A DNA stretch of 60,021 bases from Thermoanaerobaculia bacterium (GTDB lineage Bacteria; Acidobacteriota; Thermoanaerobaculia; UBA5066), in the NCBI GenBank assembly GCA_038245905.1, contig JBBRRY010000025.1, forward strand, positions 1 through 60,021, given 5' to 3'. This document shows, in pieces, positions 1 to 60,021 of the stretch. Below the pieces are notes generated by a model. The model was not told the DNA's origin, searched no databases, and saw only the letters and a list, made by a program, of their open reading frames with translations. A program made the translations under genes and the position numbers. Each line of letters begins with the position of its first letter. The stretch's first letter is position 1.

Positions 1-89
1 CGATACGGCATGCACGAATGCCCCAGGCAGGACTCATCCTCGCCGCCTAACTCTTAGAATCTTTAGGGAAAATGACGGAGGCGGCCTTT

Positions 90-134
90 ATCGCACTCAG
101 GAGGTCGTCAGTTCGATCCTGATCAGCTCCACCA
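90..134 (+). tRNA. 3' half of tRNA-Ala(CGC), fragment only; probable att site of an integrated element
   Basis: ATCGCAC anticodon loop, TCAGG stem strand, GAGGTC variable region, GTCAG-TTCGATC-CTGAT T-arm, CAGCTCC-A-CCA end. The upstream sequence does not supply the GGGGCTG/D-arm 5' half. Confidence 0.85.
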
Positions 135-257
135 CTTTACGTAGCTTCTTCGAGCCGGCGCACTCCCCCGCATCTGGCCGGGCTGGTCACGGCGCGTGCG
201 AGAGCAAGTGTGCGTCGGGCGCTCACCAACCGGTTCTGCGCGGGCGTCGCGACTGCG

Positions 258-488
258 GACCTCATCGAAGTCTCGGGCGTGACCGGATATGTTCAGCAGT
301 CTGAACATGCGCACGACGGTCCTCATAACCGTCGAAGGCAACATGGTGCAGATCCCAACGCAAAGGTCTACAAGAGCGACATCCGCGAGGCCCGCATTCT
401 CGAGGAACAGGCACGGCAGGCGCAGCCACTGAAAGAAGGGGAGAATCTCCTGCCGGTTGCCGCCGGCAAGGCGTCCTCCGGGGAGTAA
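258..488 (+). pseudogene. Remnant of a MscS-family mechanosensitive channel
   Basis: Joining frames across a +1 at about 300 and a -1 at about 356 gives DLIEVSGVTGYVQQ-LNMRTTVLITVEGNMVQIP-NAKVYKSDIR (MscS beta domain). No TM region, and an internal deletion. Confidence 0.75.
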
Positions 489-526
489 GGCCGAGAATTT
501 CGCGGCGGCGAGGAAAACTCGATCCC

Positions 527-1843
527 ATGAACAAGATCAAACAGAGCTGGAACAACCTGCAGGCCAGTTTCTGGTTCGTGCCATCTGTCATCATTGTTGC
601 GAGCATCCTGCTCGCGGTGGCGTTCATCGAGATCGATGCAACCGGGAGCAGGCCCTGGATGGATCGCTGGCCGCGCCTCTTCGGCGCCGGTGCAGCCGGT
701 GCGCGCGGGATGTTGTCCACGATCGCCGGCTCGATGATGACCGTCGTGGGTGTGACGTTTTCGATGACCCTCGTGGCGCTGGCGCTCGCCTCGAGTCAGT
801 ACACGTCGCGGATCCTGCGCAACTTCATGCGCGACCGTGTGACGCAGGTTGTTCTCGGCATTTTCGCCGGTATTTTTACCTACTGTCTGATCGTCCTGCG
901 CACGATCCGGGGCGGCGACGCGACCGGGTTCGTGCCGAGCCTGGCAGTCTCCTTCGCCGTCGTCCTCGCAATCGGCGGCATCAGCGTCCTCATCTACTTC
1001 ATTCATCACATTGCCTCTTCGATCCAGGCCGCTAACATCATCGCGTCGGTCGCCGCCGAGACGGTTCTCGCTGTTGATCGCCTCTTCCCGGAGAGGCTGG
1101 GTCAGGAGCCTGTGGACGGGGACGAGGATCCGTCAGCCGATCCTTTGCCGGAGCGCCGATGGAGGGCTGTCACGGCCCCGCGGAGCGGCTACATCCAGGA
1201 AGTGGATAACAGAGCGCTGCTGCGACTGGCGAGGGAGCAGCGGACCGTCGTGCGGATGGAGCGAGGAATCGGGGAGTTCGTGGTTGACGGCACAACGCTC
1301 GCTTCCCTCGCTCTGGAGGCCGCTCCGGAAGAGGAAATCGCCGAGAGCGTGCAGGCGGCGTACAGCATCAACCGCCACCGCACGGTGGAGCAGGATTCCG
1401 CTTTCGGCGTCCGACAGATCGTGGACATGGCGTTGCGGGCGCTGTCTCCGGGGATCAACGACACGACGACGGCGATCATGTGCGTGAACTATCTCTCCGT
1501 GATCCTGGCCCGACTGGCGTGTCGACCGATCCCTTCTTCGCGCCGCTATGAGGAAGGGGAGCTGAGGATGATCACCGTCGGGCCGAACTTTGCCGGTCTC
1601 GTGGCCGACTCGTTCGATCAGATTCGAGTCAGTGCCGCCGGCAATGTCGCCGTCCTCCTGCAACTTCTCGTATCGATTCAGACCCTCGCCAGCCTGACGG
1701 AGAGCCCGGGTCGGAGGCGGGTGCTGCGTGAAAACATGGAGCGCATTGCCGAGGTGGCTGGCCGCACCCTGAAGTTCCCGGACGACCAGGCGCGCTTCGA
1801 GAGTTTCCTGGCACGTGTGCGCGAGGAGCTCGCAACGCGATAG
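527..1843 (+). CDS. DUF2254 family membrane protein
   Basis: SFWFVP, ASSQYTSRILRNF, RALSPGINDTTTA motifs; several N-terminal TM segments. Confidence 0.9.
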   Translation: MNKIKQSWNNLQASFWFVPSVIIVASILLAVAFIEIDATGSRPWMDRWPRLFGAGAAGARGMLSTIAGSMMTVVGVTFSMTLVALALASSQYTSRILRNFMRDRVTQVVLGIFAGIFTYCLIVLRTIRGGDATGFVPSLAVSFAVVLAIGGISVLIYFIHHIASSIQAANIIASVAAETVLAVDRLFPERLGQEPVDGDEDPSADPLPERRWRAVTAPRSGYIQEVDNRALLRLAREQRTVVRMERGIGEFVVDGTTLASLALEAAPEEEIAESVQAAYSINRHRTVEQDSAFGVRQIVDMALRALSPGINDTTTAIMCVNYLSVILARLACRPIPSSRRYEEGELRMITVGPNFAGLVADSFDQIRVSAAGNVAVLLQLLVSIQTLASLTESPGRRRVLRENMERIAEVAGRTLKFPDDQARFESFLARVREELATR

Positions 1844-1934
1844 CGTGGGAAGGGCGCGGTCCCGTCTCTCGCACCCTCAGGGCGGTCGACGCTGTTGACG
1901 AAGCTGAGCGCCGCCGCCGCGTGGCTCATCGCGA

Positions 1935-3458
1935 CTACGCCAGCCAGCGCGCGGCCACCCTCTTCCAGAACGGGGTAAGGCGTGTCCGTGAATACGCGTC
2001 GGCGGCTTTCCGGATCGCCTCGGCTTGCGTGGGATAGCTGTGAATAACCCGCGACACCGTACGCAGCCCGATTCCCGCCACCATCGCCAGCGTGATTTCG
2101 TTGATCATCTCGCCGGCGTGGCGCGCGACGACCGTGGCGCCCAGGATCCTGTCCGTGCCTTGACGGACGTGGATCTTCGCGAACCCGTCCTCTTCGCTGT
2201 CGGTAATCGCGCGATCGACCTCGCTCATCGGGACGGTGAAGGTCTCGACGGGGATACCCCGTTCGCGCGCTTCGCGAACGTAAATTCCGACGTGGGCGAT
2301 GGCCGGGTCCGTATAGGTGCACCATGGAATTGTCAGAGCACTCAATCTTTTCCTGCCAAGAAAAAGGGCATTCTCAACGACGATGCGGCCCGTCGCATCC
2401 GCCACATGAGTGAATTTGTTCTCCAGGGCCACGTCGCCCGCCGCATAAATTCGGCGATTGCTGGTTCGCATGAAGTCGTCTACATGGACGCCTTTCTCAA
2501 GGTCGTAAGCCACCCCAGCCGCCTCGAGATCGAGCCCCTCGACGTTGGGGCTGCGCCCGACACCCACGAGGATCTGGTCTACCGAGACGATCGACTCCTG
2601 GTCGTAACTCACAAGATGCACGCGTCGGGCCCCGTCCTCGAGGGAGACTTTTGTCACTTCCGTGTTGAGCCGGACCTGGATGCCGTCCCGCGCCAGCGAC
2701 TGGGCCAGCAGCTCGGCGGCATCCCGTTCTTCCTGCTGAAGAAAAAACAGATCGTTCTGCGCGATGGTGACCGCGCATCCCAGCCGCGCGAACGCCTGCG
2801 CAAGCTCGCACCCGAGCGGTCCGCCGCCGATGACCATCAACCGGGCAGGCCGTTCGGTGAGATTGAAGACCGTCTCGTTGGTCAGATAGCCCGCTTCCGC
2901 CAGGCCTTCGATCGACGGCGCGGCGGCCCGGGAGCCGGTGGCGATGGCGGCCTTCCTGAAATTCAGAGTGGCACCCGCCACTCGGACGGACCGGGGGCCG
3001 GCGAACGCCGCTTCTCCGAAGAAGACGTCGACGCCGAGCTCGCAGAGACGCCTGGCGGAGTCCTGGTGACCGATGTGGGTGCGGATGCTCCGCATGCGCT
3101 CCATGGCCCTTCCAAAATCCACTTCGGGCTTCTCGAGCCGCCCTCCCCCGTACTTCGCGGCGCGGCGGAGGTCGGCGTAGAAAAGCGCGGTTCGCAGAAG
3201 CGCCTTCGAAGGCACACAGCCCACATTGAGACAATCGCCGCCCATGAGGTTCTTTTCCACCAACGCGACCCGAGCGCCCAGCGCCGCCGCGCCGGTCGCG
3301 ATCACGAGACCGGCCGGGCCCGCGCCGATGACGACGAGGTTGTAGGACGGCGCAGGTACCGGGTTCTTCCATTCGCCCGGACGCACCTGAGCGAGGAGCT
3401 CGGCGTCGTACTCGTCTCCCTGGAGCACCTTCTCGGCATGAACCGGTGCGCTCGTCAT
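1935..3458 (-). CDS. FAD-dependent pyridine nucleotide-disulfide oxidoreductase (MerA/LpdA-like, no C-terminal Cys pair)
   Basis: GAGPAG, GGDCLNVGCVPSK, GGGPLG, IHSYPT. ATG at 3458 overlaps the upstream stop (ATGA). Confidence 0.88.
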   Translation of the reverse strand: MTSAPVHAEKVLQGDEYDAELLAQVRPGEWKNPVPAPSYNLVVIGAGPAGLVIATGAAALGARVALVEKNLMGGDCLNVGCVPSKALLRTALFYADLRRAAKYGGGRLEKPEVDFGRAMERMRSIRTHIGHQDSARRLCELGVDVFFGEAAFAGPRSVRVAGATLNFRKAAIATGSRAAAPSIEGLAEAGYLTNETVFNLTERPARLMVIGGGPLGCELAQAFARLGCAVTIAQNDLFFLQQEERDAAELLAQSLARDGIQVRLNTEVTKVSLEDGARRVHLVSYDQESIVSVDQILVGVGRSPNVEGLDLEAAGVAYDLEKGVHVDDFMRTSNRRIYAAGDVALENKFTHVADATGRIVVENALFLGRKRLSALTIPWCTYTDPAIAHVGIYVREARERGIPVETFTVPMSEVDRAITDSEEDGFAKIHVRQGTDRILGATVVARHAGEMINEITLAMVAGIGLRTVSRVIHSYPTQAEAIRKAADAYSRTRLTPFWKRVAARWLA

Positions 3459-4783
3459 CCGCCCGCCGTGCGCAACCATCCGTTACGAAATCCCGCCCGG
3501 CGCAGCCCCGTGACGACGGGATCGCACCGGCGCATCAAACGCCACAGGAGTCCTGAGCGATAGTTCTCGATCATCAACACGACCGGCCCCTGCTCCAGGC
3601 CGTACAGATCGGGACACACCCATCCGGAGACCGACCCGTCGGCCGCGGGATAGGTGGGGTTGAAGCTCCTCAGGGCGCCGTCCTCCTTCGTGATGCCCGA
3701 ATATGCGCTCCTCATGTGGCGGAGCGCCGGCATCACGATTTCGGGCGCGAAAGGAAGCGACGCGGCCACGGCCCATGGCGCCAGCGTCCCGTCGTCAGGA
3801 CCGTAGGGAACTCCGCGGGCCACGTAGTCGAAATACTCCCGTTCCGCTCCATCGGCCCAGAGTTTCGAGAAGCCGGGACCGTCGCCCGCCGTGATTCCCC
3901 AGCCGTTCTCGCCATAGCCCCGGCAGCGTTTCGGGTTCCGGATCGCGTAACGCCGCTGAACGTAGGTCGCCCGGCGACTGTTCTCGAAATAGTCAGACCG
4001 TTTCTCTCGCATGAACTCGTCCTGAATCCCCCGAAAGTCGATCCAGACGTGCGACAGCTGGTGGACGAAGAGCGGTGCGGCGAAGAGGAAATCGAAGCCG
4101 TAGAGATTCTCCCACTGATACGTCCTCGTCCACGCCTCGTATCCGTCCGGCGGGATCGGATGTGTCGGAGAACCGAGCGCCAGCGCGTAGAGAAGAATCG
4201 CCTCGCTGTACCCGTCCCAGCTGTAGCGGATGAACCCAATGTTCGGCATCCAACCCATCGACATCGGCGGCTCGCCATTCATGGCCCAGTTCCAATCGAC
4301 ACGCTCGTACAAAGAAGCGGCGAGCCGGCGTATCTCCTTTTCCCCTTCCTCCGCGCGGTCGAAATACATCATGGCGACCAGCGCTCCAGCGATGAGAAAC
4401 GCCGTGTCGACCATCGACAATTCGCATTTCCAGGTTCGGGTTCCGGTCTTCATGTCGAGAAAATGGTAGTAGAAGCCGCGGTAGCCGGTGGCGTCCGGCT
4501 CTTCGCTCTGTGCGCTGCGGTCGAAGAAGCGAAGGGTCGTGAGAGTCCGTTCAACGGCTTCGGCGCGGTGGATGAATCCCCGATCCACTCCGACTGCATG
4601 GGCAGCGAGGCAGAAGCCGACGGCCGCGATGCTGGCGACCGCATCCTTCCGGCTGTTGTCGGCGACGAGCCCGTTCTCCGGGTTGGTGGCGCGGAGGAAA
4701 TAGGAGAAGGCGTCGCGCTGGAGAGACTCGAGCTCCTCGTCGAGAGCTCGCGGCAGGTTCGCCGCGAACGGCTTATCCTTCAT
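3455..4783 (-). CDS. Glucoamylase-family / GH144-like (DUF3131) glycoside hydrolase, cytoplasmic
   Basis: ASIAAVGF, GYRGFYYHFLD, ELSMVDTA, PLFVHQLSH, GLEQGP, MIENYRSG. Confidence 0.85.
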   Translation of the reverse strand: MKDKPFAANLPRALDEELESLQRDAFSYFLRATNPENGLVADNSRKDAVASIAAVGFCLAAHAVGVDRGFIHRAEAVERTLTTLRFFDRSAQSEEPDATGYRGFYYHFLDMKTGTRTWKCELSMVDTAFLIAGALVAMMYFDRAEEGEKEIRRLAASLYERVDWNWAMNGEPPMSMGWMPNIGFIRYSWDGYSEAILLYALALGSPTHPIPPDGYEAWTRTYQWENLYGFDFLFAAPLFVHQLSHVWIDFRGIQDEFMREKRSDYFENSRRATYVQRRYAIRNPKRCRGYGENGWGITAGDGPGFSKLWADGAEREYFDYVARGVPYGPDDGTLAPWAVAASLPFAPEIVMPALRHMRSAYSGITKEDGALRSFNPTYPAADGSVSGWVCPDLYGLEQGPVVLMIENYRSGLLWRLMRRCDPVVTGLRRAGFRNGWLRTAGG

Positions 4784-5000
4784 GCTCGAAGCTCGGATAA
4801 AGCGTCATGTCGCCGTCCACGAACGCCGTAGCCCAGACGGCCCGGTTGATCGGCGTAAGGATCGCGCCGGGCGCCACGGCGAGCACCCCAACTCCCGACG
4901 GCGCCGCCTCCTGCGCGAGCAGCTCGGCCGCGAGATCCGCGCGCTCATCCGCGGGCAAGCGCCTCGCCTCCTCCAGCAGAGCTCGCGAACGGTCCGCAAC
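4773..5000 (-). pseudogene. Chimeric remnant: addiction-module antitoxin N-terminus joined to glucose-1-dehydrogenase-like SDR C-terminal fragments
   Basis: ADRSRALLEEARRLPADERADLAAELL followed by VAPGAILTPINRAVW and AFVDGDMTLYPSF. Confidence 0.6.
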
Positions 5001-5176
5001 CAAGGGCATCATAACTCTCCCGCTCGGCGGCGGCACCCTTGTGCGCGGGCCGCGCCGTCGGTGAAGGAGGCCTCGAGGGTCGTGCGAACGTGCGCCCAGG
5101 CGATGGATGCGCCTGATGCAGCCGCACCCTTTTCCGGGCCTCGGGGCCGCGTCATCCTCTCTCGTGAGGAAGGCTC

Positions 5177-5479
5177 ATGGCGACTCCCCTGGTGCGCATC
5201 AAGGTCGAACGGACCGGCCGCGTGATTCTCGACGGCTCCCCCGTGACGGTCGCCCGGCTGAAGAAGGCGCTTCTCGCGCTCGTCAAGACGAAGGGGCGCG
5301 TCCGCTACTACCGCGAGGGCTCGCGCAGCGAGGCGTCCTCGGCGGCGCTCCGGGTCTGGGCGGCCGTGATGGACAGCGGTCTGCCCGTGGATCTGTGTGA
5401 CGACGACGCCGCCCTCGAGGGTGACCGCTTCGCCGATTCGCCTCGAGAGGAGAAGGAGCGGGACGACACCTGGTGGTGA
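5177..5479 (+). CDS. Small hypothetical protein resembling the ExbD/TolR soluble domain, without a TM helix
   Basis: RBS GAGGAAGG; IKVERTGRVILDGSPVTVARLKKAL pattern; GC3-biased codons. Confidence 0.6.
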   Translation: MATPLVRIKVERTGRVILDGSPVTVARLKKALLALVKTKGRVRYYREGSRSEASSAALRVWAAVMDSGLPVDLCDDDAALEGDRFADSPREEKERDDTWW

Positions 5480-5488
5480 CCCGTGGCG

Positions 5489-5920
5489 TTAGACGGGCCA
5501 CAGTCGCGCGGGGCCCCCGCGCACACCGGTGACGAACGCGTCCTGACCGAATCGGCCGCGCAGCCGGTCGGCCTCAAAGAGCGCGATGCCGATGACGAGA
5601 AAGCTCGGCTCAGGGGTCCAGTCGCCCGCGTCCGCGCCGCTATTCCCGGAAAAGAAAAGGAAGCCTCCGGCACGCAGCGCGGAGCTGAGCGCGCGAGTTC
5701 GCGCACGGTTCTCCGCCGGGCTGAGATGGCGCGCACCCGGGTTGCACGCCGTGAGAAAGGCCCATCGCCGCTTGCCTTTCCGCCCAAGGAGAGCATCGAG
5801 CGCGAGGGATTCCCTGCCGATGCGGATCTCGATCTTCTCTCCGCCGCCCGCGTCCGCGCGATAGAACGCGCGCCGGTACGCGGCGAGCCTCCCGGCCGGG
5901 ATGGGAACGGTCCTCCTCAT
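5489..5920 (-). CDS. DUF3293 domain protein
   Basis: LAAYRRAFY, WAFLTACNP, ENRAR, WTPEPSFLV, FGQDA. Confidence 0.8.
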   Translation of the reverse strand: MRRTVPIPAGRLAAYRRAFYRADAGGGEKIEIRIGRESLALDALLGRKGKRRWAFLTACNPGARHLSPAENRARTRALSSALRAGGFLFFSGNSGADAGDWTPEPSFLVIGIALFEADRLRGRFGQDAFVTGVRGGPARLWPV

Positions 5921-6008
5921 GCCGCCATCCTGACACGGGGGAAAGGCGGCATTTCGCGAGTGCCTTTTCACTTCTCGAGCGCGTCAACGCGCGGGTAAGA
6001 TCAGGGCC

Positions 6009-7160
6009 GTGAGCACACCGCGGAAGGACTGGACGAACATTCTCTTCCTCTGCCTCTCCCCCGTCGCCGGCATCGCGGGGACGGCTTATTACGCATCGCG
6101 CTTCGGGATCCAGTGGTGGGAGCCCACCCTCTGCCTCGCGCTCTTTTTCACGATCGGTCTCTCGATCGGTTCGGGCTACCACCGTTACTTCTCGCACCGC
6201 GCCTACGAGTGCCATCCGGCCGTCGAGTCGATCATGCTGTTCTTCGGCGCGATGGCGCTCCAGAACTCGGTTCTGCAGTGGGCGCGCGACCACCGCGAGC
6301 ATCACCGTTTCGTCGACACGGACCGCGATCCCTACAACATCAATCGCGGCGGCTTCTGGGCGCACATGCTGTGGATCTTCTACAAGGAGAGCCCGGAGAA
6401 GAACTTCGACGGCGTCCCCGATCTGACCCGCAATCCGCGCGTCATGTGGCAGCACCGCTGGTCGCGCGCGATCGGGATCGGCTTCGGACTCGGGTTTCCG
6501 ACGATCGTCGGGGCGTTCTTCGGGCGGCCGCTCGGCGGGCTCCTGTGGGGCGGATTCCTGCGCATCGTGCTCGTCCACCACACCACGTTTTTCATCAACT
6601 CTCTCGCGCACATGTGGGGCAAGCGCCCGTACTCGACGGAGAACTCCGCGCGCGACAACTGGTTCCTCGCGTTCTTCACGCACGGCGAGGGCTTCCACAA
6701 CTTCCATCACGCCTTCCCTTCCGACTTCCGGAACGGCATCCGCTGGTATCACTGGGACCCGAGTAAGTGGCTCATTCAGTCGTTCCGGGCCACCCGCCTC
6801 GCGCGAAACCTGCGCGTCACTCCGCCTCCGGTCGTCGAGAACGCGAAGCTGAAGGTCGCGGCGGCGAACACGGAGGAGCGCCTCGCGCGGATTCCTTGCG
6901 CCATGGCGGACGACCTCCGCGCCCGCGCCGAGCAGGCGCGGCAGCGCATGGACGAGACCCTTCGTCTCTGGAAGGACGCCTATGCGCGGCACAGCGAGCT
7001 GAAGGCCGCCAGGCGCGCCGGGCACCGCCCGCCATCTCACGCCATCCGCGAGATGAAGGCCAGGGTGCGCGCCTGCGAGCGGAGCTTCCGCGCGACCCGC
7101 CAGGAATGGCAGGCCGCGCTCGAGCGCTTCACGGACGTTCCCGCGCGGCAGGGCTTCTAA
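6009..7160 (+). CDS. Delta-9-type fatty acid (acyl-CoA) desaturase
   Basis: His boxes HRYFSH, HREHH, HNFHH; C-terminal coiled coil. Confidence 0.92.
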   Translation: MSTPRKDWTNILFLCLSPVAGIAGTAYYASRFGIQWWEPTLCLALFFTIGLSIGSGYHRYFSHRAYECHPAVESIMLFFGAMALQNSVLQWARDHREHHRFVDTDRDPYNINRGGFWAHMLWIFYKESPEKNFDGVPDLTRNPRVMWQHRWSRAIGIGFGLGFPTIVGAFFGRPLGGLLWGGFLRIVLVHHTTFFINSLAHMWGKRPYSTENSARDNWFLAFFTHGEGFHNFHHAFPSDFRNGIRWYHWDPSKWLIQSFRATRLARNLRVTPPPVVENAKLKVAAANTEERLARIPCAMADDLRARAEQARQRMDETLRLWKDAYARHSELKAARRAGHRPPSHAIREMKARVRACERSFRATRQEWQAALERFTDVPARQGF

Positions 7161-8581
7161 AAGGCCTGCAGGAGGAAGCCGAGGTCCGTGACCGGGAACC
7201 GGTTGAGAAGAGGAAAGATCACGTTCGCGTCGGCCAGCGAAACGCCGAACCACTGTGCGAGCGTCGCCGCATATTGGTCCACCGAGCATGTCGGAATGAA
7301 CCGGCCGCGCCCGTCGGTGTCGAGCGGGTTGCTCGCGCCGAGCGTGTGATCTGGGAAGACCTTTCCGTTGGGCCCGTTGACTCCGTAGAAGTCCGTGCCC
7401 TTGACGGCGCCGCCCATCACGAGCTGGTGGCTGCCCCAGGCGTGGTCCGATCCGACCGACGTGCCCGTTCCCGACGGTTGGAGCGTCCTCCCGAAATCGG
7501 ACTCCGTGAAGGTCGTGACTCGGCCCGCGAGGCCCTGAGTCGAAATCTCCGCGTAGAACGCGCTCATCGCGGCCGAGAGCTGCCCATAGAGGTTCGTGTG
7601 CGCCGCGAGCTCGTCCTGGTGGGTGTCGAAGCCGCCCATCGAGCAGAAGAAGATCTGACGGTTGAGGCCGAGCTGAACGGCCGTCTGGTTGAGCTTGATC
7701 AGCTTCGCGACCTGCTTGAGCTGGTTGCCGAGGTTCGTATTCGGAAATGCCCCGACGACTGGGTCCACTTGGAGCGCCGTGCCGATGTCGAGCGCGCTCT
7801 GCGTGACGACGCTCGTCGCGTTCACGAGCGGGATCGAAGTGTCAAAAGTGCGCAGCGAGTTGAATGCGGTCTTACGAGCCACGTCGACGGCCGAGGCCGA
7901 GAAGCCGTTCAGTGAGAGGATTTGATTGAGGGCCGTGGGCGCGGGGGCGGCACCGAGCGGTTTCGTGACCTGCCCGAGGTTGAACTGGTTGTTCCCGGCG
8001 AGTGACGTCACGGGCGGGTACGCGGACGCGCCGTTTTGCGATACCTGGTTGTCGGCCGTCAGTCCGCCCCAGCCGAGCTTCGTGCCCACGTCGGAGCGCA
8101 CGGACATCCAGCTCGACTGCTGGTCGCTGTGCGAGAAGAGCTGGTAGGGCCGATAGGCCGCGTTCGAGCTGTAGAGGGCCTTCGTCGTCGGGTACTGCGT
8201 GAGCGGTCCGACGTTCGAAACGACGGCAAGCTTGCCTGAGTCGAAGAGCGCCTTGAGGCCGGTCATGGCCGGGTGGAGCGCATAGGCGAGGCCGAGGCTG
8301 TTCGGGGTGATCGTCGTCGCGGCGAGTGCGCCCTGCGCGATCGAAAGACTGCCGCCCCGGGCCGCGAAGTAGTTCGTGTAACCCGATCCGTAAACCGGAA
8401 TGACCATGTTGTTCGCGTCGTTTCCGCCGAACAGGAAGATGCAGACGAGCGCGCGGTAGTCGGACGGCGCCGCGAGGGCCGTATTTGAGATGAGTCCGAG
8501 CCTTTCGAGGCTCTCCGAGATGGCGGTCATGCCGACGGCGCCGCACGCGCTGATGCGAAGGAAGTCTCGGCGAGTCGTCAT
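7157..8581 (-). CDS. DUF1501 domain protein with Tat signal
   Basis: MTTRRDFL; ALVCIFLFGGND, LFSHSDQQ, GGFDTH, SDFGRT, GSDHAWG. Confidence 0.9.
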   Translation of the reverse strand: MTTRRDFLRISACGAVGMTAISESLERLGLISNTALAAPSDYRALVCIFLFGGNDANNMVIPVYGSGYTNYFAARGGSLSIAQGALAATTITPNSLGLAYALHPAMTGLKALFDSGKLAVVSNVGPLTQYPTTKALYSSNAAYRPYQLFSHSDQQSSWMSVRSDVGTKLGWGGLTADNQVSQNGASAYPPVTSLAGNNQFNLGQVTKPLGAAPAPTALNQILSLNGFSASAVDVARKTAFNSLRTFDTSIPLVNATSVVTQSALDIGTALQVDPVVGAFPNTNLGNQLKQVAKLIKLNQTAVQLGLNRQIFFCSMGGFDTHQDELAAHTNLYGQLSAAMSAFYAEISTQGLAGRVTTFTESDFGRTLQPSGTGTSVGSDHAWGSHQLVMGGAVKGTDFYGVNGPNGKVFPDHTLGASNPLDTDGRGRFIPTCSVDQYAATLAQWFGVSLADANVIFPLLNRFPVTDLGFLLQAF

Positions 8582-8583
8582 GA

Positions 8584-10578
8584 TTACCTCTCCACCTGGA
8601 ACTGCGAGGACGTCGCGACGAGATACGTCGCCTGTTGCGCCTTGGCTTTGGGAGTCGCCGCGGCGTTGACGGCCGTCACGATGGCCGCCTTCGCGCTCGC
8701 CGAAAGCAGGCCGTGACAGAGCCTCTGGTTGAGCTCTTCGACCATCGCCGCCGGATTGCCGGAAAGGGACTGTATTCCGGTGAGGTCCAGGGACGTCCCG
8801 GCCGGGTTGTTCGCTCCGACGGGGATCGTCGAGTAGACGAACGTGTTCACGAGGTTCGCGCGGCGGAGGGAGGTCGACGCCGAGAGAATGCCGAACTCCG
8901 GCCCGAAGAGCGGGGGCGACGTTCCCGGGGTCAGGTAGTCCGCCGGGTAATAGCTGAACACGGTGTCGGGCTGGAAGACGGTCTGTCCCAGGTTCGCGAT
9001 CTGCGGCGCGAGGACTCCGTCCGACTGGCCGATGCCGTTCGCGGCGTGCGCACCGAGGCTTCGGAGAAGCGCGATCGCGAAGAATGCGGGCTCCCTGAGG
9101 ACGCCGAAGTCCGGATCCGCCGAGCCGGCGAGCGCTTCGGGATCGGTCACGACCGCTCCCACGACCGCCGCGAGATCGCCGCGCACGCCCGAGCCGTTGT
9201 CGTTGAACCTCGCCGCGACGCGCGCGACGTACGCGGGGCTCGGGTTCGAAGTCACGAGGTTCCGGATGAGGGCGCCCCCGATGTACGGCCCGACGTTCGG
9301 GTGGTTGAACACCCAGTCGATGGCGTCGTTCAGGTCCTTGTCGCCGGTTTGGAGCGGGCTGCACGGAGACACGGAACCCTGACAGGGCAGGATCGTCGTG
9401 CCATCCGGGAGAGTCTTGGCGCCCTTGTCGTGATTCGCGGCGACGAGCACCATCGGGGTGACGTAGTCGTCGGTGCCCGCGACGATCTGGCTCGAGAAGC
9501 GCCATCCCGTGAACACGCGCGCGAACTCGGTGATCGCTGCCTGGTCGTACGTGGGAATCGGATTGCCGCCGGAGAGTTGCGGCGTGCCGTCGAGATTCAG
9601 CTTGACGAGGCCGATCGAGAAGAGCTGCAGGATTTCGCGCCCGTAATTCTCGTTCGGGAGCTGCAGCGTGGACGTATTCATGTTGAGGTACTGGCCCATC
9701 GCCGCGTTCAGCGTGATCCGGTACAGGATGTCCCGGTAATTCCCGAACGCGTTGTTCACGAGAATGTTCAGGTACGGAGCCATCCGGCTCGGCTGGCCGA
9801 TATCCTGGCCGTTGATCGGGATGATCTTGTGGAGCGCCCAGGCGACGCGCTGCCGGAGCTGGTCCTGTCCGTAGAGCGCATTGAAGAAGAACTGCCACTG
9901 GAGCGGGTACATCGTGTAGTTGTCGCGCGGGCAGGTACCGGTGCACGTTCCGGGCTGGTTGTTGGGAAAGAGTGTTCCCTGTACGTACGTCGATGGCGAA
10001 GCGGCAAACTGCTCGGCGAGGAATGCGTTCGTCCCGACATCACGGATGTGGGCGGTGAGCGCGGGGTTCGCCCCGAACGTCGTGATACCCGCGAAGGCGG
10101 CAAACGTGGAAGCCGGTGTCGCGGAAACGTCTTCGAAGTAGGCCGACACGTCGATGATGAAATCCGTCGTCCCGGTGGGCTGCTGGCAGAAAACCACGAT
10201 GTCACCGGACGATCCGAGGCGGGCAATGAAGTTGTTGGCGCGCGTCGCTCCGGCCCGGTAGCTGATCGCCGTGGAGAGGCCCGCTGCCGTCCCCCCGGGG
10301 AAGATGGCGAGAGAACCCGCCGATTGAGGCGCGACGACGGTGATATTCATGTTCACGGACCGCGCCGAGGCGGGGATGCCGCAAGAACCGACGAGCGTGT
10401 ACGTGCGCGACGAGCCCGCGGCGAGGGGCGGCGCTCCGAAGGCGCCCGCCGGGTTACGAGTGTCGGCGACCCGGCAGGGAGTAAGCGGGAAGAACGAAGT
10501 CTGCGGAAGGCCCTGCGCCGCAAGCGGCGTCGCGAACAGGAGCACCAGAAGGAAAGAGCGCCTCGGGCAATGCTTCAT
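8584..10578 (-). CDS. DUF1800 domain protein with an N-terminal extracellular 'PCRVADTR' domain
   Basis: Signal peptide; DQLRQRVAWAL, PNENYGREILQLFSIG, LVTSNPSPAYVARVA. Confidence 0.88.
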   Translation of the reverse strand: MKHCPRRSFLLVLLFATPLAAQGLPQTSFFPLTPCRVADTRNPAGAFGAPPLAAGSSRTYTLVGSCGIPASARSVNMNITVVAPQSAGSLAIFPGGTAAGLSTAISYRAGATRANNFIARLGSSGDIVVFCQQPTGTTDFIIDVSAYFEDVSATPASTFAAFAGITTFGANPALTAHIRDVGTNAFLAEQFAASPSTYVQGTLFPNNQPGTCTGTCPRDNYTMYPLQWQFFFNALYGQDQLRQRVAWALHKIIPINGQDIGQPSRMAPYLNILVNNAFGNYRDILYRITLNAAMGQYLNMNTSTLQLPNENYGREILQLFSIGLVKLNLDGTPQLSGGNPIPTYDQAAITEFARVFTGWRFSSQIVAGTDDYVTPMVLVAANHDKGAKTLPDGTTILPCQGSVSPCSPLQTGDKDLNDAIDWVFNHPNVGPYIGGALIRNLVTSNPSPAYVARVAARFNDNGSGVRGDLAAVVGAVVTDPEALAGSADPDFGVLREPAFFAIALLRSLGAHAANGIGQSDGVLAPQIANLGQTVFQPDTVFSYYPADYLTPGTSPPLFGPEFGILSASTSLRRANLVNTFVYSTIPVGANNPAGTSLDLTGIQSLSGNPAAMVEELNQRLCHGLLSASAKAAIVTAVNAAATPKAKAQQATYLVATSSQFQVER

Positions 10579-10746
10579 CCTGTACTCCCGCGGTATTCCC
10601 GCAAATCCATGAGTTCTGGAGCTTCCCCGAAAGCGAGGGGCCACGATTCTGTTCAGAAAGACTCGTTAAGAAGTGATCGCACCCAACGCCGGGCCGCACG
10701 TTCCAAGCCGGCTTACCGGGGGGCCTAGCGGCTACAATGAGTTGCC

Positions 10747-12096
10747 GTGTCGCCGATCGGACCCCGCACCCTCCGCATTGCCGTCGTCGACGACGACGAG
10801 GGGGTCCGCGAGCTGATGCGGAGCACTCTGGAAAGAGTGGGCGCGACGGTAGATATTTTCACGGGTTCCCAGGTCTTCCTCGACAGGGCCATCTTCACGG
10901 ACTATGACGTCATCTTCTGCGACCTCATGCTGCCGGGCCTCTCGGGAATCGACCTCCTCTTCGAGGTGCGCGGCAAAGCCCCGGCCGTCCCGTTCGTGAT
11001 CATCTCGGGCCAGGCCGCCGTCTCGGACGCCATCGAGGCAATGAAGGCCGGCGCGACAGACTTCATCGTCAAGCCGTTCCGGATTCAGAGCCTTCTCGAC
11101 GTCGTGAAGCGCCTCACGCAGGACGCGACGCCGCGCTCGGCGTCCGGCATCTGGCGGCGAGAGAAGGAGCAGAACTTCGCCGTCGGAAACTCGGCCCTCT
11201 GGAAGAGTCTGCTCGAGAAGGCAAAGCGGGTCGCGGATCTCTCGTCCACGGTCCTGATCCGCGGAGAGACGGGCACCGGCAAGGAGGTGGTCGCGAAGTA
11301 CATCGCGTCCTTCGGCCCGCGCGCCGGCAAGCCGTTCGTCACGCTGAACTGCGCCGCCATTCCCGACAACCTGATCGAGAGCGAGCTGTTCGGCCACGTG
11401 CGCGGTGCCTTCAGCGGAGCCACGAACGCGCGGCGCGGCTTGTTCGAGGAAGCCGAGGGCGGCACCCTTCTCCTCGACGAGATCGGCTCCATGCCGATGG
11501 CCGCCCAGGCGAAGGTCCTTCGCGCGCTCGAGGAGTTTCAGATTCGCCGTGTAGGGGACAACCGTAACGTCGCGGTCGACGTTCGCATCCTGGCCTCCAC
11601 GAATCTCGACATGGAAGCGGCCATCACGCGGCATATTTTTCGTGACGATCTCTACTACCGCCTCGCCGTCGTCACACTCTGGGTGCCGCCGCTCCGGGAG
11701 CGCGAAGAGGACAAGCTTGCGCTCGCGGACCACTTCCTGAGGATGTTCTCGAAGCCGTCCCAATATCCGCGGCGGCTCTCGGCCGAAGCCAAGGATTTGA
11801 TCCTGCACGATCCGTTCCCCGGCAACATCCGCGAGCTCAAGCATTCGATCGAGCAGGCATGCGCCCTGTCGGCGCGCGAAGAGCTCGTGGCCGAGGACTT
11901 TCCCCTCCTTCTAGCGCGCGCGGACGCGGCTGGTGCGGACGACCTCTTGGCCGTCGGCGAAGGCCCGCGCGCGGTGACGCTCGAACGCCTCCAGGAAGCG
12001 CTCGTCAGGACGGGCGGAAACCGCGTGGAGGCGGCGCGCCAGCTTCACATCAGCCGTTCGACGCTTTACCGGATGCTGGGGAAGCAAACCGGATAG
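10747..12096 (+). CDS. Sigma54-dependent response regulator (REC-AAA+-Fis HTH, NtrC family)
   Basis: VVDDD, CDLMLP, GETGTGKE, ESELFGHVRGAFSGA, PGNIREL, ISRSTLYR. Confidence 0.92.
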   Translation: MSPIGPRTLRIAVVDDDEGVRELMRSTLERVGATVDIFTGSQVFLDRAIFTDYDVIFCDLMLPGLSGIDLLFEVRGKAPAVPFVIISGQAAVSDAIEAMKAGATDFIVKPFRIQSLLDVVKRLTQDATPRSASGIWRREKEQNFAVGNSALWKSLLEKAKRVADLSSTVLIRGETGTGKEVVAKYIASFGPRAGKPFVTLNCAAIPDNLIESELFGHVRGAFSGATNARRGLFEEAEGGTLLLDEIGSMPMAAQAKVLRALEEFQIRRVGDNRNVAVDVRILASTNLDMEAAITRHIFRDDLYYRLAVVTLWVPPLREREEDKLALADHFLRMFSKPSQYPRRLSAEAKDLILHDPFPGNIRELKHSIEQACALSAREELVAEDFPLLLARADAAGADDLLAVGEGPRAVTLERLQEALVRTGGNRVEAARQLHISRSTLYRMLGKQTG

Positions 12097-12105
12097 GGCT
12101 GCATT

Positions 12106-12609
12106 TCAGCGCGGTGTCGCGCTGAGAGCCACCGGCCACGGGTAGAGCCCCGGCCTCGCGTCAGCGGAAAGGAAGAACCGATAGCCGAGAGAGGCGGTCA
12201 CGAGCGTCTTTCCTGCGTACGGCTGTGCGAGCCATCCTCCGGCAGCGCTCACCTGCGCCGTCGAGCCAAGGCCGGTCACTTCGAGCGCGCGATAGGGGCC
12301 TTGCAGCGGCTGGAATTCCAGGAGCCAGCCGGCCGGCGAGTTCGTCCGGACCCGAAGGAGCGACGCCCCGGGCGTCTCCACATAGCCGCGCGCAATGTCC
12401 GCTTCGGTGATCTGGAGACTCGGCGGTTGGGATTCGACCGAGAGGACGGCTCGAGCGGGCACGACAACCGTCACCGAGAGCGAGGCGGAGATACTCCCCG
12501 CGTGGGCGGGGAGCGCGGGCGCGATGAAGGCCGCGAGAGCGAAGGCGAGAGCGCCGGCCTTCCCGACCTTGCTCGCCGCGACCACCGATTTCGTTTTTCC
12601 GTTTTGCAT
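12106..12609 (-). CDS. Secreted hypothetical protein, possible divergent pilus subunit
   Basis: Signal peptide ending AHA, then SISASLSVTVVV (donor-strand-like); last gene of the pilus cluster. Confidence 0.7.
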   Translation of the reverse strand: MQNGKTKSVVAASKVGKAGALAFALAAFIAPALPAHAGSISASLSVTVVVPARAVLSVESQPPSLQITEADIARGYVETPGASLLRVRTNSPAGWLLEFQPLQGPYRALEVTGLGSTAQVSAAGGWLAQPYAGKTLVTASLGYRFFLSADARPGLYPWPVALSATPR

Positions 12610-12635
12610 GGCTCGCATCTCCCGATGGAGACCAA

Positions 12636-12652
12636 TGCGGGAGCCATGCCGA
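12636..12652 (-). promoter_or_regulatory. Putative sigma54 (-24/-12) promoter for the 12609 gene
   Basis: TCGGCATGGCTCCCGCA with GG-N10-GC spacing. IHF-like CTCAATGAGTTA at 12679-12690 and an inverted repeat at 12707-12737 lie upstream. Confidence 0.6.
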
Positions 12653-12706
12653 CGTAATTCCTTCCCCCATCCTTGTAGCTCAATGAGTTACGAGGCCTGC
12701 TCCCGA

Positions 12707-12737
12707 GTGTCTGGCACACATGGAACGTGCCGGACAC
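12707..12737. promoter_or_regulatory. Inverted repeat, candidate activator site or terminator hairpin
   Basis: GTGTCTGGCAC-N9-GTGCCGGACAC. Confidence 0.5.
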
Positions 12738-12761
12738 ATCCCTGGAACAGCCTCTGAGCTG

Positions 12762-13229
12762 TTAGAAGTTCATCGTGACCGTGATCGTGTCGGAGTAGTT
12801 TCCGACGCCGACGTCCTGGCCGGCGGGGATCGTGCCGTAGACCGTGAGGATGTCGACGAACTTGTCGACGGGGTCGATCGTGTACACGTACGTCGTCCCC
12901 GTGCCATCCCCCCACACCTGACCGTTGGCAGCGGTAGGGTAGAGGTTGTAGTTCAGAGCGTTGCCGCCCGAGCGAAGCGTGCGGTTGGTGTACGTCCCGG
13001 AGCTGCCCGTCGACAGGCTCATCATCATGTATTGAACGCCGCCCACTTTCTTGCAGGAGTAACTGATCGTCCCTGTGGACTTCGTCGGGCTGGCGCTGAA
13101 GACGTCGTAAGACCCGAAGTTGACGCCGGTGACCGAGCCGAATGTGCAGGTCAGCGCGCCGTCCGCGCGTGGCGCGAGGGCGAAAAGCGCGAGGAGCGCA
13201 ACGAGCGAGAGGACGGTGTGTTTTCTCAT
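12762..13229 (-). CDS. Spore coat U (SCPU) / Csu-type pilin lacking an N-terminal extension
   Basis: Signal peptide, CTF..VNFGSYD, LNYNLY, VYGTIPAGQDV.GNYSDTITVTMNF; ATGA overlap with the usher stop. Confidence 0.88.
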   Translation of the reverse strand: MRKHTVLSLVALLALFALAPRADGALTCTFGSVTGVNFGSYDVFSASPTKSTGTISYSCKKVGGVQYMMMSLSTGSSGTYTNRTLRSGGNALNYNLYPTAANGQVWGDGTGTTYVYTIDPVDKFVDILTVYGTIPAGQDVGVGNYSDTITVTMNF

Positions 13230-15532
13230 GGGTTCTTCCCGCTTTCCTTGGGAGCTTCGCAGCGCAAGGTTCCGAGGTTGACGAACGGGGACGAAGACAT
13301 CGGGACGACGAGCGTGAACCGGCACACCGCTTCCTTGTGCTCGACGGCGGCCGGGTAGCGGCCGGGGGAAAGGTTCTCGAGGTAGAAGCCTCCGTCGCCG
13401 CCCAAGGGCGAGGTCTGCGGCACCCCGGCCGGGCCGGTCACGGTCAGCTCCCCATAAGCCGGAGCCTTCTCCGTTCCCGCCTCGACGATCAGCACGCGTC
13501 CCGTCACGGTTGTGACCCGCTTCACGGGGAATTCGACGACCGCGCCGCCACGATACGGTGTCGCCACGGTGCGCTCGACCGAGCCGATCTCGTAGTCGAT
13601 GGGCACGTCGCGGTCCGAGATCCCGATCCGGTTGCCGTAATACGGGATGAGGCTCGGAATCAGAAGATCGCCGCTTCCGTTCGTCGTTCCCACGTCCTGA
13701 TTGCTCGCGCTGCCGTGTACGCCCGAGACGCCGGGAACGCGAATGAGCGCGAAGCTGCCGACGACCGGCCGCGTCGGAAGCACCGTTCCACCGAGCGCCA
13801 CGATTCCTCCGGACGCGCTGAGCGTCGAGGTCGTCTCGCCGCCGAGGCGCAGAACTGAGGCTTCGTAATGGCCGAAGGCCGCGTTGTACTGGACGAGGCC
13901 GCTCGCGCTGCCCGGCCCGTCCCCGGCTGTTCCGTTGAAGCGGTACCCGTAGCCCGTACCGACCGGCAGCGATTTCTGGACGTCGATCGACCCCGTGTTC
14001 TGTCCGTCCTGATGGCTGTACGAGGCGAGCGCGGTCGTGTTCCGGCCGAGAAAGTAGCTCAGCCCGACGAAGGCTTCGTTTCCCTGCGTCGATCCTTGAA
14101 AGACACGTGCGAAAGAGAGGAAGAGGCTGAGATCTCGGGTGAGGCTCGAAGAGCTCGAGAGCGACGCGCGCTGGGACGATGGCGCGTCGCGCGGAATGGT
14201 TCCGGTGTATTGGACAGTGAGACTCGCGAGCCGGCCGAGCTGGATCCCCACGAACGCATTTCCGTCCCAGCGCGGCCGGTCCTGGTCGGCGGACAGGCCG
14301 AGCGCGGCGTAGTGGGGGCTGAGAGCGCGGGCGAAGATGCCGTAGTTCACCGGCTGGCCGACGTAGCGATACGAAACCGACGCCGCGCCGCCGGTCTGCC
14401 CTCCTTCGCGGCTCGCCGCGAGGGATCCCTCGATCTCGCCCACGGGAAGGCGCCACGCAAAGCCCGGGCCGCCGCTGACGAGGCTCTTGCCGGCTTCGAG
14501 GCGCAGCTCGGCGGTCAGCGCGTCCGAGAACCCGTAACGGTGGCGACCGAGGAACGAAAGCGGGCCGTAGTCCCAGCTCTCGGTCGAGAGGTTGTCCCTG
14601 CGGAAGCCGAGGTTGTATGTGAACTCCGAGAGGCCCTTCGCGAGGACCGCGCTCGACGCGTAGAAGCCGCTCGTGATCTCCCGCTCCTGTCCGAACACGT
14701 CCCGCACGACGACGCGCGTCGTCCCGCTGCCGGCCGGCAGAAGAATGTTCGAGAGCTGGAACGTGCCCGGCCCGATCGCCTCCCGCTTCACGATGTTGCC
14801 GTTGACGTACACGTCGACCGTGGACGGCGTCGTCGCCGCGCCCGTGAGCGCGAACGAGGGGTAGCGGGAGAAGTAGGGATCGAGGTCGAAGCTGCGCGAG
14901 ACGCTGAGGCCGGCGAGGAAAACCGCGCCCCCAAGGCCGCCCGCCGCGGCGAAGGAGTCGCCGGCGACCCATCTCACGAGCCGGGAGCGGTCGTCGTGCG
15001 TGACGTTCGTGAGGCCGCGGACGACGCTTCCGTCGTCCGCCCGCAACACCGCGCTGTAGAAGAGGTCTCCGCCGAGGCTCAGTCCCGCCTCGCCGAACGC
15101 GTTCCATGTCTTGAGGTCCGTGACGTTGACGGCATAGTTCGCGAACAGACTCGGGCTCGAGACGTAAACGAGGCCGATGGGCCGCGGCATGCTGAGGTCG
15201 AGAGTCTGCCCCGCGAGCCACGTGGGCGGTACGGTCACGGAAAGGGTCACGCTCTCGAGATCGAGCCGGTAGGACGCATTCGGAGCGAGCGAGGCGAGAG
15301 AGACCCATTCCTCCCCGTCGCGCGCCTCGCGGCGCCCCGCGAATCCGCTCACGCCGGCCGCGGAGAGATCGCGGACCTGAAGGAGGACGTCGTCACCCAC
15401 GAGGATCGCCTGCACGTCACCTTTCGGCACCGTGTTGACGGAAAGCGGAACCACGGCCCGCTGAAACGGCGCGGCCGCACCGGCCGCGGAGAGCGTCAGG
15501 GCGAGGGCCAGAAACAGACATAGCGCTCTCAC
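13226..15532 (-). CDS. Outer-membrane fimbrial usher (CsuD-like)
   Basis: 768 aa; GAATTPSTVDVYVNG, VRDVFGQE, HRYGFSDALT, C-terminal Cys pair. Confidence 0.9.
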   Translation of the reverse strand: MRALCLFLALALTLSAAGAAAPFQRAVVPLSVNTVPKGDVQAILVGDDVLLQVRDLSAAGVSGFAGRREARDGEEWVSLASLAPNASYRLDLESVTLSVTVPPTWLAGQTLDLSMPRPIGLVYVSSPSLFANYAVNVTDLKTWNAFGEAGLSLGGDLFYSAVLRADDGSVVRGLTNVTHDDRSRLVRWVAGDSFAAAGGLGGAVFLAGLSVSRSFDLDPYFSRYPSFALTGAATTPSTVDVYVNGNIVKREAIGPGTFQLSNILLPAGSGTTRVVVRDVFGQEREITSGFYASSAVLAKGLSEFTYNLGFRRDNLSTESWDYGPLSFLGRHRYGFSDALTAELRLEAGKSLVSGGPGFAWRLPVGEIEGSLAASREGGQTGGAASVSYRYVGQPVNYGIFARALSPHYAALGLSADQDRPRWDGNAFVGIQLGRLASLTVQYTGTIPRDAPSSQRASLSSSSSLTRDLSLFLSFARVFQGSTQGNEAFVGLSYFLGRNTTALASYSHQDGQNTGSIDVQKSLPVGTGYGYRFNGTAGDGPGSASGLVQYNAAFGHYEASVLRLGGETTSTLSASGGIVALGGTVLPTRPVVGSFALIRVPGVSGVHGSASNQDVGTTNGSGDLLIPSLIPYYGNRIGISDRDVPIDYEIGSVERTVATPYRGGAVVEFPVKRVTTVTGRVLIVEAGTEKAPAYGELTVTGPAGVPQTSPLGGDGGFYLENLSPGRYPAAVEHKEAVCRFTLVVPMSSSPFVNLGTLRCEAPKESGKNP

Positions 15533-15560
15533 GAGCCGGCGGAGCGCATGCGACGCCCTC

Positions 15561-16349
15561 TCAGCGCGACGCCGGCCCGCACGCCTCCGGCGCTACGGCG
15601 ACGGAGGCCTTCCAAGCGTCGCGCTCGGTTTTCGCCTCGAGGGAAATCGTCTTCGACCGGCGGCAGTCGGCCGGTGCAATGGCGATCTCGTATGCGCGTT
15701 CGCCTCCGGCGAGGACGTACCAGCCAGCCGCCTGGTTCTCGAAAGTCGGGCTGCCGTCGGCGCCCACTCCTGACGTGCGCACCGAAATCAGCGAAAACGC
15801 CGCGTTGCCCGTGTTCTTCACCTGGAACTTCAGAGTGCCGGATTCCAGCTTTGTGTTCTCGATCGCTCCGCTTCGAATGAGCTTCGCCGGCTGGACGAAA
15901 ATCGGGACTCCGAACCGCGTCAGGACCTTGACCTCGGAACGGTTCCCGACCTCGGACGGCTTCTCGAGGGGGGGAAGCTCCTCGACGAACACGCGATATG
16001 TCCGCTCGACCGCTCCTGCGGGCTTGGAGACGCCGATCCGGATCTTCCGTTCCTTCCCCGGCTCCAGCGTCAGGAGCGCCGGGAAGAACACGACGTCCTC
16101 CGTCGGCGCCAGCTCGATCTCGCCACGAGGGCTCTGGTTCCAGCCGAACGCGGTCACCTGAAGGCGCACGCTCTCGGAGCTCTGGTTCTCGACCGCGAGA
16201 AGCTCGGTGGTCTTGCCGGCGGACAGGTAGATGTGGATCGGCGAGACCTTGAACGTAGCCGCGGCGGCCGGAAGAGCGACGGGAAAAAGGAGAAGGGCGA
16301 GCCCCGCCGCGCGGAGCCGCCAGCACCTTGCGGAAGAGCCTGAGTCCAC
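15561..16349 (-). CDS. Periplasmic pilus chaperone (CsuC/PapD-like)
   Basis: FKVSPI, FFPALLTL, ERTYRVFVEELP, GVPIFVQP, NTGNA, WYVLAG. Confidence 0.88.
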   Translation of the reverse strand: MDSGSSARCWRLRAAGLALLLFPVALPAAAATFKVSPIHIYLSAGKTTELLAVENQSSESVRLQVTAFGWNQSPRGEIELAPTEDVVFFPALLTLEPGKERKIRIGVSKPAGAVERTYRVFVEELPPLEKPSEVGNRSEVKVLTRFGVPIFVQPAKLIRSGAIENTKLESGTLKFQVKNTGNAAFSLISVRTSGVGADGSPTFENQAAGWYVLAGGERAYEIAIAPADCRRSKTISLEAKTERDAWKASVAVAPEACGPASR

Positions 16350-16366
16350 GACCGAGCCCCCTCTTC

Positions 16367-16888
16367 TCAGAAGTTAGCCGTTGCCACGACCGTGTCGAAG
16401 TAGGTGGCGGCGAGAACGTCCTGAGCCTCTGGAATGCGACCGCAGACATTGTACGACCTGGGGTCTCGGCTGGGGGCGAAAGAGGGCGTGAAGACACCGT
16501 CGCCGGCCGCTCCCCACACCCTCGGGGACGCGAAGCCGCATGGCGCGCCCGGGCTTTCGGAGGTCGGCTGGTAGAGCTCGTAGGCGATGAAGCTCGTCCC
16601 GCCCCGCATCCGCCGCGTTGCGCCGGACGGGTTCGCGCCGGGGCCGAGCGTGAGGGACGCCGCCGTTCCGCGCGTACACGTGATCGTGACGTCTCCGGTT
16701 CCCGTCACCGGCGCCGCGAAGTTCGCCACGACCGGGTCGTACGTGCCGAACGCGACGGAGGAGGCGGAGATCTGGCAGTTGCTGGAGACCGTGACTGACA
16801 CGCTCAGGCTCGCCGTCGCGCTTGCTCCCGCAAGCGGGCCGGCCGCGAGGAGGGTGGCGGCGAAGGCAATGGCGAGCGGTCGTTTCAC
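16367..16888 (-). CDS. SCPU/Csu-type minor pilin
   Basis: Signal peptide, SATASLSVSVTVSSNC, FGTYDP, GRIPEAQDV..YFDTVVATANF. Confidence 0.88.
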   Translation of the reverse strand: MKRPLAIAFAATLLAAGPLAGASATASLSVSVTVSSNCQISASSVAFGTYDPVVANFAAPVTGTGDVTITCTRGTAASLTLGPGANPSGATRRMRGGTSFIAYELYQPTSESPGAPCGFASPRVWGAAGDGVFTPSFAPSRDPRSYNVCGRIPEAQDVLAATYFDTVVATANF

Positions 16889-16952
16889 GATCGGAGTTCC
16901 TTTCTATTGATTCAATCTGGTCGAGAGGAAGAATCGGTCCTGCTTCAAAGCA

Positions 16953-16990
16953 GACACCGCCCGCGGATCGGAGCGACCCGGGGCGGCGTC
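16953..16990 (-). terminator. GC-rich hairpin after the major pilin gene (attenuating or stabilising)
   Basis: Imperfect stem GACACCGCCC..TCG-GAG-CGA..GGGCGGCGTC between the first two pilin genes. Confidence 0.4.
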
Positions 16991-17007
16991 GTCGCGAACG
17001 GGTCGCT

Positions 17008-17475
17008 TCAGAAGTTGACGGTGGCCTGGATGGTTCCGGTGTAGAGAGCCGCGACCGGGACGTCCTGTCCGCCCGCGATGCTCCCGAAGATGCTGAACGA
17101 ACGCGCGGCCTTCGAGGGGGCCGCTCCCAGCGACTTGGCGGTATTGAAAGCCGTCGTGTGGCCGATTTCCTGCCAGAGCGTGTAGTTCAGCGTGCCGCCG
17201 CCGCCGGTGATCGTGCCGCCTGCCGCAGCAAAGACGACCGACGGGTTGACGCCCTTCGTGCAGGCGACGTCCATCGAGGTCGAGGCGTCGAGAGCGGCGG
17301 ACGCATTCGTCCCGACCGGATCGTAGGCACCGAAGCTGAGCGTGGCGTTCGAGATGGTGCAGTTCGCGGCCACGCTCGCGTTCACGGTGAGCGTGCTGTT
17401 CGCCGCGCCCGCGAAGGCCGCCGGGGCGACTGCGATGAGGGCGACCAGGACGATGGGGATCAGGGTCTTTTTCAT
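17008..17475 (-). CDS. SCPU/Csu-type major pilin (CsuA/B-like)
   Basis: RBS AGGAG; MKKTLIP signal; LTVNASVAANC, FGAYDP, CTKG, YTGTIQATVNF; first gene of the operon. Confidence 0.9.
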   Translation of the reverse strand: MKKTLIPIVLVALIAVAPAAFAGAANSTLTVNASVAANCTISNATLSFGAYDPVGTNASAALDASTSMDVACTKGVNPSVVFAAAGGTITGGGGTLNYTLWQEIGHTTAFNTAKSLGAAPSKAARSFSIFGSIAGGQDVPVAALYTGTIQATVNF

Positions 17476-17577
17476 GGGATTCTCCTTTTTTGTCCTCTTC
17501 TGTACTCTCGACACCCCAGAGGCCGCCTCGCCGCCCCATCGGTAGTGTGTCATTGATGTCTCACTGACACATCCATT

Positions 17578-17593
17578 AGCAACAGCGATGCCA
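17578..17593 (-). promoter_or_regulatory. Sigma54 (-24/-12) promoter of the pilus operon
   Basis: TGGCATCGCTGTTGCT, near consensus, with an AT-rich tract at about 17630-17666 upstream. Confidence 0.85.
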
Positions 17594-17710
17594 TGAGTAC
17601 CTGTGTTGCGAACGGAAATCATCATACTGGCTAAATATCTAATTCATAGGTAGTTACATGTAAATAGCGGGCCCATTTGCCCGACCGATGGAAAGGTCAG
17701 GATGGCCCTC

Positions 17711-17728
17711 CGACACTAAATTGTGTCG
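17711..17728. promoter_or_regulatory. Palindrome, candidate upstream activator site
   Basis: CGACAC-TAAATT-GTGTCG, about 120 bp upstream of the -24 box. Confidence 0.6.
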
Positions 17729-17777
17729 TTTCTGTGGTCAGGAAGCCGACGAAAGTCGGTCGTGGGGTGGCGGCCGG

Positions 17778-18722
17778 TCAGATGGTCTTGGCGCCGCCCC
17801 TATACCAGTCGATTGTCCGGCGAAGGCCCTCCAGAAGGGGGATCTTCGAATGCCAGCTGAACTGAGCCTCCGCCCTCGTGACGTCGAGCTTCCGCCGCGG
17901 CTGGCCGTTCGGCTTCGAGGCGTCCCACCGGATGCCGCCGCCGAATCCGGCTTCCCTCGCGACGAGCGACGCGAGATCCCGGATCGAGATCTCCTCGCCC
18001 GATCCGAGATTCACGGGTGCGACGCCGTCGTACCGCTCCGCGGCCGCGAGAATTCCTTCGGCCGCGTCCTCCACGTAAAGGAACTCGCGCGTCGGCGAGC
18101 CGTCGCCCCACAGGACGACCTCACGCGCTCCGGTCTCGTGCGCCTCGAGAAACTTGCGGATCATCGCCGGAATGACGTGCGAGGTCTCGAGGTCGAAATG
18201 GTCCCCGGGGCCGTAGAGGTTCACCGGGAGTAGGTAGATCCCCGGAAAGCCGTACTCCTCGCGGTACGCCTGGAGCTGAACGAGGAGCATCTTCTTCGCG
18301 AGGCCGTACGGCGCGTTCGTCTCCTCGGGGTAGCCGTTCCAAAGATCATCCTCACGAAACGGCACGGGCGTGAACTTCGGGTACGCGCAGATCGTCCCGA
18401 GGCAGACGAACTTCCCGACTCCGGAGCGCCGCGCCTCCTCGATGAGCTGGATCCCCATGATCGCGTTCTCGTAAAAGAAAAGGCCTGGGTGCGAACGGTT
18501 CGCGCCGATGCCTCCGACGACCGCCGCGGCGTGGAGGATCAGGTCAGGCTTCTCTTTCGCGAGATACCTCCTTACGTCATCGCGTTCGCGGAGGTCGAGC
18601 TCTGAAGCGCGCGGTGCAAGGATCTTCGCGGGCGCGCGGTGTGTGAGGGCCGTCACGAGAGTCCGTCCGAGGAACCCGCCGCCCCCCGTGACGAGAACCC
18701 GGCGGCCGTTCCAGAAATCCAC
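17778..18722 (-). CDS. fcl: GDP-L-fucose synthase
   Basis: [47 protein letters not shown]. Confidence 0.93.
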
Positions 18723-18860
18723 GGTGGAAGTGTAGCGGCAACGTCATCTTTCGGATTTCCGCCGCGTCGAAGCTCGTGGGAAGCTTCGCGGCGCCGCCAC
18801 TCCGGAGGGACGCTGTCGACGGCCCGGAGGTTGCGTCATTCGAAACTCAGAGAGGTTTTC

Positions 18861-20267
18861 ATGCCCCTTGTGAAGGTTTGCGCCGCCGTTCGATTCCCTC
18901 TTGCCGCTGTCGTACTCGCCGTCGCCGGGGGCGCGGGCTCGGCCGACGTCGTCATCCCCTCGTCGGCGTTCTCGAGCGGCCAGAACCAGGCCGAGTTCCA
19001 CTCCGACGTGCGCGTCTTTAACCCGACGAACAGCCCGGTGAACGTCACACCGGTCTTCTACAACCAAGCGAACGGAGAGACCGTCGCGGCGCCCGCGCCC
19101 GGCTTCTTGACCGTGCCCGCGCGCGGACAGGTCGCCTTCGACAACATCCTCGCGACGCTCTTTCTGCAGCCCAAGGGCGTCTTCGGGCCGATTCGCTTTC
19201 AGACGGCGGCGCCGATCATCGTCTCGTCGAGCGTCAACAACGTGAACTCGTGTGGAAACGGGGCAACCTCGGGCCAATGGCTCCCGGGAATCGACGTCGG
19301 GCAGGCCCTGAAGACGGGAACGCTCGTGCAGCTCGCCGCGAGTGCGGACGGGGCTTCGGGCTACCGTTCGAACGTCGTCTTCATGAATCCCGGCGCTCTG
19401 ACCGCAAACGTGACGACGAAGCTCCGCAACGGGGACGGCACGCTCGTCGGTGCCGCCGTCACGCTCGATCCCCTCACCGCGAACGGCTTCAAGCAGATCG
19501 GGACGCTCTCCGCCTGGCTCCCCAGCCCGAACACGATCACCGACACGAACCTATGGCTCGAGTTCGCGAGCGACCAGCCCGTCCTCTCGTTCGCGTCGGT
19601 CATCAACAACAAATCCGGAGACCCTTTCGCGATCGTCATGACCGCCGAGCCGAACGTCTCGGCGCCCGTCCCCGTCGCGTCCTATACCGTCTCCGCCAGC
19701 CCCACGACCGGTCAGCCGGTCACGTTCACCGACACGTCCACGAACGCGCCGGCGACGCAGCTCTGGGCGTTCGGAGACGGCACGACGGCGACGTCCGGCG
19801 CGACGGTGCAGCGCACCTACTCCGCTGCGGGGACCTACAGGACGGCGCACTTCGTCTCGAACGCCGGCGGAACGTCGGCCGCCGCGAAGGACGTCGTCGT
19901 CGTGACGGCCGCTCCGATCACCATCACGATCTCGGCGACTTCGACGAACAACACGCTTTGGACGTTCGTTCCGAATGACGTGCAGCTGAGAGTGGGTCAG
20001 GCCTACAAGCTGACCTGGACAACGCCGCAATCGGAGGGAAAGACCCACGGGGTCGTCCCGATCGGTCTCCTCGGCATCACCCAATGCGACGACGGCCAGA
20101 TGCTCATCACGGCATCGCATCCGTGCGTCGTGACGTTCACGCCGACCGCCGCCATGCTCACGACGTTTGGCGGCCCCAAATACGACTATTCGTGCTCACA
20201 GACGCAATGCGCGCCTGGGCCAAAGGAGCACAACGGTATGACGGGAACGATCACGATCGTCCCCTGA
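18861..20267 (+). CDS. Secreted protein: unknown N-terminal domains + PKD + C-terminal cupredoxin-like domain
   Basis: RBS GAGG, signal peptide, PKD (FTDTST, WAFGDG), THG...YSCSQTQC..HNGMTGTITI. Confidence 0.75.
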   Translation: MPLVKVCAAVRFPLAAVVLAVAGGAGSADVVIPSSAFSSGQNQAEFHSDVRVFNPTNSPVNVTPVFYNQANGETVAAPAPGFLTVPARGQVAFDNILATLFLQPKGVFGPIRFQTAAPIIVSSSVNNVNSCGNGATSGQWLPGIDVGQALKTGTLVQLAASADGASGYRSNVVFMNPGALTANVTTKLRNGDGTLVGAAVTLDPLTANGFKQIGTLSAWLPSPNTITDTNLWLEFASDQPVLSFASVINNKSGDPFAIVMTAEPNVSAPVPVASYTVSASPTTGQPVTFTDTSTNAPATQLWAFGDGTTATSGATVQRTYSAAGTYRTAHFVSNAGGTSAAAKDVVVVTAAPITITISATSTNNTLWTFVPNDVQLRVGQAYKLTWTTPQSEGKTHGVVPIGLLGITQCDDGQMLITASHPCVVTFTPTAAMLTTFGGPKYDYSCSQTQCAPGPKEHNGMTGTITIVP

Positions 20268-20270
20268 GCT

Positions 20271-21203
20271 TCACGTCTCTCTTTCTTCCCACCGGCACGC
20301 ACTCGCCCTCTTGTCGCGCCGGAGCCCGAGAAAAGACGGCTGCCGGAGACGTTGGTCCGCCGTCCATTCCGCGTAGGCCACCTGCGCCACGAGGCGCGGT
20401 TCCACCCACACGGCGTCCTTCGCCTCCTTCGGAACGGCCGAGAACGGACACATCTCCCGCACGAGCGGCTGGAGCTCCTCGAGAAGCCGGAGGAGCGTCT
20501 TTTCCGAGAAGCCCGTCCCGACGGCGCCGCAGAAGCGCAGGACCTTTCCATCGAAGAGTCCGACGAGGAGCGCCCCGAAGTGGACACGCGCGCTCTTCGG
20601 CAGCGTGAAGCCGCCGATCACGAACTCGGCCTCGCGCCGGGCCTTCACCTTGAGCCAGCGCAGCGAACGGCGCCCCTCCTCGTAGCGCGAGGAAAGGTCC
20701 TTTCCGACGATGCCCTCCCAGCCTTCCGTCACCGCGCGCCGGAACGCGGCATCTCCGTCCGGACCGAGGCGCGCGGAGAGGGCGAGCGGCTTTTTCGGAT
20801 GCCGCCCGAGAAGCGCCTCGAGGGCGATGCGCCGCAGGGCAAGCGGCTCGGTCACGAGGCTCGCGCCGTCTTTCTCGAGGCAGTCGAAGAGGATGAGGCT
20901 CGTCGGCCGGGCACCCGCTTCCCCCCGTTTTTGAAGCAGGGAGAACTCCGGCACGCCGCTCTTCCCGAAGACGACGAGCTCACCGTCCACGACGAAGTCC
21001 CCGCCCGGAAGCAACGCGAGGGCCGCGGCGATGCCAGGCTCGCCCTTCGTCAGGTCGAGGCCGTTCCGCGACGAGAGGACCACGCGGCCCGCGGCGCGCC
21101 GGGCGAGGACGCGCCAGCCGTCGTACTTGGGCTCGAAACTCCAGCCCGCGCGCGTGAACGGCGCGTCCACGCGCGTCGCGAGCATCGGCTTCCGGGTCGC
21201 CAT
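20271..21203 (-). CDS. ATP-dependent DNA ligase (stand-alone LigD/LigC-type ligase domain)
   Basis: PMLA, EPKYDGWR, VDGELV, EGIVGK, WLKVK, LRQPSFLGLRRDK. Confidence 0.9.
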   Translation of the reverse strand: MATRKPMLATRVDAPFTRAGWSFEPKYDGWRVLARRAAGRVVLSSRNGLDLTKGEPGIAAALALLPGGDFVVDGELVVFGKSGVPEFSLLQKRGEAGARPTSLILFDCLEKDGASLVTEPLALRRIALEALLGRHPKKPLALSARLGPDGDAAFRRAVTEGWEGIVGKDLSSRYEEGRRSLRWLKVKARREAEFVIGGFTLPKSARVHFGALLVGLFDGKVLRFCGAVGTGFSEKTLLRLLEELQPLVREMCPFSAVPKEAKDAVWVEPRLVAQVAYAEWTADQRLRQPSFLGLRRDKRASACRWEERET

Positions 21204-21225
21204 GTCGCGCAGCTTAGAATGATGA

Positions 21226-22623
21226 TCACCCGAACAGCCGGTCAATCGGCGCGTAGACGCCGTCCTTCGCGTTTGGCACGTACTCGAAGCCGCGGCCGAG
21301 CGGGTCGTCGTGGCGCACGATCGTCCAGTCGATCCCGAGCGCGGAGTAGATCGTGCAGGCGACGTCCTCCACGCGCAATTCGGTGCGACCCGACACGCCC
21401 GAGTCGATAATCGTGGCGCCCGTCGCGTCGGTCGCGCCGACGACCTGTCCGCCCTTGACGCCCCCGCCCGCGAAGAGAACCGTGTTGTTCGCGAAATGAT
21501 CGCGCCCCGCCTGGCCGTTGAGCGTCCCGACGGTCCGCCCAAACTCTCCGGCGACCACGACGAGCGTGTCGTCGAGAAGGGACTTGCCGGGGGTGGAGCC
21601 GGCGGCGGCCTTCAGGTCCGCGAAGAGCGCCGCAAGACCATTGTCGAGCTGCGGGCAGACGCCATAGAGGCTGCTATTCGCGCCCTTCGTGTAGATGCCG
21701 CTGTGCATGTCCCAGTTGCCGAGCGTCACCTGCACGAATCGCACTCCCCGTTTGCCCGCCAGGAGCTGCTTCGCCACGAGACAGGAATTTCCGAACGCCG
21801 TCGTGCCATAGCGCGCGCTGTCCGCAGTCGAATACGAAAACAGGGCATTCACGTCCGGGCTGTCCATGAGGACCTTCGCCTGGTCGTAGAAGCCCGCGGC
21901 ATCCGAGGCGTCCTTGCCGATCGGCTGTCCGCTGCGGAGCTTGCCGTCGAGGCTCTCTAGGTCGTTCCAGCGCAAGGCGAAGCGGGCCGATCCGTCGGGG
22001 TGCGTCAGCGACGGCAGGCCCGAAGCCGTCGGCTGCACTGAGAACGGCGAGTGGGTCGAGGGAAGGTATCCGGACCCCGAGATCCCGCCCGTGTTCAACG
22101 CCACGAACGCGGGCAGGACGTCTGTCGCCACCTTCTTCGGCGCGAGCTCGAGCGCCGTGATGGCCCCGAGGTGCGGCGCGATCGCACCCGTGGCACCCGT
22201 GGGGTTTCGGGCGATCTGGACCCATGTCTGTCCGAGTCCATGGACGAGCGCCGAGGACCTGACGGAGCGGACGATCGAAAAATCCGCCAGCGCGCCCCCA
22301 AGCTTCGGCAGGAGGCCGGCGGGCCATCTCACTCCCGCGCCCATGCTCGTGGGCGCGAAATCAGACGGCAGCCAGGCGCCTTCCTTCAGATCCCACATGT
22401 CGACCTGGCTCGGAGCGCCCGGAAGGAAGACGAAGATCACGTTCTTCGCCGAGCCCTTCGGCGTGACCGCGAGAGATGCCGATTCGGCCCACGCCGCGCG
22501 TGGCCGGAGGAACCAGGACGCCACGAGGCCTCCCGCGCCGAGCTCCAGAAATCCCCGGCGCGAGAGGCCGGGCCCGTCGTAGGGCGACGAGACGGGGAGG
22601 ACCTGCGGAAGCGTGGATTTCAT
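21226..22623 (-). CDS. DUF1501 domain protein (planctomycete-type) with Tat signal
   Basis: LSRRGFL; FLPGAPSQVDMWD, WDMH, GEFGRT, GRDH. Confidence 0.88.
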   Translation of the reverse strand: MKSTLPQVLPVSSPYDGPGLSRRGFLELGAGGLVASWFLRPRAAWAESASLAVTPKGSAKNVIFVFLPGAPSQVDMWDLKEGAWLPSDFAPTSMGAGVRWPAGLLPKLGGALADFSIVRSVRSSALVHGLGQTWVQIARNPTGATGAIAPHLGAITALELAPKKVATDVLPAFVALNTGGISGSGYLPSTHSPFSVQPTASGLPSLTHPDGSARFALRWNDLESLDGKLRSGQPIGKDASDAAGFYDQAKVLMDSPDVNALFSYSTADSARYGTTAFGNSCLVAKQLLAGKRGVRFVQVTLGNWDMHSGIYTKGANSSLYGVCPQLDNGLAALFADLKAAAGSTPGKSLLDDTLVVVAGEFGRTVGTLNGQAGRDHFANNTVLFAGGGVKGGQVVGATDATGATIIDSGVSGRTELRVEDVACTIYSALGIDWTIVRHDDPLGRGFEYVPNAKDGVYAPIDRLFG

Positions 22624-22631
22624 GGTCCGCC

Positions 22632-24629
22632 TCAGTAGTTGAAGATGAAGTCGATCTTGTTGAGAAGCGTGAACTGCAGGTCTTCGGCCACGGTCGTCTT
22701 CGTCTGCCCGGCCTGGAGGCTCGAGAACAGCGCGACTCCCTTCGCGAGCTCGTCGACGGACGGGTTTCGTGAAAGCGTATTCACGTAAAGCGTCTGGACG
22801 ATCGCCGTCGGCGTCGCGGTCGCCGCGATCAGCTTGTTCACGGCCGACCCCGTCGCGCTGCTTTTCGTGCGGGGAATGACGACGGCGGAGTCGTTCATCA
22901 AAGAGAGCGCCTGCGAGATCGAGAACTGGCTCGAGCGCGGCTCGGTGTCGCGGTCGCCGCGCATGAACGTGTTGAGGAAATTGCGGATGGAGGCGGATGT
23001 TGGCTCGTTGATGTCGGGCAGCTGACCCGCCCACGCGACCGGGCTCGCGGCGCCGGCGACGGCGAGGCTCGCCGGAACGTTCGTGGCCTTCGTGATCGCG
23101 TCGAACAGCTCCTCCGCTCTCAGGCGCCGCGGAAAGTGGCGCGCGAACAGCATCGTCGACGCGTCGTTCCACGTCCCCGGATAGAAGGACGAGAGCTGGT
23201 AGGCGCTCGACTTCGCCATGACGCCGAGGATGTAGCGAAGGTCGAAGCCGTGCCCGGCGAAGTCGTTCGCGAGACGCGTCAGGAGATTCGGATGCGTCGG
23301 CTGAATCGTCCAGGCGCCCGGAGGCGGCGTCGCCGGGTCCTGCCGGAAAAGATCGAAGCCGTCCGCCGGCTCCACGATCCCGAGCGTGAACATCTCTTTC
23401 CAAAGCGTATTCACCGTCGCGCGCGCGAACTGGGGATCGGCCGTCAGGATGCGGCCCATGGCGGCCCGATAGACCTCGCCGGGCTGCGGCTGCCCACCCG
23501 AGGGATTCGTCGGCGTCTTGAGGTAGGAGGGCGCTATCTGCGTCATGCCCGCGGGAATCGTCGTGTAGTACGCGCTCGTCCGGTCCGTCTTGTTTCCGGT
23601 CGTGGTGTTGAGCCGATAGTCGGGAAGCGTCGCGTCGTCGGAAACGGTGTAGGTGTAATCGGAAATCTGCGTTCCAGATCGCGGCATCCGGACCTTCGCG
23701 AAAAAGGCCGACATGCCCCAGAAGTCCTGGCGACGAACGGTCGAGCCCCAGAGGTTGATGGAATCGAGATGTCCGGCACCGTTGTGGCAGGAGGTACAGA
23801 AGACCGCGTTCGTGCCGAGGAATGCCGAGCCCATGTTCGCGCCGAGGTTGTCGTACGTGTCCTGAGAGGGACCGTTCTGCTGGATGTTCCGGACGGCGAA
23901 GTTCGCCTGTCCGTTCACCGTGTTCAGCCCCGCGCCCGCGATCAGCTCCCGTGCGACGAGGTCGTAGGGCTTCTTCGCCCGGAGGGCGTCGACGAAATAG
24001 GCATGCAGGGCGTTCCGGCCCGTGAAGTAAAGCTGGCCGCTGTCCGCGTTCGACGTGTTGCGGAAGACGTCGTCGAAAAACTGCGCCCACCGGTCGACGA
24101 ACGCATCCGAAGCGAGGAGCGCGTCGATCATCCGGCTGCGCTTGTCGGCAGATGGATCCGCGAGGAACGCCGTCACGGCTGCCGCGTCGGGGATGCGGCC
24201 GGTCAGATCGAGCGTGGCGCGGCGTAGGAATTCCGCGTCCGAGGACGGCGGGGCGGGTGTCACCTTCGCGGCGTCCATCGCCCCGAAGATCTCCTCGTCG
24301 ACGTAGTTCGTAAGGACGCGCCGGGCGTGGCTGACGACCCCCGTGAGCCCTGCCGAGGAGACGCCCGCCGCCGGGTGTGACACGGCAAACGCCCGTGTGA
24401 CGCGCGACACGGACGCGCGCCGTTCCCGCCCGTCCGGATCGGCGTGAGACGCCACGAACGCGCAGTCCGAGGAGGACGCCAAGGACCCCGCCGCGCTCAC
24501 CAAGTCGTTTTCGCGCTGCGCGTTAGACGCCTCTCCGCCAACCTCGGCCGCGCGGGCAAGGGAGCTCCCGGGCCGTACGGCCGCGAGAAGCACGAGAATG
24601 GCGACGGCTGGGCGCTGGCGCGAGCTCAT
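22632..24629 (-). CDS. DUF1549/DUF1553 domain protein with CxxCH
   Basis: SDAEFLRRATLDLTGRIP, CTSCH, PTHPNLL, SSAYQLSS, RRLRAEELFDAI, QALSLMN. Confidence 0.88.
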   Translation of the reverse strand: MSSRQRPAVAILVLLAAVRPGSSLARAAEVGGEASNAQRENDLVSAAGSLASSSDCAFVASHADPDGRERRASVSRVTRAFAVSHPAAGVSSAGLTGVVSHARRVLTNYVDEEIFGAMDAAKVTPAPPSSDAEFLRRATLDLTGRIPDAAAVTAFLADPSADKRSRMIDALLASDAFVDRWAQFFDDVFRNTSNADSGQLYFTGRNALHAYFVDALRAKKPYDLVARELIAGAGLNTVNGQANFAVRNIQQNGPSQDTYDNLGANMGSAFLGTNAVFCTSCHNGAGHLDSINLWGSTVRRQDFWGMSAFFAKVRMPRSGTQISDYTYTVSDDATLPDYRLNTTTGNKTDRTSAYYTTIPAGMTQIAPSYLKTPTNPSGGQPQPGEVYRAAMGRILTADPQFARATVNTLWKEMFTLGIVEPADGFDLFRQDPATPPPGAWTIQPTHPNLLTRLANDFAGHGFDLRYILGVMAKSSAYQLSSFYPGTWNDASTMLFARHFPRRLRAEELFDAITKATNVPASLAVAGAASPVAWAGQLPDINEPTSASIRNFLNTFMRGDRDTEPRSSQFSISQALSLMNDSAVVIPRTKSSATGSAVNKLIAATATPTAIVQTLYVNTLSRNPSVDELAKGVALFSSLQAGQTKTTVAEDLQFTLLNKIDFIFNY

Positions 24630-24760
24630 GCGCGAATCCTCCAAAGATGAGATTCAGACGGGTTCGAACCGTGGAAAGTTTACGTCCGGAGACCGAGGTT
24701 GCACGGATCGGCCCCGAAGTTGCTACCCTACGCGGCAGCCCGCCCAGCCGGCACGAGCGC

Positions 24761-26284
24761 ATGAACCTGGAACGCCTTCGCCAACGCTTCTTCGAGGGGC
24801 TGACCCGATACCGATGGCAGGAGACCGTCGGGCGCGGCGGCATGGGGATCGTCTTCAAGGCGCAGGATCTGGACCTCGACGACGTCGTCGCCATCAAGGT
24901 TCTGTCGCCCGACTGGGAGACCGACGACCAGCAGCTTCTGCTGCGGTTCAAGCGCGAGATCAACCTCAACCGGAAGATCAAGCACCCGAACGTGGCGCGC
25001 ATCCACGACTTCGGGATGAGCAACGACTTCCCCTACATCACGATGGAGTACGTGCCGGGCCACGACCTGCGCACGATCATCCAGATGGAAGGAAAACTCC
25101 CGCAGGGGCGCGCCATCTCGATTCTCCGGCAGATCGCGCTTGGGACCGAAGCGGCGCACAAGCTCGGCATCATCCATCGCGATCTCAAGTCGCAGAACGT
25201 GATGCTCGAGGACAACGGGGCCGTTGCCATTCTGGATTTCGGCCTCGCACGCGGAAAGTCGAATGAGCAGCTGACGCTCGACAGCGTCATGGTGGGAACG
25301 CCGCATTACATGTCACCGGAACAGGCGCTTGGGAGGCCCACCGACGCGCGCAGCGACGTCTACTCGATCGGCGTCATGGCGTACGAGCTCCTGACCGGCA
25401 AGGTGCCCTTCGACGGCGAGTCGCCGCTCGTGATCGCGATGAAGCACGTCTCGGAACCGCCGCCCGACGACCTGCGCAAGATGACGACCGTCTCGTCCGA
25501 GCTCATCGCGATCGTCTACAAGGCGCTCGCGAAAGAACCGGCTCACCGTTTCGCGACGGCGGCCGATCTCGAGGCCGAGCTCGCCATGCTCCGCCCCTTC
25601 GAGTCCGGGCAGGTGGCGGTGGTTACCGGTCCCCACGTGAGTGTCGCGACGCAGACTGCTACGCCTCCGAGCGCACCGGGCGCTCCCCTCGACGCGCCTT
25701 TAGGGCGCGGGACGCATCCCGAGCTCGGCGCGATGGCGACCCCCGTCATGCCGACTCCGGCGCTCCCCGTCGGCTCAGGCGGGTTACCCGTCGTCGAAAT
25801 CAAGAACCGCCCGCCCGTCATTCTCCTCGTCGAGGGCGACGCGAAGGAACGCAAGCGCCTCGCCGACGTCCTCGGGCGGCACGGCTGCCGGGCGCTCGAG
25901 GCCAAGGACGGGCCCGAGGCTCTCCAGCGGCTGCTGCAAGACACCGTCGACCTCGTCCTCATGGACGTGGCGTTGCCGGGCATGGACGGCTTCGACGTCA
26001 CGCGTGTCATCAAGGCCCAGGCCTCGTCGACCGCCCTGCCCGTCGTCCTCACCTCGGCTCGCCTCGACCGCAGTCATTTCGCGTTCGCGATCCAGACGGG
26101 CGCAACCGACGTCCTCGCCAAGCCGCTCCAGTCCGAGGCCGTCGTCGGCAGGCTGTGGCACATCCTCACGCACCACGGCTTCCAGCCGCCCGCGGGCAAC
26201 GAGCCCGTGCTCACCGCGATGAAGAAGACGCTCCCCTCGGCCATGACGCCGCCTTCCGCCCCGGGCAAGAGCAGCATCCGTTAG
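24761..26284 (+). CDS. Hanks-type Ser/Thr kinase fused to a C-terminal receiver domain
   Basis: GRGGMG, VAIK, HRDLKSQN, DFG, YMSPE; Pro-rich linker; LVLMDVALPGMDG..KP. Confidence 0.9.
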   Translation: MNLERLRQRFFEGLTRYRWQETVGRGGMGIVFKAQDLDLDDVVAIKVLSPDWETDDQQLLLRFKREINLNRKIKHPNVARIHDFGMSNDFPYITMEYVPGHDLRTIIQMEGKLPQGRAISILRQIALGTEAAHKLGIIHRDLKSQNVMLEDNGAVAILDFGLARGKSNEQLTLDSVMVGTPHYMSPEQALGRPTDARSDVYSIGVMAYELLTGKVPFDGESPLVIAMKHVSEPPPDDLRKMTTVSSELIAIVYKALAKEPAHRFATAADLEAELAMLRPFESGQVAVVTGPHVSVATQTATPPSAPGAPLDAPLGRGTHPELGAMATPVMPTPALPVGSGGLPVVEIKNRPPVILLVEGDAKERKRLADVLGRHGCRALEAKDGPEALQRLLQDTVDLVLMDVALPGMDGFDVTRVIKAQASSTALPVVLTSARLDRSHFAFAIQTGATDVLAKPLQSEAVVGRLWHILTHHGFQPPAGNEPVLTAMKKTLPSAMTPPSAPGKSSIR

Positions 26285-26308
26285 GGAGACGCCCGGACAA
26301 CCAGAAGA

Positions 26309-26989
26309 TCAGAGAAGGGGCTTGAGATCGCGGAGCCTCGTCACGAAGACGACGGGTTCGGGCGCACCCCTGCCGTGGCGGTCGAACAGGATCGGAAACC
26401 AGCCCGCCGCTTTCGCGCCTACGACGTCCGTGGCGAATGAGTCGCCCACGTAAACCCGGCGGCGAGCTCCCCCGCCGGCGGCGCTCGCCGCCGCATCGAA
26501 GATGACGCGCGACGGCTTCATCGCCCCGACGTCTTCCGAGAGGACCACGTGGCGCGCCCATCGATCGAGACCGAACCGGGCGATCTTGGCCCGCTGCGTC
26601 TCCCGGAAACCGTTCGACAGGATCCCCACGACCCCCTCCCGTGACGCGTGCTCCAGGACGTCCTCCGCGCCCTCGATGAGCCGCCAGTTGCGGCCATACG
26701 CGTCCCAGTACGAATTCCCCACGGCGACGCCGTGCGCGACGTCGAGGCCGAGGTCGGCGAGCGGCAGTGCGAACCGCCGCGCCGTGAGCGTCGGGCGGTC
26801 GATCGTCCCCTCTCCATACTCGTGCCAGAGCCGCAGGTTGTTCCGGCGATAGGTGGAGAGCCAGTCCTCGAACGCGATCTCCCCGAAGAGCGCGTGGTGC
26901 GCTGCATGCGTCTCGCGATGCGCGCCCTCCTCGGCCGCGTGATGGTCGACGAGCGTGTCGTCGAGATCAAAAAAAAAGAGAGGCTTCAA
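26309..26989 (-). CDS. HAD-superfamily hydrolase (YjjG-like nucleotidase)
   Basis: FDLDDTL, LSNG, KPS, YVGDSFATDVVGA; TTG start inferred. Confidence 0.85.
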   Translation of the reverse strand: MKPLFFFDLDDTLVDHHAAEEGAHRETHAAHHALFGEIAFEDWLSTYRRNNLRLWHEYGEGTIDRPTLTARRFALPLADLGLDVAHGVAVGNSYWDAYGRNWRLIEGAEDVLEHASREGVVGILSNGFRETQRAKIARFGLDRWARHVVLSEDVGAMKPSRVIFDAAASAAGGGARRRVYVGDSFATDVVGAKAAGWFPILFDRHGRGAPEPVVFVTRLRDLKPLL

Positions 26990-27002
26990 ACGGGCCGCGG
27001 CT

Positions 27003-27878
27003 TCAAACCCCGGCCGGGTGCCACGTCGTCTTGATCTCGAGGAATGGCTCGAGCGCGGCAAGACCCTCGGACTTTCGCGCGTCGAACCAGTCCGCGGGCT
27101 TCGTGGCCTTCGGGCGCGAGATCCGGCGCACGCGGTCGGCCGCCTCGACTTCCACGAGGACGCCCAGCTTCGTGTCCAAAGAGCCCTCGTCGATCGCGTC
27201 CACCTCGCGGTGCGTCGCGAGCGCCGGCACGAGCTCGCTCTTCTTCCCCGAGAGCAGGTTCACGACGCCGGACGGAATGTCGCTCGTGCTCACCACCTCT
27301 CCGAAGAGAAGCGCGGGAATCGGCGTCTTCTCCGGGCCGATCGCGACAACCGTGTTCCCGGAGACCATGGCGGCCGCGACGCGGGACACGAGTGGCAGAA
27401 GCGACGGCGCTTCGGGACAGATCACGCCAACGACTCCCGTGGGCTCGGGCGTCGAAAAATTGAAGTAGGGTGCGGCCACGGGGTTCACGGTGCCGAGCAC
27501 CGCGCCGATCTTGTCGGCCCAGCCCGCGAAATGGACGAGACGATCGACGGCCGTCGCAACCTCGCGTTTCGCGGGCGCCGCCGCGGCGCCGGTGGACCGC
27601 CGGATCGCGTCGACGAACTCCGCCGAGCGCTCTTCCAGCATTTCGGCGGCGCGGTAGAGGATCTGCCCCCGGTTGTAGGCCGTCTTCCCCGCCCAGCCCG
27701 GAAACGCCCCACGCGCCGCCTTCACGGCGTCGCGCACGTCCTTGCGCGATCCCAGGGGGACGTGCGCAAGAAAGGCGCCGCGCTCCCCGGTCGCGGCGTA
27801 CGCGCGCCCGGACTCCGTGCGCACGAACGCGCCCCCCACGAGGAGCTTGTACGTCTTCCGGACCTCGAGGCGCGTCAC
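27003..27878 (-). CDS. Short aldehyde dehydrogenase-family protein (partner of the deoC-linked ALDH)
   Basis: KTYKLLVGGAFVRTESGR, AYNRGQILYR, EIKTTWHP; lacks the catalytic domain. Confidence 0.88.
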   Translation of the reverse strand: MTRLEVRKTYKLLVGGAFVRTESGRAYAATGERGAFLAHVPLGSRKDVRDAVKAARGAFPGWAGKTAYNRGQILYRAAEMLEERSAEFVDAIRRSTGAAAAPAKREVATAVDRLVHFAGWADKIGAVLGTVNPVAAPYFNFSTPEPTGVVGVICPEAPSLLPLVSRVAAAMVSGNTVVAIGPEKTPIPALLFGEVVSTSDIPSGVVNLLSGKKSELVPALATHREVDAIDEGSLDTKLGVLVEVEAADRVRRISRPKATKPADWFDARKSEGLAALEPFLEIKTTWHPAGV

Positions 27879-27888
27879 GGCAGCGATT

Positions 27889-29391
27889 CTACGGCTGCAC
27901 GCCGGGAAGGTGGAACGGACCGTAGGTAGCGAGGACGAGGATGGCCGCGCCGACGACCGCGGTCAGGTAGGTGGCGCGATCCTTCGTGGCGAAGAGGACG
28001 GGGTCTTCGTCCATCTCGCCCCGGTTGACGAGGACCCAGATCCGGCTGATCCAGTAAAGGAAGACCGGCACGATCAGCCACAGCCACGCCGGGCTCGCAT
28101 AGAGACGCCTCACCGTGTCGCTCTGGAGGTAGAGCGCAAGGACGATCGCGGCCAGATAACCGCTCGTGATGCCGCAGGACTGCACGGTGAGGTGATCCCA
28201 CGTGAAATATGCCCGGCCCTGAGCCTCGATCATCTCGGATTTCTTGAGCCGTACCAGCTCGGAGGCCCGCTTGCAGAACGCGAGGCTCAGGAACGTGAAG
28301 ACCGAAAATGCGAGAAACCACGGCGAGAGGAGGAGACCCGTCGCGGCGCCGCCGAGGAGAACGCGGAGGGTGTAAAGAAGCGACAGCGTGAAGACGTCAA
28401 CGAGCACGAGCCGCTTCAGGAAAAGGGAATACGCCGTCGTCACGACGAGGTAGACGCCGATGAGCTTCAAGGCATCCACCGGGAGCCTCAGCGAGATCGC
28501 GATGCCCGACCCCATCAGGAGAAGGGACAGGACGATCGCCAGGGGAATTGCCAGGCTTCCGCTCGCGAGAGGCCGGCGCCACTTTTCGGGATGCCGGCGA
28601 TCGGAATCCAGATCTAAGAGATCGTTGAGAAGGTAAATGCTCGACGCACAAAACGAGATCGCCACGAACGCCAGGGCGCCCGCGGAGAGGATCCCGGCGT
28701 CTTGCAGCTTGTGCGCCGTGATGATCGGAATGAAGACGAGGAGGTTCTTGACCCACTGGCGCGCACGCATGGCCGCGACGATCGTCTTCAGTCTAAAGGG
28801 AGGCCGCGGGAAGAGCTCGGCGAGATTTCCGTCCCGGCGAAGGCCCGTCTCGACGGCGTGCGACGCATTCACCGCGATCGCCCGGCGCGCCTTCTTCCAG
28901 ACGGGCCTGTCCACCTCTCCGTTTCCGGCGTAGTCGAATCCCCGGTCTCCAAACCGCTCCACGAGTACCCGCGCTTTGGCCTCGCCGCCGAGGTTCGTCG
29001 TGCCGTCGCTCCCCACGACCTCGTCGAAGATCTCGAGGTGCTGGGCGACGCTCTCCGCCCAGATACGGTCGGACGCGGTCGCGAGGACGAGGCGCCGCCC
29101 TTGGTCCTTCTCCTTCCGAAGAAATTGCAGGAGACGAAGGTCATAGGGAAGCGTCGACGGTTCGAGTGCGACTCTCTTCGCGAGCTCCCTCTTGAAGCCC
29201 GCCTTGCCCTTCGAAAGCCAGAACGGAGCCATGAAGAGCGGCCCCGGTCCCGCCTTCGCGAGCCGCGCGAGACCCTCGAAGAGGAGATCGCTTCGGACCA
29301 GCGTCCCGTCGAGATCGACACAGAGAGGAACCTCGGCACCCGCGGTGTCCGCTGTCCCCGGGTCTTCTTTCGCGCCAATCAAGAAAAACAT
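27889..29391 (-). CDS. UbiA-family prenyl/phosphoribosyltransferase with an N-terminal HAD-like domain
   Basis: VDLDGTL, QWVKN, NDLLD..DRRHP.K..RP, DEDPVLFA. The start may be TTG at 29382. Confidence 0.9.
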   Translation of the reverse strand: MFFLIGAKEDPGTADTAGAEVPLCVDLDGTLVRSDLLFEGLARLAKAGPGPLFMAPFWLSKGKAGFKRELAKRVALEPSTLPYDLRLLQFLRKEKDQGRRLVLATASDRIWAESVAQHLEIFDEVVGSDGTTNLGGEAKARVLVERFGDRGFDYAGNGEVDRPVWKKARRAIAVNASHAVETGLRRDGNLAELFPRPPFRLKTIVAAMRARQWVKNLLVFIPIITAHKLQDAGILSAGALAFVAISFCASSIYLLNDLLDLDSDRRHPEKWRRPLASGSLAIPLAIVLSLLLMGSGIAISLRLPVDALKLIGVYLVVTTAYSLFLKRLVLVDVFTLSLLYTLRVLLGGAATGLLLSPWFLAFSVFTFLSLAFCKRASELVRLKKSEMIEAQGRAYFTWDHLTVQSCGITSGYLAAIVLALYLQSDTVRRLYASPAWLWLIVPVFLYWISRIWVLVNRGEMDEDPVLFATKDRATYLTAVVGAAILVLATYGPFHLPGVQP

Positions 29392-29440
29392 TCTATGCCC
29401 CGGGCGCCAGGACGACTCCTCCGGCGCTAGACTTCGCGCT

Positions 29441-32103
29441 CTGGCTATCGCGACGGGAACTCGACTCGGGCCTTACGAGGTCCTCTCCCTGCTAGGCGCG
29501 GGCGGGATGGGAGAGGTCTACCGGGCGAAGGACTCGCGCGTCGACTGAGTGGTTGCACTGAAGGTACTGCCCGAGGATTTCTTAGAAGGTGAAGAGAGAA
29601 GAGAGCGCTTTGCGCGCGAGGCGAAGCTGCTCGCGAGCCTGAATCATCCGGGGATCGCCACCCTCTATTCATTCGAAGAAATCCCCTCTTCGTCTTCCTC
29701 CTCGACCCGCCACATCCTCGTCATGGAGCTGCTCGAGGGCGAGACTCTCAGGCAGGCGATCGCGGCGGGCAAGCTGCCGCTCCGGCGCGCCATCGACTGG
29801 GCGATCCAGATCGCGCACGGCCTCGCGGCCACGCACGAGAAGGGCGTCGTCCACCGGGACCTCAAGCCCGAGAACCTGTTCGTCACGAAGGACGGCCGGA
29901 TCAAGATTCTCGACTTCGGTCTCGCGAAGCTGGCAGAAAAAGGCGGCGGAGACTCCGGCTCGAATCTGCAGACCGCGGCCCGCGGCACGGAGCCCGGCGT
30001 CTCCTCGGCACGATGGGCTACATGTCTCCCGAGCAAGTCCGCGGGAGGTCCGCCGATGCGCGGAGCGACCTCTTCGCGTTCGGCGCCATCCTCTACGAGA
30101 TGCTCTCGGGAAAGAAGGCATTCGCGGGCGATTCGGGTGCCGACGTCATCATGTCGATCCTCCGGGAGGAACCGGCCGACCTCTCGCTCACGAACCAGAG
30201 CGTCCCGCCGGGACTCGAGCGCATCGTCCGGCGCTGCCTCGAGAAGAGCCCGGAGCAGCGCTTCCAGTCGGCGGGCGACCTCGCGTTCGCGCTCGAGAGC
30301 CTGTCGTCGGACTCCGCGGCCGCGCGCGCGGTCGCGCACGGCGTCGCGCCGTCGCGCCTCGTGAAACGGCGCGCGCTTTTCTTCGGTGTCTCTTCCGCGC
30401 TCCTCGTCGCGGGCTTCCTCGCAGGCCGGGCGGTCCGGACGACGTCCCCCGTGCCGTCGCTCCTGTTCGAACGCGTGTCTTCCGAGCCGGGAATCGAGCG
30501 GTCGCCCGCCCTCTCGCCCGACGGCGAGAGCGTCGCCTACGTGAAGGCGGTCGGCGGGAAGCGGCACATCTTCGTCCAGCGCGTCGGGAGCGACAAGCCC
30601 ATCGACCTCTCGGCCGACTCGCCCGACGAGGATCGCTTCGACCCCGCCTTTTCTGCCGACGGCTCGCTCATCGCGTTCCAGTCGGGCGGCGAAGGGGGCG
30701 GCATCTTCCTCATGGGCCCCCTCGGCGAATCGGTCCGGCGGCTGACCGACGAGGGCTACGGCCCGGCGTTCACGCCGGACGGCCGCGAGATCGTCTACTC
30801 GGAGGAGGCCGCCCTCTCGCCCCTCGCGCGAGGCAAGCGCGCACGCATCTGGGCCGCCGAGGTCGCGACCGGAAAGAAGCGGATGCTCTTCGGACCAGAC
30901 GCGATCGAGCCCGCGGTCTCGCCGCACGGCAAGCGGGTCGCGTTCTGGGGACTCGTCGGCGACACGGCGCAGCGGGACATCTGGACCATTCCCCTGGCGG
31001 GGCTCAAGGAAGGCGAGAAGCCCGTCCCCGTGACGAACGACGCCGCGGTGGACTTCAGCCCGTTCTGGTCCGCCGACGAGACACTTCTCTACTTCGGCAG
31101 CGACCGCGGTGGAAGCTTCAACCTCTGGCGGGTCCCCATCGACGAGGCTTCGGGAGTCCCGCACGGCGCGCCGGAGCCGGTCACGCTGCCCGTCACGTGG
31201 GCCGGGACGTTCCCGGGCTCCTTTCGGGGGTCGCGGAACGGCCGGCGGATCGCCTTCACCGCGCCCGCCGAGCTCATCACGTTCGAAAGGCTCGCGCTCG
31301 AGCCCGGCACGCTCAATCCGGTCGGTCCGCCCGTCGTCCTCAGGCGCAGCTCCACCGCGTTCGAGGACATCCAGATCTCTCCGGACGGCACGACGCTCGC
31401 GATCCGCACGGCCGGACGCATCGAGGAGCTCTGCCTCGCCACGTCCGACGGGCAGAGGGTCCGCCGCCTCACTCACGACGAGTTTCGCAACCGCGCCCCC
31501 GTCTTCACGGCGGATGGCAAGCGCCTCGTCTTCTACTCGAACCGGGAAGGCGACTATGGCGCGTATTCGGTCGCGACGGACGGCAGCGGCCTCGCGCGGC
31601 TCACGCCCAAGGGCTCGCCGTTCTACCTCTACCCCGCGATCTCCCCGGACGGGCGCTTCCTCGCGGCGTCTTCGTTCGACGCGCGCGTGGCTGTGTTTCC
31701 GCTCGTCGCGGGGGCCGGGGGCGCGCTGTCGGTCGGCTCGCCCATCTCCGAATTCACGTCCCGCTGGCCGTGGAGCTGGTCTCCCGACGGTACGCGCCTG
31801 CTGGCCGCGGGGCGCGGGGGCGATTTCCCAATCGAGGTCTTCCTCTGCACTCCCGCGACGAAATCCTGCGAGCCCCTCGGCGTCCGCGCGTACGTCGCGC
31901 AGTTCGCGCCGGACGGCAAGCGGGCCATCGTGTCGACGCCGGACGGCATCCGCGTCCTCGACCTCGTCACCCGCCAGTCGCGACTGATTCACCCGGCGCC
32001 CGAGGGCACGTTGTTCCGGATCGCGCTCTCCCGCGACGGGCGAAACCTCTACTTCCTCAGAAACGTCACCGAGAGCGACATCTGGGTGGGCACGTTCAAG
32101 TAA
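29441..32103 (+). pseudogene. Ser/Thr kinase + TM + PD40/TolB-like beta-propeller, disrupted
   Basis: AIATGTRLGPYEV..GAGGMGEVY; in-frame TGA at 29546-29548; one-base loss near 30001 before LGTMGYMSPE; CTG at the start position. Confidence 0.85.
29576..29596 (+). repeat. Dispersed intragenic motif, copy 1
   Basis: GATTTCTTAGAAGGTGAAGAG. Confidence 0.7.
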
Positions 32104-32132
32104 ATATCGCCGCCGGAACGAAACTCGGCCCG
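32104..32132 (+). pseudogene. N-terminal stub of a second tandem kinase gene
   Basis: IAAGTKLGP immediately after the stop, matching the family's N-terminus. Confidence 0.5.
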
Positions 32133-32163
32133 ATCCCGCCGGACGACCGCGAAAAAGGTCCCT

Positions 32164-34248
32164 CTAGCTGCTCTTCCGGAGCACGAACAACGCAACCAGA
32201 GCGAGCACCAACCCCAGGAACGCGAGGACGTTCGGTGCGAGCGTCGGAACGGCCGCCACCCCACCGGCAGGTACCGGCGTCGGAGTCAATGTCGGCGTCG
32301 GGGTGGGCCCCACCGGAGTCGAGGTGGGAGTCGCGGTCACGGTCGCCGTCGGCGTCACCGTGGGAGTCGGCGTGGGCCCCGGTCCCGCGAGGCACTGCGA
32401 GAACTCGGAGGTGCTTCCCGCGGGATCCGTCGCCGTCGACGTGATGACCGTCTCGCCGGCGGGGACAGGCAGGGTCACGTTGAAGCTCCCGTTGCACGTC
32501 CCGTCCGTCACGACGGTCGCCGAGCCGAGATACGTCCGCCCCGGTCCGTAATTGAAGGAGCCGCCGCTGCACGCCGGGCTCGAATAGAAGTCGACCTGAA
32601 AGGAGGTCGACGCCGTCGAGTTCAGCGTGCCGGCGATCGTGACGTTTCCGCCCCCGAAGACCGTGCTCGTGACGACCGGGAAGTTCTGGAACCCGTTCGG
32701 GCCGGTATCCGCGTCGCACGCGTCGTTGAAGACGGGCTCCGTGGTCGAGGAGAGGCTGATCCCGAAGCCGAACAGTGCGGAGAGCGCGATCGAGTTGCCG
32801 CGGATCGTGGTCCTGTTCGAGGCGCCGCGGACAGCCACGCCCGTTCCGGACGACCCCATCATGATCCGGTTCCCCGCCCCCGGGGCGATTCCGCCGACCG
32901 TCGAGGTCGTCGCGGTGGTCGGCGAGAAGACGAGGATCTCCCCGTTGCCGTCCGGCAGGGGCGTCACGCCGTCCACCTGGGTCCCGACGTAGTTGCCCTG
33001 AATCGTTACGTTTGCATCGGAGGAAGTGATGCCGCTCGACAGGTTGCCGGCGATCACGTTCCGCGCCGCCGCGGTCGTCCCGCCGATCAGGGACGTGCCC
33101 CCGTTCTGGATCGTGATTCCGTCGCCGTTCCCGCGCGCGAGCGTTCCAGTCACGTCCGTCCCGATCAGGTTCCCCTGGACGGTCGACGAGGTTGCCCCGT
33201 TGAGGCGGATGCCGCTGCCCGAGACGCTCCCGGCGATCACGTTCCTCGCTCCCGGCGTAGTCCCGCCGATGAGAACGGCGCCGAGCGTGGCCGCCGGATT
33301 CCGGATGACCGCGATCGCGTCGCCCCCGTTGCCGATCGCCGTCGTCCCGGTCACGTCGAGGCCGATCGTGTTTCCCTGGATCGTCACGGCTCCAATCGTT
33401 CCGTTGCCTCCCCCGTTCTGGATGAAGATGCCGTATAGCGTGTTTCCCGAGATCAGGTTCCCGGATCCGGCGGCCGTCCCGCCGATCGTGACGGTTCCGA
33501 GTACATCGCCCGTGCCCGCGATGGCGACCACGCCATAGGCCGAAAGGATGGCTGCGGTGCCGGAGGCGTTCGTCCCGAGATAGTTGCCCTGGATGACCGC
33601 GCTCGGGATGCTGGGCGAGAAGCCCGAGAGACTCTGGACGTTGATGGCCGCTGTGTTGCCGGCGATGACGTTGCGCTGCGCCGGAGTCGTTCCGCCCACG
33701 AGGACGTTTGCCGCGCCGGCATAGACCCCGTAATTCGAGCCTCCGCCCAATGCCGTTCCCCCGGCGTTCGTGCCGAGGAAATTTCCCTGGATCGTCGTGT
33801 TGTCGGCGAAAACCAGAATCAGCGCGAGGCCGTTCGAGCCCCGCATCGCGAGCCCCCGGACGACCGAGTTCGGCGCGGTCGAGTTGATCTGGAACGCAAA
33901 AAAGCCGTTGACGTTGATCTCCACCTGAAGGACGGCGTCGTCTCCGACGGCAAGGGTGTTCGCGCTGGAGCCCGGCTGCGTGTAGCCGTCGATCGTGACG
34001 CTGTCGGTCACGGTGGGAAAGTGGGACGCGAGTGTGATCGTGTGGAGTCCCGCACCAGGGATCGCAAACACGATCGTGTCGGCGCCGGCCGCGGTGTTCG
34101 CGTCGGTGATCGCCTGTCGCAGCGATCCAGCGCCGGTGTCGCTCGTGTTCGTGACGGTGAATGTCGCCGCCGCCACGGGACGGCCCGCAAGAAGGACGGC
34201 GGACGCTCCGAACGCGCCCAGCCGCGCGAGATTTCTGAGGAAATACAT
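32164..34248 (-). CDS. Secreted right-handed beta-helix protein with PT linker and IPTL-CTERM-like sorting signal
   Basis: FTVTNTSDTGAGSLRQAI; repeats GGT....N.I.GN and IQGN.(I/L/V)G; TSEFS; (PT)n; VPTL-TM-RK. Confidence 0.85.
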   Translation of the reverse strand: MYFLRNLARLGAFGASAVLLAGRPVAAATFTVTNTSDTGAGSLRQAITDANTAAGADTIVFAIPGAGLHTITLASHFPTVTDSVTIDGYTQPGSSANTLAVGDDAVLQVEINVNGFFAFQINSTAPNSVVRGLAMRGSNGLALILVFADNTTIQGNFLGTNAGGTALGGGSNYGVYAGAANVLVGGTTPAQRNVIAGNTAAINVQSLSGFSPSIPSAVIQGNYLGTNASGTAAILSAYGVVAIAGTGDVLGTVTIGGTAAGSGNLISGNTLYGIFIQNGGGNGTIGAVTIQGNTIGLDVTGTTAIGNGGDAIAVIRNPAATLGAVLIGGTTPGARNVIAGSVSGSGIRLNGATSSTVQGNLIGTDVTGTLARGNGDGITIQNGGTSLIGGTTAAARNVIAGNLSSGITSSDANVTIQGNYVGTQVDGVTPLPDGNGEILVFSPTTATTSTVGGIAPGAGNRIMMGSSGTGVAVRGASNRTTIRGNSIALSALFGFGISLSSTTEPVFNDACDADTGPNGFQNFPVVTSTVFGGGNVTIAGTLNSTASTSFQVDFYSSPACSGGSFNYGPGRTYLGSATVVTDGTCNGSFNVTLPVPAGETVITSTATDPAGSTSEFSQCLAGPGPTPTPTVTPTATVTATPTSTPVGPTPTPTLTPTPVPAGGVAAVPTLAPNVLAFLGLVLALVALFVLRKSS

Positions 34249-34442
34249 ACGAACTCCCTGTTCGAAACGACTCGGTGGTCAAAAATGAGCTTCTAATTGC
34301 TGCGCAGAGAGACAGCGGTCATATCACCGATCACGCGGTGACAGGTGATTTTTTCCACGAAGATCTCGCCGCCCTCTAGTCCGTCGGCGTGCCCGTGAAC
34401 TACCACCGCCCAGCGCGACGGGATCTCTGAGGCGCGCCGGGA

Positions 34443-35969
34443 CTACTCGGCTTCCAGATATGCCGCGAGCCCGTGGCGGCCGCCTTCGCGACCGAAGCCG
34501 GACTCCTTGTAGCCGCCGAACGGCGACGTCGGGTCGAACTTGTTGTACGTGTTCGCCCAGACGACGCCCGCGCGGAGCTTCTGCGAGATCTTGAAGATCT
34601 TGGAGCCCTTGTCCGTCCAGACGCCGGCCGAGAGGCCGTACATCGTGTTGTTCGCCTTCTCGACGGCCTCGTCCGGCGTGCGGAAGGTCTGGACGGCGAG
34701 GACCGGGCCGAAGATCTCCTCGTTCGCGATGCGGAAGCTCTGCGCGACGTTCGTGAAGAAGCTCGGCGGGAACCAGTAGCCCCGCGAAGGCAGCGTGCAG
34801 CCCGACTGCGTCAACACCGCCCCTTCGTCGATGCCCGACTGGACGAGCTCCCGGATCTTCTCGAGCTGCATCTTCGAGTTGATCGCGCCGACGTCCGTGT
34901 TCTTGTCCAGCGGGTCGCCGAGGCGGAGCGTCCGGATGCGCATGGCGAGCTTCCGGACGAGGACGTCGTGGACCGACTCCTCGACGAGAAGGCGTGAGCC
35001 CGCGCAGCAGACGTGGCCCTGGTTGAAGTAGATCCCGTTGATGATTCCCTCGACAGCCTGGTCGAGCGGCGCGTCCGCGAAGACGATGTTCGCGGCCTTG
35101 CCGCCCAGCTCGAGCGTGAGCCGCTTGCCTGTACCCGCGGCAGCCTTCTGGATCCGCTTGCCGACCTCGGTCGAGCCCGTGAACGCGACCTTGCGGACCT
35201 TCGGGTGCGTCACGAGCGCCGCGCCCGTCGCGCCCGCGCCCGTGATGACGTTCACGACGCCGGGCGGGAAGTCCGCCTCCTCGAAGAGGCGCGCGAGGTG
35301 CAGCGCCGTGAGCGGCGTCGTCTCGGCGGGCTTGAGGACGCTCGTGTTCCCGCACGCGAGTGCGGGGGCGAGCTTCCACGCGGCCATCAGGAGCGGGAAG
35401 TTCCACGGGATGACCTGACCGCAGACGCCGATCGGGCGCGCCTTGCGGCCCGGGAGCGCGTAGTCGAGCTTGTCGGCCCAGCCCGCGTAGTAGAAGAAGT
35501 GCGCCGCCGCGAGCGGCACGTCGATGTCGCGCGACTCCTTGATCGGCTTGCCGCCGTCCATTGTCTCGAGGACGGCGAACTCGCGTGCCTTTTCCTGCAG
35601 CATCCGCGCGATCCGGTAGAGGTACTTGCCTCGCTCCTTGCCCGGCATCCGCCGCCAGTACTTCTCGTACGCGCGCTCGGCCGAGCGAACGGCCGCGTCG
35701 ACGTCGGCGGCGCCGGCCTCGGCGACGGAGGCGAGCGTTTCTTCCGTCGCGGGGTTGATCGTGGAAAACCGCTTGCGCGACTTCGCGGGCACCCACTTGC
35801 CACCGACAAAGAGGTCATAGGAAGGCCGGATCGTCAGGTGCGACGTCGACTCCAGCGCGGGCGCGTACTCCCACTTGCCGAGGAAATCAGGCTCCACACG
35901 CGCGAGGGCGCGTGAGGGGGTCTTCCCTCTTCCCGTTCTAAGCAAATCTCTCTTCTTCTCTTCGGCCAT
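34443..35969 (-). CDS. Aldehyde dehydrogenase (deoC-linked)
   Basis: IPWNFP, KPAE, FTGSTEVG, LELGGK, NQGHVCCAG, EEIFGP. Confidence 0.93.
   Translation of the reverse strand: MAEEKKRDLLRTGRGKTPSRALARVEPDFLGKWEYAPALESTSHLTIRPSYDLFVGGKWVPAKSRKRFSTINPATEETLASVAEAGAADVDAAVRSAERAYEKYWRRMPGKERGKYLYRIARMLQEKAREFAVLETMDGGKPIKESRDIDVPLAAAHFFYYAGWADKLDYALPGRKARPIGVCGQVIPWNFPLLMAAWKLAPALACGNTSVLKPAETTPLTALHLARLFEEADFPPGVVNVITGAGATGAALVTHPKVRKVAFTGSTEVGKRIQKAAAGTGKRLTLELGGKAANIVFADAPLDQAVEGIINGIYFNQGHVCCAGSRLLVEESVHDVLVRKLAMRIRTLRLGDPLDKNTDVGAINSKMQLEKIRELVQSGIDEGAVLTQSGCTLPSRGYWFPPSFFTNVAQSFRIANEEIFGPVLAVQTFRTPDEAVEKANNTMYGLSAGVWTDKGSKIFKISQKLRAGVVWANTYNKFDPTSPFGGYKESGFGREGGRHGLAAYLEAE
35921..35950 (-). 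repeat. Dispersed intragenic motif, variant copy
   Basis: Minus strand reads GAGATTTGCTTAGAACGGGAAGAGGGAAGA. Confidence 0.5.
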
Positions 35970-35970
35970 T

Positions 35971-36912
35971 TCAATCCTTCGTGAATTCTTCTTCCGAGCG
36001 ATACCGGCCCGTCTCTTCCTTCTTGAGCTGCATGAGGCAGTCGTTGACGAGGCTGGACGCGCCGAACCGGAAGAGGTCGGGCGTGAGCCAGTCGGCACCG
36101 AGCGTCTCCTTGACGAGGACGAGGTAGTGGAGCGCCTGCTTGCTCGTCCGGATGCCGCCCGCGGGCTTCATGCCGATCTTGACGCCCGTTGCGAGCCAGT
36201 GGTCGCGGATCGCCTCGAGCATGCAGAGCGTCACGGGAGGCGTGGCCGCGGGCATGACCTTGCCGGTCGACGTCTTGATGAAGTCCGCCCCCGCCGCGAT
36301 CGCGAGGTCGGACGCGCGGCGGACGTTGTCGTACGTCTCGAGCTCGCCCGTTTCGAGGATGACCTTGAGGTGGGCCTCACCGCAGGTTTCCTTGACCGCC
36401 GCGATCTCGTCGAAGACCTTGCGGAGGTCGCCCGAGAGGAACGCGCCGCGGTCGATCACCATGTCGATCTCGTCCGCGCCGGCCGACACCGCTCGCTTGA
36501 CGTCGGTGAGCTTCAGAGACAGCGGCGAGCGGCCGGACGGGAACGCAGTCGCGACGCTCGCGACTTTCACGGTCGAGCCCGCGAGCGCCCGCTTCGCGAT
36601 CGCGACGAGGTCCGGGTAGATACAGACGGCCGCGACGGACGGGACCGAGAGGTCGGCCGGGTCAGGCCGGACAGCCTTCGCGCACATCTGGCGGATCTTG
36701 CCGGGAGAGTCCTTGCCTTCCAGCGTCGTCAGGTCGCACATCGAGATCGCGAGACGGATGCCGGCCACCTTCGTGGCCTTCTTGATCGAGCGCTTTCCGA
36801 GCGCGGCCGAGCGCTCCTCGAGCGCGACCTGGTCGACGGTCACGCTTCGGCCGGGGAACGGAAAGACGAGCGGCAGGGGCCGCTCCGCGAGGTCTTTCAC
36901 GTCCGATTTCAC
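35971..36912 (-). CDS. deoC: Deoxyribose-phosphate aldolase
   Basis: DLTTLEG, GADEIDMV, LKVILETGEL, FIKTSTGK, KPAGGIR, RFGASSL. Confidence 0.93.
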   Translation of the reverse strand: MKSDVKDLAERPLPLVFPFPGRSVTVDQVALEERSAALGKRSIKKATKVAGIRLAISMCDLTTLEGKDSPGKIRQMCAKAVRPDPADLSVPSVAAVCIYPDLVAIAKRALAGSTVKVASVATAFPSGRSPLSLKLTDVKRAVSAGADEIDMVIDRGAFLSGDLRKVFDEIAAVKETCGEAHLKVILETGELETYDNVRRASDLAIAAGADFIKTSTGKVMPAATPPVTLCMLEAIRDHWLATGVKIGMKPAGGIRTSKQALHYLVLVKETLGADWLTPDLFRFGASSLVNDCLMQLKKEETGRYRSEEEFTKD

Positions 36913-36935
36913 GTCGCGCAGTCTACGCCCGCGCG

Positions 36936-38168
36936 TCACTCGTACCGCAGCGCCTCGGACGGGTTCATCCGCGCGGCCCGGCGCGCCGGGAGCAGCGATG
37001 CGCCGAGGACGAGCAGGAGGCCGACACCGAGGATCCCGAGCACGTGGAGCGGCTCGGGCCGGAACGGCATCCACGTGAGGTAGTAAACCTTCGCGATCTC
37101 GGGCGGAAAGCGCACGACCCGGAAAGCCGTCAGGAGAAAACACACGACGAGCCCGAAGAGCACGCCGAGGACGAGGCCGCTCCCGCCGAGCAGCATCCCC
37201 GACAGGCGAAACGTGCGGGCCACGAGGACGGGCGAGGCGCCGAGCGCCGCGAGGACGCCCACGTCCCGCGTCTTCTCGGCGAGGAGGACGACGAGAGACG
37301 ACACGACCGTGCCCGCGGCCACGGCCACGATGAGCGTCAGGACGATGAAGAGGAGCGTCTGCTGGACCTCGAGCGCCTCGAAGAGGTCGCGGTTCAGGAC
37401 CTTCCAGTCGAGCACGGTCGCGTTCTCTCCGAGAAGCTTCCGCGCCGCGGCGACGGTCTCCGCCGAGGCGGACGGCTTCACGAGCTTCATTTCCCAGACG
37501 CCCTGCCGCGCGCCCGGGGGCGCGAGCCGCTCGAAGACGGCGAGCGGAACCACCGCCCACCCGTCGTCCACCTCGGAGAAACCCGTCTCCACGACCGCCG
37601 CGACCGTCACGGGCGTGCGCGCCGCCACGGAGAGCCCCGCCGCGAGCGCCGCGGACGACGTCTCGAGGACGATCGTTCCTCCGACGGGTGCGCCGAGTCG
37701 CTTCGCGAGGCCGGCTCCCAGGAGGACGGGCGTCGCCCCTTTGGCTTCGAGCTCGCCGAACGATTTCGCGAGGCCGGGCACCGCGCCGAGGAGCCTCGTG
37801 GTCGTGAGGCCGTCGGGCAACTCGAGCGCCTTCACGAGGGCGTCGACGCCTTCGGGTGCACGCGCCGAAAGGAGGAGGGCCGGGGCGAACGCCGTGCGGG
37901 CCACCGCGGCGACATTCGGGAGCGCGCCGAGCGCCGAGCGCTGCTCCTCTACGTTCGCGCCGGGCAGGGGCATGGCGATCACTTCCGCGCTCGTCCCGGC
38001 GAGCTTCTCGGCAAGGTCGTGCCGGTATCCGGACATGAGGCCCATCGCGACGACGAGCGATGCGGCCCCGAGCGCGATGCCGAAGAGCGCGAGGAGCGAA
38101 ACGGTCTTCGGCAGCCCGCGCCGGCTGCCGAGCAGAAACCGCTTCGCCAGGAAGGCGGGGACGTTCAC
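36936..38168 (-). CDS. LolC/E-like (FtsX/MacB family) ABC permease
   Basis: GIALGAASLVVAMGLMSG, DWKVLN, EKTRDVGVLAALGA, PARRAARMNPSEALRYE. Confidence 0.85.
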   Translation of the reverse strand: MNVPAFLAKRFLLGSRRGLPKTVSLLALFGIALGAASLVVAMGLMSGYRHDLAEKLAGTSAEVIAMPLPGANVEEQRSALGALPNVAAVARTAFAPALLLSARAPEGVDALVKALELPDGLTTTRLLGAVPGLAKSFGELEAKGATPVLLGAGLAKRLGAPVGGTIVLETSSAALAAGLSVAARTPVTVAAVVETGFSEVDDGWAVVPLAVFERLAPPGARQGVWEMKLVKPSASAETVAAARKLLGENATVLDWKVLNRDLFEALEVQQTLLFIVLTLIVAVAAGTVVSSLVVLLAEKTRDVGVLAALGASPVLVARTFRLSGMLLGGSGLVLGVLFGLVVCFLLTAFRVVRFPPEIAKVYYLTWMPFRPEPLHVLGILGVGLLLVLGASLLPARRAARMNPSEALRYE

Positions 38169-38184
38169 AGCCCGAAGCTCAGCG

Positions 38185-39048
38185 TCAGTTCTTCCACTCC
38201 TCTTTCTCCACCTTCCACGCGCCATCTTCCTTCGCCATGTGGACGACGCCGCTCGAGGCGTTGCCGTCCTGCTTTCCGCTCACGGTCAGGTCCGCCGTGT
38301 CGCCCTTCTCGACGACCTTCAGGACCTTGATGTCCGTCGCCGACATCATCTTGACGAAGCCGATCATCTTCTTCGCGTCCGGCTCGTCGAGGTGCTTTGC
38401 CTGCTCCTTCGTGAAGAGCTTCTTGAGCGCCCCGAGGTCTTCCTTCTGGACGGCCTTGAGGAAATCCGCGTAGACCTTCGCCTGCGGGCTCTTCTGGGCG
38501 GCGGTCGTCTCGGCGGCCGTCGGCGGGACGACCTTCGCCGCGCGCGTGATGTCAGCCTTGAAGGAAACGTCGAAGGAGTAGGTCTCCCCGAAGAACTCGT
38601 GCTTCTTGGCGGCCTTGTAACGCCCCTCGACCGTCTTGCCGTCGAACGTCTTCTTCGTGAAGACGTCATCGCTCGACAGGCCGCTCGGACTCGCCTTCTT
38701 GAAGCCGCTGTCCCGGAATGCCGTCGAGATCGGCTTGCCGTCCGCGTCGATCGTGATCTCGAACGCGTGGAGCTTGCCCGCTTCGGCCATGTGGCTGCGC
38801 TCGAACTGGTCCTCGAGCGCCTTCCCCTCGAGCGGGACGTCGGTCAGGATGACCTCGACGTCTTCCTTCGTCTTGTCGAAGAAGCCCTTCACGGCGCGCG
38901 CGTAGGCGTGCGTCAGCTTCGTCGTCTTCCCGTTGACCGTGATGGTGCCTTCGGCCTTGCCATCAGCGGCACGGGCGCGTGGCGCCACGGCCGCGGCCAG
39001 GCCGGCGAGGACGAAAGCAGCTAGAAACACGCGAATTCCTGTCTTCAT
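38185..39048 (-). CDS. Secreted hypothetical protein with a C-terminal NTF2/DUF4878-like domain
   Basis: RBS GAGGAGG, signal peptide, C-terminal MAKEDGAWKV. Confidence 0.75.
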   Translation of the reverse strand: MKTGIRVFLAAFVLAGLAAAVAPRARAADGKAEGTITVNGKTTKLTHAYARAVKGFFDKTKEDVEVILTDVPLEGKALEDQFERSHMAEAGKLHAFEITIDADGKPISTAFRDSGFKKASPSGLSSDDVFTKKTFDGKTVEGRYKAAKKHEFFGETYSFDVSFKADITRAAKVVPPTAAETTAAQKSPQAKVYADFLKAVQKEDLGALKKLFTKEQAKHLDEPDAKKMIGFVKMMSATDIKVLKVVEKGDTADLTVSGKQDGNASSGVVHMAKEDGAWKVEKEEWKN

Positions 39049-39113
39049 GAAAGCCTCCTCATTGGATTGAGAATCTCGTTCTTCGAAAGAGACGCAGCAA
39101 GACCGTGTTCGAC

Positions 39114-40229
39114 TTAGATGCGGGAGGTCACGAGGCCGACGAAATCGTCGAACAGCGCGTCGGAGTCGTGGGGGCCGGGGGCGGACTCCGGGTGGTACTG
39201 GACCGCGAAGACAGGCTTGTCCGTGCCCCGGAAGCCCTCGCACGTGCCGTCGTTGAGGTTCACGTGCGTGAGCTCGACGTTTTTCGGCAGCGAGTCGGCC
39301 GCCACGGAGAAGCCGTGGTTCTGCGACGTGATCGCGACGTGGCCCGTCCGGAGGTTCTTGACGGGGTGATTCGCGCCGCGATGGCCGAACTTGAGCTTGT
39401 AGGTCGTGCCCCCGAGGGCGAGCCCGAGGAGCTGCTGGCCGAGGCAGATTCCGAAGACGGGTTTCCCGGATTTCACGAACGCCTTCACGTTCGCGACCGG
39501 ACCCGGCAGCGCGCCCGGGTCGCCAGGCCCGTTCGAGAGGAAGACGCCGTCAAACCCCTGCGAGAGGATCTCTGCCGCGGGAGTCGTCGCGGGAAAGACG
39601 GTCGGCTCGAGGCCGCGAACCGCGAGCATCTTCAAGATGTTCGTCTTGATCCCGTAGTCGATCGCCGCCACCCGCCCCTTCGTCGCGATTCCCGGCGGCA
39701 TCGGGAAGGTGTACGGCGTCGACGTCGACACCACGAGGGCGAGAGCGGCTCCGGCCATCGTGGGCTGTTGCTTGACCTTCTCGACGAGCGCGGTCACTTC
39801 GGCCTCGGACGCGGCTTCCGTGGAGATCGCCCCCCGCATGACGCCGCGGCTCCTGAGGTGCCGCACGAGGGCGCGCGTGTCGAACCCGTCGATTCCCACG
39901 ACGCCTCCCGCTCGAAGACCGTCTCCGATCGCCTCCTGGCCCCGCTGATTCGAGAAGCGGTGCGGAAAGTGGCGGGCGGCGAAACCCGCGACCTGAATCC
40001 GCGAGGATTCCACGTCCGTGCCATTGAGGCCGTAATTGCCGATGTGCGCGGCGGTCATCACGACGATCTGCCCGCGGTAGGACGGGTCCGTCAGCGTCTC
40101 CTGATAGCCCGACATTCCCGTGTTGAAGACGACCTCGCCGAAGGTCGTTCCGCTCGCCCCGACCGACCGACCGAGGAAACGCCGGCCGTCTTCGAGGACG
40201 AGAACGGCGAACGGACCCGCGCCGCTCAT
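39114..40229 (-). CDS. carA: Carbamoyl-phosphate synthase small subunit
   Basis: GEVVFNTGMSGYQE, SNGPGDP, GICLGQQ, SQNHG, QYHPE. Confidence 0.95.
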   Translation of the reverse strand: MSGAGPFAVLVLEDGRRFLGRSVGASGTTFGEVVFNTGMSGYQETLTDPSYRGQIVVMTAAHIGNYGLNGTDVESSRIQVAGFAARHFPHRFSNQRGQEAIGDGLRAGGVVGIDGFDTRALVRHLRSRGVMRGAISTEAASEAEVTALVEKVKQQPTMAGAALALVVSTSTPYTFPMPPGIATKGRVAAIDYGIKTNILKMLAVRGLEPTVFPATTPAAEILSQGFDGVFLSNGPGDPGALPGPVANVKAFVKSGKPVFGICLGQQLLGLALGGTTYKLKFGHRGANHPVKNLRTGHVAITSQNHGFSVAADSLPKNVELTHVNLNDGTCEGFRGTDKPVFAVQYHPESAPGPHDSDALFDDFVGLVTSRI

Positions 40230-41239
40230 ATCGTTCTCCCGACCGCCGCCGCGATGGGGCGGATCTGAGCCATCAGCTCGCCGAACATATCGGGCGTGAG
40301 CGCTTGCGGGCCGTCCGAGAGCGCTTCGGCGGGCTTGTGATGGACTTCGACCGCGATGCCGTCGGCGCCGGCGGCGATGGACGCGCGCGACATGGGCAGG
40401 ACCTTCTCGCGGCGACCGGTGCCGTGCGACGGATCGACGACGATCGGCAGGTGCGAGAGGCGCTCGACGGCGGGGACGACCGAGAGATCGAGCGTGTTGC
40501 GCGTGAAGTCGGTGAACGTGCGGATGCCGCGTTCGCAGAGAATCACGGCGGGGTTTCCTTCGGCGAGGATGTATTCGGCCGCGAGCAGGAACTCTTCCAG
40601 CGTCGCCGACATGCCCCGCTTCAAAAGAATCGGTTTCCCCGACTTCCCGGCCTTCTTCAGGAGCTCGAAGTTCTGCATGTTGCGGGCGCCGATCTGGAGG
40701 CAGTCCGCGTAATGCGCCACGATTTCGACGTGTGCCGTGTCGAGGACCTCCGTGACGACGGGAAGAGAGGTGGCCTCTCGCGCCGCCGCCAGGATCTTCA
40801 GGCCTTCCTCCCCGAGGCCCTGAAAGGCGTACGGCGAGGTGCGCGGCTTGTAGGCGCCGCCGCGCAGCAGGTCCGCGCCGCGCGCCTTCACTTCCCTCGC
40901 GATCGTGAGCGTCTGCTCGAGCGACTCGACCGCGCACGGGCCCGCGATGACGACGACATGCGTGCCGCCCACAAGGACGCCCCCGATCGAGACGATGGTG
41001 TCCTCGGGGTGAAACTCCCGCGAGACGAGCTTGTAGGGGTGCGAGACGCGGATGACCTCGAGCACGCCGGGAAGCGTCTCGAAGGCGCCGGGTCCGACCG
41101 CCCCCTTGTTCCCGGTGATGCCGACGGCCGTGCGCTGGGCACCCGGAATCGGGTGGGCCTTGAGGCCGAGGCGCTCGGCCGCCGCGACGACCCCTTCGAC
41201 ATCCGCGCTCGTGGCGCTCCTGTCCATGACGATCAGCAC
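40226..41239 (-). CDS. aroF: DAHP synthase (class I-beta, N-terminal regulatory domain)
   Basis: IAGPCAVE, KPRTSPY, IGARNMQN, CERGIRT, DPSH. Confidence 0.93.
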   Translation of the reverse strand: MLIVMDRSATSADVEGVVAAAERLGLKAHPIPGAQRTAVGITGNKGAVGPGAFETLPGVLEVIRVSHPYKLVSREFHPEDTIVSIGGVLVGGTHVVVIAGPCAVESLEQTLTIAREVKARGADLLRGGAYKPRTSPYAFQGLGEEGLKILAAAREATSLPVVTEVLDTAHVEIVAHYADCLQIGARNMQNFELLKKAGKSGKPILLKRGMSATLEEFLLAAEYILAEGNPAVILCERGIRTFTDFTRNTLDLSVVPAVERLSHLPIVVDPSHGTGRREKVLPMSRASIAAGADGIAVEVHHKPAEALSDGPQALTPDMFGELMAQIRPIAAAVGRTI

Positions 41240-41317
41240 GTTTCGTCCTGCTCTTTCCGCCGACGTTTATACTTCATTCCGCCGCGACTCCCTTGCCCGC
41301 GGCTCCCGGAGGTTCCG

Positions 41318-42109
41318 ATGTCCACAGTTCCACGCACCCGCCTCCTGCCCGCGCTCGGTCTCGCCCTCGCCGCGTTCGCGGCGCTGCCGGCGGAAGCCAC
41401 GTACGTCATCTACACGCGGGACGGCGCCCGAATCGAGGCGCGGGAGAAGCCCGCCGTCATCGGCCGGCGCCTCGTCTATCTGACGCCGCTCGGGACGTCC
41501 CAGACGATCGCGCTAGACGAGTGGGATCAGGCCCGCAGTGAAAAGGCGAATCGGGAAGGCTTCGGCGGCGCCTATGTGCTCGACGATCCGAACGGAAGCG
41601 CCAACACCTCGGCTTTACCCAACCCCGAGGCGAAGAGGCCATCCCTGTCGGATTACATCAAGAAGAACGGCCGGAAGCTGGATCCCGACCGACCCGAGCC
41701 TCGGGTCGGCGAGCTCGTGACCGAACGGGAAACCCGCGCCCCCCGCTCGTCGGCCAAAGCGGTGGAGGCGGCGCCGGTCGTCCTCGACCCGGTCGTCAGC
41801 GACGCCTTCATGCGCGCGCTCGACGGGAGCAACGTGAAGGGCGTCAAGCTCGGAAACCTGCCGTCCGCCCTGCGCGTCGCGGCCGTGACGGACAGCGAGC
41901 AGCAGGTTTTCCTCGCGCTCATGGCCTCGGCGCGCGGCCTCAAGGAGTCCCGCGCGGCGGGCAAACCGCTCGAAAAGGTGGAAGTGGTCCTCGCGACGAC
42001 CAGCGGCGAGTCGGCGGCGCGTTTCGACGTCACGCCTGACGACGCGGACGCGCTCCTCAACGGACGCATCGCTCCAGCGAAGTACTTCGTCTCACGCGTC
42101 ATCTTCTGA
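41318..42109 (+). CDS. Secreted hypothetical protein
   Basis: RBS GGAGG, signal peptide ending AEA, GC3-biased codons. Confidence 0.7.
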   Translation: MSTVPRTRLLPALGLALAAFAALPAEATYVIYTRDGARIEAREKPAVIGRRLVYLTPLGTSQTIALDEWDQARSEKANREGFGGAYVLDDPNGSANTSALPNPEAKRPSLSDYIKKNGRKLDPDRPEPRVGELVTERETRAPRSSAKAVEAAPVVLDPVVSDAFMRALDGSNVKGVKLGNLPSALRVAAVTDSEQQVFLALMASARGLKESRAAGKPLEKVEVVLATTSGESAARFDVTPDDADALLNGRIAPAKYFVSRVIF

Positions 42110-42116
42110 GGGGCCG

Positions 42117-42452
42117 ATGGACGCCGGTACTCTCGTCCTCGTTCATCTCGTCCAGCCCAAGGAGAAGTACTGGGGTGTCTTGCTCGCGCTCGGACCGGCC
42201 GGGCTGACGATGCGTGGCCTCGAGCTCGACCTCTTCGACAACTGGGCGCGGCAGCAGAGGCCGGGAGCCGAGGCGGAGCTGGGCGTCTCCACGCTCTTCG
42301 TGCCGCTGCACCGTATCGAGAAGCTCTTCGAAGACGCGCGGGTGGGCAGCGTCACGAGCTATGCCGAGCGCTTCTACGAGATCGTGGGACGTGACGCCCG
42401 CACCTTTCTCGGGCCACGTCCCCCCTCGGGCGATTCCGGCAGCCCGAACTAG
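42117..42452 (+). CDS. Hypothetical protein
   Basis: RBS GAGG; LVQPKEKYWGVL, FVPLHRIEK; operonic with the previous gene. Confidence 0.7.
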   Translation: MDAGTLVLVHLVQPKEKYWGVLLALGPAGLTMRGLELDLFDNWARQQRPGAEAELGVSTLFVPLHRIEKLFEDARVGSVTSYAERFYEIVGRDARTFLGPRPPSGDSGSPN

Positions 42453-43867
42453 CTCTTTTTCTTCCTCTCCGACAGCTCGACGAGGATGCCGCCCGTCGCG
42501 GACGGGTGGACGAACGCGACGAGGCAATCGTGCGCGCCATCGAACGGTTCCTCGTTCACGAGCCGGACGCCCGCGGCCTTGAGACGCGCGAGCGCCGCGC
42601 GCAGGTCCGTGACCTCGAGGCACAGGTGGTGGATTCCCGGACCGCGCGCGGCGATCGACTTCGCAACCGGACCGTCGGGCGACGTGGACTCGAGGAGCTC
42701 GAGGTGCGACTCCCCTACCGCGCGGAACGACGACAGGACCTTCTGAGACGCGACCTCCTCGCGGTGCTCCTCGACGAGGCCGAGGAGGTCCCAGAACGCC
42801 CCGCCTTCGGCGAGCGATTTCACGACGATACCGAGATGGGAGATTTTCAAGACAGAAGAAGAAGATTTCTTAGAAGGTAAAGAGGGAGAGGGCGGGATCG
42901 GGGCGCCGGCGGGGCCACCCGGGACGCGGCCCATCAGGGCACGGGCGGCCGAAATCGGGTCATCTTCCCGGCTTTCGACGCGCGCCGCCGCGTCTTCGAG
43001 CGCACCGCGGTCGCCGCGCAGGCTCTCTACCCTTCTAAGAAAATCTTCTCTGACCAGCCCTTCAATCCGCAGCTTCGTCCGCTCGCGCTTCCTCCGCCCG
43101 CCCTCGGGTCCGAGCAAGAATTTCCGGTGCTCCTCGAGCTTTTCGATCAGCTCGTCGAGCCCCGCGCCCGTCGTCGCGACCGTCTTCAAGACCGGGGGAA
43201 TCCACGCGCCGTGCTCGCCGAGCTCGAGCATCTGGAGGATCTCCTGCACGACGCGGTCGGCTCCGTCGCGGTCGGACTTGTTCACGACGAAGAGGTCCGC
43301 GACCTCCATGAGGCCCGCCTTGATGGCCTGGATGTCGTCGCCCATGCCCGGCGTCAGGACGACGACGCACGACTCGGCGAGGCGGAAGACTTCCACCTCG
43401 TCCTGGCCCACGCCGACGGTCTCGACGAGAACGTCGTCGTACCCCGCGGCGTCGAGCACGTCCACGGCGTCGGCCGTCGCGCGCGCAAGACCCCCGAGAT
43501 GCCCTCTCGTGGCCATCGACCGGATGAGCACTCCGGGATCCGTGTAGAGGTCCTGCATGCGAATCCGGTCGCCGAGAATCGCTCCTCCCGAGAACGGAGA
43601 TGACGGGTCCACGGCGATGATCCCGACCCTTCGCCCGGCCGCCCGGGCCCTCCGCGCGAGCGCGGCCGTGAGCGTCGACTTGCCGGCTCCCGGCGACCCG
43701 GTCAGGCCCGTCACGCGGGCGCGGCCCGTATGCGGGAAGAGCCGGGCGAGAAGGCCGGGGAAACGCGAATCGGCCGACTCCGCCCATGTGATTGCCCGCG
43801 CCACCCGCGGGATCCTACCCGCCAGAACGCCCTCGGCGAGCTCCTCGACGGCCCGGGAATCCGGCAT
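42449..43867 (-). CDS. meaB: MeaB GTPase fused to methylmalonyl-CoA epimerase
   Basis: [38 protein letters not shown]; then [30 protein letters not shown]. Confidence 0.88.
42864..42884 (+). repeat. Dispersed intragenic motif, copy 2
   Basis: GATTTCTTAGAAGGTAAAGAG, 20/21 identical to copy 1. Confidence 0.7.
43023..43048 (-). repeat. Dispersed intragenic motif, copy 3 (inverted relative to copy 2)
   Basis: Minus strand reads GAAGATTTTCTTAGAAGGGTAGAGAG. Confidence 0.65.
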
Positions 43868-43911
43868 CGGCAGGGAGTGTAGACGACGAGGCGGGCCTAG
43901 AATGCCCGCCC

Positions 43912-46011
43912 ATGGAGTCGGGTCTGGCAGCTCTCGTCCCGGTCCTCTCGGAGATCGCACGCGTCGCGGGCGAGAGCCTGGATCTCGACGTCGTGTTCCA
44001 GCGCATCGCCTCGGCCGCCGGCCGCGTTCTCACGTTCGACGCGATGACCGTCACGCTGACAGACGAAGGGGACGGGTTCGTCCTCTACTCGATCGGCGGC
44101 GCGGAGGTCACGGACGAGACGAGGCGTGCGTACGCCCGCCTTGTCCCACGCGCCGAGTACTCGCCGGGCCTGTGGGACATGCTCCAGAAGACCGGCGTGA
44201 TCGAGGACATCGCCGCGGCGTGCGACTCCGGCTTCCCACGTGACAAGGAACTCCAGGGCTCCGGTGTCCGGGCGATGCTGCGCGCGCCGCTCCACACGGG
44301 CGCGCGGACGATCGGCTACCTCTCTCTCGTCAGCCTGAAGCCGCACGCGTTTCAGAGCGGCGACCTCGGGCTCCTGACGCCGATCGCGGACGTCGTCGCG
44401 ATGGCCGTCGCGCACGCACGCCTCGCCGCCGAGGAGAAGGACCGGCGCCGGCGCTACGAGGCGCTCCAAGCGCTCTCCCCCGTCCTCGCGCGGGCTCTCG
44501 ATGTGCGCGAGGTCTTCGACGCGATCTCGGAGATCGCGCGGCCGGTCGTCCCTCACGACCGCATGGCGCTCGGCCTTCTCACCGAGGATCGCGCGGCGGT
44601 GCGCGTCTACGCGGTCTCGGGGGGCGATCTTTCGAAGGTGGCCGAGCCGATCCGGCTGACGCCCGCCGAAAAGGCGCGCGAGAACTGGACGACAGAGATC
44701 GTCTGCGACGTTGCGGCGGAGATCGATCCCGACACGGACAGGTGCCGCCACCTCTCGGCCGACGGAATTCGGTCGCTCCTTCGAGTCCCCATCTTTTTCG
44801 AAGGCCACTGGCAGTTCGCCGGCGGCCTTCTCTTTCTCTCGCGCACGGCCAACACGTACAGCGAGGACGACATCCCGTTCGCACAGCACGTCGCGGACCA
44901 GGTCGCGCTTGCGCTCTCGCACCAGCGTCTCGCGGAAGAGGCGCGCCGGGTCGCCGAGGCGCGGGCGGAAGCCGAGACACTCGAAAAGCGCGTAGCGGCT
45001 CTCTCCGAAGAGCTGGCGTCGAGGGGCGGCTTCGGACGAATCGTGGGGACCTCGAAGGGCTGGCGTGACGTCCTCGTCCAGGCCGCCAAGGTCGCGCCCA
45101 CGGAAACGACCGTTCTCCTCACCGGCGAATCAGGGACAGGCAAGGAAGTCGTCGCGCGCGCCGTCCACCAAAGCTCGGCTCACGCGGCGGGGGCGTTCAT
45201 CGCGCTCAACTGCGCGGCCCTGCCCGATCAGCTTCTCGAGTCCGAGCTGTTCGGATACGAGAAAGGCGCCTTCACGGGCGCCACTGCCGCGAAGCCCGGC
45301 CGGATCGAGCAGGCCGCGGGAGGCACGCTCTTCCTCGACGAAGCGGGCGAGATGAGCCCGGCCGTGCAGGCGAAGCTCCTCAGGGTCCTGGAAGAGCGTG
45401 AGTTTCAGAGACTGGGCGGGACGAAGGTGCTGAAGACCGACGCACGCATCGTGGCGGCCACGAACCGCGACCTCGCCCGCGCCATCGCGCTGGGCGAGTT
45501 CCGGCAGGACCTCTTCTACCGCCTCTCCGTGTTCGGAATCCACCTTCCGCCGCTGCGTGAGCGCCCCGAGGACATCCTGCCCCTCACCGAGATGTTCCTC
45601 GCCGAGCTCGGCCCGGCCGTCGGCCGGGCCGAGCTCGGGGTCTCGCGCGAAGCGAAGGATCTCCTTCTCTCCTACCCTTGGCCCGGCAACGTCCGCGAGC
45701 TCCGGAACGCGCTCGAGAGGGCCGCCATCCTTTCCGACGGCGGCCTCATCACGGCGGCCCATCTCCCTATCGGTGTCGCCCGTCAGGATCCGCCGACGGC
45801 CGGCGCCCGCGCAGAGACCGACGGGACGAATTTGATCCTGCCGCCCGAAGGCGTGGACCTCGAGTCGCTCGAGCGCGACTACGTGAAGGAGGCGCTCCGG
45901 AAGGCCCGTTTCAACAAGAGCAAGGCCGCGAAGCTCCTCGGCCTCACCCGCGCCCAGCTCTACTCGCGCATCGAGAAGTACGGGCTCGAAGCCCAGGCGA
46001 GCGAAACCTGA
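43912..46011 (+). CDS. Sigma54 enhancer-binding protein with two GAF domains
   Basis: Tandem GAF, coiled coil, [34 protein letters not shown]. Confidence 0.9.
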
Positions 46012-46035
46012 ACGAGAGCCGACGTGCGCAGCCTC

Positions 46036-46452
46036 CTAGGCGCGGGCTTCGGACGCAGCCTTTTTCATCACGGCGCTGATGCGGTCGAACGCGGCCCGCC
46101 AGGCTTCGGCCATCTCCGGCGTGAAGTCCGGACCGAGGCGTTGCGCGAACATGCAGAGGAGCGCCTCGCGGAACGTGTCGAAGTGAATGTCCTTGGCGCC
46201 GTAAAGAACATGGCGGCGCCCAAGCTCCTGAAGCGACGAGTCCACGTCGGCGTCGGCATCGAGGCCCTTCAGCGCGAGGCCGAGCGCCACCACGAACATC
46301 GCTCCCTGGTTCTCGACGTCCGTGGAGAAGAGAGCTTTGAGCGACGGATCCAGAGCGAACAGGGTCTCGTAGAAATCCTGGCCCGCGCCGCGCGGAAGCG
46401 GCCGCAGGCGATCAAAGCTCTTACGGACGAGGGCGATCTGCTCCTTGGTCAT
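46036..46452 (-). CDS. Single-domain 3/3 globin (flavohemoglobin-type globin domain)
   Basis: EQIALVRKSF, FYETLFALDPSLKALF, LGRRH..YG, AEAW. Confidence 0.88.
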   Translation of the reverse strand: MTKEQIALVRKSFDRLRPLPRGAGQDFYETLFALDPSLKALFSTDVENQGAMFVVALGLALKGLDADADVDSSLQELGRRHVLYGAKDIHFDTFREALLCMFAQRLGPDFTPEMAEAWRAAFDRISAVMKKAASEARA

Positions 46453-46532
46453 GCCGGAAAGATACCCCCGGCAACCCCATCATGCCCCGATCAACCTGCA
46501 CTAGTGAACGGGCGATTGCCCCGCCGCCCCGA

Positions 46533-46841
46533 TCAGCGCCTTTCGAGCCGCTTGAGAGCCTCGGGTGCGATCCGGGACGGATCCCAGGGCGGCTCCCACA
46601 CGAGCTCCGTCGAGACCGACGTGACACCGGGAAGGGCCGACGCAGCCCGGAAAATCCCGTGCGCGAGCATCGGTGTCACGGGACAGCCCTGCGTGGTCGC
46701 GGTGAAGGTCACGTGCACGGCACCTTCGGGCGAGATGGACACTCCATAGACGAGACCCAGGTCCACGACCGAGAGACCCAGCTCCGGGTCGATGACCGGC
46801 TGGAGCGCGTCGAGGACGTCGGATTCAGTGGGCAGCGGCAT
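46533..46841 (-). CDS. DUF59 (SufT/PaaD-like) Fe-S/metal assembly factor
   Basis: VIDPELGLSVVDLGLVY, TTQGCP, VWEPPW. Confidence 0.9.
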   Translation of the reverse strand: MPLPTESDVLDALQPVIDPELGLSVVDLGLVYGVSISPEGAVHVTFTATTQGCPVTPMLAHGIFRAASALPGVTSVSTELVWEPPWDPSRIAPEALKRLERR

Positions 46842-48165
46842 GTTGACTCCCGACGGCCGCACCGAAGGTGCGCGGCCATTTCAAGTGGGAGATGACGATC
46901 GCGACGTGGGCGGCGAACGGCAGAAGGGAGACCGCGAAGAAAGCCGCAGCGGCGCGCAGCTCGACGGCATGACCCCGGAAGAGAGCGACGGTCAGTCCCA
47001 CGGCGGCGATCCGAAACAACACGAAACCCGCCACCTGGAGCCGTTCTGGGGAAAGATCCGAGAGCTTCGGAAGCGGCCCCAGGCCCGCGCGCCGCGCGTA
47101 GACAGCCTGCCAGACGAGGAACGGGAGAATCTTCGAGAGCATGCCGACGACCGTCTGCAGCAACCACCCGCCGAGCACGAGAAAGCCATACACCCAGGGC
47201 AGGCGCAGGGAGAGGAGGGTTCCTTTCCCGACACCGAGGGCGATGAGGAGGCCCACGACGCCCGCGGCAAAGAGGTCCGCGTATGCTGAAAGCGCGTACC
47301 GGAATCCGGCGTCGATCCGTCCTCGTCTTCGCGCGCCGAGAAGGCGGCTCAGGAGCGACAGTTGGAGGAAGAACGCCGTCGCCGGGAGAGCCGCGAACGG
47401 CGCGGCCGGCCAGCCGAACCAGAGCGCGACCGCGAGAAGGACCGCGCCGCACCACATCAGGAGCAGGGCGGCCTTCTGCCGACCTGGATCAGGGGCCGGC
47501 GCCAGAAGGAACATCGGAAGGAGCTTCGACGACACGCCCCAGATCGCGACGGTGAACGTGGCGTAGAGGCCGAGCGTCAGATGCGCCGCAAGGTGATCCA
47601 TCGGCGCCCCCGGCAGGAACGCCCGCGCGCGATCCAGGCCGATCAGGAGGCCTACGGTCATCGTGAGCGCGAGGCCGGCGTACGCGAGCGCGAACGACAG
47701 CCGCACCGGACCGGCCGGGGCCCGCGCGAGGACCGGGAGCACCGCGGCGAAAAACAGGACGACCGCAAGCGTCACGGCGAGGGCCGAATAGACGAGGCCG
47801 TCCCAGCGCAGCCTCGCGAAGTGCAGCACCATCCCCAGGGTGCCCGCGAAGTAGCAGGCCGCCGCCCAGCGCACGAGGCCCGTCCGCGCGACCGTCACGC
47901 CCGCCACGACGGGCAGGAGCTGCACGGACGCTCCGAGGAAAACGGGCAGCAGGAAACCGAGCGTCACGGTGTGGACGAGCGCGAGAACCTCCTGCTGGTA
48001 TGTCCAATCCGCCATCTTCAAGGAGAGGAACGGGGCGGTGAACGCGGCCGCCAGAAGCAGCGCCACGGCCGGCAGGAAGAACGCCATCGGGAGCGATGGC
48101 GCGGGAGCCTCCGAAAGGAAGGTCGGCGCGGGCGCCCTCCCGCTAACGGCGGACGCGGATTTCAT
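46825..48165 (-). CDS. Polytopic membrane protein of the DUF2249/DUF59-associated type
   Basis: About 12 hydrophobic segments; HTVTLG, HLTLG, KILPFLVW. Confidence 0.75.
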   Translation of the reverse strand: MKSASAVSGRAPAPTFLSEAPAPSLPMAFFLPAVALLLAAAFTAPFLSLKMADWTYQQEVLALVHTVTLGFLLPVFLGASVQLLPVVAGVTVARTGLVRWAAACYFAGTLGMVLHFARLRWDGLVYSALAVTLAVVLFFAAVLPVLARAPAGPVRLSFALAYAGLALTMTVGLLIGLDRARAFLPGAPMDHLAAHLTLGLYATFTVAIWGVSSKLLPMFLLAPAPDPGRQKAALLLMWCGAVLLAVALWFGWPAAPFAALPATAFFLQLSLLSRLLGARRRGRIDAGFRYALSAYADLFAAGVVGLLIALGVGKGTLLSLRLPWVYGFLVLGGWLLQTVVGMLSKILPFLVWQAVYARRAGLGPLPKLSDLSPERLQVAGFVLFRIAAVGLTVALFRGHAVELRAAAAFFAVSLLPFAAHVAIVISHLKWPRTFGAAVGSQHAAAH

Positions 48166-48352
48166 GAGCATCGGCGAGCTCGCGCGTCTTCACGTCGAGG
48201 CCGCGTTCGACGAGGAGCGGCAGGAGGTGGATGGGGCGGCGCTCCGTCAGGACGACGAGCTCCTCGCCTTTGGCCAGAGCCTCGACGGCCTCGAGCGTGC
48301 GCACGAGAGGCTCGGGAGGCGGGAGTCCCCTGAGGTCGAGGACTTCGGTCAC
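48143..48352 (-). CDS. DUF2249 domain protein
   Basis: LDLRGLPPPEPLVRTL, RPIHLLPLL. Confidence 0.82.
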   Translation of the reverse strand: MTEVLDLRGLPPPEPLVRTLEAVEALAKGEELVVLTERRPIHLLPLLVERGLDVKTRELADAHEIRVRR

Positions 48353-48615
48353 AGTTCTCCCGACGCCTCGGCCGCAAGACGACGCCGGAACGTGATGCGA
48401 AACCCCTCCGGCCCGAGGTTCTCCGTCTCGTTCTCGAATCCGAGCTTCGCGAGGACGCCGAAGAGGGGCACCGGCACGAAGGGCGCCCGGACGACGAGCC
48501 TGCCGCCCGGCTCGATGCCGCGCGCCACGGTCAGGATTTTCGAAAGCGGCTCTTCGCCGCGTGCGATGTCGGGCCTCACGTCGAGGAGGGCGTCCGGAGG
48601 AAGGGCGTCGGCCAT
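48349..48615 (-). CDS. DUF2249 domain protein
   Basis: LDVRPDIARGEEPLSKI, APFVPVPLFGVL..GF. Confidence 0.82.
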   Translation of the reverse strand: MADALPPDALLDVRPDIARGEEPLSKILTVARGIEPGGRLVVRAPFVPVPLFGVLAKLGFENETENLGPEGFRITFRRRLAAEASGEL

Positions 48616-48648
48616 GCTTGAATCTGTGCCCTGGGCGCTCGTTCCGCC

Positions 48649-48662
48649 ATGACGGGCGTCAT
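48649..48662. promoter_or_regulatory. Crp/Fnr-family-like box
   Basis: Palindrome ATGAC-GGGC-GTCAT centred 40.5 bp upstream of the ATG at 48615. Confidence 0.6.
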
Positions 48663-48690
48663 ACTCGGTGGAAGAGAGGTTCGGCGTGAA

Positions 48691-50982
48691 CTACGACTCG
48701 GCCCGTTCTCGCCTGCGCGAACCGACGAGCAGAATCGCGACTGCCAGGACCAGCGGGACGACACCGACCACGAGGAATATTCCGTCGGCAAAAACGCGCG
48801 CCCACTCGAGCGTGTGAAACATCCCGCTCATCAGGTACGTGAGCCGCCGCGCGTGCCAGTAGCCGTTCTGAAGGACGTCCCACAGCTGCAGGACGCCAGC
48901 CGGAAAGAGGTCGATCGCCATCATCAGCGCGAGCCCCGCGTTCACCCCCCAGAATCCCACCCTGATCCAGCGCTCGGCCCGGGCCCAAATCGCGTCTTCG
49001 GCCAGCGATCGCAGGCAGAAGACGAGCACGGCCAGCGCCAGCATTCCGAAGACGCCGAAGAGTGACCCGTGGGCATGGTTGTTCGTCAGCGAGGTGCCGA
49101 CCTCGAAATAGGAGACGATCGGCAGGTTGATCAGGAAGCCGAAGATCCCCGCGCCGACGAAGTTCCAGAAGCCAACGGCCATCAGGAAGTAGATCGCCCA
49201 ACGGTGACGGTCCGCGAACGTCGCCTGGCAGTCATCGCACCGCCGCTCTCGGAGGCGAATGAAGTCCCAGGCGTCGAGGGTAAGGAGAGTGAGCGGGACC
49301 ACCTCCAGCGCCGAGAAGCACGCGGCCAGGCCCATGTTGAGCGTTCCCTGGCCCGTGAAGTACCAGTGGTGTCCCGTCCCCACGATGCCTCCGGCCAGGT
49401 AAAGGATGGCATCCAGGTAAATCACGCGCGTGGCCGTACGGGTCGTGACCAGGCCCAGGACCACGAACATCACGGCGACGAGCACGGTTGCGAACAGCTC
49501 GAAGAAGCCCTCCACCCAGAGGTGAATGATCCAGAAGCGCCAGTTGTCGATCACCGCGAAGTTCGTGCGGGGGCCGAAGAAGAGGGCGGGCAGGTAGAAG
49601 AGCGGGATCGCGGCCGCGGCGTAGAGGAAAAGCGAGGCCAGCTCGGACCGCTGCCGGTCCCGGATCGCCGGGCGCAACGCGCGGTACATGAGGACGAGCC
49701 AGCCCGCGAGCCCGGCCGCCAGCAGGAGCTGCCAGAAGCGGCCGAGGTCCAGGTACTCCGAGCCTTGGTGGCCGAGCCAGAACCAGAGCGTGCCCAGGCG
49801 ATCGTTGATGCCCAGCCACTCGCCGCCGAGGCTCCCGAAGACGACGACGGCGAGGGCCCCGAGCAGCGCGAGGGCGCCCGCCCGTTGCCCTCGCGGCTCG
49901 GCACCGCCGACGATCGGCGCGAGGAAGAGGCCGCCGGCAACCCAGGAGGTGGCGATCCAGAAGATGGCGAGCTGGAGATGGAACGTTCGGAGCAGGTTGT
50001 AGGGGAGGATCCGCGCGAGGTCGATCCCGTAGAACGCGCCCGACTCGACTCGATAGTGAGCCAGGGCCCCGCCCGCCAGCGTCTGGAGCAGGAACAGGAG
50101 GGCGACCACGCCGAAGTAAAGGCCGACTGCCCTCTGGCTCGGGGTCAGGGTCCAGCGGGCGAGGGCGCTGTCGTGCATGTGCTCGCGCGCAGAGGGGCCG
50201 TGCCAGCCGAGGTAGTCGAACCGGCCTACCGCAAACAGGACAGTCCCGAGCCCCGCGAGGAGAGTCACGAGGCTGAGCGCGCTCCAGAGAAAAGCCGAGG
50301 CGCTCGGCCGGTTGCCGACGGCCGGCTCATAGGGCCAGTTGTTGGTGTATGAGTAGTCCTTGCCGGGGCGGTTGGCGACCGTCGCCCACGCCGCCCATGC
50401 GAAGTAGGAGGTGAGGGCGTCCAACTCGCCCGGATCGCGGATGTACTTCGCGGGAAGTCCAGGCGCGGGCTTGTCTCCCGAGAAGTAGGAGGCCCACTCT
50501 TTCTTCTGTATCGCCCAGGCCGACGCCTCGGCCGACGAGAAAGACAGCACCCCGGTGCCGGAGTCGTAGCGGTTCTCTTTCAGCAGGTGGTGGACGGCAG
50601 CGTCCACGCTGGATGCCCCGTCCGGATCGAGTTCCGCGTACGGACGGCCGTGATGCTCGCGGGCAAGAGCGTCACGGGCGATCTCCGCTAGCCGATGGAG
50701 GTACTCGGCGCTGTAGTCAGGACCGAGGTACGCTCCGTGACCCCAGAGTGAGCCGTGCTCCATGAGGCCGTACTTGAAGAAGACCTCCTGCCCATGCTCG
50801 ATGTCCTCCCTCGTGAAGAGAGTCGCCCCGGCGGCGTCGGTCACGCGCTCGGGGATGGGGGGAGCGTTCGTGTACGTGAGGACGGTCACCAGCGTGAGCA
50901 GGCTGAAGCCGAGCACCATGACGAGGATGACGGCGTGGCGCCACCACGTGGACAGAGGCTTCTCCGACGGGTCGGTCGACAT
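48691..50982 (-). CDS. norB: Quinol-dependent nitric oxide reductase (qNOR)
   Basis: 763 aa; GSLWGHGAYLGPD, YTNNWP, HLQL, HLWVEGFFE, GTGHH, SALEVVPL, HAH. Confidence 0.95.
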   Translation of the reverse strand: MSTDPSEKPLSTWWRHAVILVMVLGFSLLTLVTVLTYTNAPPIPERVTDAAGATLFTREDIEHGQEVFFKYGLMEHGSLWGHGAYLGPDYSAEYLHRLAEIARDALAREHHGRPYAELDPDGASSVDAAVHHLLKENRYDSGTGVLSFSSAEASAWAIQKKEWASYFSGDKPAPGLPAKYIRDPGELDALTSYFAWAAWATVANRPGKDYSYTNNWPYEPAVGNRPSASAFLWSALSLVTLLAGLGTVLFAVGRFDYLGWHGPSAREHMHDSALARWTLTPSQRAVGLYFGVVALLFLLQTLAGGALAHYRVESGAFYGIDLARILPYNLLRTFHLQLAIFWIATSWVAGGLFLAPIVGGAEPRGQRAGALALLGALAVVVFGSLGGEWLGINDRLGTLWFWLGHQGSEYLDLGRFWQLLLAAGLAGWLVLMYRALRPAIRDRQRSELASLFLYAAAAIPLFYLPALFFGPRTNFAVIDNWRFWIIHLWVEGFFELFATVLVAVMFVVLGLVTTRTATRVIYLDAILYLAGGIVGTGHHWYFTGQGTLNMGLAACFSALEVVPLTLLTLDAWDFIRLRERRCDDCQATFADRHRWAIYFLMAVGFWNFVGAGIFGFLINLPIVSYFEVGTSLTNNHAHGSLFGVFGMLALAVLVFCLRSLAEDAIWARAERWIRVGFWGVNAGLALMMAIDLFPAGVLQLWDVLQNGYWHARRLTYLMSGMFHTLEWARVFADGIFLVVGVVPLVLAVAILLVGSRRRERAES

Positions 50983-51000
50983 GGCTGACTCCTCTTCGGA

Positions 51001-51681
51001 TTATTGCCTCACGGCGCGAAACGTGCCCTCGTAGATCACGGGTCCGCCCCGCACGAACGCGCGTCCTTCGGGAGGGCGGTTGTACTCGGTGAGCGGCCCC
51101 GCGGGATCCTTCTCGAACCCGCCGAGACGCAGCTCCTCCACGAGCTCCGACTCGGTCAGGAAGCACTGGGGCTCCCCTGCGAACTGGGTGAACACGAACG
51201 GCTCGCCCGGGACGGACTGGTCGTCGGGGGCGAGCGTCGCTCGGGAGAACGTGAAGACGAACAGGCCTGCACCCGGCCGCGCGACGCGTGCCGTCTCGGC
51301 GATCGCGAGGCGGAATTCGGCGGCGGACCGCGCGAGATTCCAGATCCCGTGGGCGACCACGAGGTCGACGCTCGCGTCACCGAGCGGCAGCCGGTCCATC
51401 GGCGCGCGTACGAATGCGACCCGCTCGGCCACGCCTTCCGACACGGCTCGACGCCGTGCCGCCTGCAGCATGGGCCAAGCCGTGTCGGTGCCGACGACCG
51501 CCGTGCCGAGCGCCGCCATGGGGGCCGCATTGCGGGCCGCACCGCAGCCCACATCGAGGATGCGGAGCCCCGGACGGCGCGCGAGCTCGGTGCGGACGTA
51601 CCCGATAAGAACCTGGTTGGGAGCAGCCGTCGAAAAGCCCGCGACGACTCCGGGCGCCTCCCATCGGCCGACGCCGGTCAC
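51001..51681 (-). CDS. Class I SAM-dependent methyltransferase
   Basis: ILDVGCGAARN, VDLVV, ARVARPG; GTG start inferred from RBS GGAG. Confidence 0.85.
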   Translation of the reverse strand: MTGVGRWEAPGVVAGFSTAAPNQVLIGYVRTELARRPGLRILDVGCGAARNAAPMAALGTAVVGTDTAWPMLQAARRRAVSEGVAERVAFVRAPMDRLPLGDASVDLVVAHGIWNLARSAAEFRLAIAETARVARPGAGLFVFTFSRATLAPDDQSVPGEPFVFTQFAGEPQCFLTESELVEELRLGGFEKDPAGPLTEYNRPPEGRAFVRGGPVIYEGTFRAVRQ

Positions 51682-51766
51682 CGGGCGTGCTCCGCAAATT
51701 CCGCGCACGAGAAAGAGCGCAGCATGCTTCTCCGGCGGTCTCCGACGAACGTGCGTCTCATACGTC

Positions 51767-52795
51767 CTATGTTGAAGGAGAGCCTCGTTCTGTCAAGTCA
51801 CCGATCCCGGTGGCCTCGCGGATCACCGCCATCGTCTCGCGAGCGATAAAGCGGGCCCTCTCGGCCCCGGACCGAAGAACACTCTCCAGGCCTTCCGGGT
51901 CGGCCGTGAGTTCGCGGTAACGCTCCTGAATCGGCCGGAGCATCTCGATGACGGCGTTCGCCACCGTCTCCTTCAAAAAGCCGTACCCCTTGCCTGCAAA
52001 CAAGGCCGCGGCGACCTCCGCGCTCTGAGAGGTGGCGGCCGCATGGAGCGTGAGGAGGTTCCGGATACCGGGCGAGGCATCCTCGACGCGGATTTCGTGT
52101 CCCGAATCGGTGACGGCCGTCCGGATCGTCCGGCGGATGCTCTCCGCATCGTCCAGAAGGCCGATGGAGTGGCCCGGCCGGTTTTCACCCAGGCTCTTGC
52201 TCATTTTCCCGGCGGGATCGTCGAGACCCATGATTCGCGCTCCGCTCGCGCGGACGAGCGCCGCCGGTTGCACGAAGACCGAGCCGAAGAGATTGTTGAA
52301 CCGTGCCGCGATGTCGCGGGCGAGCTCCACGTGCTGGCGCTGGTCCTCGCCGACCGGAACGACGTCGGCTTTGAAGAGCAGAATGTCGGCCGTCTGGAGG
52401 ACGGGGTAGGTCAGAAGACCCGCTCCCACACTTCCGGCTTCGCCGGCCTTGCTCTTGTATTGCGTCATCCGTTCCAGCCAGCCGATCGGCGTGACGCAGG
52501 TGAGAACCCAGGCCAGCTCCGTGACTTCGGGAACGTGGGACTGAACGAAGATCGTGCTGCGCCGCGGATCGATGCCGCATGCGAGATAGAGGGCGGCTAC
52601 CTCTCGGGTCTTCCGGCGAAGGCGGGCCGGATCGACGCTCTCGGGGAGCGTGAGCGCATGAAGGTCGGCGACCGGGAAGAAGCTCTCGTAGGCGTCCTGC
52701 AGCGCGACCCACTGGGAAAGGGCTCCGACGAAATTCCCGATGTGCAGCTTCCCGGTGGGCTGGACGCCGGAAAGGAGCCGCTTCAGGTTCGACAT
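51767..52795 (-). CDS. trpS: Tryptophan-tRNA ligase
   Basis: SGVQPTG, HIGN, VPVGEDQRQH, KMSKS. Confidence 0.95.
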   Translation of the reverse strand: MSNLKRLLSGVQPTGKLHIGNFVGALSQWVALQDAYESFFPVADLHALTLPESVDPARLRRKTREVAALYLACGIDPRRSTIFVQSHVPEVTELAWVLTCVTPIGWLERMTQYKSKAGEAGSVGAGLLTYPVLQTADILLFKADVVPVGEDQRQHVELARDIAARFNNLFGSVFVQPAALVRASGARIMGLDDPAGKMSKSLGENRPGHSIGLLDDAESIRRTIRTAVTDSGHEIRVEDASPGIRNLLTLHAAATSQSAEVAAALFAGKGYGFLKETVANAVIEMLRPIQERYRELTADPEGLESVLRSGAERARFIARETMAVIREATGIGDLTERGSPST

Positions 52796-52862
52796 CGGTT
52801 GATCTCGTCAGCGGGATCAAGGCGCGTGCGGATGCCTGGGGGCGAGAATGCTCGTGAACGGA

Positions 52863-54203
52863 TCAGAGTTCTCCTTCCGCCCGCATCAGCCGGATGGCCG
52901 CGAGCCGCAAGCCGAGGACCGCCTGGACCCAGCCGGACTCGGCCTGCGTCAACGCCGACTCGGAGTCGAGGAGGTCGGTGAGGCTGCTCGCCCCCGCCTC
53001 GTAGCGGGCGCGTGCGAACCGGAGCGACTCCGACGCCCCGCTCTTCAGCACCTCGGCCTGGGTCACGACCTGACGGGCCTCGGTGAACCTGGAATGGGCC
53101 GTCCAGACCTCCAGATCGATTCTCGCATCGAGCTGCGCCAGCTCCGCTTCTTTCGAGGCGGCCTCGCTCGCGGCCCTGAGGGTCCCGTGGGTCGATGCGA
53201 AGCCGGTGAAGACGGGGATCTGGACGGCGAGGCCGACCGACCAGTCCTTGTCGTGCGGCAGGAAGGTGTCGTCGCGCCAGCCGAAGGCGCCCTCGGCCTT
53301 GAGGCGCGGACCGAAGGTCGCCTTCGCGGCGGTCACGCCGCTCTTCGCGACGGCCACCCGCTGCCGAAGCGACTTCGCCTCGGGGCGCTGCTCCCGGGCG
53401 CGCTTCAAGGCCGTGGAGACGTCGGAGGCTTCCGCTCCTATCGTTGGCGCGCCTTCACGAATCGCCACCGCCAGGTCGACAGGCAAACCCATGGATGAGT
53501 TCAGGTCGCCTTTGGCGATGCGCACGGCGCTCTCGGCTCTCACGACTGCGAGCTCGGCATCGGCCACCTCGACCTGCGCACGGAGGACGTCGGCTTGCGG
53601 CGCGGCACCGGCCGCCTTCCGCCTGCTTGCGATCGCCAGGTGGTCGCCGCTCCGCGCGACGCGGGCGGCCACCGCTTCCCGGGCCGCCTGCGCCGCCAGG
53701 AGCCCGTCATAGGCCTGGTGGACGCCGAGAACGACGTCCTGGCGCACACGCGTCGCGTCCTCTTCCGTGGCCGACTGGCCCGAGCGGGCCGCGTCGAGCT
53801 CCGCCCGGCGCAGGCCGCTGTCGAAGAGAACCCAGCTCGCTTTCAGACCCGCCGACCAGTCGTCGGTCGATCCGACCGTGGTTGTCGGGACCGTCAGCCC
53901 CTGCGGGAGAAAGACGTGCGTGTCGAAGCGCCGGTAGCGCGCCTCGAGGCCCACCTGCGGGTAGTAAGGCGCTCGCGAGATGCCCACGGCTTCCCGCGCA
54001 GCGACGACGCCCTCCTGGGCCGCCCGGTACAGAGGATTCTTGTCGAGGGCGACCCGGACGCAGGCCTCGACACCGAGCGGATCGCCGGGCGCTGGCTGCG
54101 CGGCCGAGGGCGAAGCCACCGACAGGGTGACGATGAGTGCGAGGACGGTCCGGGGGACGAAGCTGTCGAAGAAGTGATTCGATCGGATGTGCATGGTTGT
54201 CAT
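52863..54203 (-). CDS. TolC-family outer membrane efflux protein
   Basis: Signal peptide, ALDKNP, YYPQV, ARYEAGASSLTDLLDSE. Confidence 0.88.
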   Translation of the reverse strand: MTTMHIRSNHFFDSFVPRTVLALIVTLSVASPSAAQPAPGDPLGVEACVRVALDKNPLYRAAQEGVVAAREAVGISRAPYYPQVGLEARYRRFDTHVFLPQGLTVPTTTVGSTDDWSAGLKASWVLFDSGLRRAELDAARSGQSATEEDATRVRQDVVLGVHQAYDGLLAAQAAREAVAARVARSGDHLAIASRRKAAGAAPQADVLRAQVEVADAELAVVRAESAVRIAKGDLNSSMGLPVDLAVAIREGAPTIGAEASDVSTALKRAREQRPEAKSLRQRVAVAKSGVTAAKATFGPRLKAEGAFGWRDDTFLPHDKDWSVGLAVQIPVFTGFASTHGTLRAASEAASKEAELAQLDARIDLEVWTAHSRFTEARQVVTQAEVLKSGASESLRFARARYEAGASSLTDLLDSESALTQAESGWVQAVLGLRLAAIRLMRAEGEL

Positions 54204-54205
54204 CC

Positions 54206-55336
54206 TCAGGCCAGTGTCTTCTTGAACTTGAGCGAGGCGAATCCCAGCATGGCGGTGCCGAGGACAGCGAGCGCCGCCATCTGAGGCCAGAGCACCGAAG
54301 GGCCCGCGCCCTTGAGGAAGATGCCGCGAATGATCACGAGGAAGTACCGGAGCGGGTTCAGGAGCGTGAGCCACTGAACGGCCGCCGGCATGTTGGCAAT
54401 GGGGAACATGAAGCCGGAGAGGAGGACGCCGGGAAAGTAGAAGAAGAAGGCGCTCATCATCGCCTGCTGCTGCGTCCGGCTGACCGTGGAGATGAAGAGG
54501 CCGATGCCGATCGTGTTCATCAGAAAGAGCGTCGTGGCCGCGAAGAGGAGCGGGAGACTCCCGCGGATCGGCACGTCGAACCAGAAGACGGCGATCCCGG
54601 TGATCAGGAGGACGTCGAGATAGGCGATGAGGGCGAAGGGGATGGTCTTCCCGAGGATGAACTCCACCTGACGGATGGGCGTCACCATGATCTGCTCGAT
54701 CGTTCCGATCTCCTTCTCGCGCACGACGGCCATGCTCGAGAGCATCAGCGTGACGAGCAGCACGATCAGGGCGATGACGCCGGGCACGTAAAAGCGGCGG
54801 CTCTCGAGGTTTTCGTTGAACCATGCCCTCGAGACGAGCGTCACGCCTGCCGTGACGGGTCGCTGGCCCGTGGCTTTCGCCAGCCGCTCCGCCACGAGCG
54901 TCTCGTTGAAGCGGCTGGTGATGGCGCTGGCGTAATTCAGGACGATGCCCGCGGTATTGGAGTTGGTCCCGTCCACGAGGATCTGAATCTCGGTCCCCCG
55001 TCCCGTCCTGAGAGACTCCCCGAACCCTGCGTTCATCCGGATGACGGCGCGTGCCTCTCCCCGGTCGATCAGCTCTTGAGCGCGGGCGTCGCTCGCCACG
55101 CGCTCGACGATCCGGAACCAGCCCGAGTCGACGAAACGGGCGACGAGCTCGCGGCTCTCCTGGCTGCTATCGAGGTCCAGGATCGCCGTCGAGACGTTCT
55201 TCACGTCGGTCGACACCGCATAGCCGAAGACGAGCGACTGGACGATCGGCATCAGGATGATGACGCCCTTCATCCGCGGATCGCGCAGGATCTGGATGAA
55301 CTCCTTGACCAGCATCCTCTTCACACGCTCCCACAT
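54206..55336 (-). CDS. ABC-2 permease (YbhR-like)
   Basis: KEFIQILRD, VREKEIGTIEQ, LSGFMFPIANMP. Confidence 0.9.
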   Translation of the reverse strand: MWERVKRMLVKEFIQILRDPRMKGVIILMPIVQSLVFGYAVSTDVKNVSTAILDLDSSQESRELVARFVDSGWFRIVERVASDARAQELIDRGEARAVIRMNAGFGESLRTGRGTEIQILVDGTNSNTAGIVLNYASAITSRFNETLVAERLAKATGQRPVTAGVTLVSRAWFNENLESRRFYVPGVIALIVLLVTLMLSSMAVVREKEIGTIEQIMVTPIRQVEFILGKTIPFALIAYLDVLLITGIAVFWFDVPIRGSLPLLFAATTLFLMNTIGIGLFISTVSRTQQQAMMSAFFFYFPGVLLSGFMFPIANMPAAVQWLTLLNPLRYFLVIIRGIFLKGAGPSVLWPQMAALAVLGTAMLGFASLKFKKTLA

Positions 55337-55341
55337 CGGCT

Positions 55342-56475
55342 TCACTCCAGCTTCTTTCTGAACTTCCTGAGGGCGAGAAGGACCATGGCCCCGGCGAAGA
55401 CCGTGAGGAGCCCTGCCTCGGAGGCCATCACGTCCAGTCCGACGCCCTTCAGATAGATCCCCTTCAGCAGCGCGACGAAGTAGCGTGCCGGAACCGCGAA
55501 CGTGATCAGCTGGACGGTGCGGGGCATGTTGTCGATGTCGTACATAAACCCCGACAGCAGGAAGGCGGGAAGGAACGTCAGCACCATGGCGAGCTGACTC
55601 GCGAGGAGCTGGCTCTTCGTGACGATGCTGATGACGATCCCCAATGAAAGAGCACCCACCAGGAAGATGGCCGCCATGCCGAAAAGGAGGGCCACGCTCC
55701 CCCTGAGCGGGACGTGAAAGACGAATGCTCCCATCAGGACCGAAAGGAGCACGTCGAGCATCCCGATCCCAAAATAGGGCAGGAGCTTGCCCAGGATCAG
55801 CTCGGGCCCCTTCAGCGGCGTCGAGATGAGCTGCTCCATCGTGCCGCTCTCCCACTCCTTCGCCACGGTGAGAGAAGTGAGGAGGGCCGCGATGACCATC
55901 ATGATCACGGCGATCAGGCCCGGGATGATGTAGTTGCGCGATTCCATGTCCTCGTTGAAGAGAACCCGCGACCTGACGACGAGCGGCTGCTCGACCATCC
56001 GAGCCCCCACGCGCCGCAGCGCCTTCGACGTCGCTTCGAGCCCGTGAGCGCGTGCGATACCCTCGGCGTAGCCGATGGCGATGGCCGCCGTGCCGGCGTC
56101 GCTGCCGTCGGCGAGGAGCTGAACGGACGAGGGCCGCCCCGACGTCATCGCGTCGCTGAAGTCTTCGGGGATGACGAGCCCCAGCAGCACGTCGCTCCGG
56201 TCGATGGCCCGCTCGATCTCCCCGTAGCTCGTCGGCTGCCCCTTGACCGAGAAATAACGGGAGCCCGTGAAGCGGCTGACCAGCTCCCGGCTTTCGGGCG
56301 TCTGGCTCCTGTCCCAGATCAGGACCGGTACGTTGTCGACGTCGAGCGACAGCGCGTAGCCGAACAGGACGAGCAGGAGGAGCGGGATCGCGATCCCCAT
56401 CCCCAGGCTCCTGGGGTCCCGCACGATGTGGATGAGCTCCTTGCGGGCTACGGCGAGGAGGCGGCGCGGGCTCAA
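55342..56475 (-). CDS. ABC-2 permease (YbhS-like)
   Basis: KELIHIVRD, AKEWESGTMEQL; TTG start overlapping the upstream stop. Confidence 0.9.
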   Translation of the reverse strand: MSPRRLLAVARKELIHIVRDPRSLGMGIAIPLLLLVLFGYALSLDVDNVPVLIWDRSQTPESRELVSRFTGSRYFSVKGQPTSYGEIERAIDRSDVLLGLVIPEDFSDAMTSGRPSSVQLLADGSDAGTAAIAIGYAEGIARAHGLEATSKALRRVGARMVEQPLVVRSRVLFNEDMESRNYIIPGLIAVIMMVIAALLTSLTVAKEWESGTMEQLISTPLKGPELILGKLLPYFGIGMLDVLLSVLMGAFVFHVPLRGSVALLFGMAAIFLVGALSLGIVISIVTKSQLLASQLAMVLTFLPAFLLSGFMYDIDNMPRTVQLITFAVPARYFVALLKGIYLKGVGLDVMASEAGLLTVFAGAMVLLALRKFRKKLE

Positions 56476-57443
56476 CTCTTCACCTCGGCGGCGACCTTCT
56501 GGCGGCTCCGTTCCTCGATCAGCGACACGAAGACGTCCTCGAGGGAAGGCGTGATCTTCTCGATCGACATTACCGGAATGCCACTTCGGGCAAGCGTGGC
56601 CCTGATCGCCGCCGCGAGGTCGCGCTCCTCCCTCGGGACCACGTGGAGTGCGTTGCCGAAGAGCGAGGCCTCCTTGACACAAGGCAGGGCCTCGACGAGA
56701 GAGAGGGCGTCCTGCGGCCTCTCGCAGACGACCTCGAGGATGGCCTCCTTCATCAGTCGCGTCTTCAGCTCGGAGGGGGTACCCAGGGCGATCAGCTCAC
56801 CGCCGAAAATGAGGCCAAGGCGGTCGCAGTACTCGGCCTCCTCCATGTAGTGGGTCGTCACGAAGACGGTCACCCCTCGCTCCGAGAGGTCGTAGATCAG
56901 GTCCCAGAAGGCGCGCCGGCTCATCGGGTCGACGCCCGACGTCGGCTCGTCGAGGAAGAGGATGGGCGGCTCGTGAAGGACCGCGCAGCCGAGCGCGAGA
57001 CGCTGCTTGACTCCTCCCGAAAGAGTTCCGCACCGCATCTTGCGGTGCTCGCCGAGCCCGGCCATCCGGATGACCCACTCCTTGCGCTCGGCGCGCCTGG
57101 CCGCGGGAATGCCGTAGATGCCGGAGTAGAAGTCGATGTTCTCGTCCACGGTCAGGTCCTCGTAGAGCGAGAATCTCTGGCTCATGTAGCCGATGTGGGC
57201 CTTGATCTCCTCGGTCTCGGTCATGACGTCGAAGCCCGCCACGGTCCCGGTCCCCGCCGAGGGCCTGAGGAGGCCGCAGAGCATCCGGATCGTGGTCGAC
57301 TTGCCGGCGCCGTTCGGGCCGAGGAAGCCGAAGATCTCGCCCTTTCCGACGTCGAGGCTGATTCCGCCCACGGCCACGAAATCGCCGAAGCGCTTCGTGA
57401 GGCCGTTCATGCTCACGGCGGGCTCGTCAGGACGATGCGACAT
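56472..57443 (-). CDS. ABC transporter ATP-binding protein
   Basis: GPNGAGKST, LSGG, LDEPT. Confidence 0.92.
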   Translation of the reverse strand: MSHRPDEPAVSMNGLTKRFGDFVAVGGISLDVGKGEIFGFLGPNGAGKSTTIRMLCGLLRPSAGTGTVAGFDVMTETEEIKAHIGYMSQRFSLYEDLTVDENIDFYSGIYGIPAARRAERKEWVIRMAGLGEHRKMRCGTLSGGVKQRLALGCAVLHEPPILFLDEPTSGVDPMSRRAFWDLIYDLSERGVTVFVTTHYMEEAEYCDRLGLIFGGELIALGTPSELKTRLMKEAILEVVCERPQDALSLVEALPCVKEASLFGNALHVVPREERDLAAAIRATLARSGIPVMSIEKITPSLEDVFVSLIEERSRQKVAAEVKS

Positions 57444-58374
57444 GGCTTTCCGGATCCGTCTGCCGGCCGATGACGGAGATGAAGACGTCCTCGAGGGAGG
57501 GTTTCTTTTCCCGAATACCGTAGAGGGCGAGCCCCTGCTCCGCGAGCGCCGCTTCGATGGCGGGGATCGTCCGGGACGGCTCACGCGTGACGACATGAAT
57601 CCGGTCGCCGAAGAGGCCGACCGACGACGACACGCCGGCATTCTTGAGGGCGGCGGCGGCCGGCCTCGGCTTCTCGGCCGTCACCTCCAGGATGGCGCCG
57701 TCCATCAGCTCCTTGACCTGGTCGGGCGTCCCCTCGGCCACGAGCCGTCCCCTGTGGAGCAGACCCACACGCGTGCAGCGCTCGGCCTCGTCGAGGTAGG
57801 CGGTGGAGACGACGATCGTCACCCCGTCCTCGAGGAGCTTGTACAGGATGCGCCAGAAGTCGCGCCGCGAGACGGGGTCGACGCCGTTGGTCGGCTCGTC
57901 GAGGAAGAGGACCTTCGGCGTGTGGATCAGCGCGCAGACGAGGCCGAGCTTCTGCTTCATGCCGCCGGAGAGGTTTCCGGCCAGGCGCTTCTTGAACGGT
58001 TTCATGCTCGAGAAGGCGAGAAGCTCGTCGATCCGCTCTTCGCGCCCCTTCCGCGGCACGCCGTAGATGTCGGCGTAGAAGTGGATGTTCTCGGCCACCG
58101 TCAGGTCCGGGTAGAGCCCGAACCGCTGGCTCATGTAGCCGATCTCCTCTTTGATCTTCTCGGCGTCCCTCACGATGTGGTGCCCTGAGACGAAGGCATC
58201 TCCGCTCGTGGGTTCCATGCTGCCGGTCAGGAGCCGCATCGTCGTCGTCTTCCCGGCGCCGTCGGGCCCCACGATCCCGTAGATCTCCCCCGATTCGATC
58301 CGCAGGTCCAGGTCGCGGACGGCCTCGACGGTGCCGAAGGCTTTCGTCAGCCCCGTTGCCGCTACGGCGATCAT
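57427..58374 (-). CDS. ABC transporter ATP-binding protein
   Basis: GPDGAGKTT, LSGGMKQK, LDEPT; together with the next gene it resembles a split YbhF. Confidence 0.92.
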   Translation of the reverse strand: MIAVAATGLTKAFGTVEAVRDLDLRIESGEIYGIVGPDGAGKTTTMRLLTGSMEPTSGDAFVSGHHIVRDAEKIKEEIGYMSQRFGLYPDLTVAENIHFYADIYGVPRKGREERIDELLAFSSMKPFKKRLAGNLSGGMKQKLGLVCALIHTPKVLFLDEPTNGVDPVSRRDFWRILYKLLEDGVTIVVSTAYLDEAERCTRVGLLHRGRLVAEGTPDQVKELMDGAILEVTAEKPRPAAAALKNAGVSSSVGLFGDRIHVVTREPSRTIPAIEAALAEQGLALYGIREKKPSLEDVFISVIGRQTDPESHVASS

Positions 58375-58390
58375 TCGGAGGTCCTGGCCG

Positions 58391-59383
58391 TCACTTCTCC
58401 GCCAGGGAGATCTCGGCGTCGGCGGGCATGCCGGGCTTGAGCTCGTGGCGGGGGTTGGGGATGTCGACCTTGACCCGGTAGACGAGCTTCACGCGCTCCT
58501 TGGTCGTCTGCACGCTCTTGGGCGTGAACTCGGTGTTGGAGGCGATGAACGAGACGCGGCCTTCGTACGCGCTCGTCGAGCTCGAGTCCGTCGTGACGCG
58601 GACGCGCTGGCCAAGCTTGACGCGGCCGAGCTCGGTCTCGTCGATGAAGCCGCGCAGCCAGACGTCGCCGAGGTCGGCCACGGTCACGACGGGGGTTCCG
58701 GCCGCCACCCGCTCGCCCGGCTCGACGTGGTCGGCCAGCACCACGCCGGAGAGGGGCGACACGAGCGTGGCGTACTGGAGCCGGGTCCTCGCGACCTCGT
58801 GCGCCGCCTCGGCCTGACGGACCCGCTCGCGCGCCTGGTCGATCTGCTCTTTCCTCGGGCCGTTCCTGAGGAGAGCCAGCCGCTGCGAGGCCTCCTCGCG
58901 CTGCGCCTGCGCCCCCCGTTGGGTCGCTTCGGCCACCTCGAACTCGCGGCTCGAGATGACGTCCTGCTCGCGGAGGTCCGTCTGACGTTTCAGCTCGGCG
59001 TCGGCGCGCGTCGCCTCGGCACGCGCGCGGGAGAGCGCCGCCTCGGCCTGGGCGATCTCCTCGCGCCGATAGCCGGCCGTCAGCTCCGCGAGGGTGGCCC
59101 GCAGCGCCCCTGTCTCGGCACGACGCAGCTCGAGCTCTTGCTCGAGCTCCTCGGTGTCGAGCCTGGCGACGACCTGACCCGCCTTCACGGGCATCCCTTC
59201 CGAGACGAGCCGCCGGGCCGTCTTGCCCGGGATGTTGAAGCTAAGCTCGACGTCCTTGACCTCGATGTTCCCGGAGAGCTTCAGGACGCTCGAGGCCGAT
59301 GTCGTCTTCGATGTGTGGACGAGGGTGACGGTGACGGCGGCGAGGGCCACAACCGCGGGAAGCACGATGAGACGTTTGTTCAT
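58391..59383 (-). CDS. HlyD/YbhG-type membrane fusion protein
   Basis: LSGNIE, coiled coil, EFTPKSVQT, LKPGMPAD. Confidence 0.9.
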   Translation of the reverse strand: MNKRLIVLPAVVALAAVTVTLVHTSKTTSASSVLKLSGNIEVKDVELSFNIPGKTARRLVSEGMPVKAGQVVARLDTEELEQELELRRAETGALRATLAELTAGYRREEIAQAEAALSRARAEATRADAELKRQTDLREQDVISSREFEVAEATQRGAQAQREEASQRLALLRNGPRKEQIDQARERVRQAEAAHEVARTRLQYATLVSPLSGVVLADHVEPGERVAAGTPVVTVADLGDVWLRGFIDETELGRVKLGQRVRVTTDSSSTSAYEGRVSFIASNTEFTPKSVQTTKERVKLVYRVKVDIPNPRHELKPGMPADAEISLAEK

Positions 59384-60021
59384 GGGATCTTTTGACCTCT
59401 TCGGGGGGTTGTCCTGGTCTTTCGCCCGTGGCGCGCCCCGGCCGTGCCGTTTGTGTCGGCGGTGGAGGTCGCGCGGACGGAACAAAGCCCGTTCAGAAGC
59501 AGGTCGGCGATCGGCCCGCCGAGATCGCCGGAGACGTCGGCGGGCGGGGACTCCCTCTCCAGCTCGCCCAGTCTCTTCATGATCGGGCCGCTAGCCGAAA
59601 GAAACATCACGCTGCCCGCGATGACGAGGTGCGTGAGAAGCGGATTCACGGGGCGGAAGCTCGCGTCGACCCGCCCCGCCTGGAGGATCTGCCGGAGGGT
59701 GCGGAAGAGGCCCCCCATCTTCCGGAGGACCGCCTCGGGGAGGTTGCTTCCGCCTCCGGCGAACTCCCGCAGGATCAGGGTCGGGAGGTGCGGGTTCTCC
59801 CGCGCCACCCGGGCGATCGTCGAGACGAACGCGCGGAGCCGCTCCTCGGGCGTCGTCGCTCCCTGAAGGGCGGCGTCGAGGGCGTTTCTGGCATGGTCGA
59901 GGCTCCCGGAAAAGACCGCCTCGTACAGGTGCGCCTTGTCACCGACGTGGTAGTAGACCATCGCCTTGTTGACGCCAGCCCGTTCGGCGATCGCGTCCAC
60001 GCGCGCCCCGGCAAAACCCTC
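59380..60021 (-). CDS. TetR-family regulator (5' end outside the window)
   Basis: EGFAGARVDAIAERAGVNKAMVYYH HTH. Confidence 0.88.
   Translation of the reverse strand, partial: EGFAGARVDAIAERAGVNKAMVYYHVGDKAHLYEAVFSGSLDHARNALDAALQGATTPEERLRAFVSTIARVARENPHLPTLILREFAGGGSNLPEAVLRKMGGLFRTLRQILQAGRVDASFRPVNPLLTHLVIAGSVMFLSASGPIMKRLGELERESPPADVSGDLGGPIADLLLNGLCSVRATSTADTNGTAGARHGRKTRTTPRRGQKIP

Follow-up and report, generated by a model that had tools for sequence, protein, structure and literature searches.

A long, frame-independent DNA motif in facing pairs overlies coding sequence across a genus of uncultured Acidobacteriota

Introduction

There are, to our knowledge, few long and specific DNA words that are imposed on genes by the hundreds in whatever frame these are read, and none of them works in oriented pairs inside genes. 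The known cases are the uptake sequences, HIP1, and Chi; for each, a mechanism in genome maintenance or exchange has since been found or is still being sought. Among other short elements, REPs are extragenic hairpins, BIMEs bind gyrase and IHF, and RPEs are whole 100-150-bp insertions with a conserved consensus that open reading frames tolerate and that stay at orthologous sites. The parS, matS, and Noc-binding sites are symmetric palindromes, and they number in the tens. Published uptake sequences occur in 1,471, 765, and 1,892 copies, of which 65%, 49%, and 34.5%, respectively, lie in open reading frames, and they show a coding overlay and a reading-frame bias like those reported below (PMC2817400); inverted-repeat uptake sequences are located in transcription terminators in >90% of cases. 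HIP1 of cyanobacteria (GCGATCGC) is described as a perfect 8-bp palindrome linked to methyltransferases (PMC4390886, PMC13756078) whose function stayed unknown for decades (PMC5861425).

Here, we describe a motif from a 60,021-nt stretch of DNA (the window; forward strand of contig JBBRRY010000025.1, assembly GCA_038245905.1) of a Thermoanaerobaculia bacterium (UBA5066), an uncultured member of the Acidobacteriota with a genome of 3.8 Mb and 68% GC. The motif is akin to the uptake sequences, HIP1, and REP elements but differs from each of them. Like the DUS/USS of Neisseriaceae/Pasteurellaceae, it has a lineage-specific core with biased flanks, occurs in hundreds of copies on both strands and in several frames at tolerated positions, has a weaker form in a sister group, and includes inverted pairs; unlike them, it is about ten times sparser, 70% of its copies face a partner 20-300 bp away, and the pairs are mostly within genes rather than in terminators. 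It shares with HIP1 that it is hyper-abundant, frame independent, conserved, and embedded in genes, but it comes in pairs of 38-bp arms, each built around an asymmetric 14-bp core. Similar to REP/BIME/REPIN sequences, there are hundreds of short, dispersed, vertically inherited elements, often in inverted doublets of ~100 bp, whereas here most copies lie in genes, the arm is not a hairpin, the spacers are unrelated, and neither this genome nor any of 24 among the 28 congeners has a RAYT-type Y1 transposase. In contrast to RPEs, conservation is confined to the arms, which in three proteins lie over native sequence or beside it. As with parS, Noc, and matS sites, a DNA word that is here predicted to bind protein lies within genes regardless of frame; it differs from those sites in being asymmetric, in facing pairs, and in hundreds of copies, and the genus has no extra ParB-family gene. 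The left half-site of the motif, ATTTC, may resemble the ParB/Noc half-site.

Results

The initial annotation of the window had described an AT-rich motif with a palindromic core. In the genome-wide profile, the motif is an asymmetric arm of ~38 bp around the 14-letter core GATTTCTTAGAAGG, with conserved columns ending at −15 and +22; a purine tract is followed by the core GATTTCTT[A/T/C]GAA[G/A/T]G and then by (T/G)GAAGAGGG. The 9-bp palindrome (TTCTTAGAA) is limited to the A-variant of the core, and palindromy therefore holds for that variant and not in general. The core occurs in the genome 35 times exactly (16 forward and 19 reverse), 98 times with ≤1, 253 times with ≤2, and 524 times with ≤3 mismatches, while ~0.001 exact copies are expected from base composition and the reversed 14-mer had 0 matches in all genomes searched. 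A profile search gave 433 matches compared with 12 in the reversed-sequence control (296 and 3, respectively, at E ≤1), corresponding to ~1 copy per 9 kb. In the window, we found four core matches (≤2 mismatches) compared with a mean of 0.10 in 100 dinucleotide-preserving shuffles, none of which reached four. The annotated motif is, thus, real, but its scale is far larger than had been noted, and its architecture of facing pairs had been missed. Gene positions come from a crude codon-usage caller that assigns 94% of the genome to coding sequence and probably over-calls; on this basis, 254 of the 433 copies are in confident genes, where they are evenly distributed along gene length, and 91 are intergenic. 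The motif is enriched ~threefold in intergenic DNA and 2.6- to 3.5-fold within 75 nt past stop codons.

The window contains two pairs and a single copy. Pair 1 is in a disrupted kinase gene. Its left arm (29576..29598, plus strand; PWM score 36.4; profile E value 0.00033, flagged as paired) consists of the core GATTTCTTAGAAGG at 29576-29589 and TGAAGAGAG and reads DFLEGEE. Its right arm (29661..29705, minus strand; PWM 33.4) consists of the core GATTTCTTCGAATG at 29670-29683 and an outer TC tract that is read as poly-Ser; the center base of this core is C, which avoids a TAA in the kinase frame. The spacer (29590..29669, plus strand) is native kinase N-lobe coding sequence with no inserted element and is covered by the Pkinase match. 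This arrangement is repeated in three paralogous kinases of the same genome (contigs C11 and C24). Pair 2 is in a minus-strand gene for a MeaB-epimerase fusion. The arm in the linker (42846..42890, plus strand; PWM 42.2) has a GA tract, the core GATTTCTTAGAAGG at 42864-42877, and then TAAAGAGGG, while the arm in the MeaB C-terminal region (43022..43052, minus strand; PWM 35.1) has the core ATTTTCTTAGAAGG at 43031-43044 and reads EDFLRRVE. The intervening spacer (42878..43030, minus strand) aligns to MeaB of other genera and is made up of native coding sequence for the MeaB C terminus and a linker that varies. A position-weight scan of the window adds a minus-strand match at 35934-35947 (AGATTTGCTTAGAACGG; score 29.4). 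This single copy (35921..35965; core GATTTGCTTAGAAC with a GA tract on its 5' side) reads EEKKRDLLRTGRG, has no partner above a PWM score of 10, and sits in the N-terminal extension of an aldehyde dehydrogenase (ALDH) whose Aldedh domain begins at residue 59. A degenerate copy within a UbiA/HAD gene (AATTTCTTCGGAAGG, 29113..29126, minus strand) is doubtful, with a PWM score of only 14.1.

These data bear out most of the initial annotation. The copies that it placed at 29576 (GATTTCTTAGAAGGTGAAGAG) and 42864 (GATTTCTTAGAAGGTAAAGAG) are identical at 20 of 21 positions, its two minus-strand copies are those with cores at 43031-43044 and 35934-35947, and its kinase, MeaB-epimerase, and ALDH hosts agree with Pfam (Pkinase plus PD40, MeaB plus Glyoxalase_4, and Aldedh, respectively); the four translations are distinct, as it had stated. 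Among the weaker variants that it listed, the one near 29662 is the right arm at 29670, and those near 28618 and 39079 scored <10 and were not retained.

In the 2289 called coding sequences, we counted 145 near copies of the core (≤2 mismatches) compared with 15-24 in ten within-gene synonymous-codon shuffles, and 11 exact copies compared with 0. The initial annotation had proposed a DNA-level signal on top of the protein code and had named beforehand a lack of enrichment over a codon-shuffled background, or confinement to one frame or paralog family, as arguments against it. The shuffle excess and the spread over frames and families support the proposal: all six reading frames are used (sense, 62, 20, and 41; antisense, 50, 58, and 23), and the hosts identified by searches are unrelated and include a kinase, the MeaB-epimerase fusion, an ALDH, an aspartokinase, and an acyl-CoA synthetase. 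The center of the core is A in 57 of the 91 intergenic copies. In two frames, an A there would create TAA or TAG, and it is found in 0 of 58 copies of one of them and in 1 of 41 of the other. The variable base of the core is, therefore, the one that would otherwise make a stop codon, and it is changed accordingly. Insertion versus overlay was judged in three proteins. In MeaB, EDFLRRVE is opposite an EERFR(R/L/A)-type sequence (EERFRRAV) of equal length in six outgroup genomes, and in aspartokinase, both arms align to the archaeal enzyme with a gap of ≤1 residue; judged from these alignments, the arms in both proteins overlie native coding sequence without insertion. In acyl-CoA synthetase, the spacer is native, and the arms that surround it are short insertions of their own or a tail; one arm is a 12-residue insertion.

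Neighboring copies ≤350 bp apart are arranged as 100 facing, 6 back-to-back, and 24 tandem pairs. A facing partner with a PWM score >14 was found for 302 of the 433 copies (~70%), and 232 nominal singles have a partner on the inner side in 95-107 cases and on the outer side in 8-10. The head-to-head arms are 20-300 bp apart, with a mode of unit size of ~100-150 bp, and in 74 of the 100 pairs, both arms are within one called gene. The spacers share no sequence, and the profile shows no conservation outside the arms. The two arms of a pair are mutually independent: in each of the five regions tested, they are no more and no less identical than shuffled partners are (z from −1.0 to 0.6), and the central core base is equal in both arms of 39% of pairs compared with 35% expected. 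Because arms and spacers are not alike, a REPIN-type doublet replicating as one unit is not supported. No G·U asymmetry was detected in the 74 in-gene pairs (288 G·U-compatible differences versus 266 mirror differences), and the spacing showed neither helical periodicity (amplitude of 0.069 at 10.5 bp versus ~0.062 at random) nor, in this genome, a preferred long value. The motif also shows no relation to gene direction and no link to transcription; genes on the outer flank point toward 81 and away from 88 paired copies and toward 99 and away from 97 singles, and intergenic units are found between convergent, divergent, and tandem genes alike.

The initial annotation had suggested conservation in related genomes as a check. 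The exact core was found in 28 of 28 species of the genus, and in 23 of 24 congeneric species, each MeaB arm is at the same place within 2 mismatches. The mean column majority in MeaB is 0.94 and 0.90 in the arm cores, 0.82 in the coding flanks, and 0.66 in the linker, the length of which varies by indels among species while the arms stay put. Moreover, when 68 sites of other species were aligned with this genome, 45 fell on a motif copy (≤2 mismatches), with a flank identity of 72-85%. These alignments support that sites are kept at orthologous positions across the genus. A sister genus has a weaker motif, with the exact core in 5 of 8 genomes (2-5 copies each) and 33 profile matches, facing pairs among them, in a 400-kb sample. 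Searches of eight further genera in the family, and of two other families, did not find the motif.

Discussion

The element is abundant, paired, written over the genetic code, and conserved at orthologous positions. We tentatively favor the explanation, which we hold at somewhat less than an even chance, that the arms are paired recognition sites in duplex DNA for a candidate lineage-specific DNA-binding protein. Each ~38-bp arm would be read by one subunit of a sequence-specific protein, and the working unit would be two facing arms across about 60-130 bp (range, 20-300), with roughly 150-200 units per chromosome that are passed on vertically and selected at fixed places, gene or no gene. In genes, the site would be written using rare synonymous codons and tolerated residues or by a short insertion in a loop, linker, or tail, and the stop-making base would be altered where a gene runs through it. 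We infer that the reader is a protein and that two bound copies act together; they could bridge or wrap the spacer or form an outward-facing directional boundary, in a role that would be chromosome-organizing or topological and not transcriptional. A rigid bridging complex would give helical periodicity, and its absence from the spacings counts against such a complex. Maintenance may also occur by biased conversion, i.e., an uptake-type drive, instead of site-by-site selection. Our search for a reader, which covered the ParB family, gave no candidate; ParB_N is encoded by ~2 genes per genome in all 10 genera of the family, motif-bearing or not, and these equal counts indicate that there is no lineage-specific ParB or Noc. 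It also speaks against this explanation that ~430 high-information sites far exceed the number of known organizing sites.

Other explanations account for part of these observations. It is unlikely, though not far-fetched, that the motif is a self-DNA tag (DUS/USS-like, possibly HIP1), with a surface receptor preferring tagged DNA and copies building up by biased uptake and recombination where the proteome permits. Hundreds of copies on both strands and in genes as well as intergenic DNA, the frame-dependent variants and origin in place by point changes, the weaker "dialect" in the sister genus, and a ComEC gene (PF03772) in the genome would fit; however, facing pairs in 70% of copies (orientation, 100:6) are not predicted by single-site uptake, the density is roughly ten times below the published uptake-sequence figures cited above, most inverted pairs are within called genes, unlike the published terminator-located inverted repeats, and ComEC, which 57 of 63 genomes encode and which occurs in all 10 genera, does not seem to follow the distribution of the motif. 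A decidedly less probable origin is from old mobile elements (MITE, REPIN, or RPE-like) that have lost their interior to decay and kept their terminal inverted repeats. The same end always faces outward, as in transposon ends, the modal unit size is MITE-like, some in-gene units resemble in-frame low-complexity insertions (...KISLKgrkaaaargp...PSKKSssss), one arm in acyl-CoA synthetase is a 12-residue insertion, and one compact intergenic unit (L046) of another species is missing here. Against this, the spacers are unrelated in sequence, with the profile ending at +22 and −15, and are native coding sequence in MeaB, aspartokinase, and the kinases, where arms replace native residues one for one; arms are no more alike within than across pairs; and site positions are orthologous across the genus. 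Moreover, the Y1/RAYT transposase (PF01797) has 0 matches in this genome and is found in 4 of 28 congeners compared with 17 of 17 genomes in genus g18, and the two genes found exactly bracketed by arms in this genome encode housekeeping types, an LPG-synthase-type membrane protein and a GH3 hydrolase. An autonomous partner element with the same ends was not found in this genome, and one empty-site model (a TA target in a 16-bp palindrome) had 0 occurrences, even with 1 mismatch.

A shade less likely again is an element acting in RNA, with arms pairing as a long hairpin (a terminator, RNase III, or stability element) or a pyrimidine arm loading Rho. Whichever strand is transcribed, the arms of a facing pair come in the same order (a 5' purine arm, and a 3' pyrimidine arm plus UC tract), some of the intergenic units that lie between convergent genes contain a GC hairpin or adjoin a canonical terminator, and copies are enriched past stop codons. 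A hairpin is not supported because the arms neither covary nor show G·U asymmetry, and their center bases agree little more often than expected; Rho loading, which uses degenerate sites, would not keep a 14-mer fixed, and most copies are spread evenly along confident genes. We consider it very improbable that the pairs are invertons, some of them intragenic, in which a master site-specific recombinase would flip the spacer between its inverted-repeat targets. The inverted sites do share one consensus at many loci, and the flipped spacer is stop-free in 30 of 59 in-gene units compared with 16 and 20 in two phase-shifted controls, which are imperfect because the arms carry frame-specific stops. 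However, a comparison of this genome with 118 motif sites (117 loci) from other species gave no flipped spacer, the flip phase is evenly spread (22, 15, and 22), and in 24 species the spacers keep a single orientation, in which they encode conserved native protein. The single opposite-strand match in that comparison represents arms matching each other. The chance that the pattern is a by-product of paralogy, a favored peptide, codon bias, or coincidence is negligible: kinase paralogs do share a pair by descent, but the synonymous-codon shuffles, the use of six frames in unrelated hosts, the 91 intergenic copies, the reversed controls, and the stop-avoiding variants rule it out.

If the arms are paired protein-binding sites, a broader interpretation is conceivable, although we regard it as speculative and clearly short of an even chance. 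The ~150-200 directional facing site pairs per genome would constitute a new class of chromosome element, a second information layer through coding sequence, conserved at each site from before the radiation of the genus and serving as domain or topological boundaries or in two-site self-recognition for DNA exchange, with a reader protein of a new family. The case is unusually clear in that the word is long (14-bp core and 38-bp arm) and AT-rich in a genome of 68% GC and bends codon choice, while its own variable base bends to the reading frame. The motif offers a concrete handle, i.e., a bait sequence, a phyletic pattern (one genus, and more weakly its sister), and some 200 mapped loci, for finding a putative DNA-reading system in a class without genetics. 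It also explains the genus-specific MeaB-epimerase gene fusion and odd low-complexity linkers and tails in proteins of the genus, including the Ser/Lys-rich linkers remarked on in the initial annotation, in which an antisense arm plus its TC tract reads PSKKSSSS.

Motif copies in the window form two facing pairs

The four strong copies proposed in the initial annotation were confirmed by sequence match, with core GATTTCTTAGAAGG at 29576 (+ strand; left member of pair 1) and 42864 (+; pair 2), ATTTTCTTAGAAGG at 43031 (−; pair 2), and GATTTCTTCGAATG at 29670 (−; pair 1). These four matches with ≤2 mismatches compare with 0.10 expected, and four were reached in 0 of 100 shuffles. Together, they form two facing pairs, 29576/29670 and 42864/43031, in which the two arms lie head-to-head. 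An extra copy is located at 35934 (−), with a position-weight score (match to the arm consensus) of 29.4, and a doubtful one at 29113 (−), with a score of 14.1. Neither of the weaker variants proposed initially, near 28618 and 39079, reached a score of 10, and both were discarded. Based on Pfam, the host genes are those named initially, i.e., a Ser/Thr kinase with PD40 repeats (pair 1), a MeaB GTPase fused to an epimerase-type Glyoxalase_4 domain (pair 2), and an aldehyde dehydrogenase, in which the copy lies within an N-terminal extension ahead of the domain.

The pair 1 kinase gene (29192-32103) looks broken, as a pseudogene or through an assembly error. It contains an in-frame TGA at 29546-29548, where its paralogs have an Arg codon (VD*VVALK vs VDRLVALK), and a 1-base frameshift near 29990-30010 splits the Pkinase match over two frames. 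The motif pair in this gene is intact.

The motif is an abundant, asymmetric element throughout the genome

The assembly comprises 3.80 Mb in 113 contigs (67.8% GC; 96% completeness), of which the window is one (C25). The exact 14-mer core occurs 35 times (16 forward, 19 reverse) compared with ~0.001 times expected from base composition, and allowing ≤2 or ≤3 mismatches raises the count to 253 or 524, respectively. Alignment of the 253 copies defined an asymmetric arm. A purine stretch (about −15 to −1) precedes the core, G-A-T-T-T-C-T-T-(A 51%, T 27%, C 21%)-G-A-A-(G 72%)-G, which is followed by (T/G)GAAGAGGG as far as +22; no conservation was detected in this alignment outside about −15 to +22. 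The profile built from these copies matched 433 places at E≤10, of which 296 remained at E≤1; the corresponding numbers for the reversed genome were 12 and 3. The motif also exceeds a codon-preserving background, a comparison proposed in the initial annotation: the 2289 called coding sequences contain 11 exact and 145 near copies (core with up to two mismatches), and when synonymous codons were shuffled within genes, each of ten runs left no exact copy and 15-24 near copies.

Arms face each other and are individually maintained

Among profile copies ≤350 bp apart, 100 neighbor pairs are facing, with the purine tracts outward, while 6 are back-to-back and 24 tandem; the plain pattern set gave 86, 9, and 29, respectively. 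For the 232 nominal singles, a degenerate partner was detected on the inner side in 95-107 cases and on the outer side in 8-10. In total, a facing partner was found for 302 of the 433 profile copies. Core-to-core distances within pairs span 20-300 bp and are most often 60-130, and the core spacing has no 10.5-bp periodicity (helical phasing).

Arms of the same pair resemble each other as much as arms of different pairs do in all five regions (z −1.0 to 0.6). In the 74 in-gene pairs, for which the direction of transcription is known, G·U-compatible differences numbered 288 and their mirror images 266. Because partners are no more alike than unrelated arms and G·U asymmetry is lacking, the data argue against a hairpin formed by the arms and support that each arm is held to the consensus individually and not to its partner.

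The motif yields to the reading frame and shows no link to gene direction

Genes were called using a self-trained codon-usage scorer, a crude method that designated 94% of the genome as genic and is probably too permissive. On this basis, the profile copies divide into 254 located well within confidently called genes, 91 in intergenic DNA, and 88 at gene edges or in weakly called genes. All six frames are occupied (62, 20, and 41 copies in sense; 50, 58, and 23 in antisense), in agreement with the frame independence noted initially. In the two frames in which a central A would create TAA or TAG, this base is present in none of the 58 copies in one frame and in 1 of the 41 in the other, compared with 57 of 91 intergenic copies. 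The near absence of this A in stop-creating frames supports that the motif gives way to the reading frame at its "variable" base and that in-gene copies are really translated.

Copy density is 2.6- to 3.5-fold increased in the 75 nt downstream of stop codons and upstream of start codons, and is 0.5-0.9 of random inside genes. For 74 of the 100 pairs, both arms lie within one called gene, with an even spread along it. The direction of flanking genes is unbiased (paired copies, 81 toward and 88 away; singles, 99 and 97), which led us to reject a promoter or terminator; intergenic units are found between convergent, divergent, and tandem genes alike.

A modified anti-Shine-Dalgarno sequence was also rejected, as gene starts have canonical GGAGG or AAGGAG and the 16S 3' end is normal (GGATCACCTCCTTTCT), as read from a congener, the 16S gene being absent from the source assembly. 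When read as pyrimidines, the arm (TCACCT-TCTAAG-AAATC) is similar to the 16S 3' end and spacer start of a congener (L154, 3040-3070; TCACCT-CCTT-TCTAAG-GGATC), with 16 matches over 20 aligned positions and a 4-base gap. This likeness may be a coincidence or may reflect only the Shine-Dalgarno-like AGGTGA in the purine arm.

The motif is conserved in one genus and probably arose in place

Conservation in related genomes, raised as a check in the initial annotation, was evident at both arms of pair 2. By our count in an alignment of 24 congeneric species, 12 have an exact MeaB arm and 10 an exact linker arm. Each arm has ≤2 mismatches in 23 species, and the linker arm is deleted in 1; the linker around the arm varies by indels. 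The column majority is 0.94 and 0.90 for the arm cores, 0.82 for the coding flanks, and 0.66 for the linker. Of 118 sites with the exact 21-mer in other species, 68 gave spanning alignments to the source genome (72-85% identity), and in 45 of these alignable sites the corresponding position has the motif with ≤2 mismatches. A degenerate copy is present at most of the other 23, as read from the alignment rows without tabulation.

The exact core is present in all 28 species genomes of the genus (9-94 copies each) and in 5 of 8 genomes of the sister genus g12 (2-5 copies). It was found in 0 of 26 genomes from 8 other genera of the family and in 0 of 16 genomes from two other families of the order (0 of 14 without the unpublished G025 and G030), and the reversed word had 0 matches in every genome searched. 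A 400-kb sample of a g12 genome contains 33 profile matches, most of which are of the TTCTTCGAAGG variant; among the matches are facing pairs separated by 79, 95, and 121 bp. By record title, the 21-mer matches are from Thermoanaerobaculia or Acidobacteriota MAGs, except for one "Aquifex sp." MAG (L027), whose match we attribute to chance because it is a single copy in 42% GC DNA. Viral contigs had only single chance matches to the 14-mer. Literature text with either 12-mer was confined to unrelated papers, and publications on Thermoanaerobaculia repeats or motifs, judged by title or abstract start, included none on this motif.

Three or four host proteins were compared with outgroups. The MeaB arm encodes EDFLRRVE, and six genomes of other genera (including locus L142 from the unpublished G025) have an EERFR(R/L/A)-type sequence of equal length at this place; the spacer of the pair is the native MeaB C-terminus. 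In aspartokinase, the arms are read as KISLS and LLEEI, and both can be aligned to the archaeal enzyme with a gap of ≤1 residue. An acyl-CoA synthetase has one arm as a 12-residue insertion and the other as a C-terminal tail, with a native spacer between them. The spacer of the kinase pair is the conserved N-lobe (Pfam), an arrangement common to three paralogous kinases. These cases support that arms arise singly, by substitution or small insertion, flanking resident DNA.

In 21 of 24 congener loci, MeaB and the epimerase-type Glyoxalase_4 domain (42449-43867 in the window; loci L118-L147) appear as a single full-length match in one open frame; split matches occur in three congeners (G007, G012, and G018). 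In other genera, the two are adjacent matches, in many cases separated by a stop. The linker of the fusion consists of the motif arm and a TC tract.

Possible functions of the motif

The data fit a sequence-specific reader of duplex DNA, presumably a protein, that would recognize each arm separately and need two arms facing each other. The sites have persisted at their positions as the genus evolved, show no relation to transcription, and are accommodated within genes, apparently through the use of rare codons. We tentatively put forward a chromosome-organizing or topological role for this putative lineage-specific binding protein, as possible rather than probable. The traits of HIP1, MITE/RPE, REP/BIME, parS, Noc, and matS elements provided the general background for comparison. 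Comparison with known kinds also drew on PMC2817400 and bioRxiv 10.1101/2025.10.24.684340.

If biased conversion maintained the motif as a self tag akin to an uptake signal, the in-place origin and the "dialect" of the sister genus would be explained, whereas the oriented in-gene pairs and the low density would not; we consider this alternative unlikely. Relic mobile elements are a distinctly unlikely source. The source genome has no Y1/RAYT transposase, and Y1 (IS200/RAYT-type) transposases, present in 4 of 28 genomes of the motif genus, 7 of 8 of g12, and 17 of 17 of the motif-free genus g18, show a pattern inverse to that of the motif across the family. A full-length element was rejected for the source genome, as arms have no preferred long spacing and the two genes exactly bracketed by arms, for an LPG-synthase-type membrane protein and a GH3 hydrolase, are ordinary; the hypothetical empty-site palindrome of a TA-targeting MITE, the one target model tried, has 0 copies. 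An RNA-level role is very unlikely in our estimate. Segments flipped by a recombinase are highly improbable, and no flipped spacer was found among 118 motif sites compared between species. In-gene spacers, when flipped, are stop-free in 30 of 59 cases compared with 16 and 20 in imperfect controls, a weak hint.

None of RAYT, ParB-family, and ComEC proteins tracks the motif distribution, and no candidate reader protein emerged from the analysis; ParB-family and ComEC genes are equally frequent in genera with and without the motif. On contig C1, a motif copy lies ~90 bp after the stop codon of one of two ParB_N genes (C1:217137-218009) in an AT-rich intergenic stretch, and a compact pair lies 2.5 kb beyond this copy between convergent genes. 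This region (C1:215602-220612) is possibly origin-proximal.

Sequence features beside the arms

A second motif, TTTTGCTTCGGA, often together with tandem GGATT(T)C repeats, accompanies a minority of arms at a distance of 15-60 nt on their outer side (e.g., C2:206300, C7:2300, and C19:63330). TTTTGCT occurs in 16 of 432 outer flanks, corresponding to a 48-fold enrichment, and 12 of the 53 genome copies of TGCTTCGGA fall in outer flanks. On the opposite strand, the second motif is sometimes located directly 5' of an ATG. The GA/TC tracts beside the arms are microsatellite-like and vary in length and sequence among species in the MeaB linker alignment (L118-L143). Arms are sometimes duplicated in tandem, as seen for a second linker arm in L133, L139, L140, and L143 and for genome copies with arms 24-42 bp apart.
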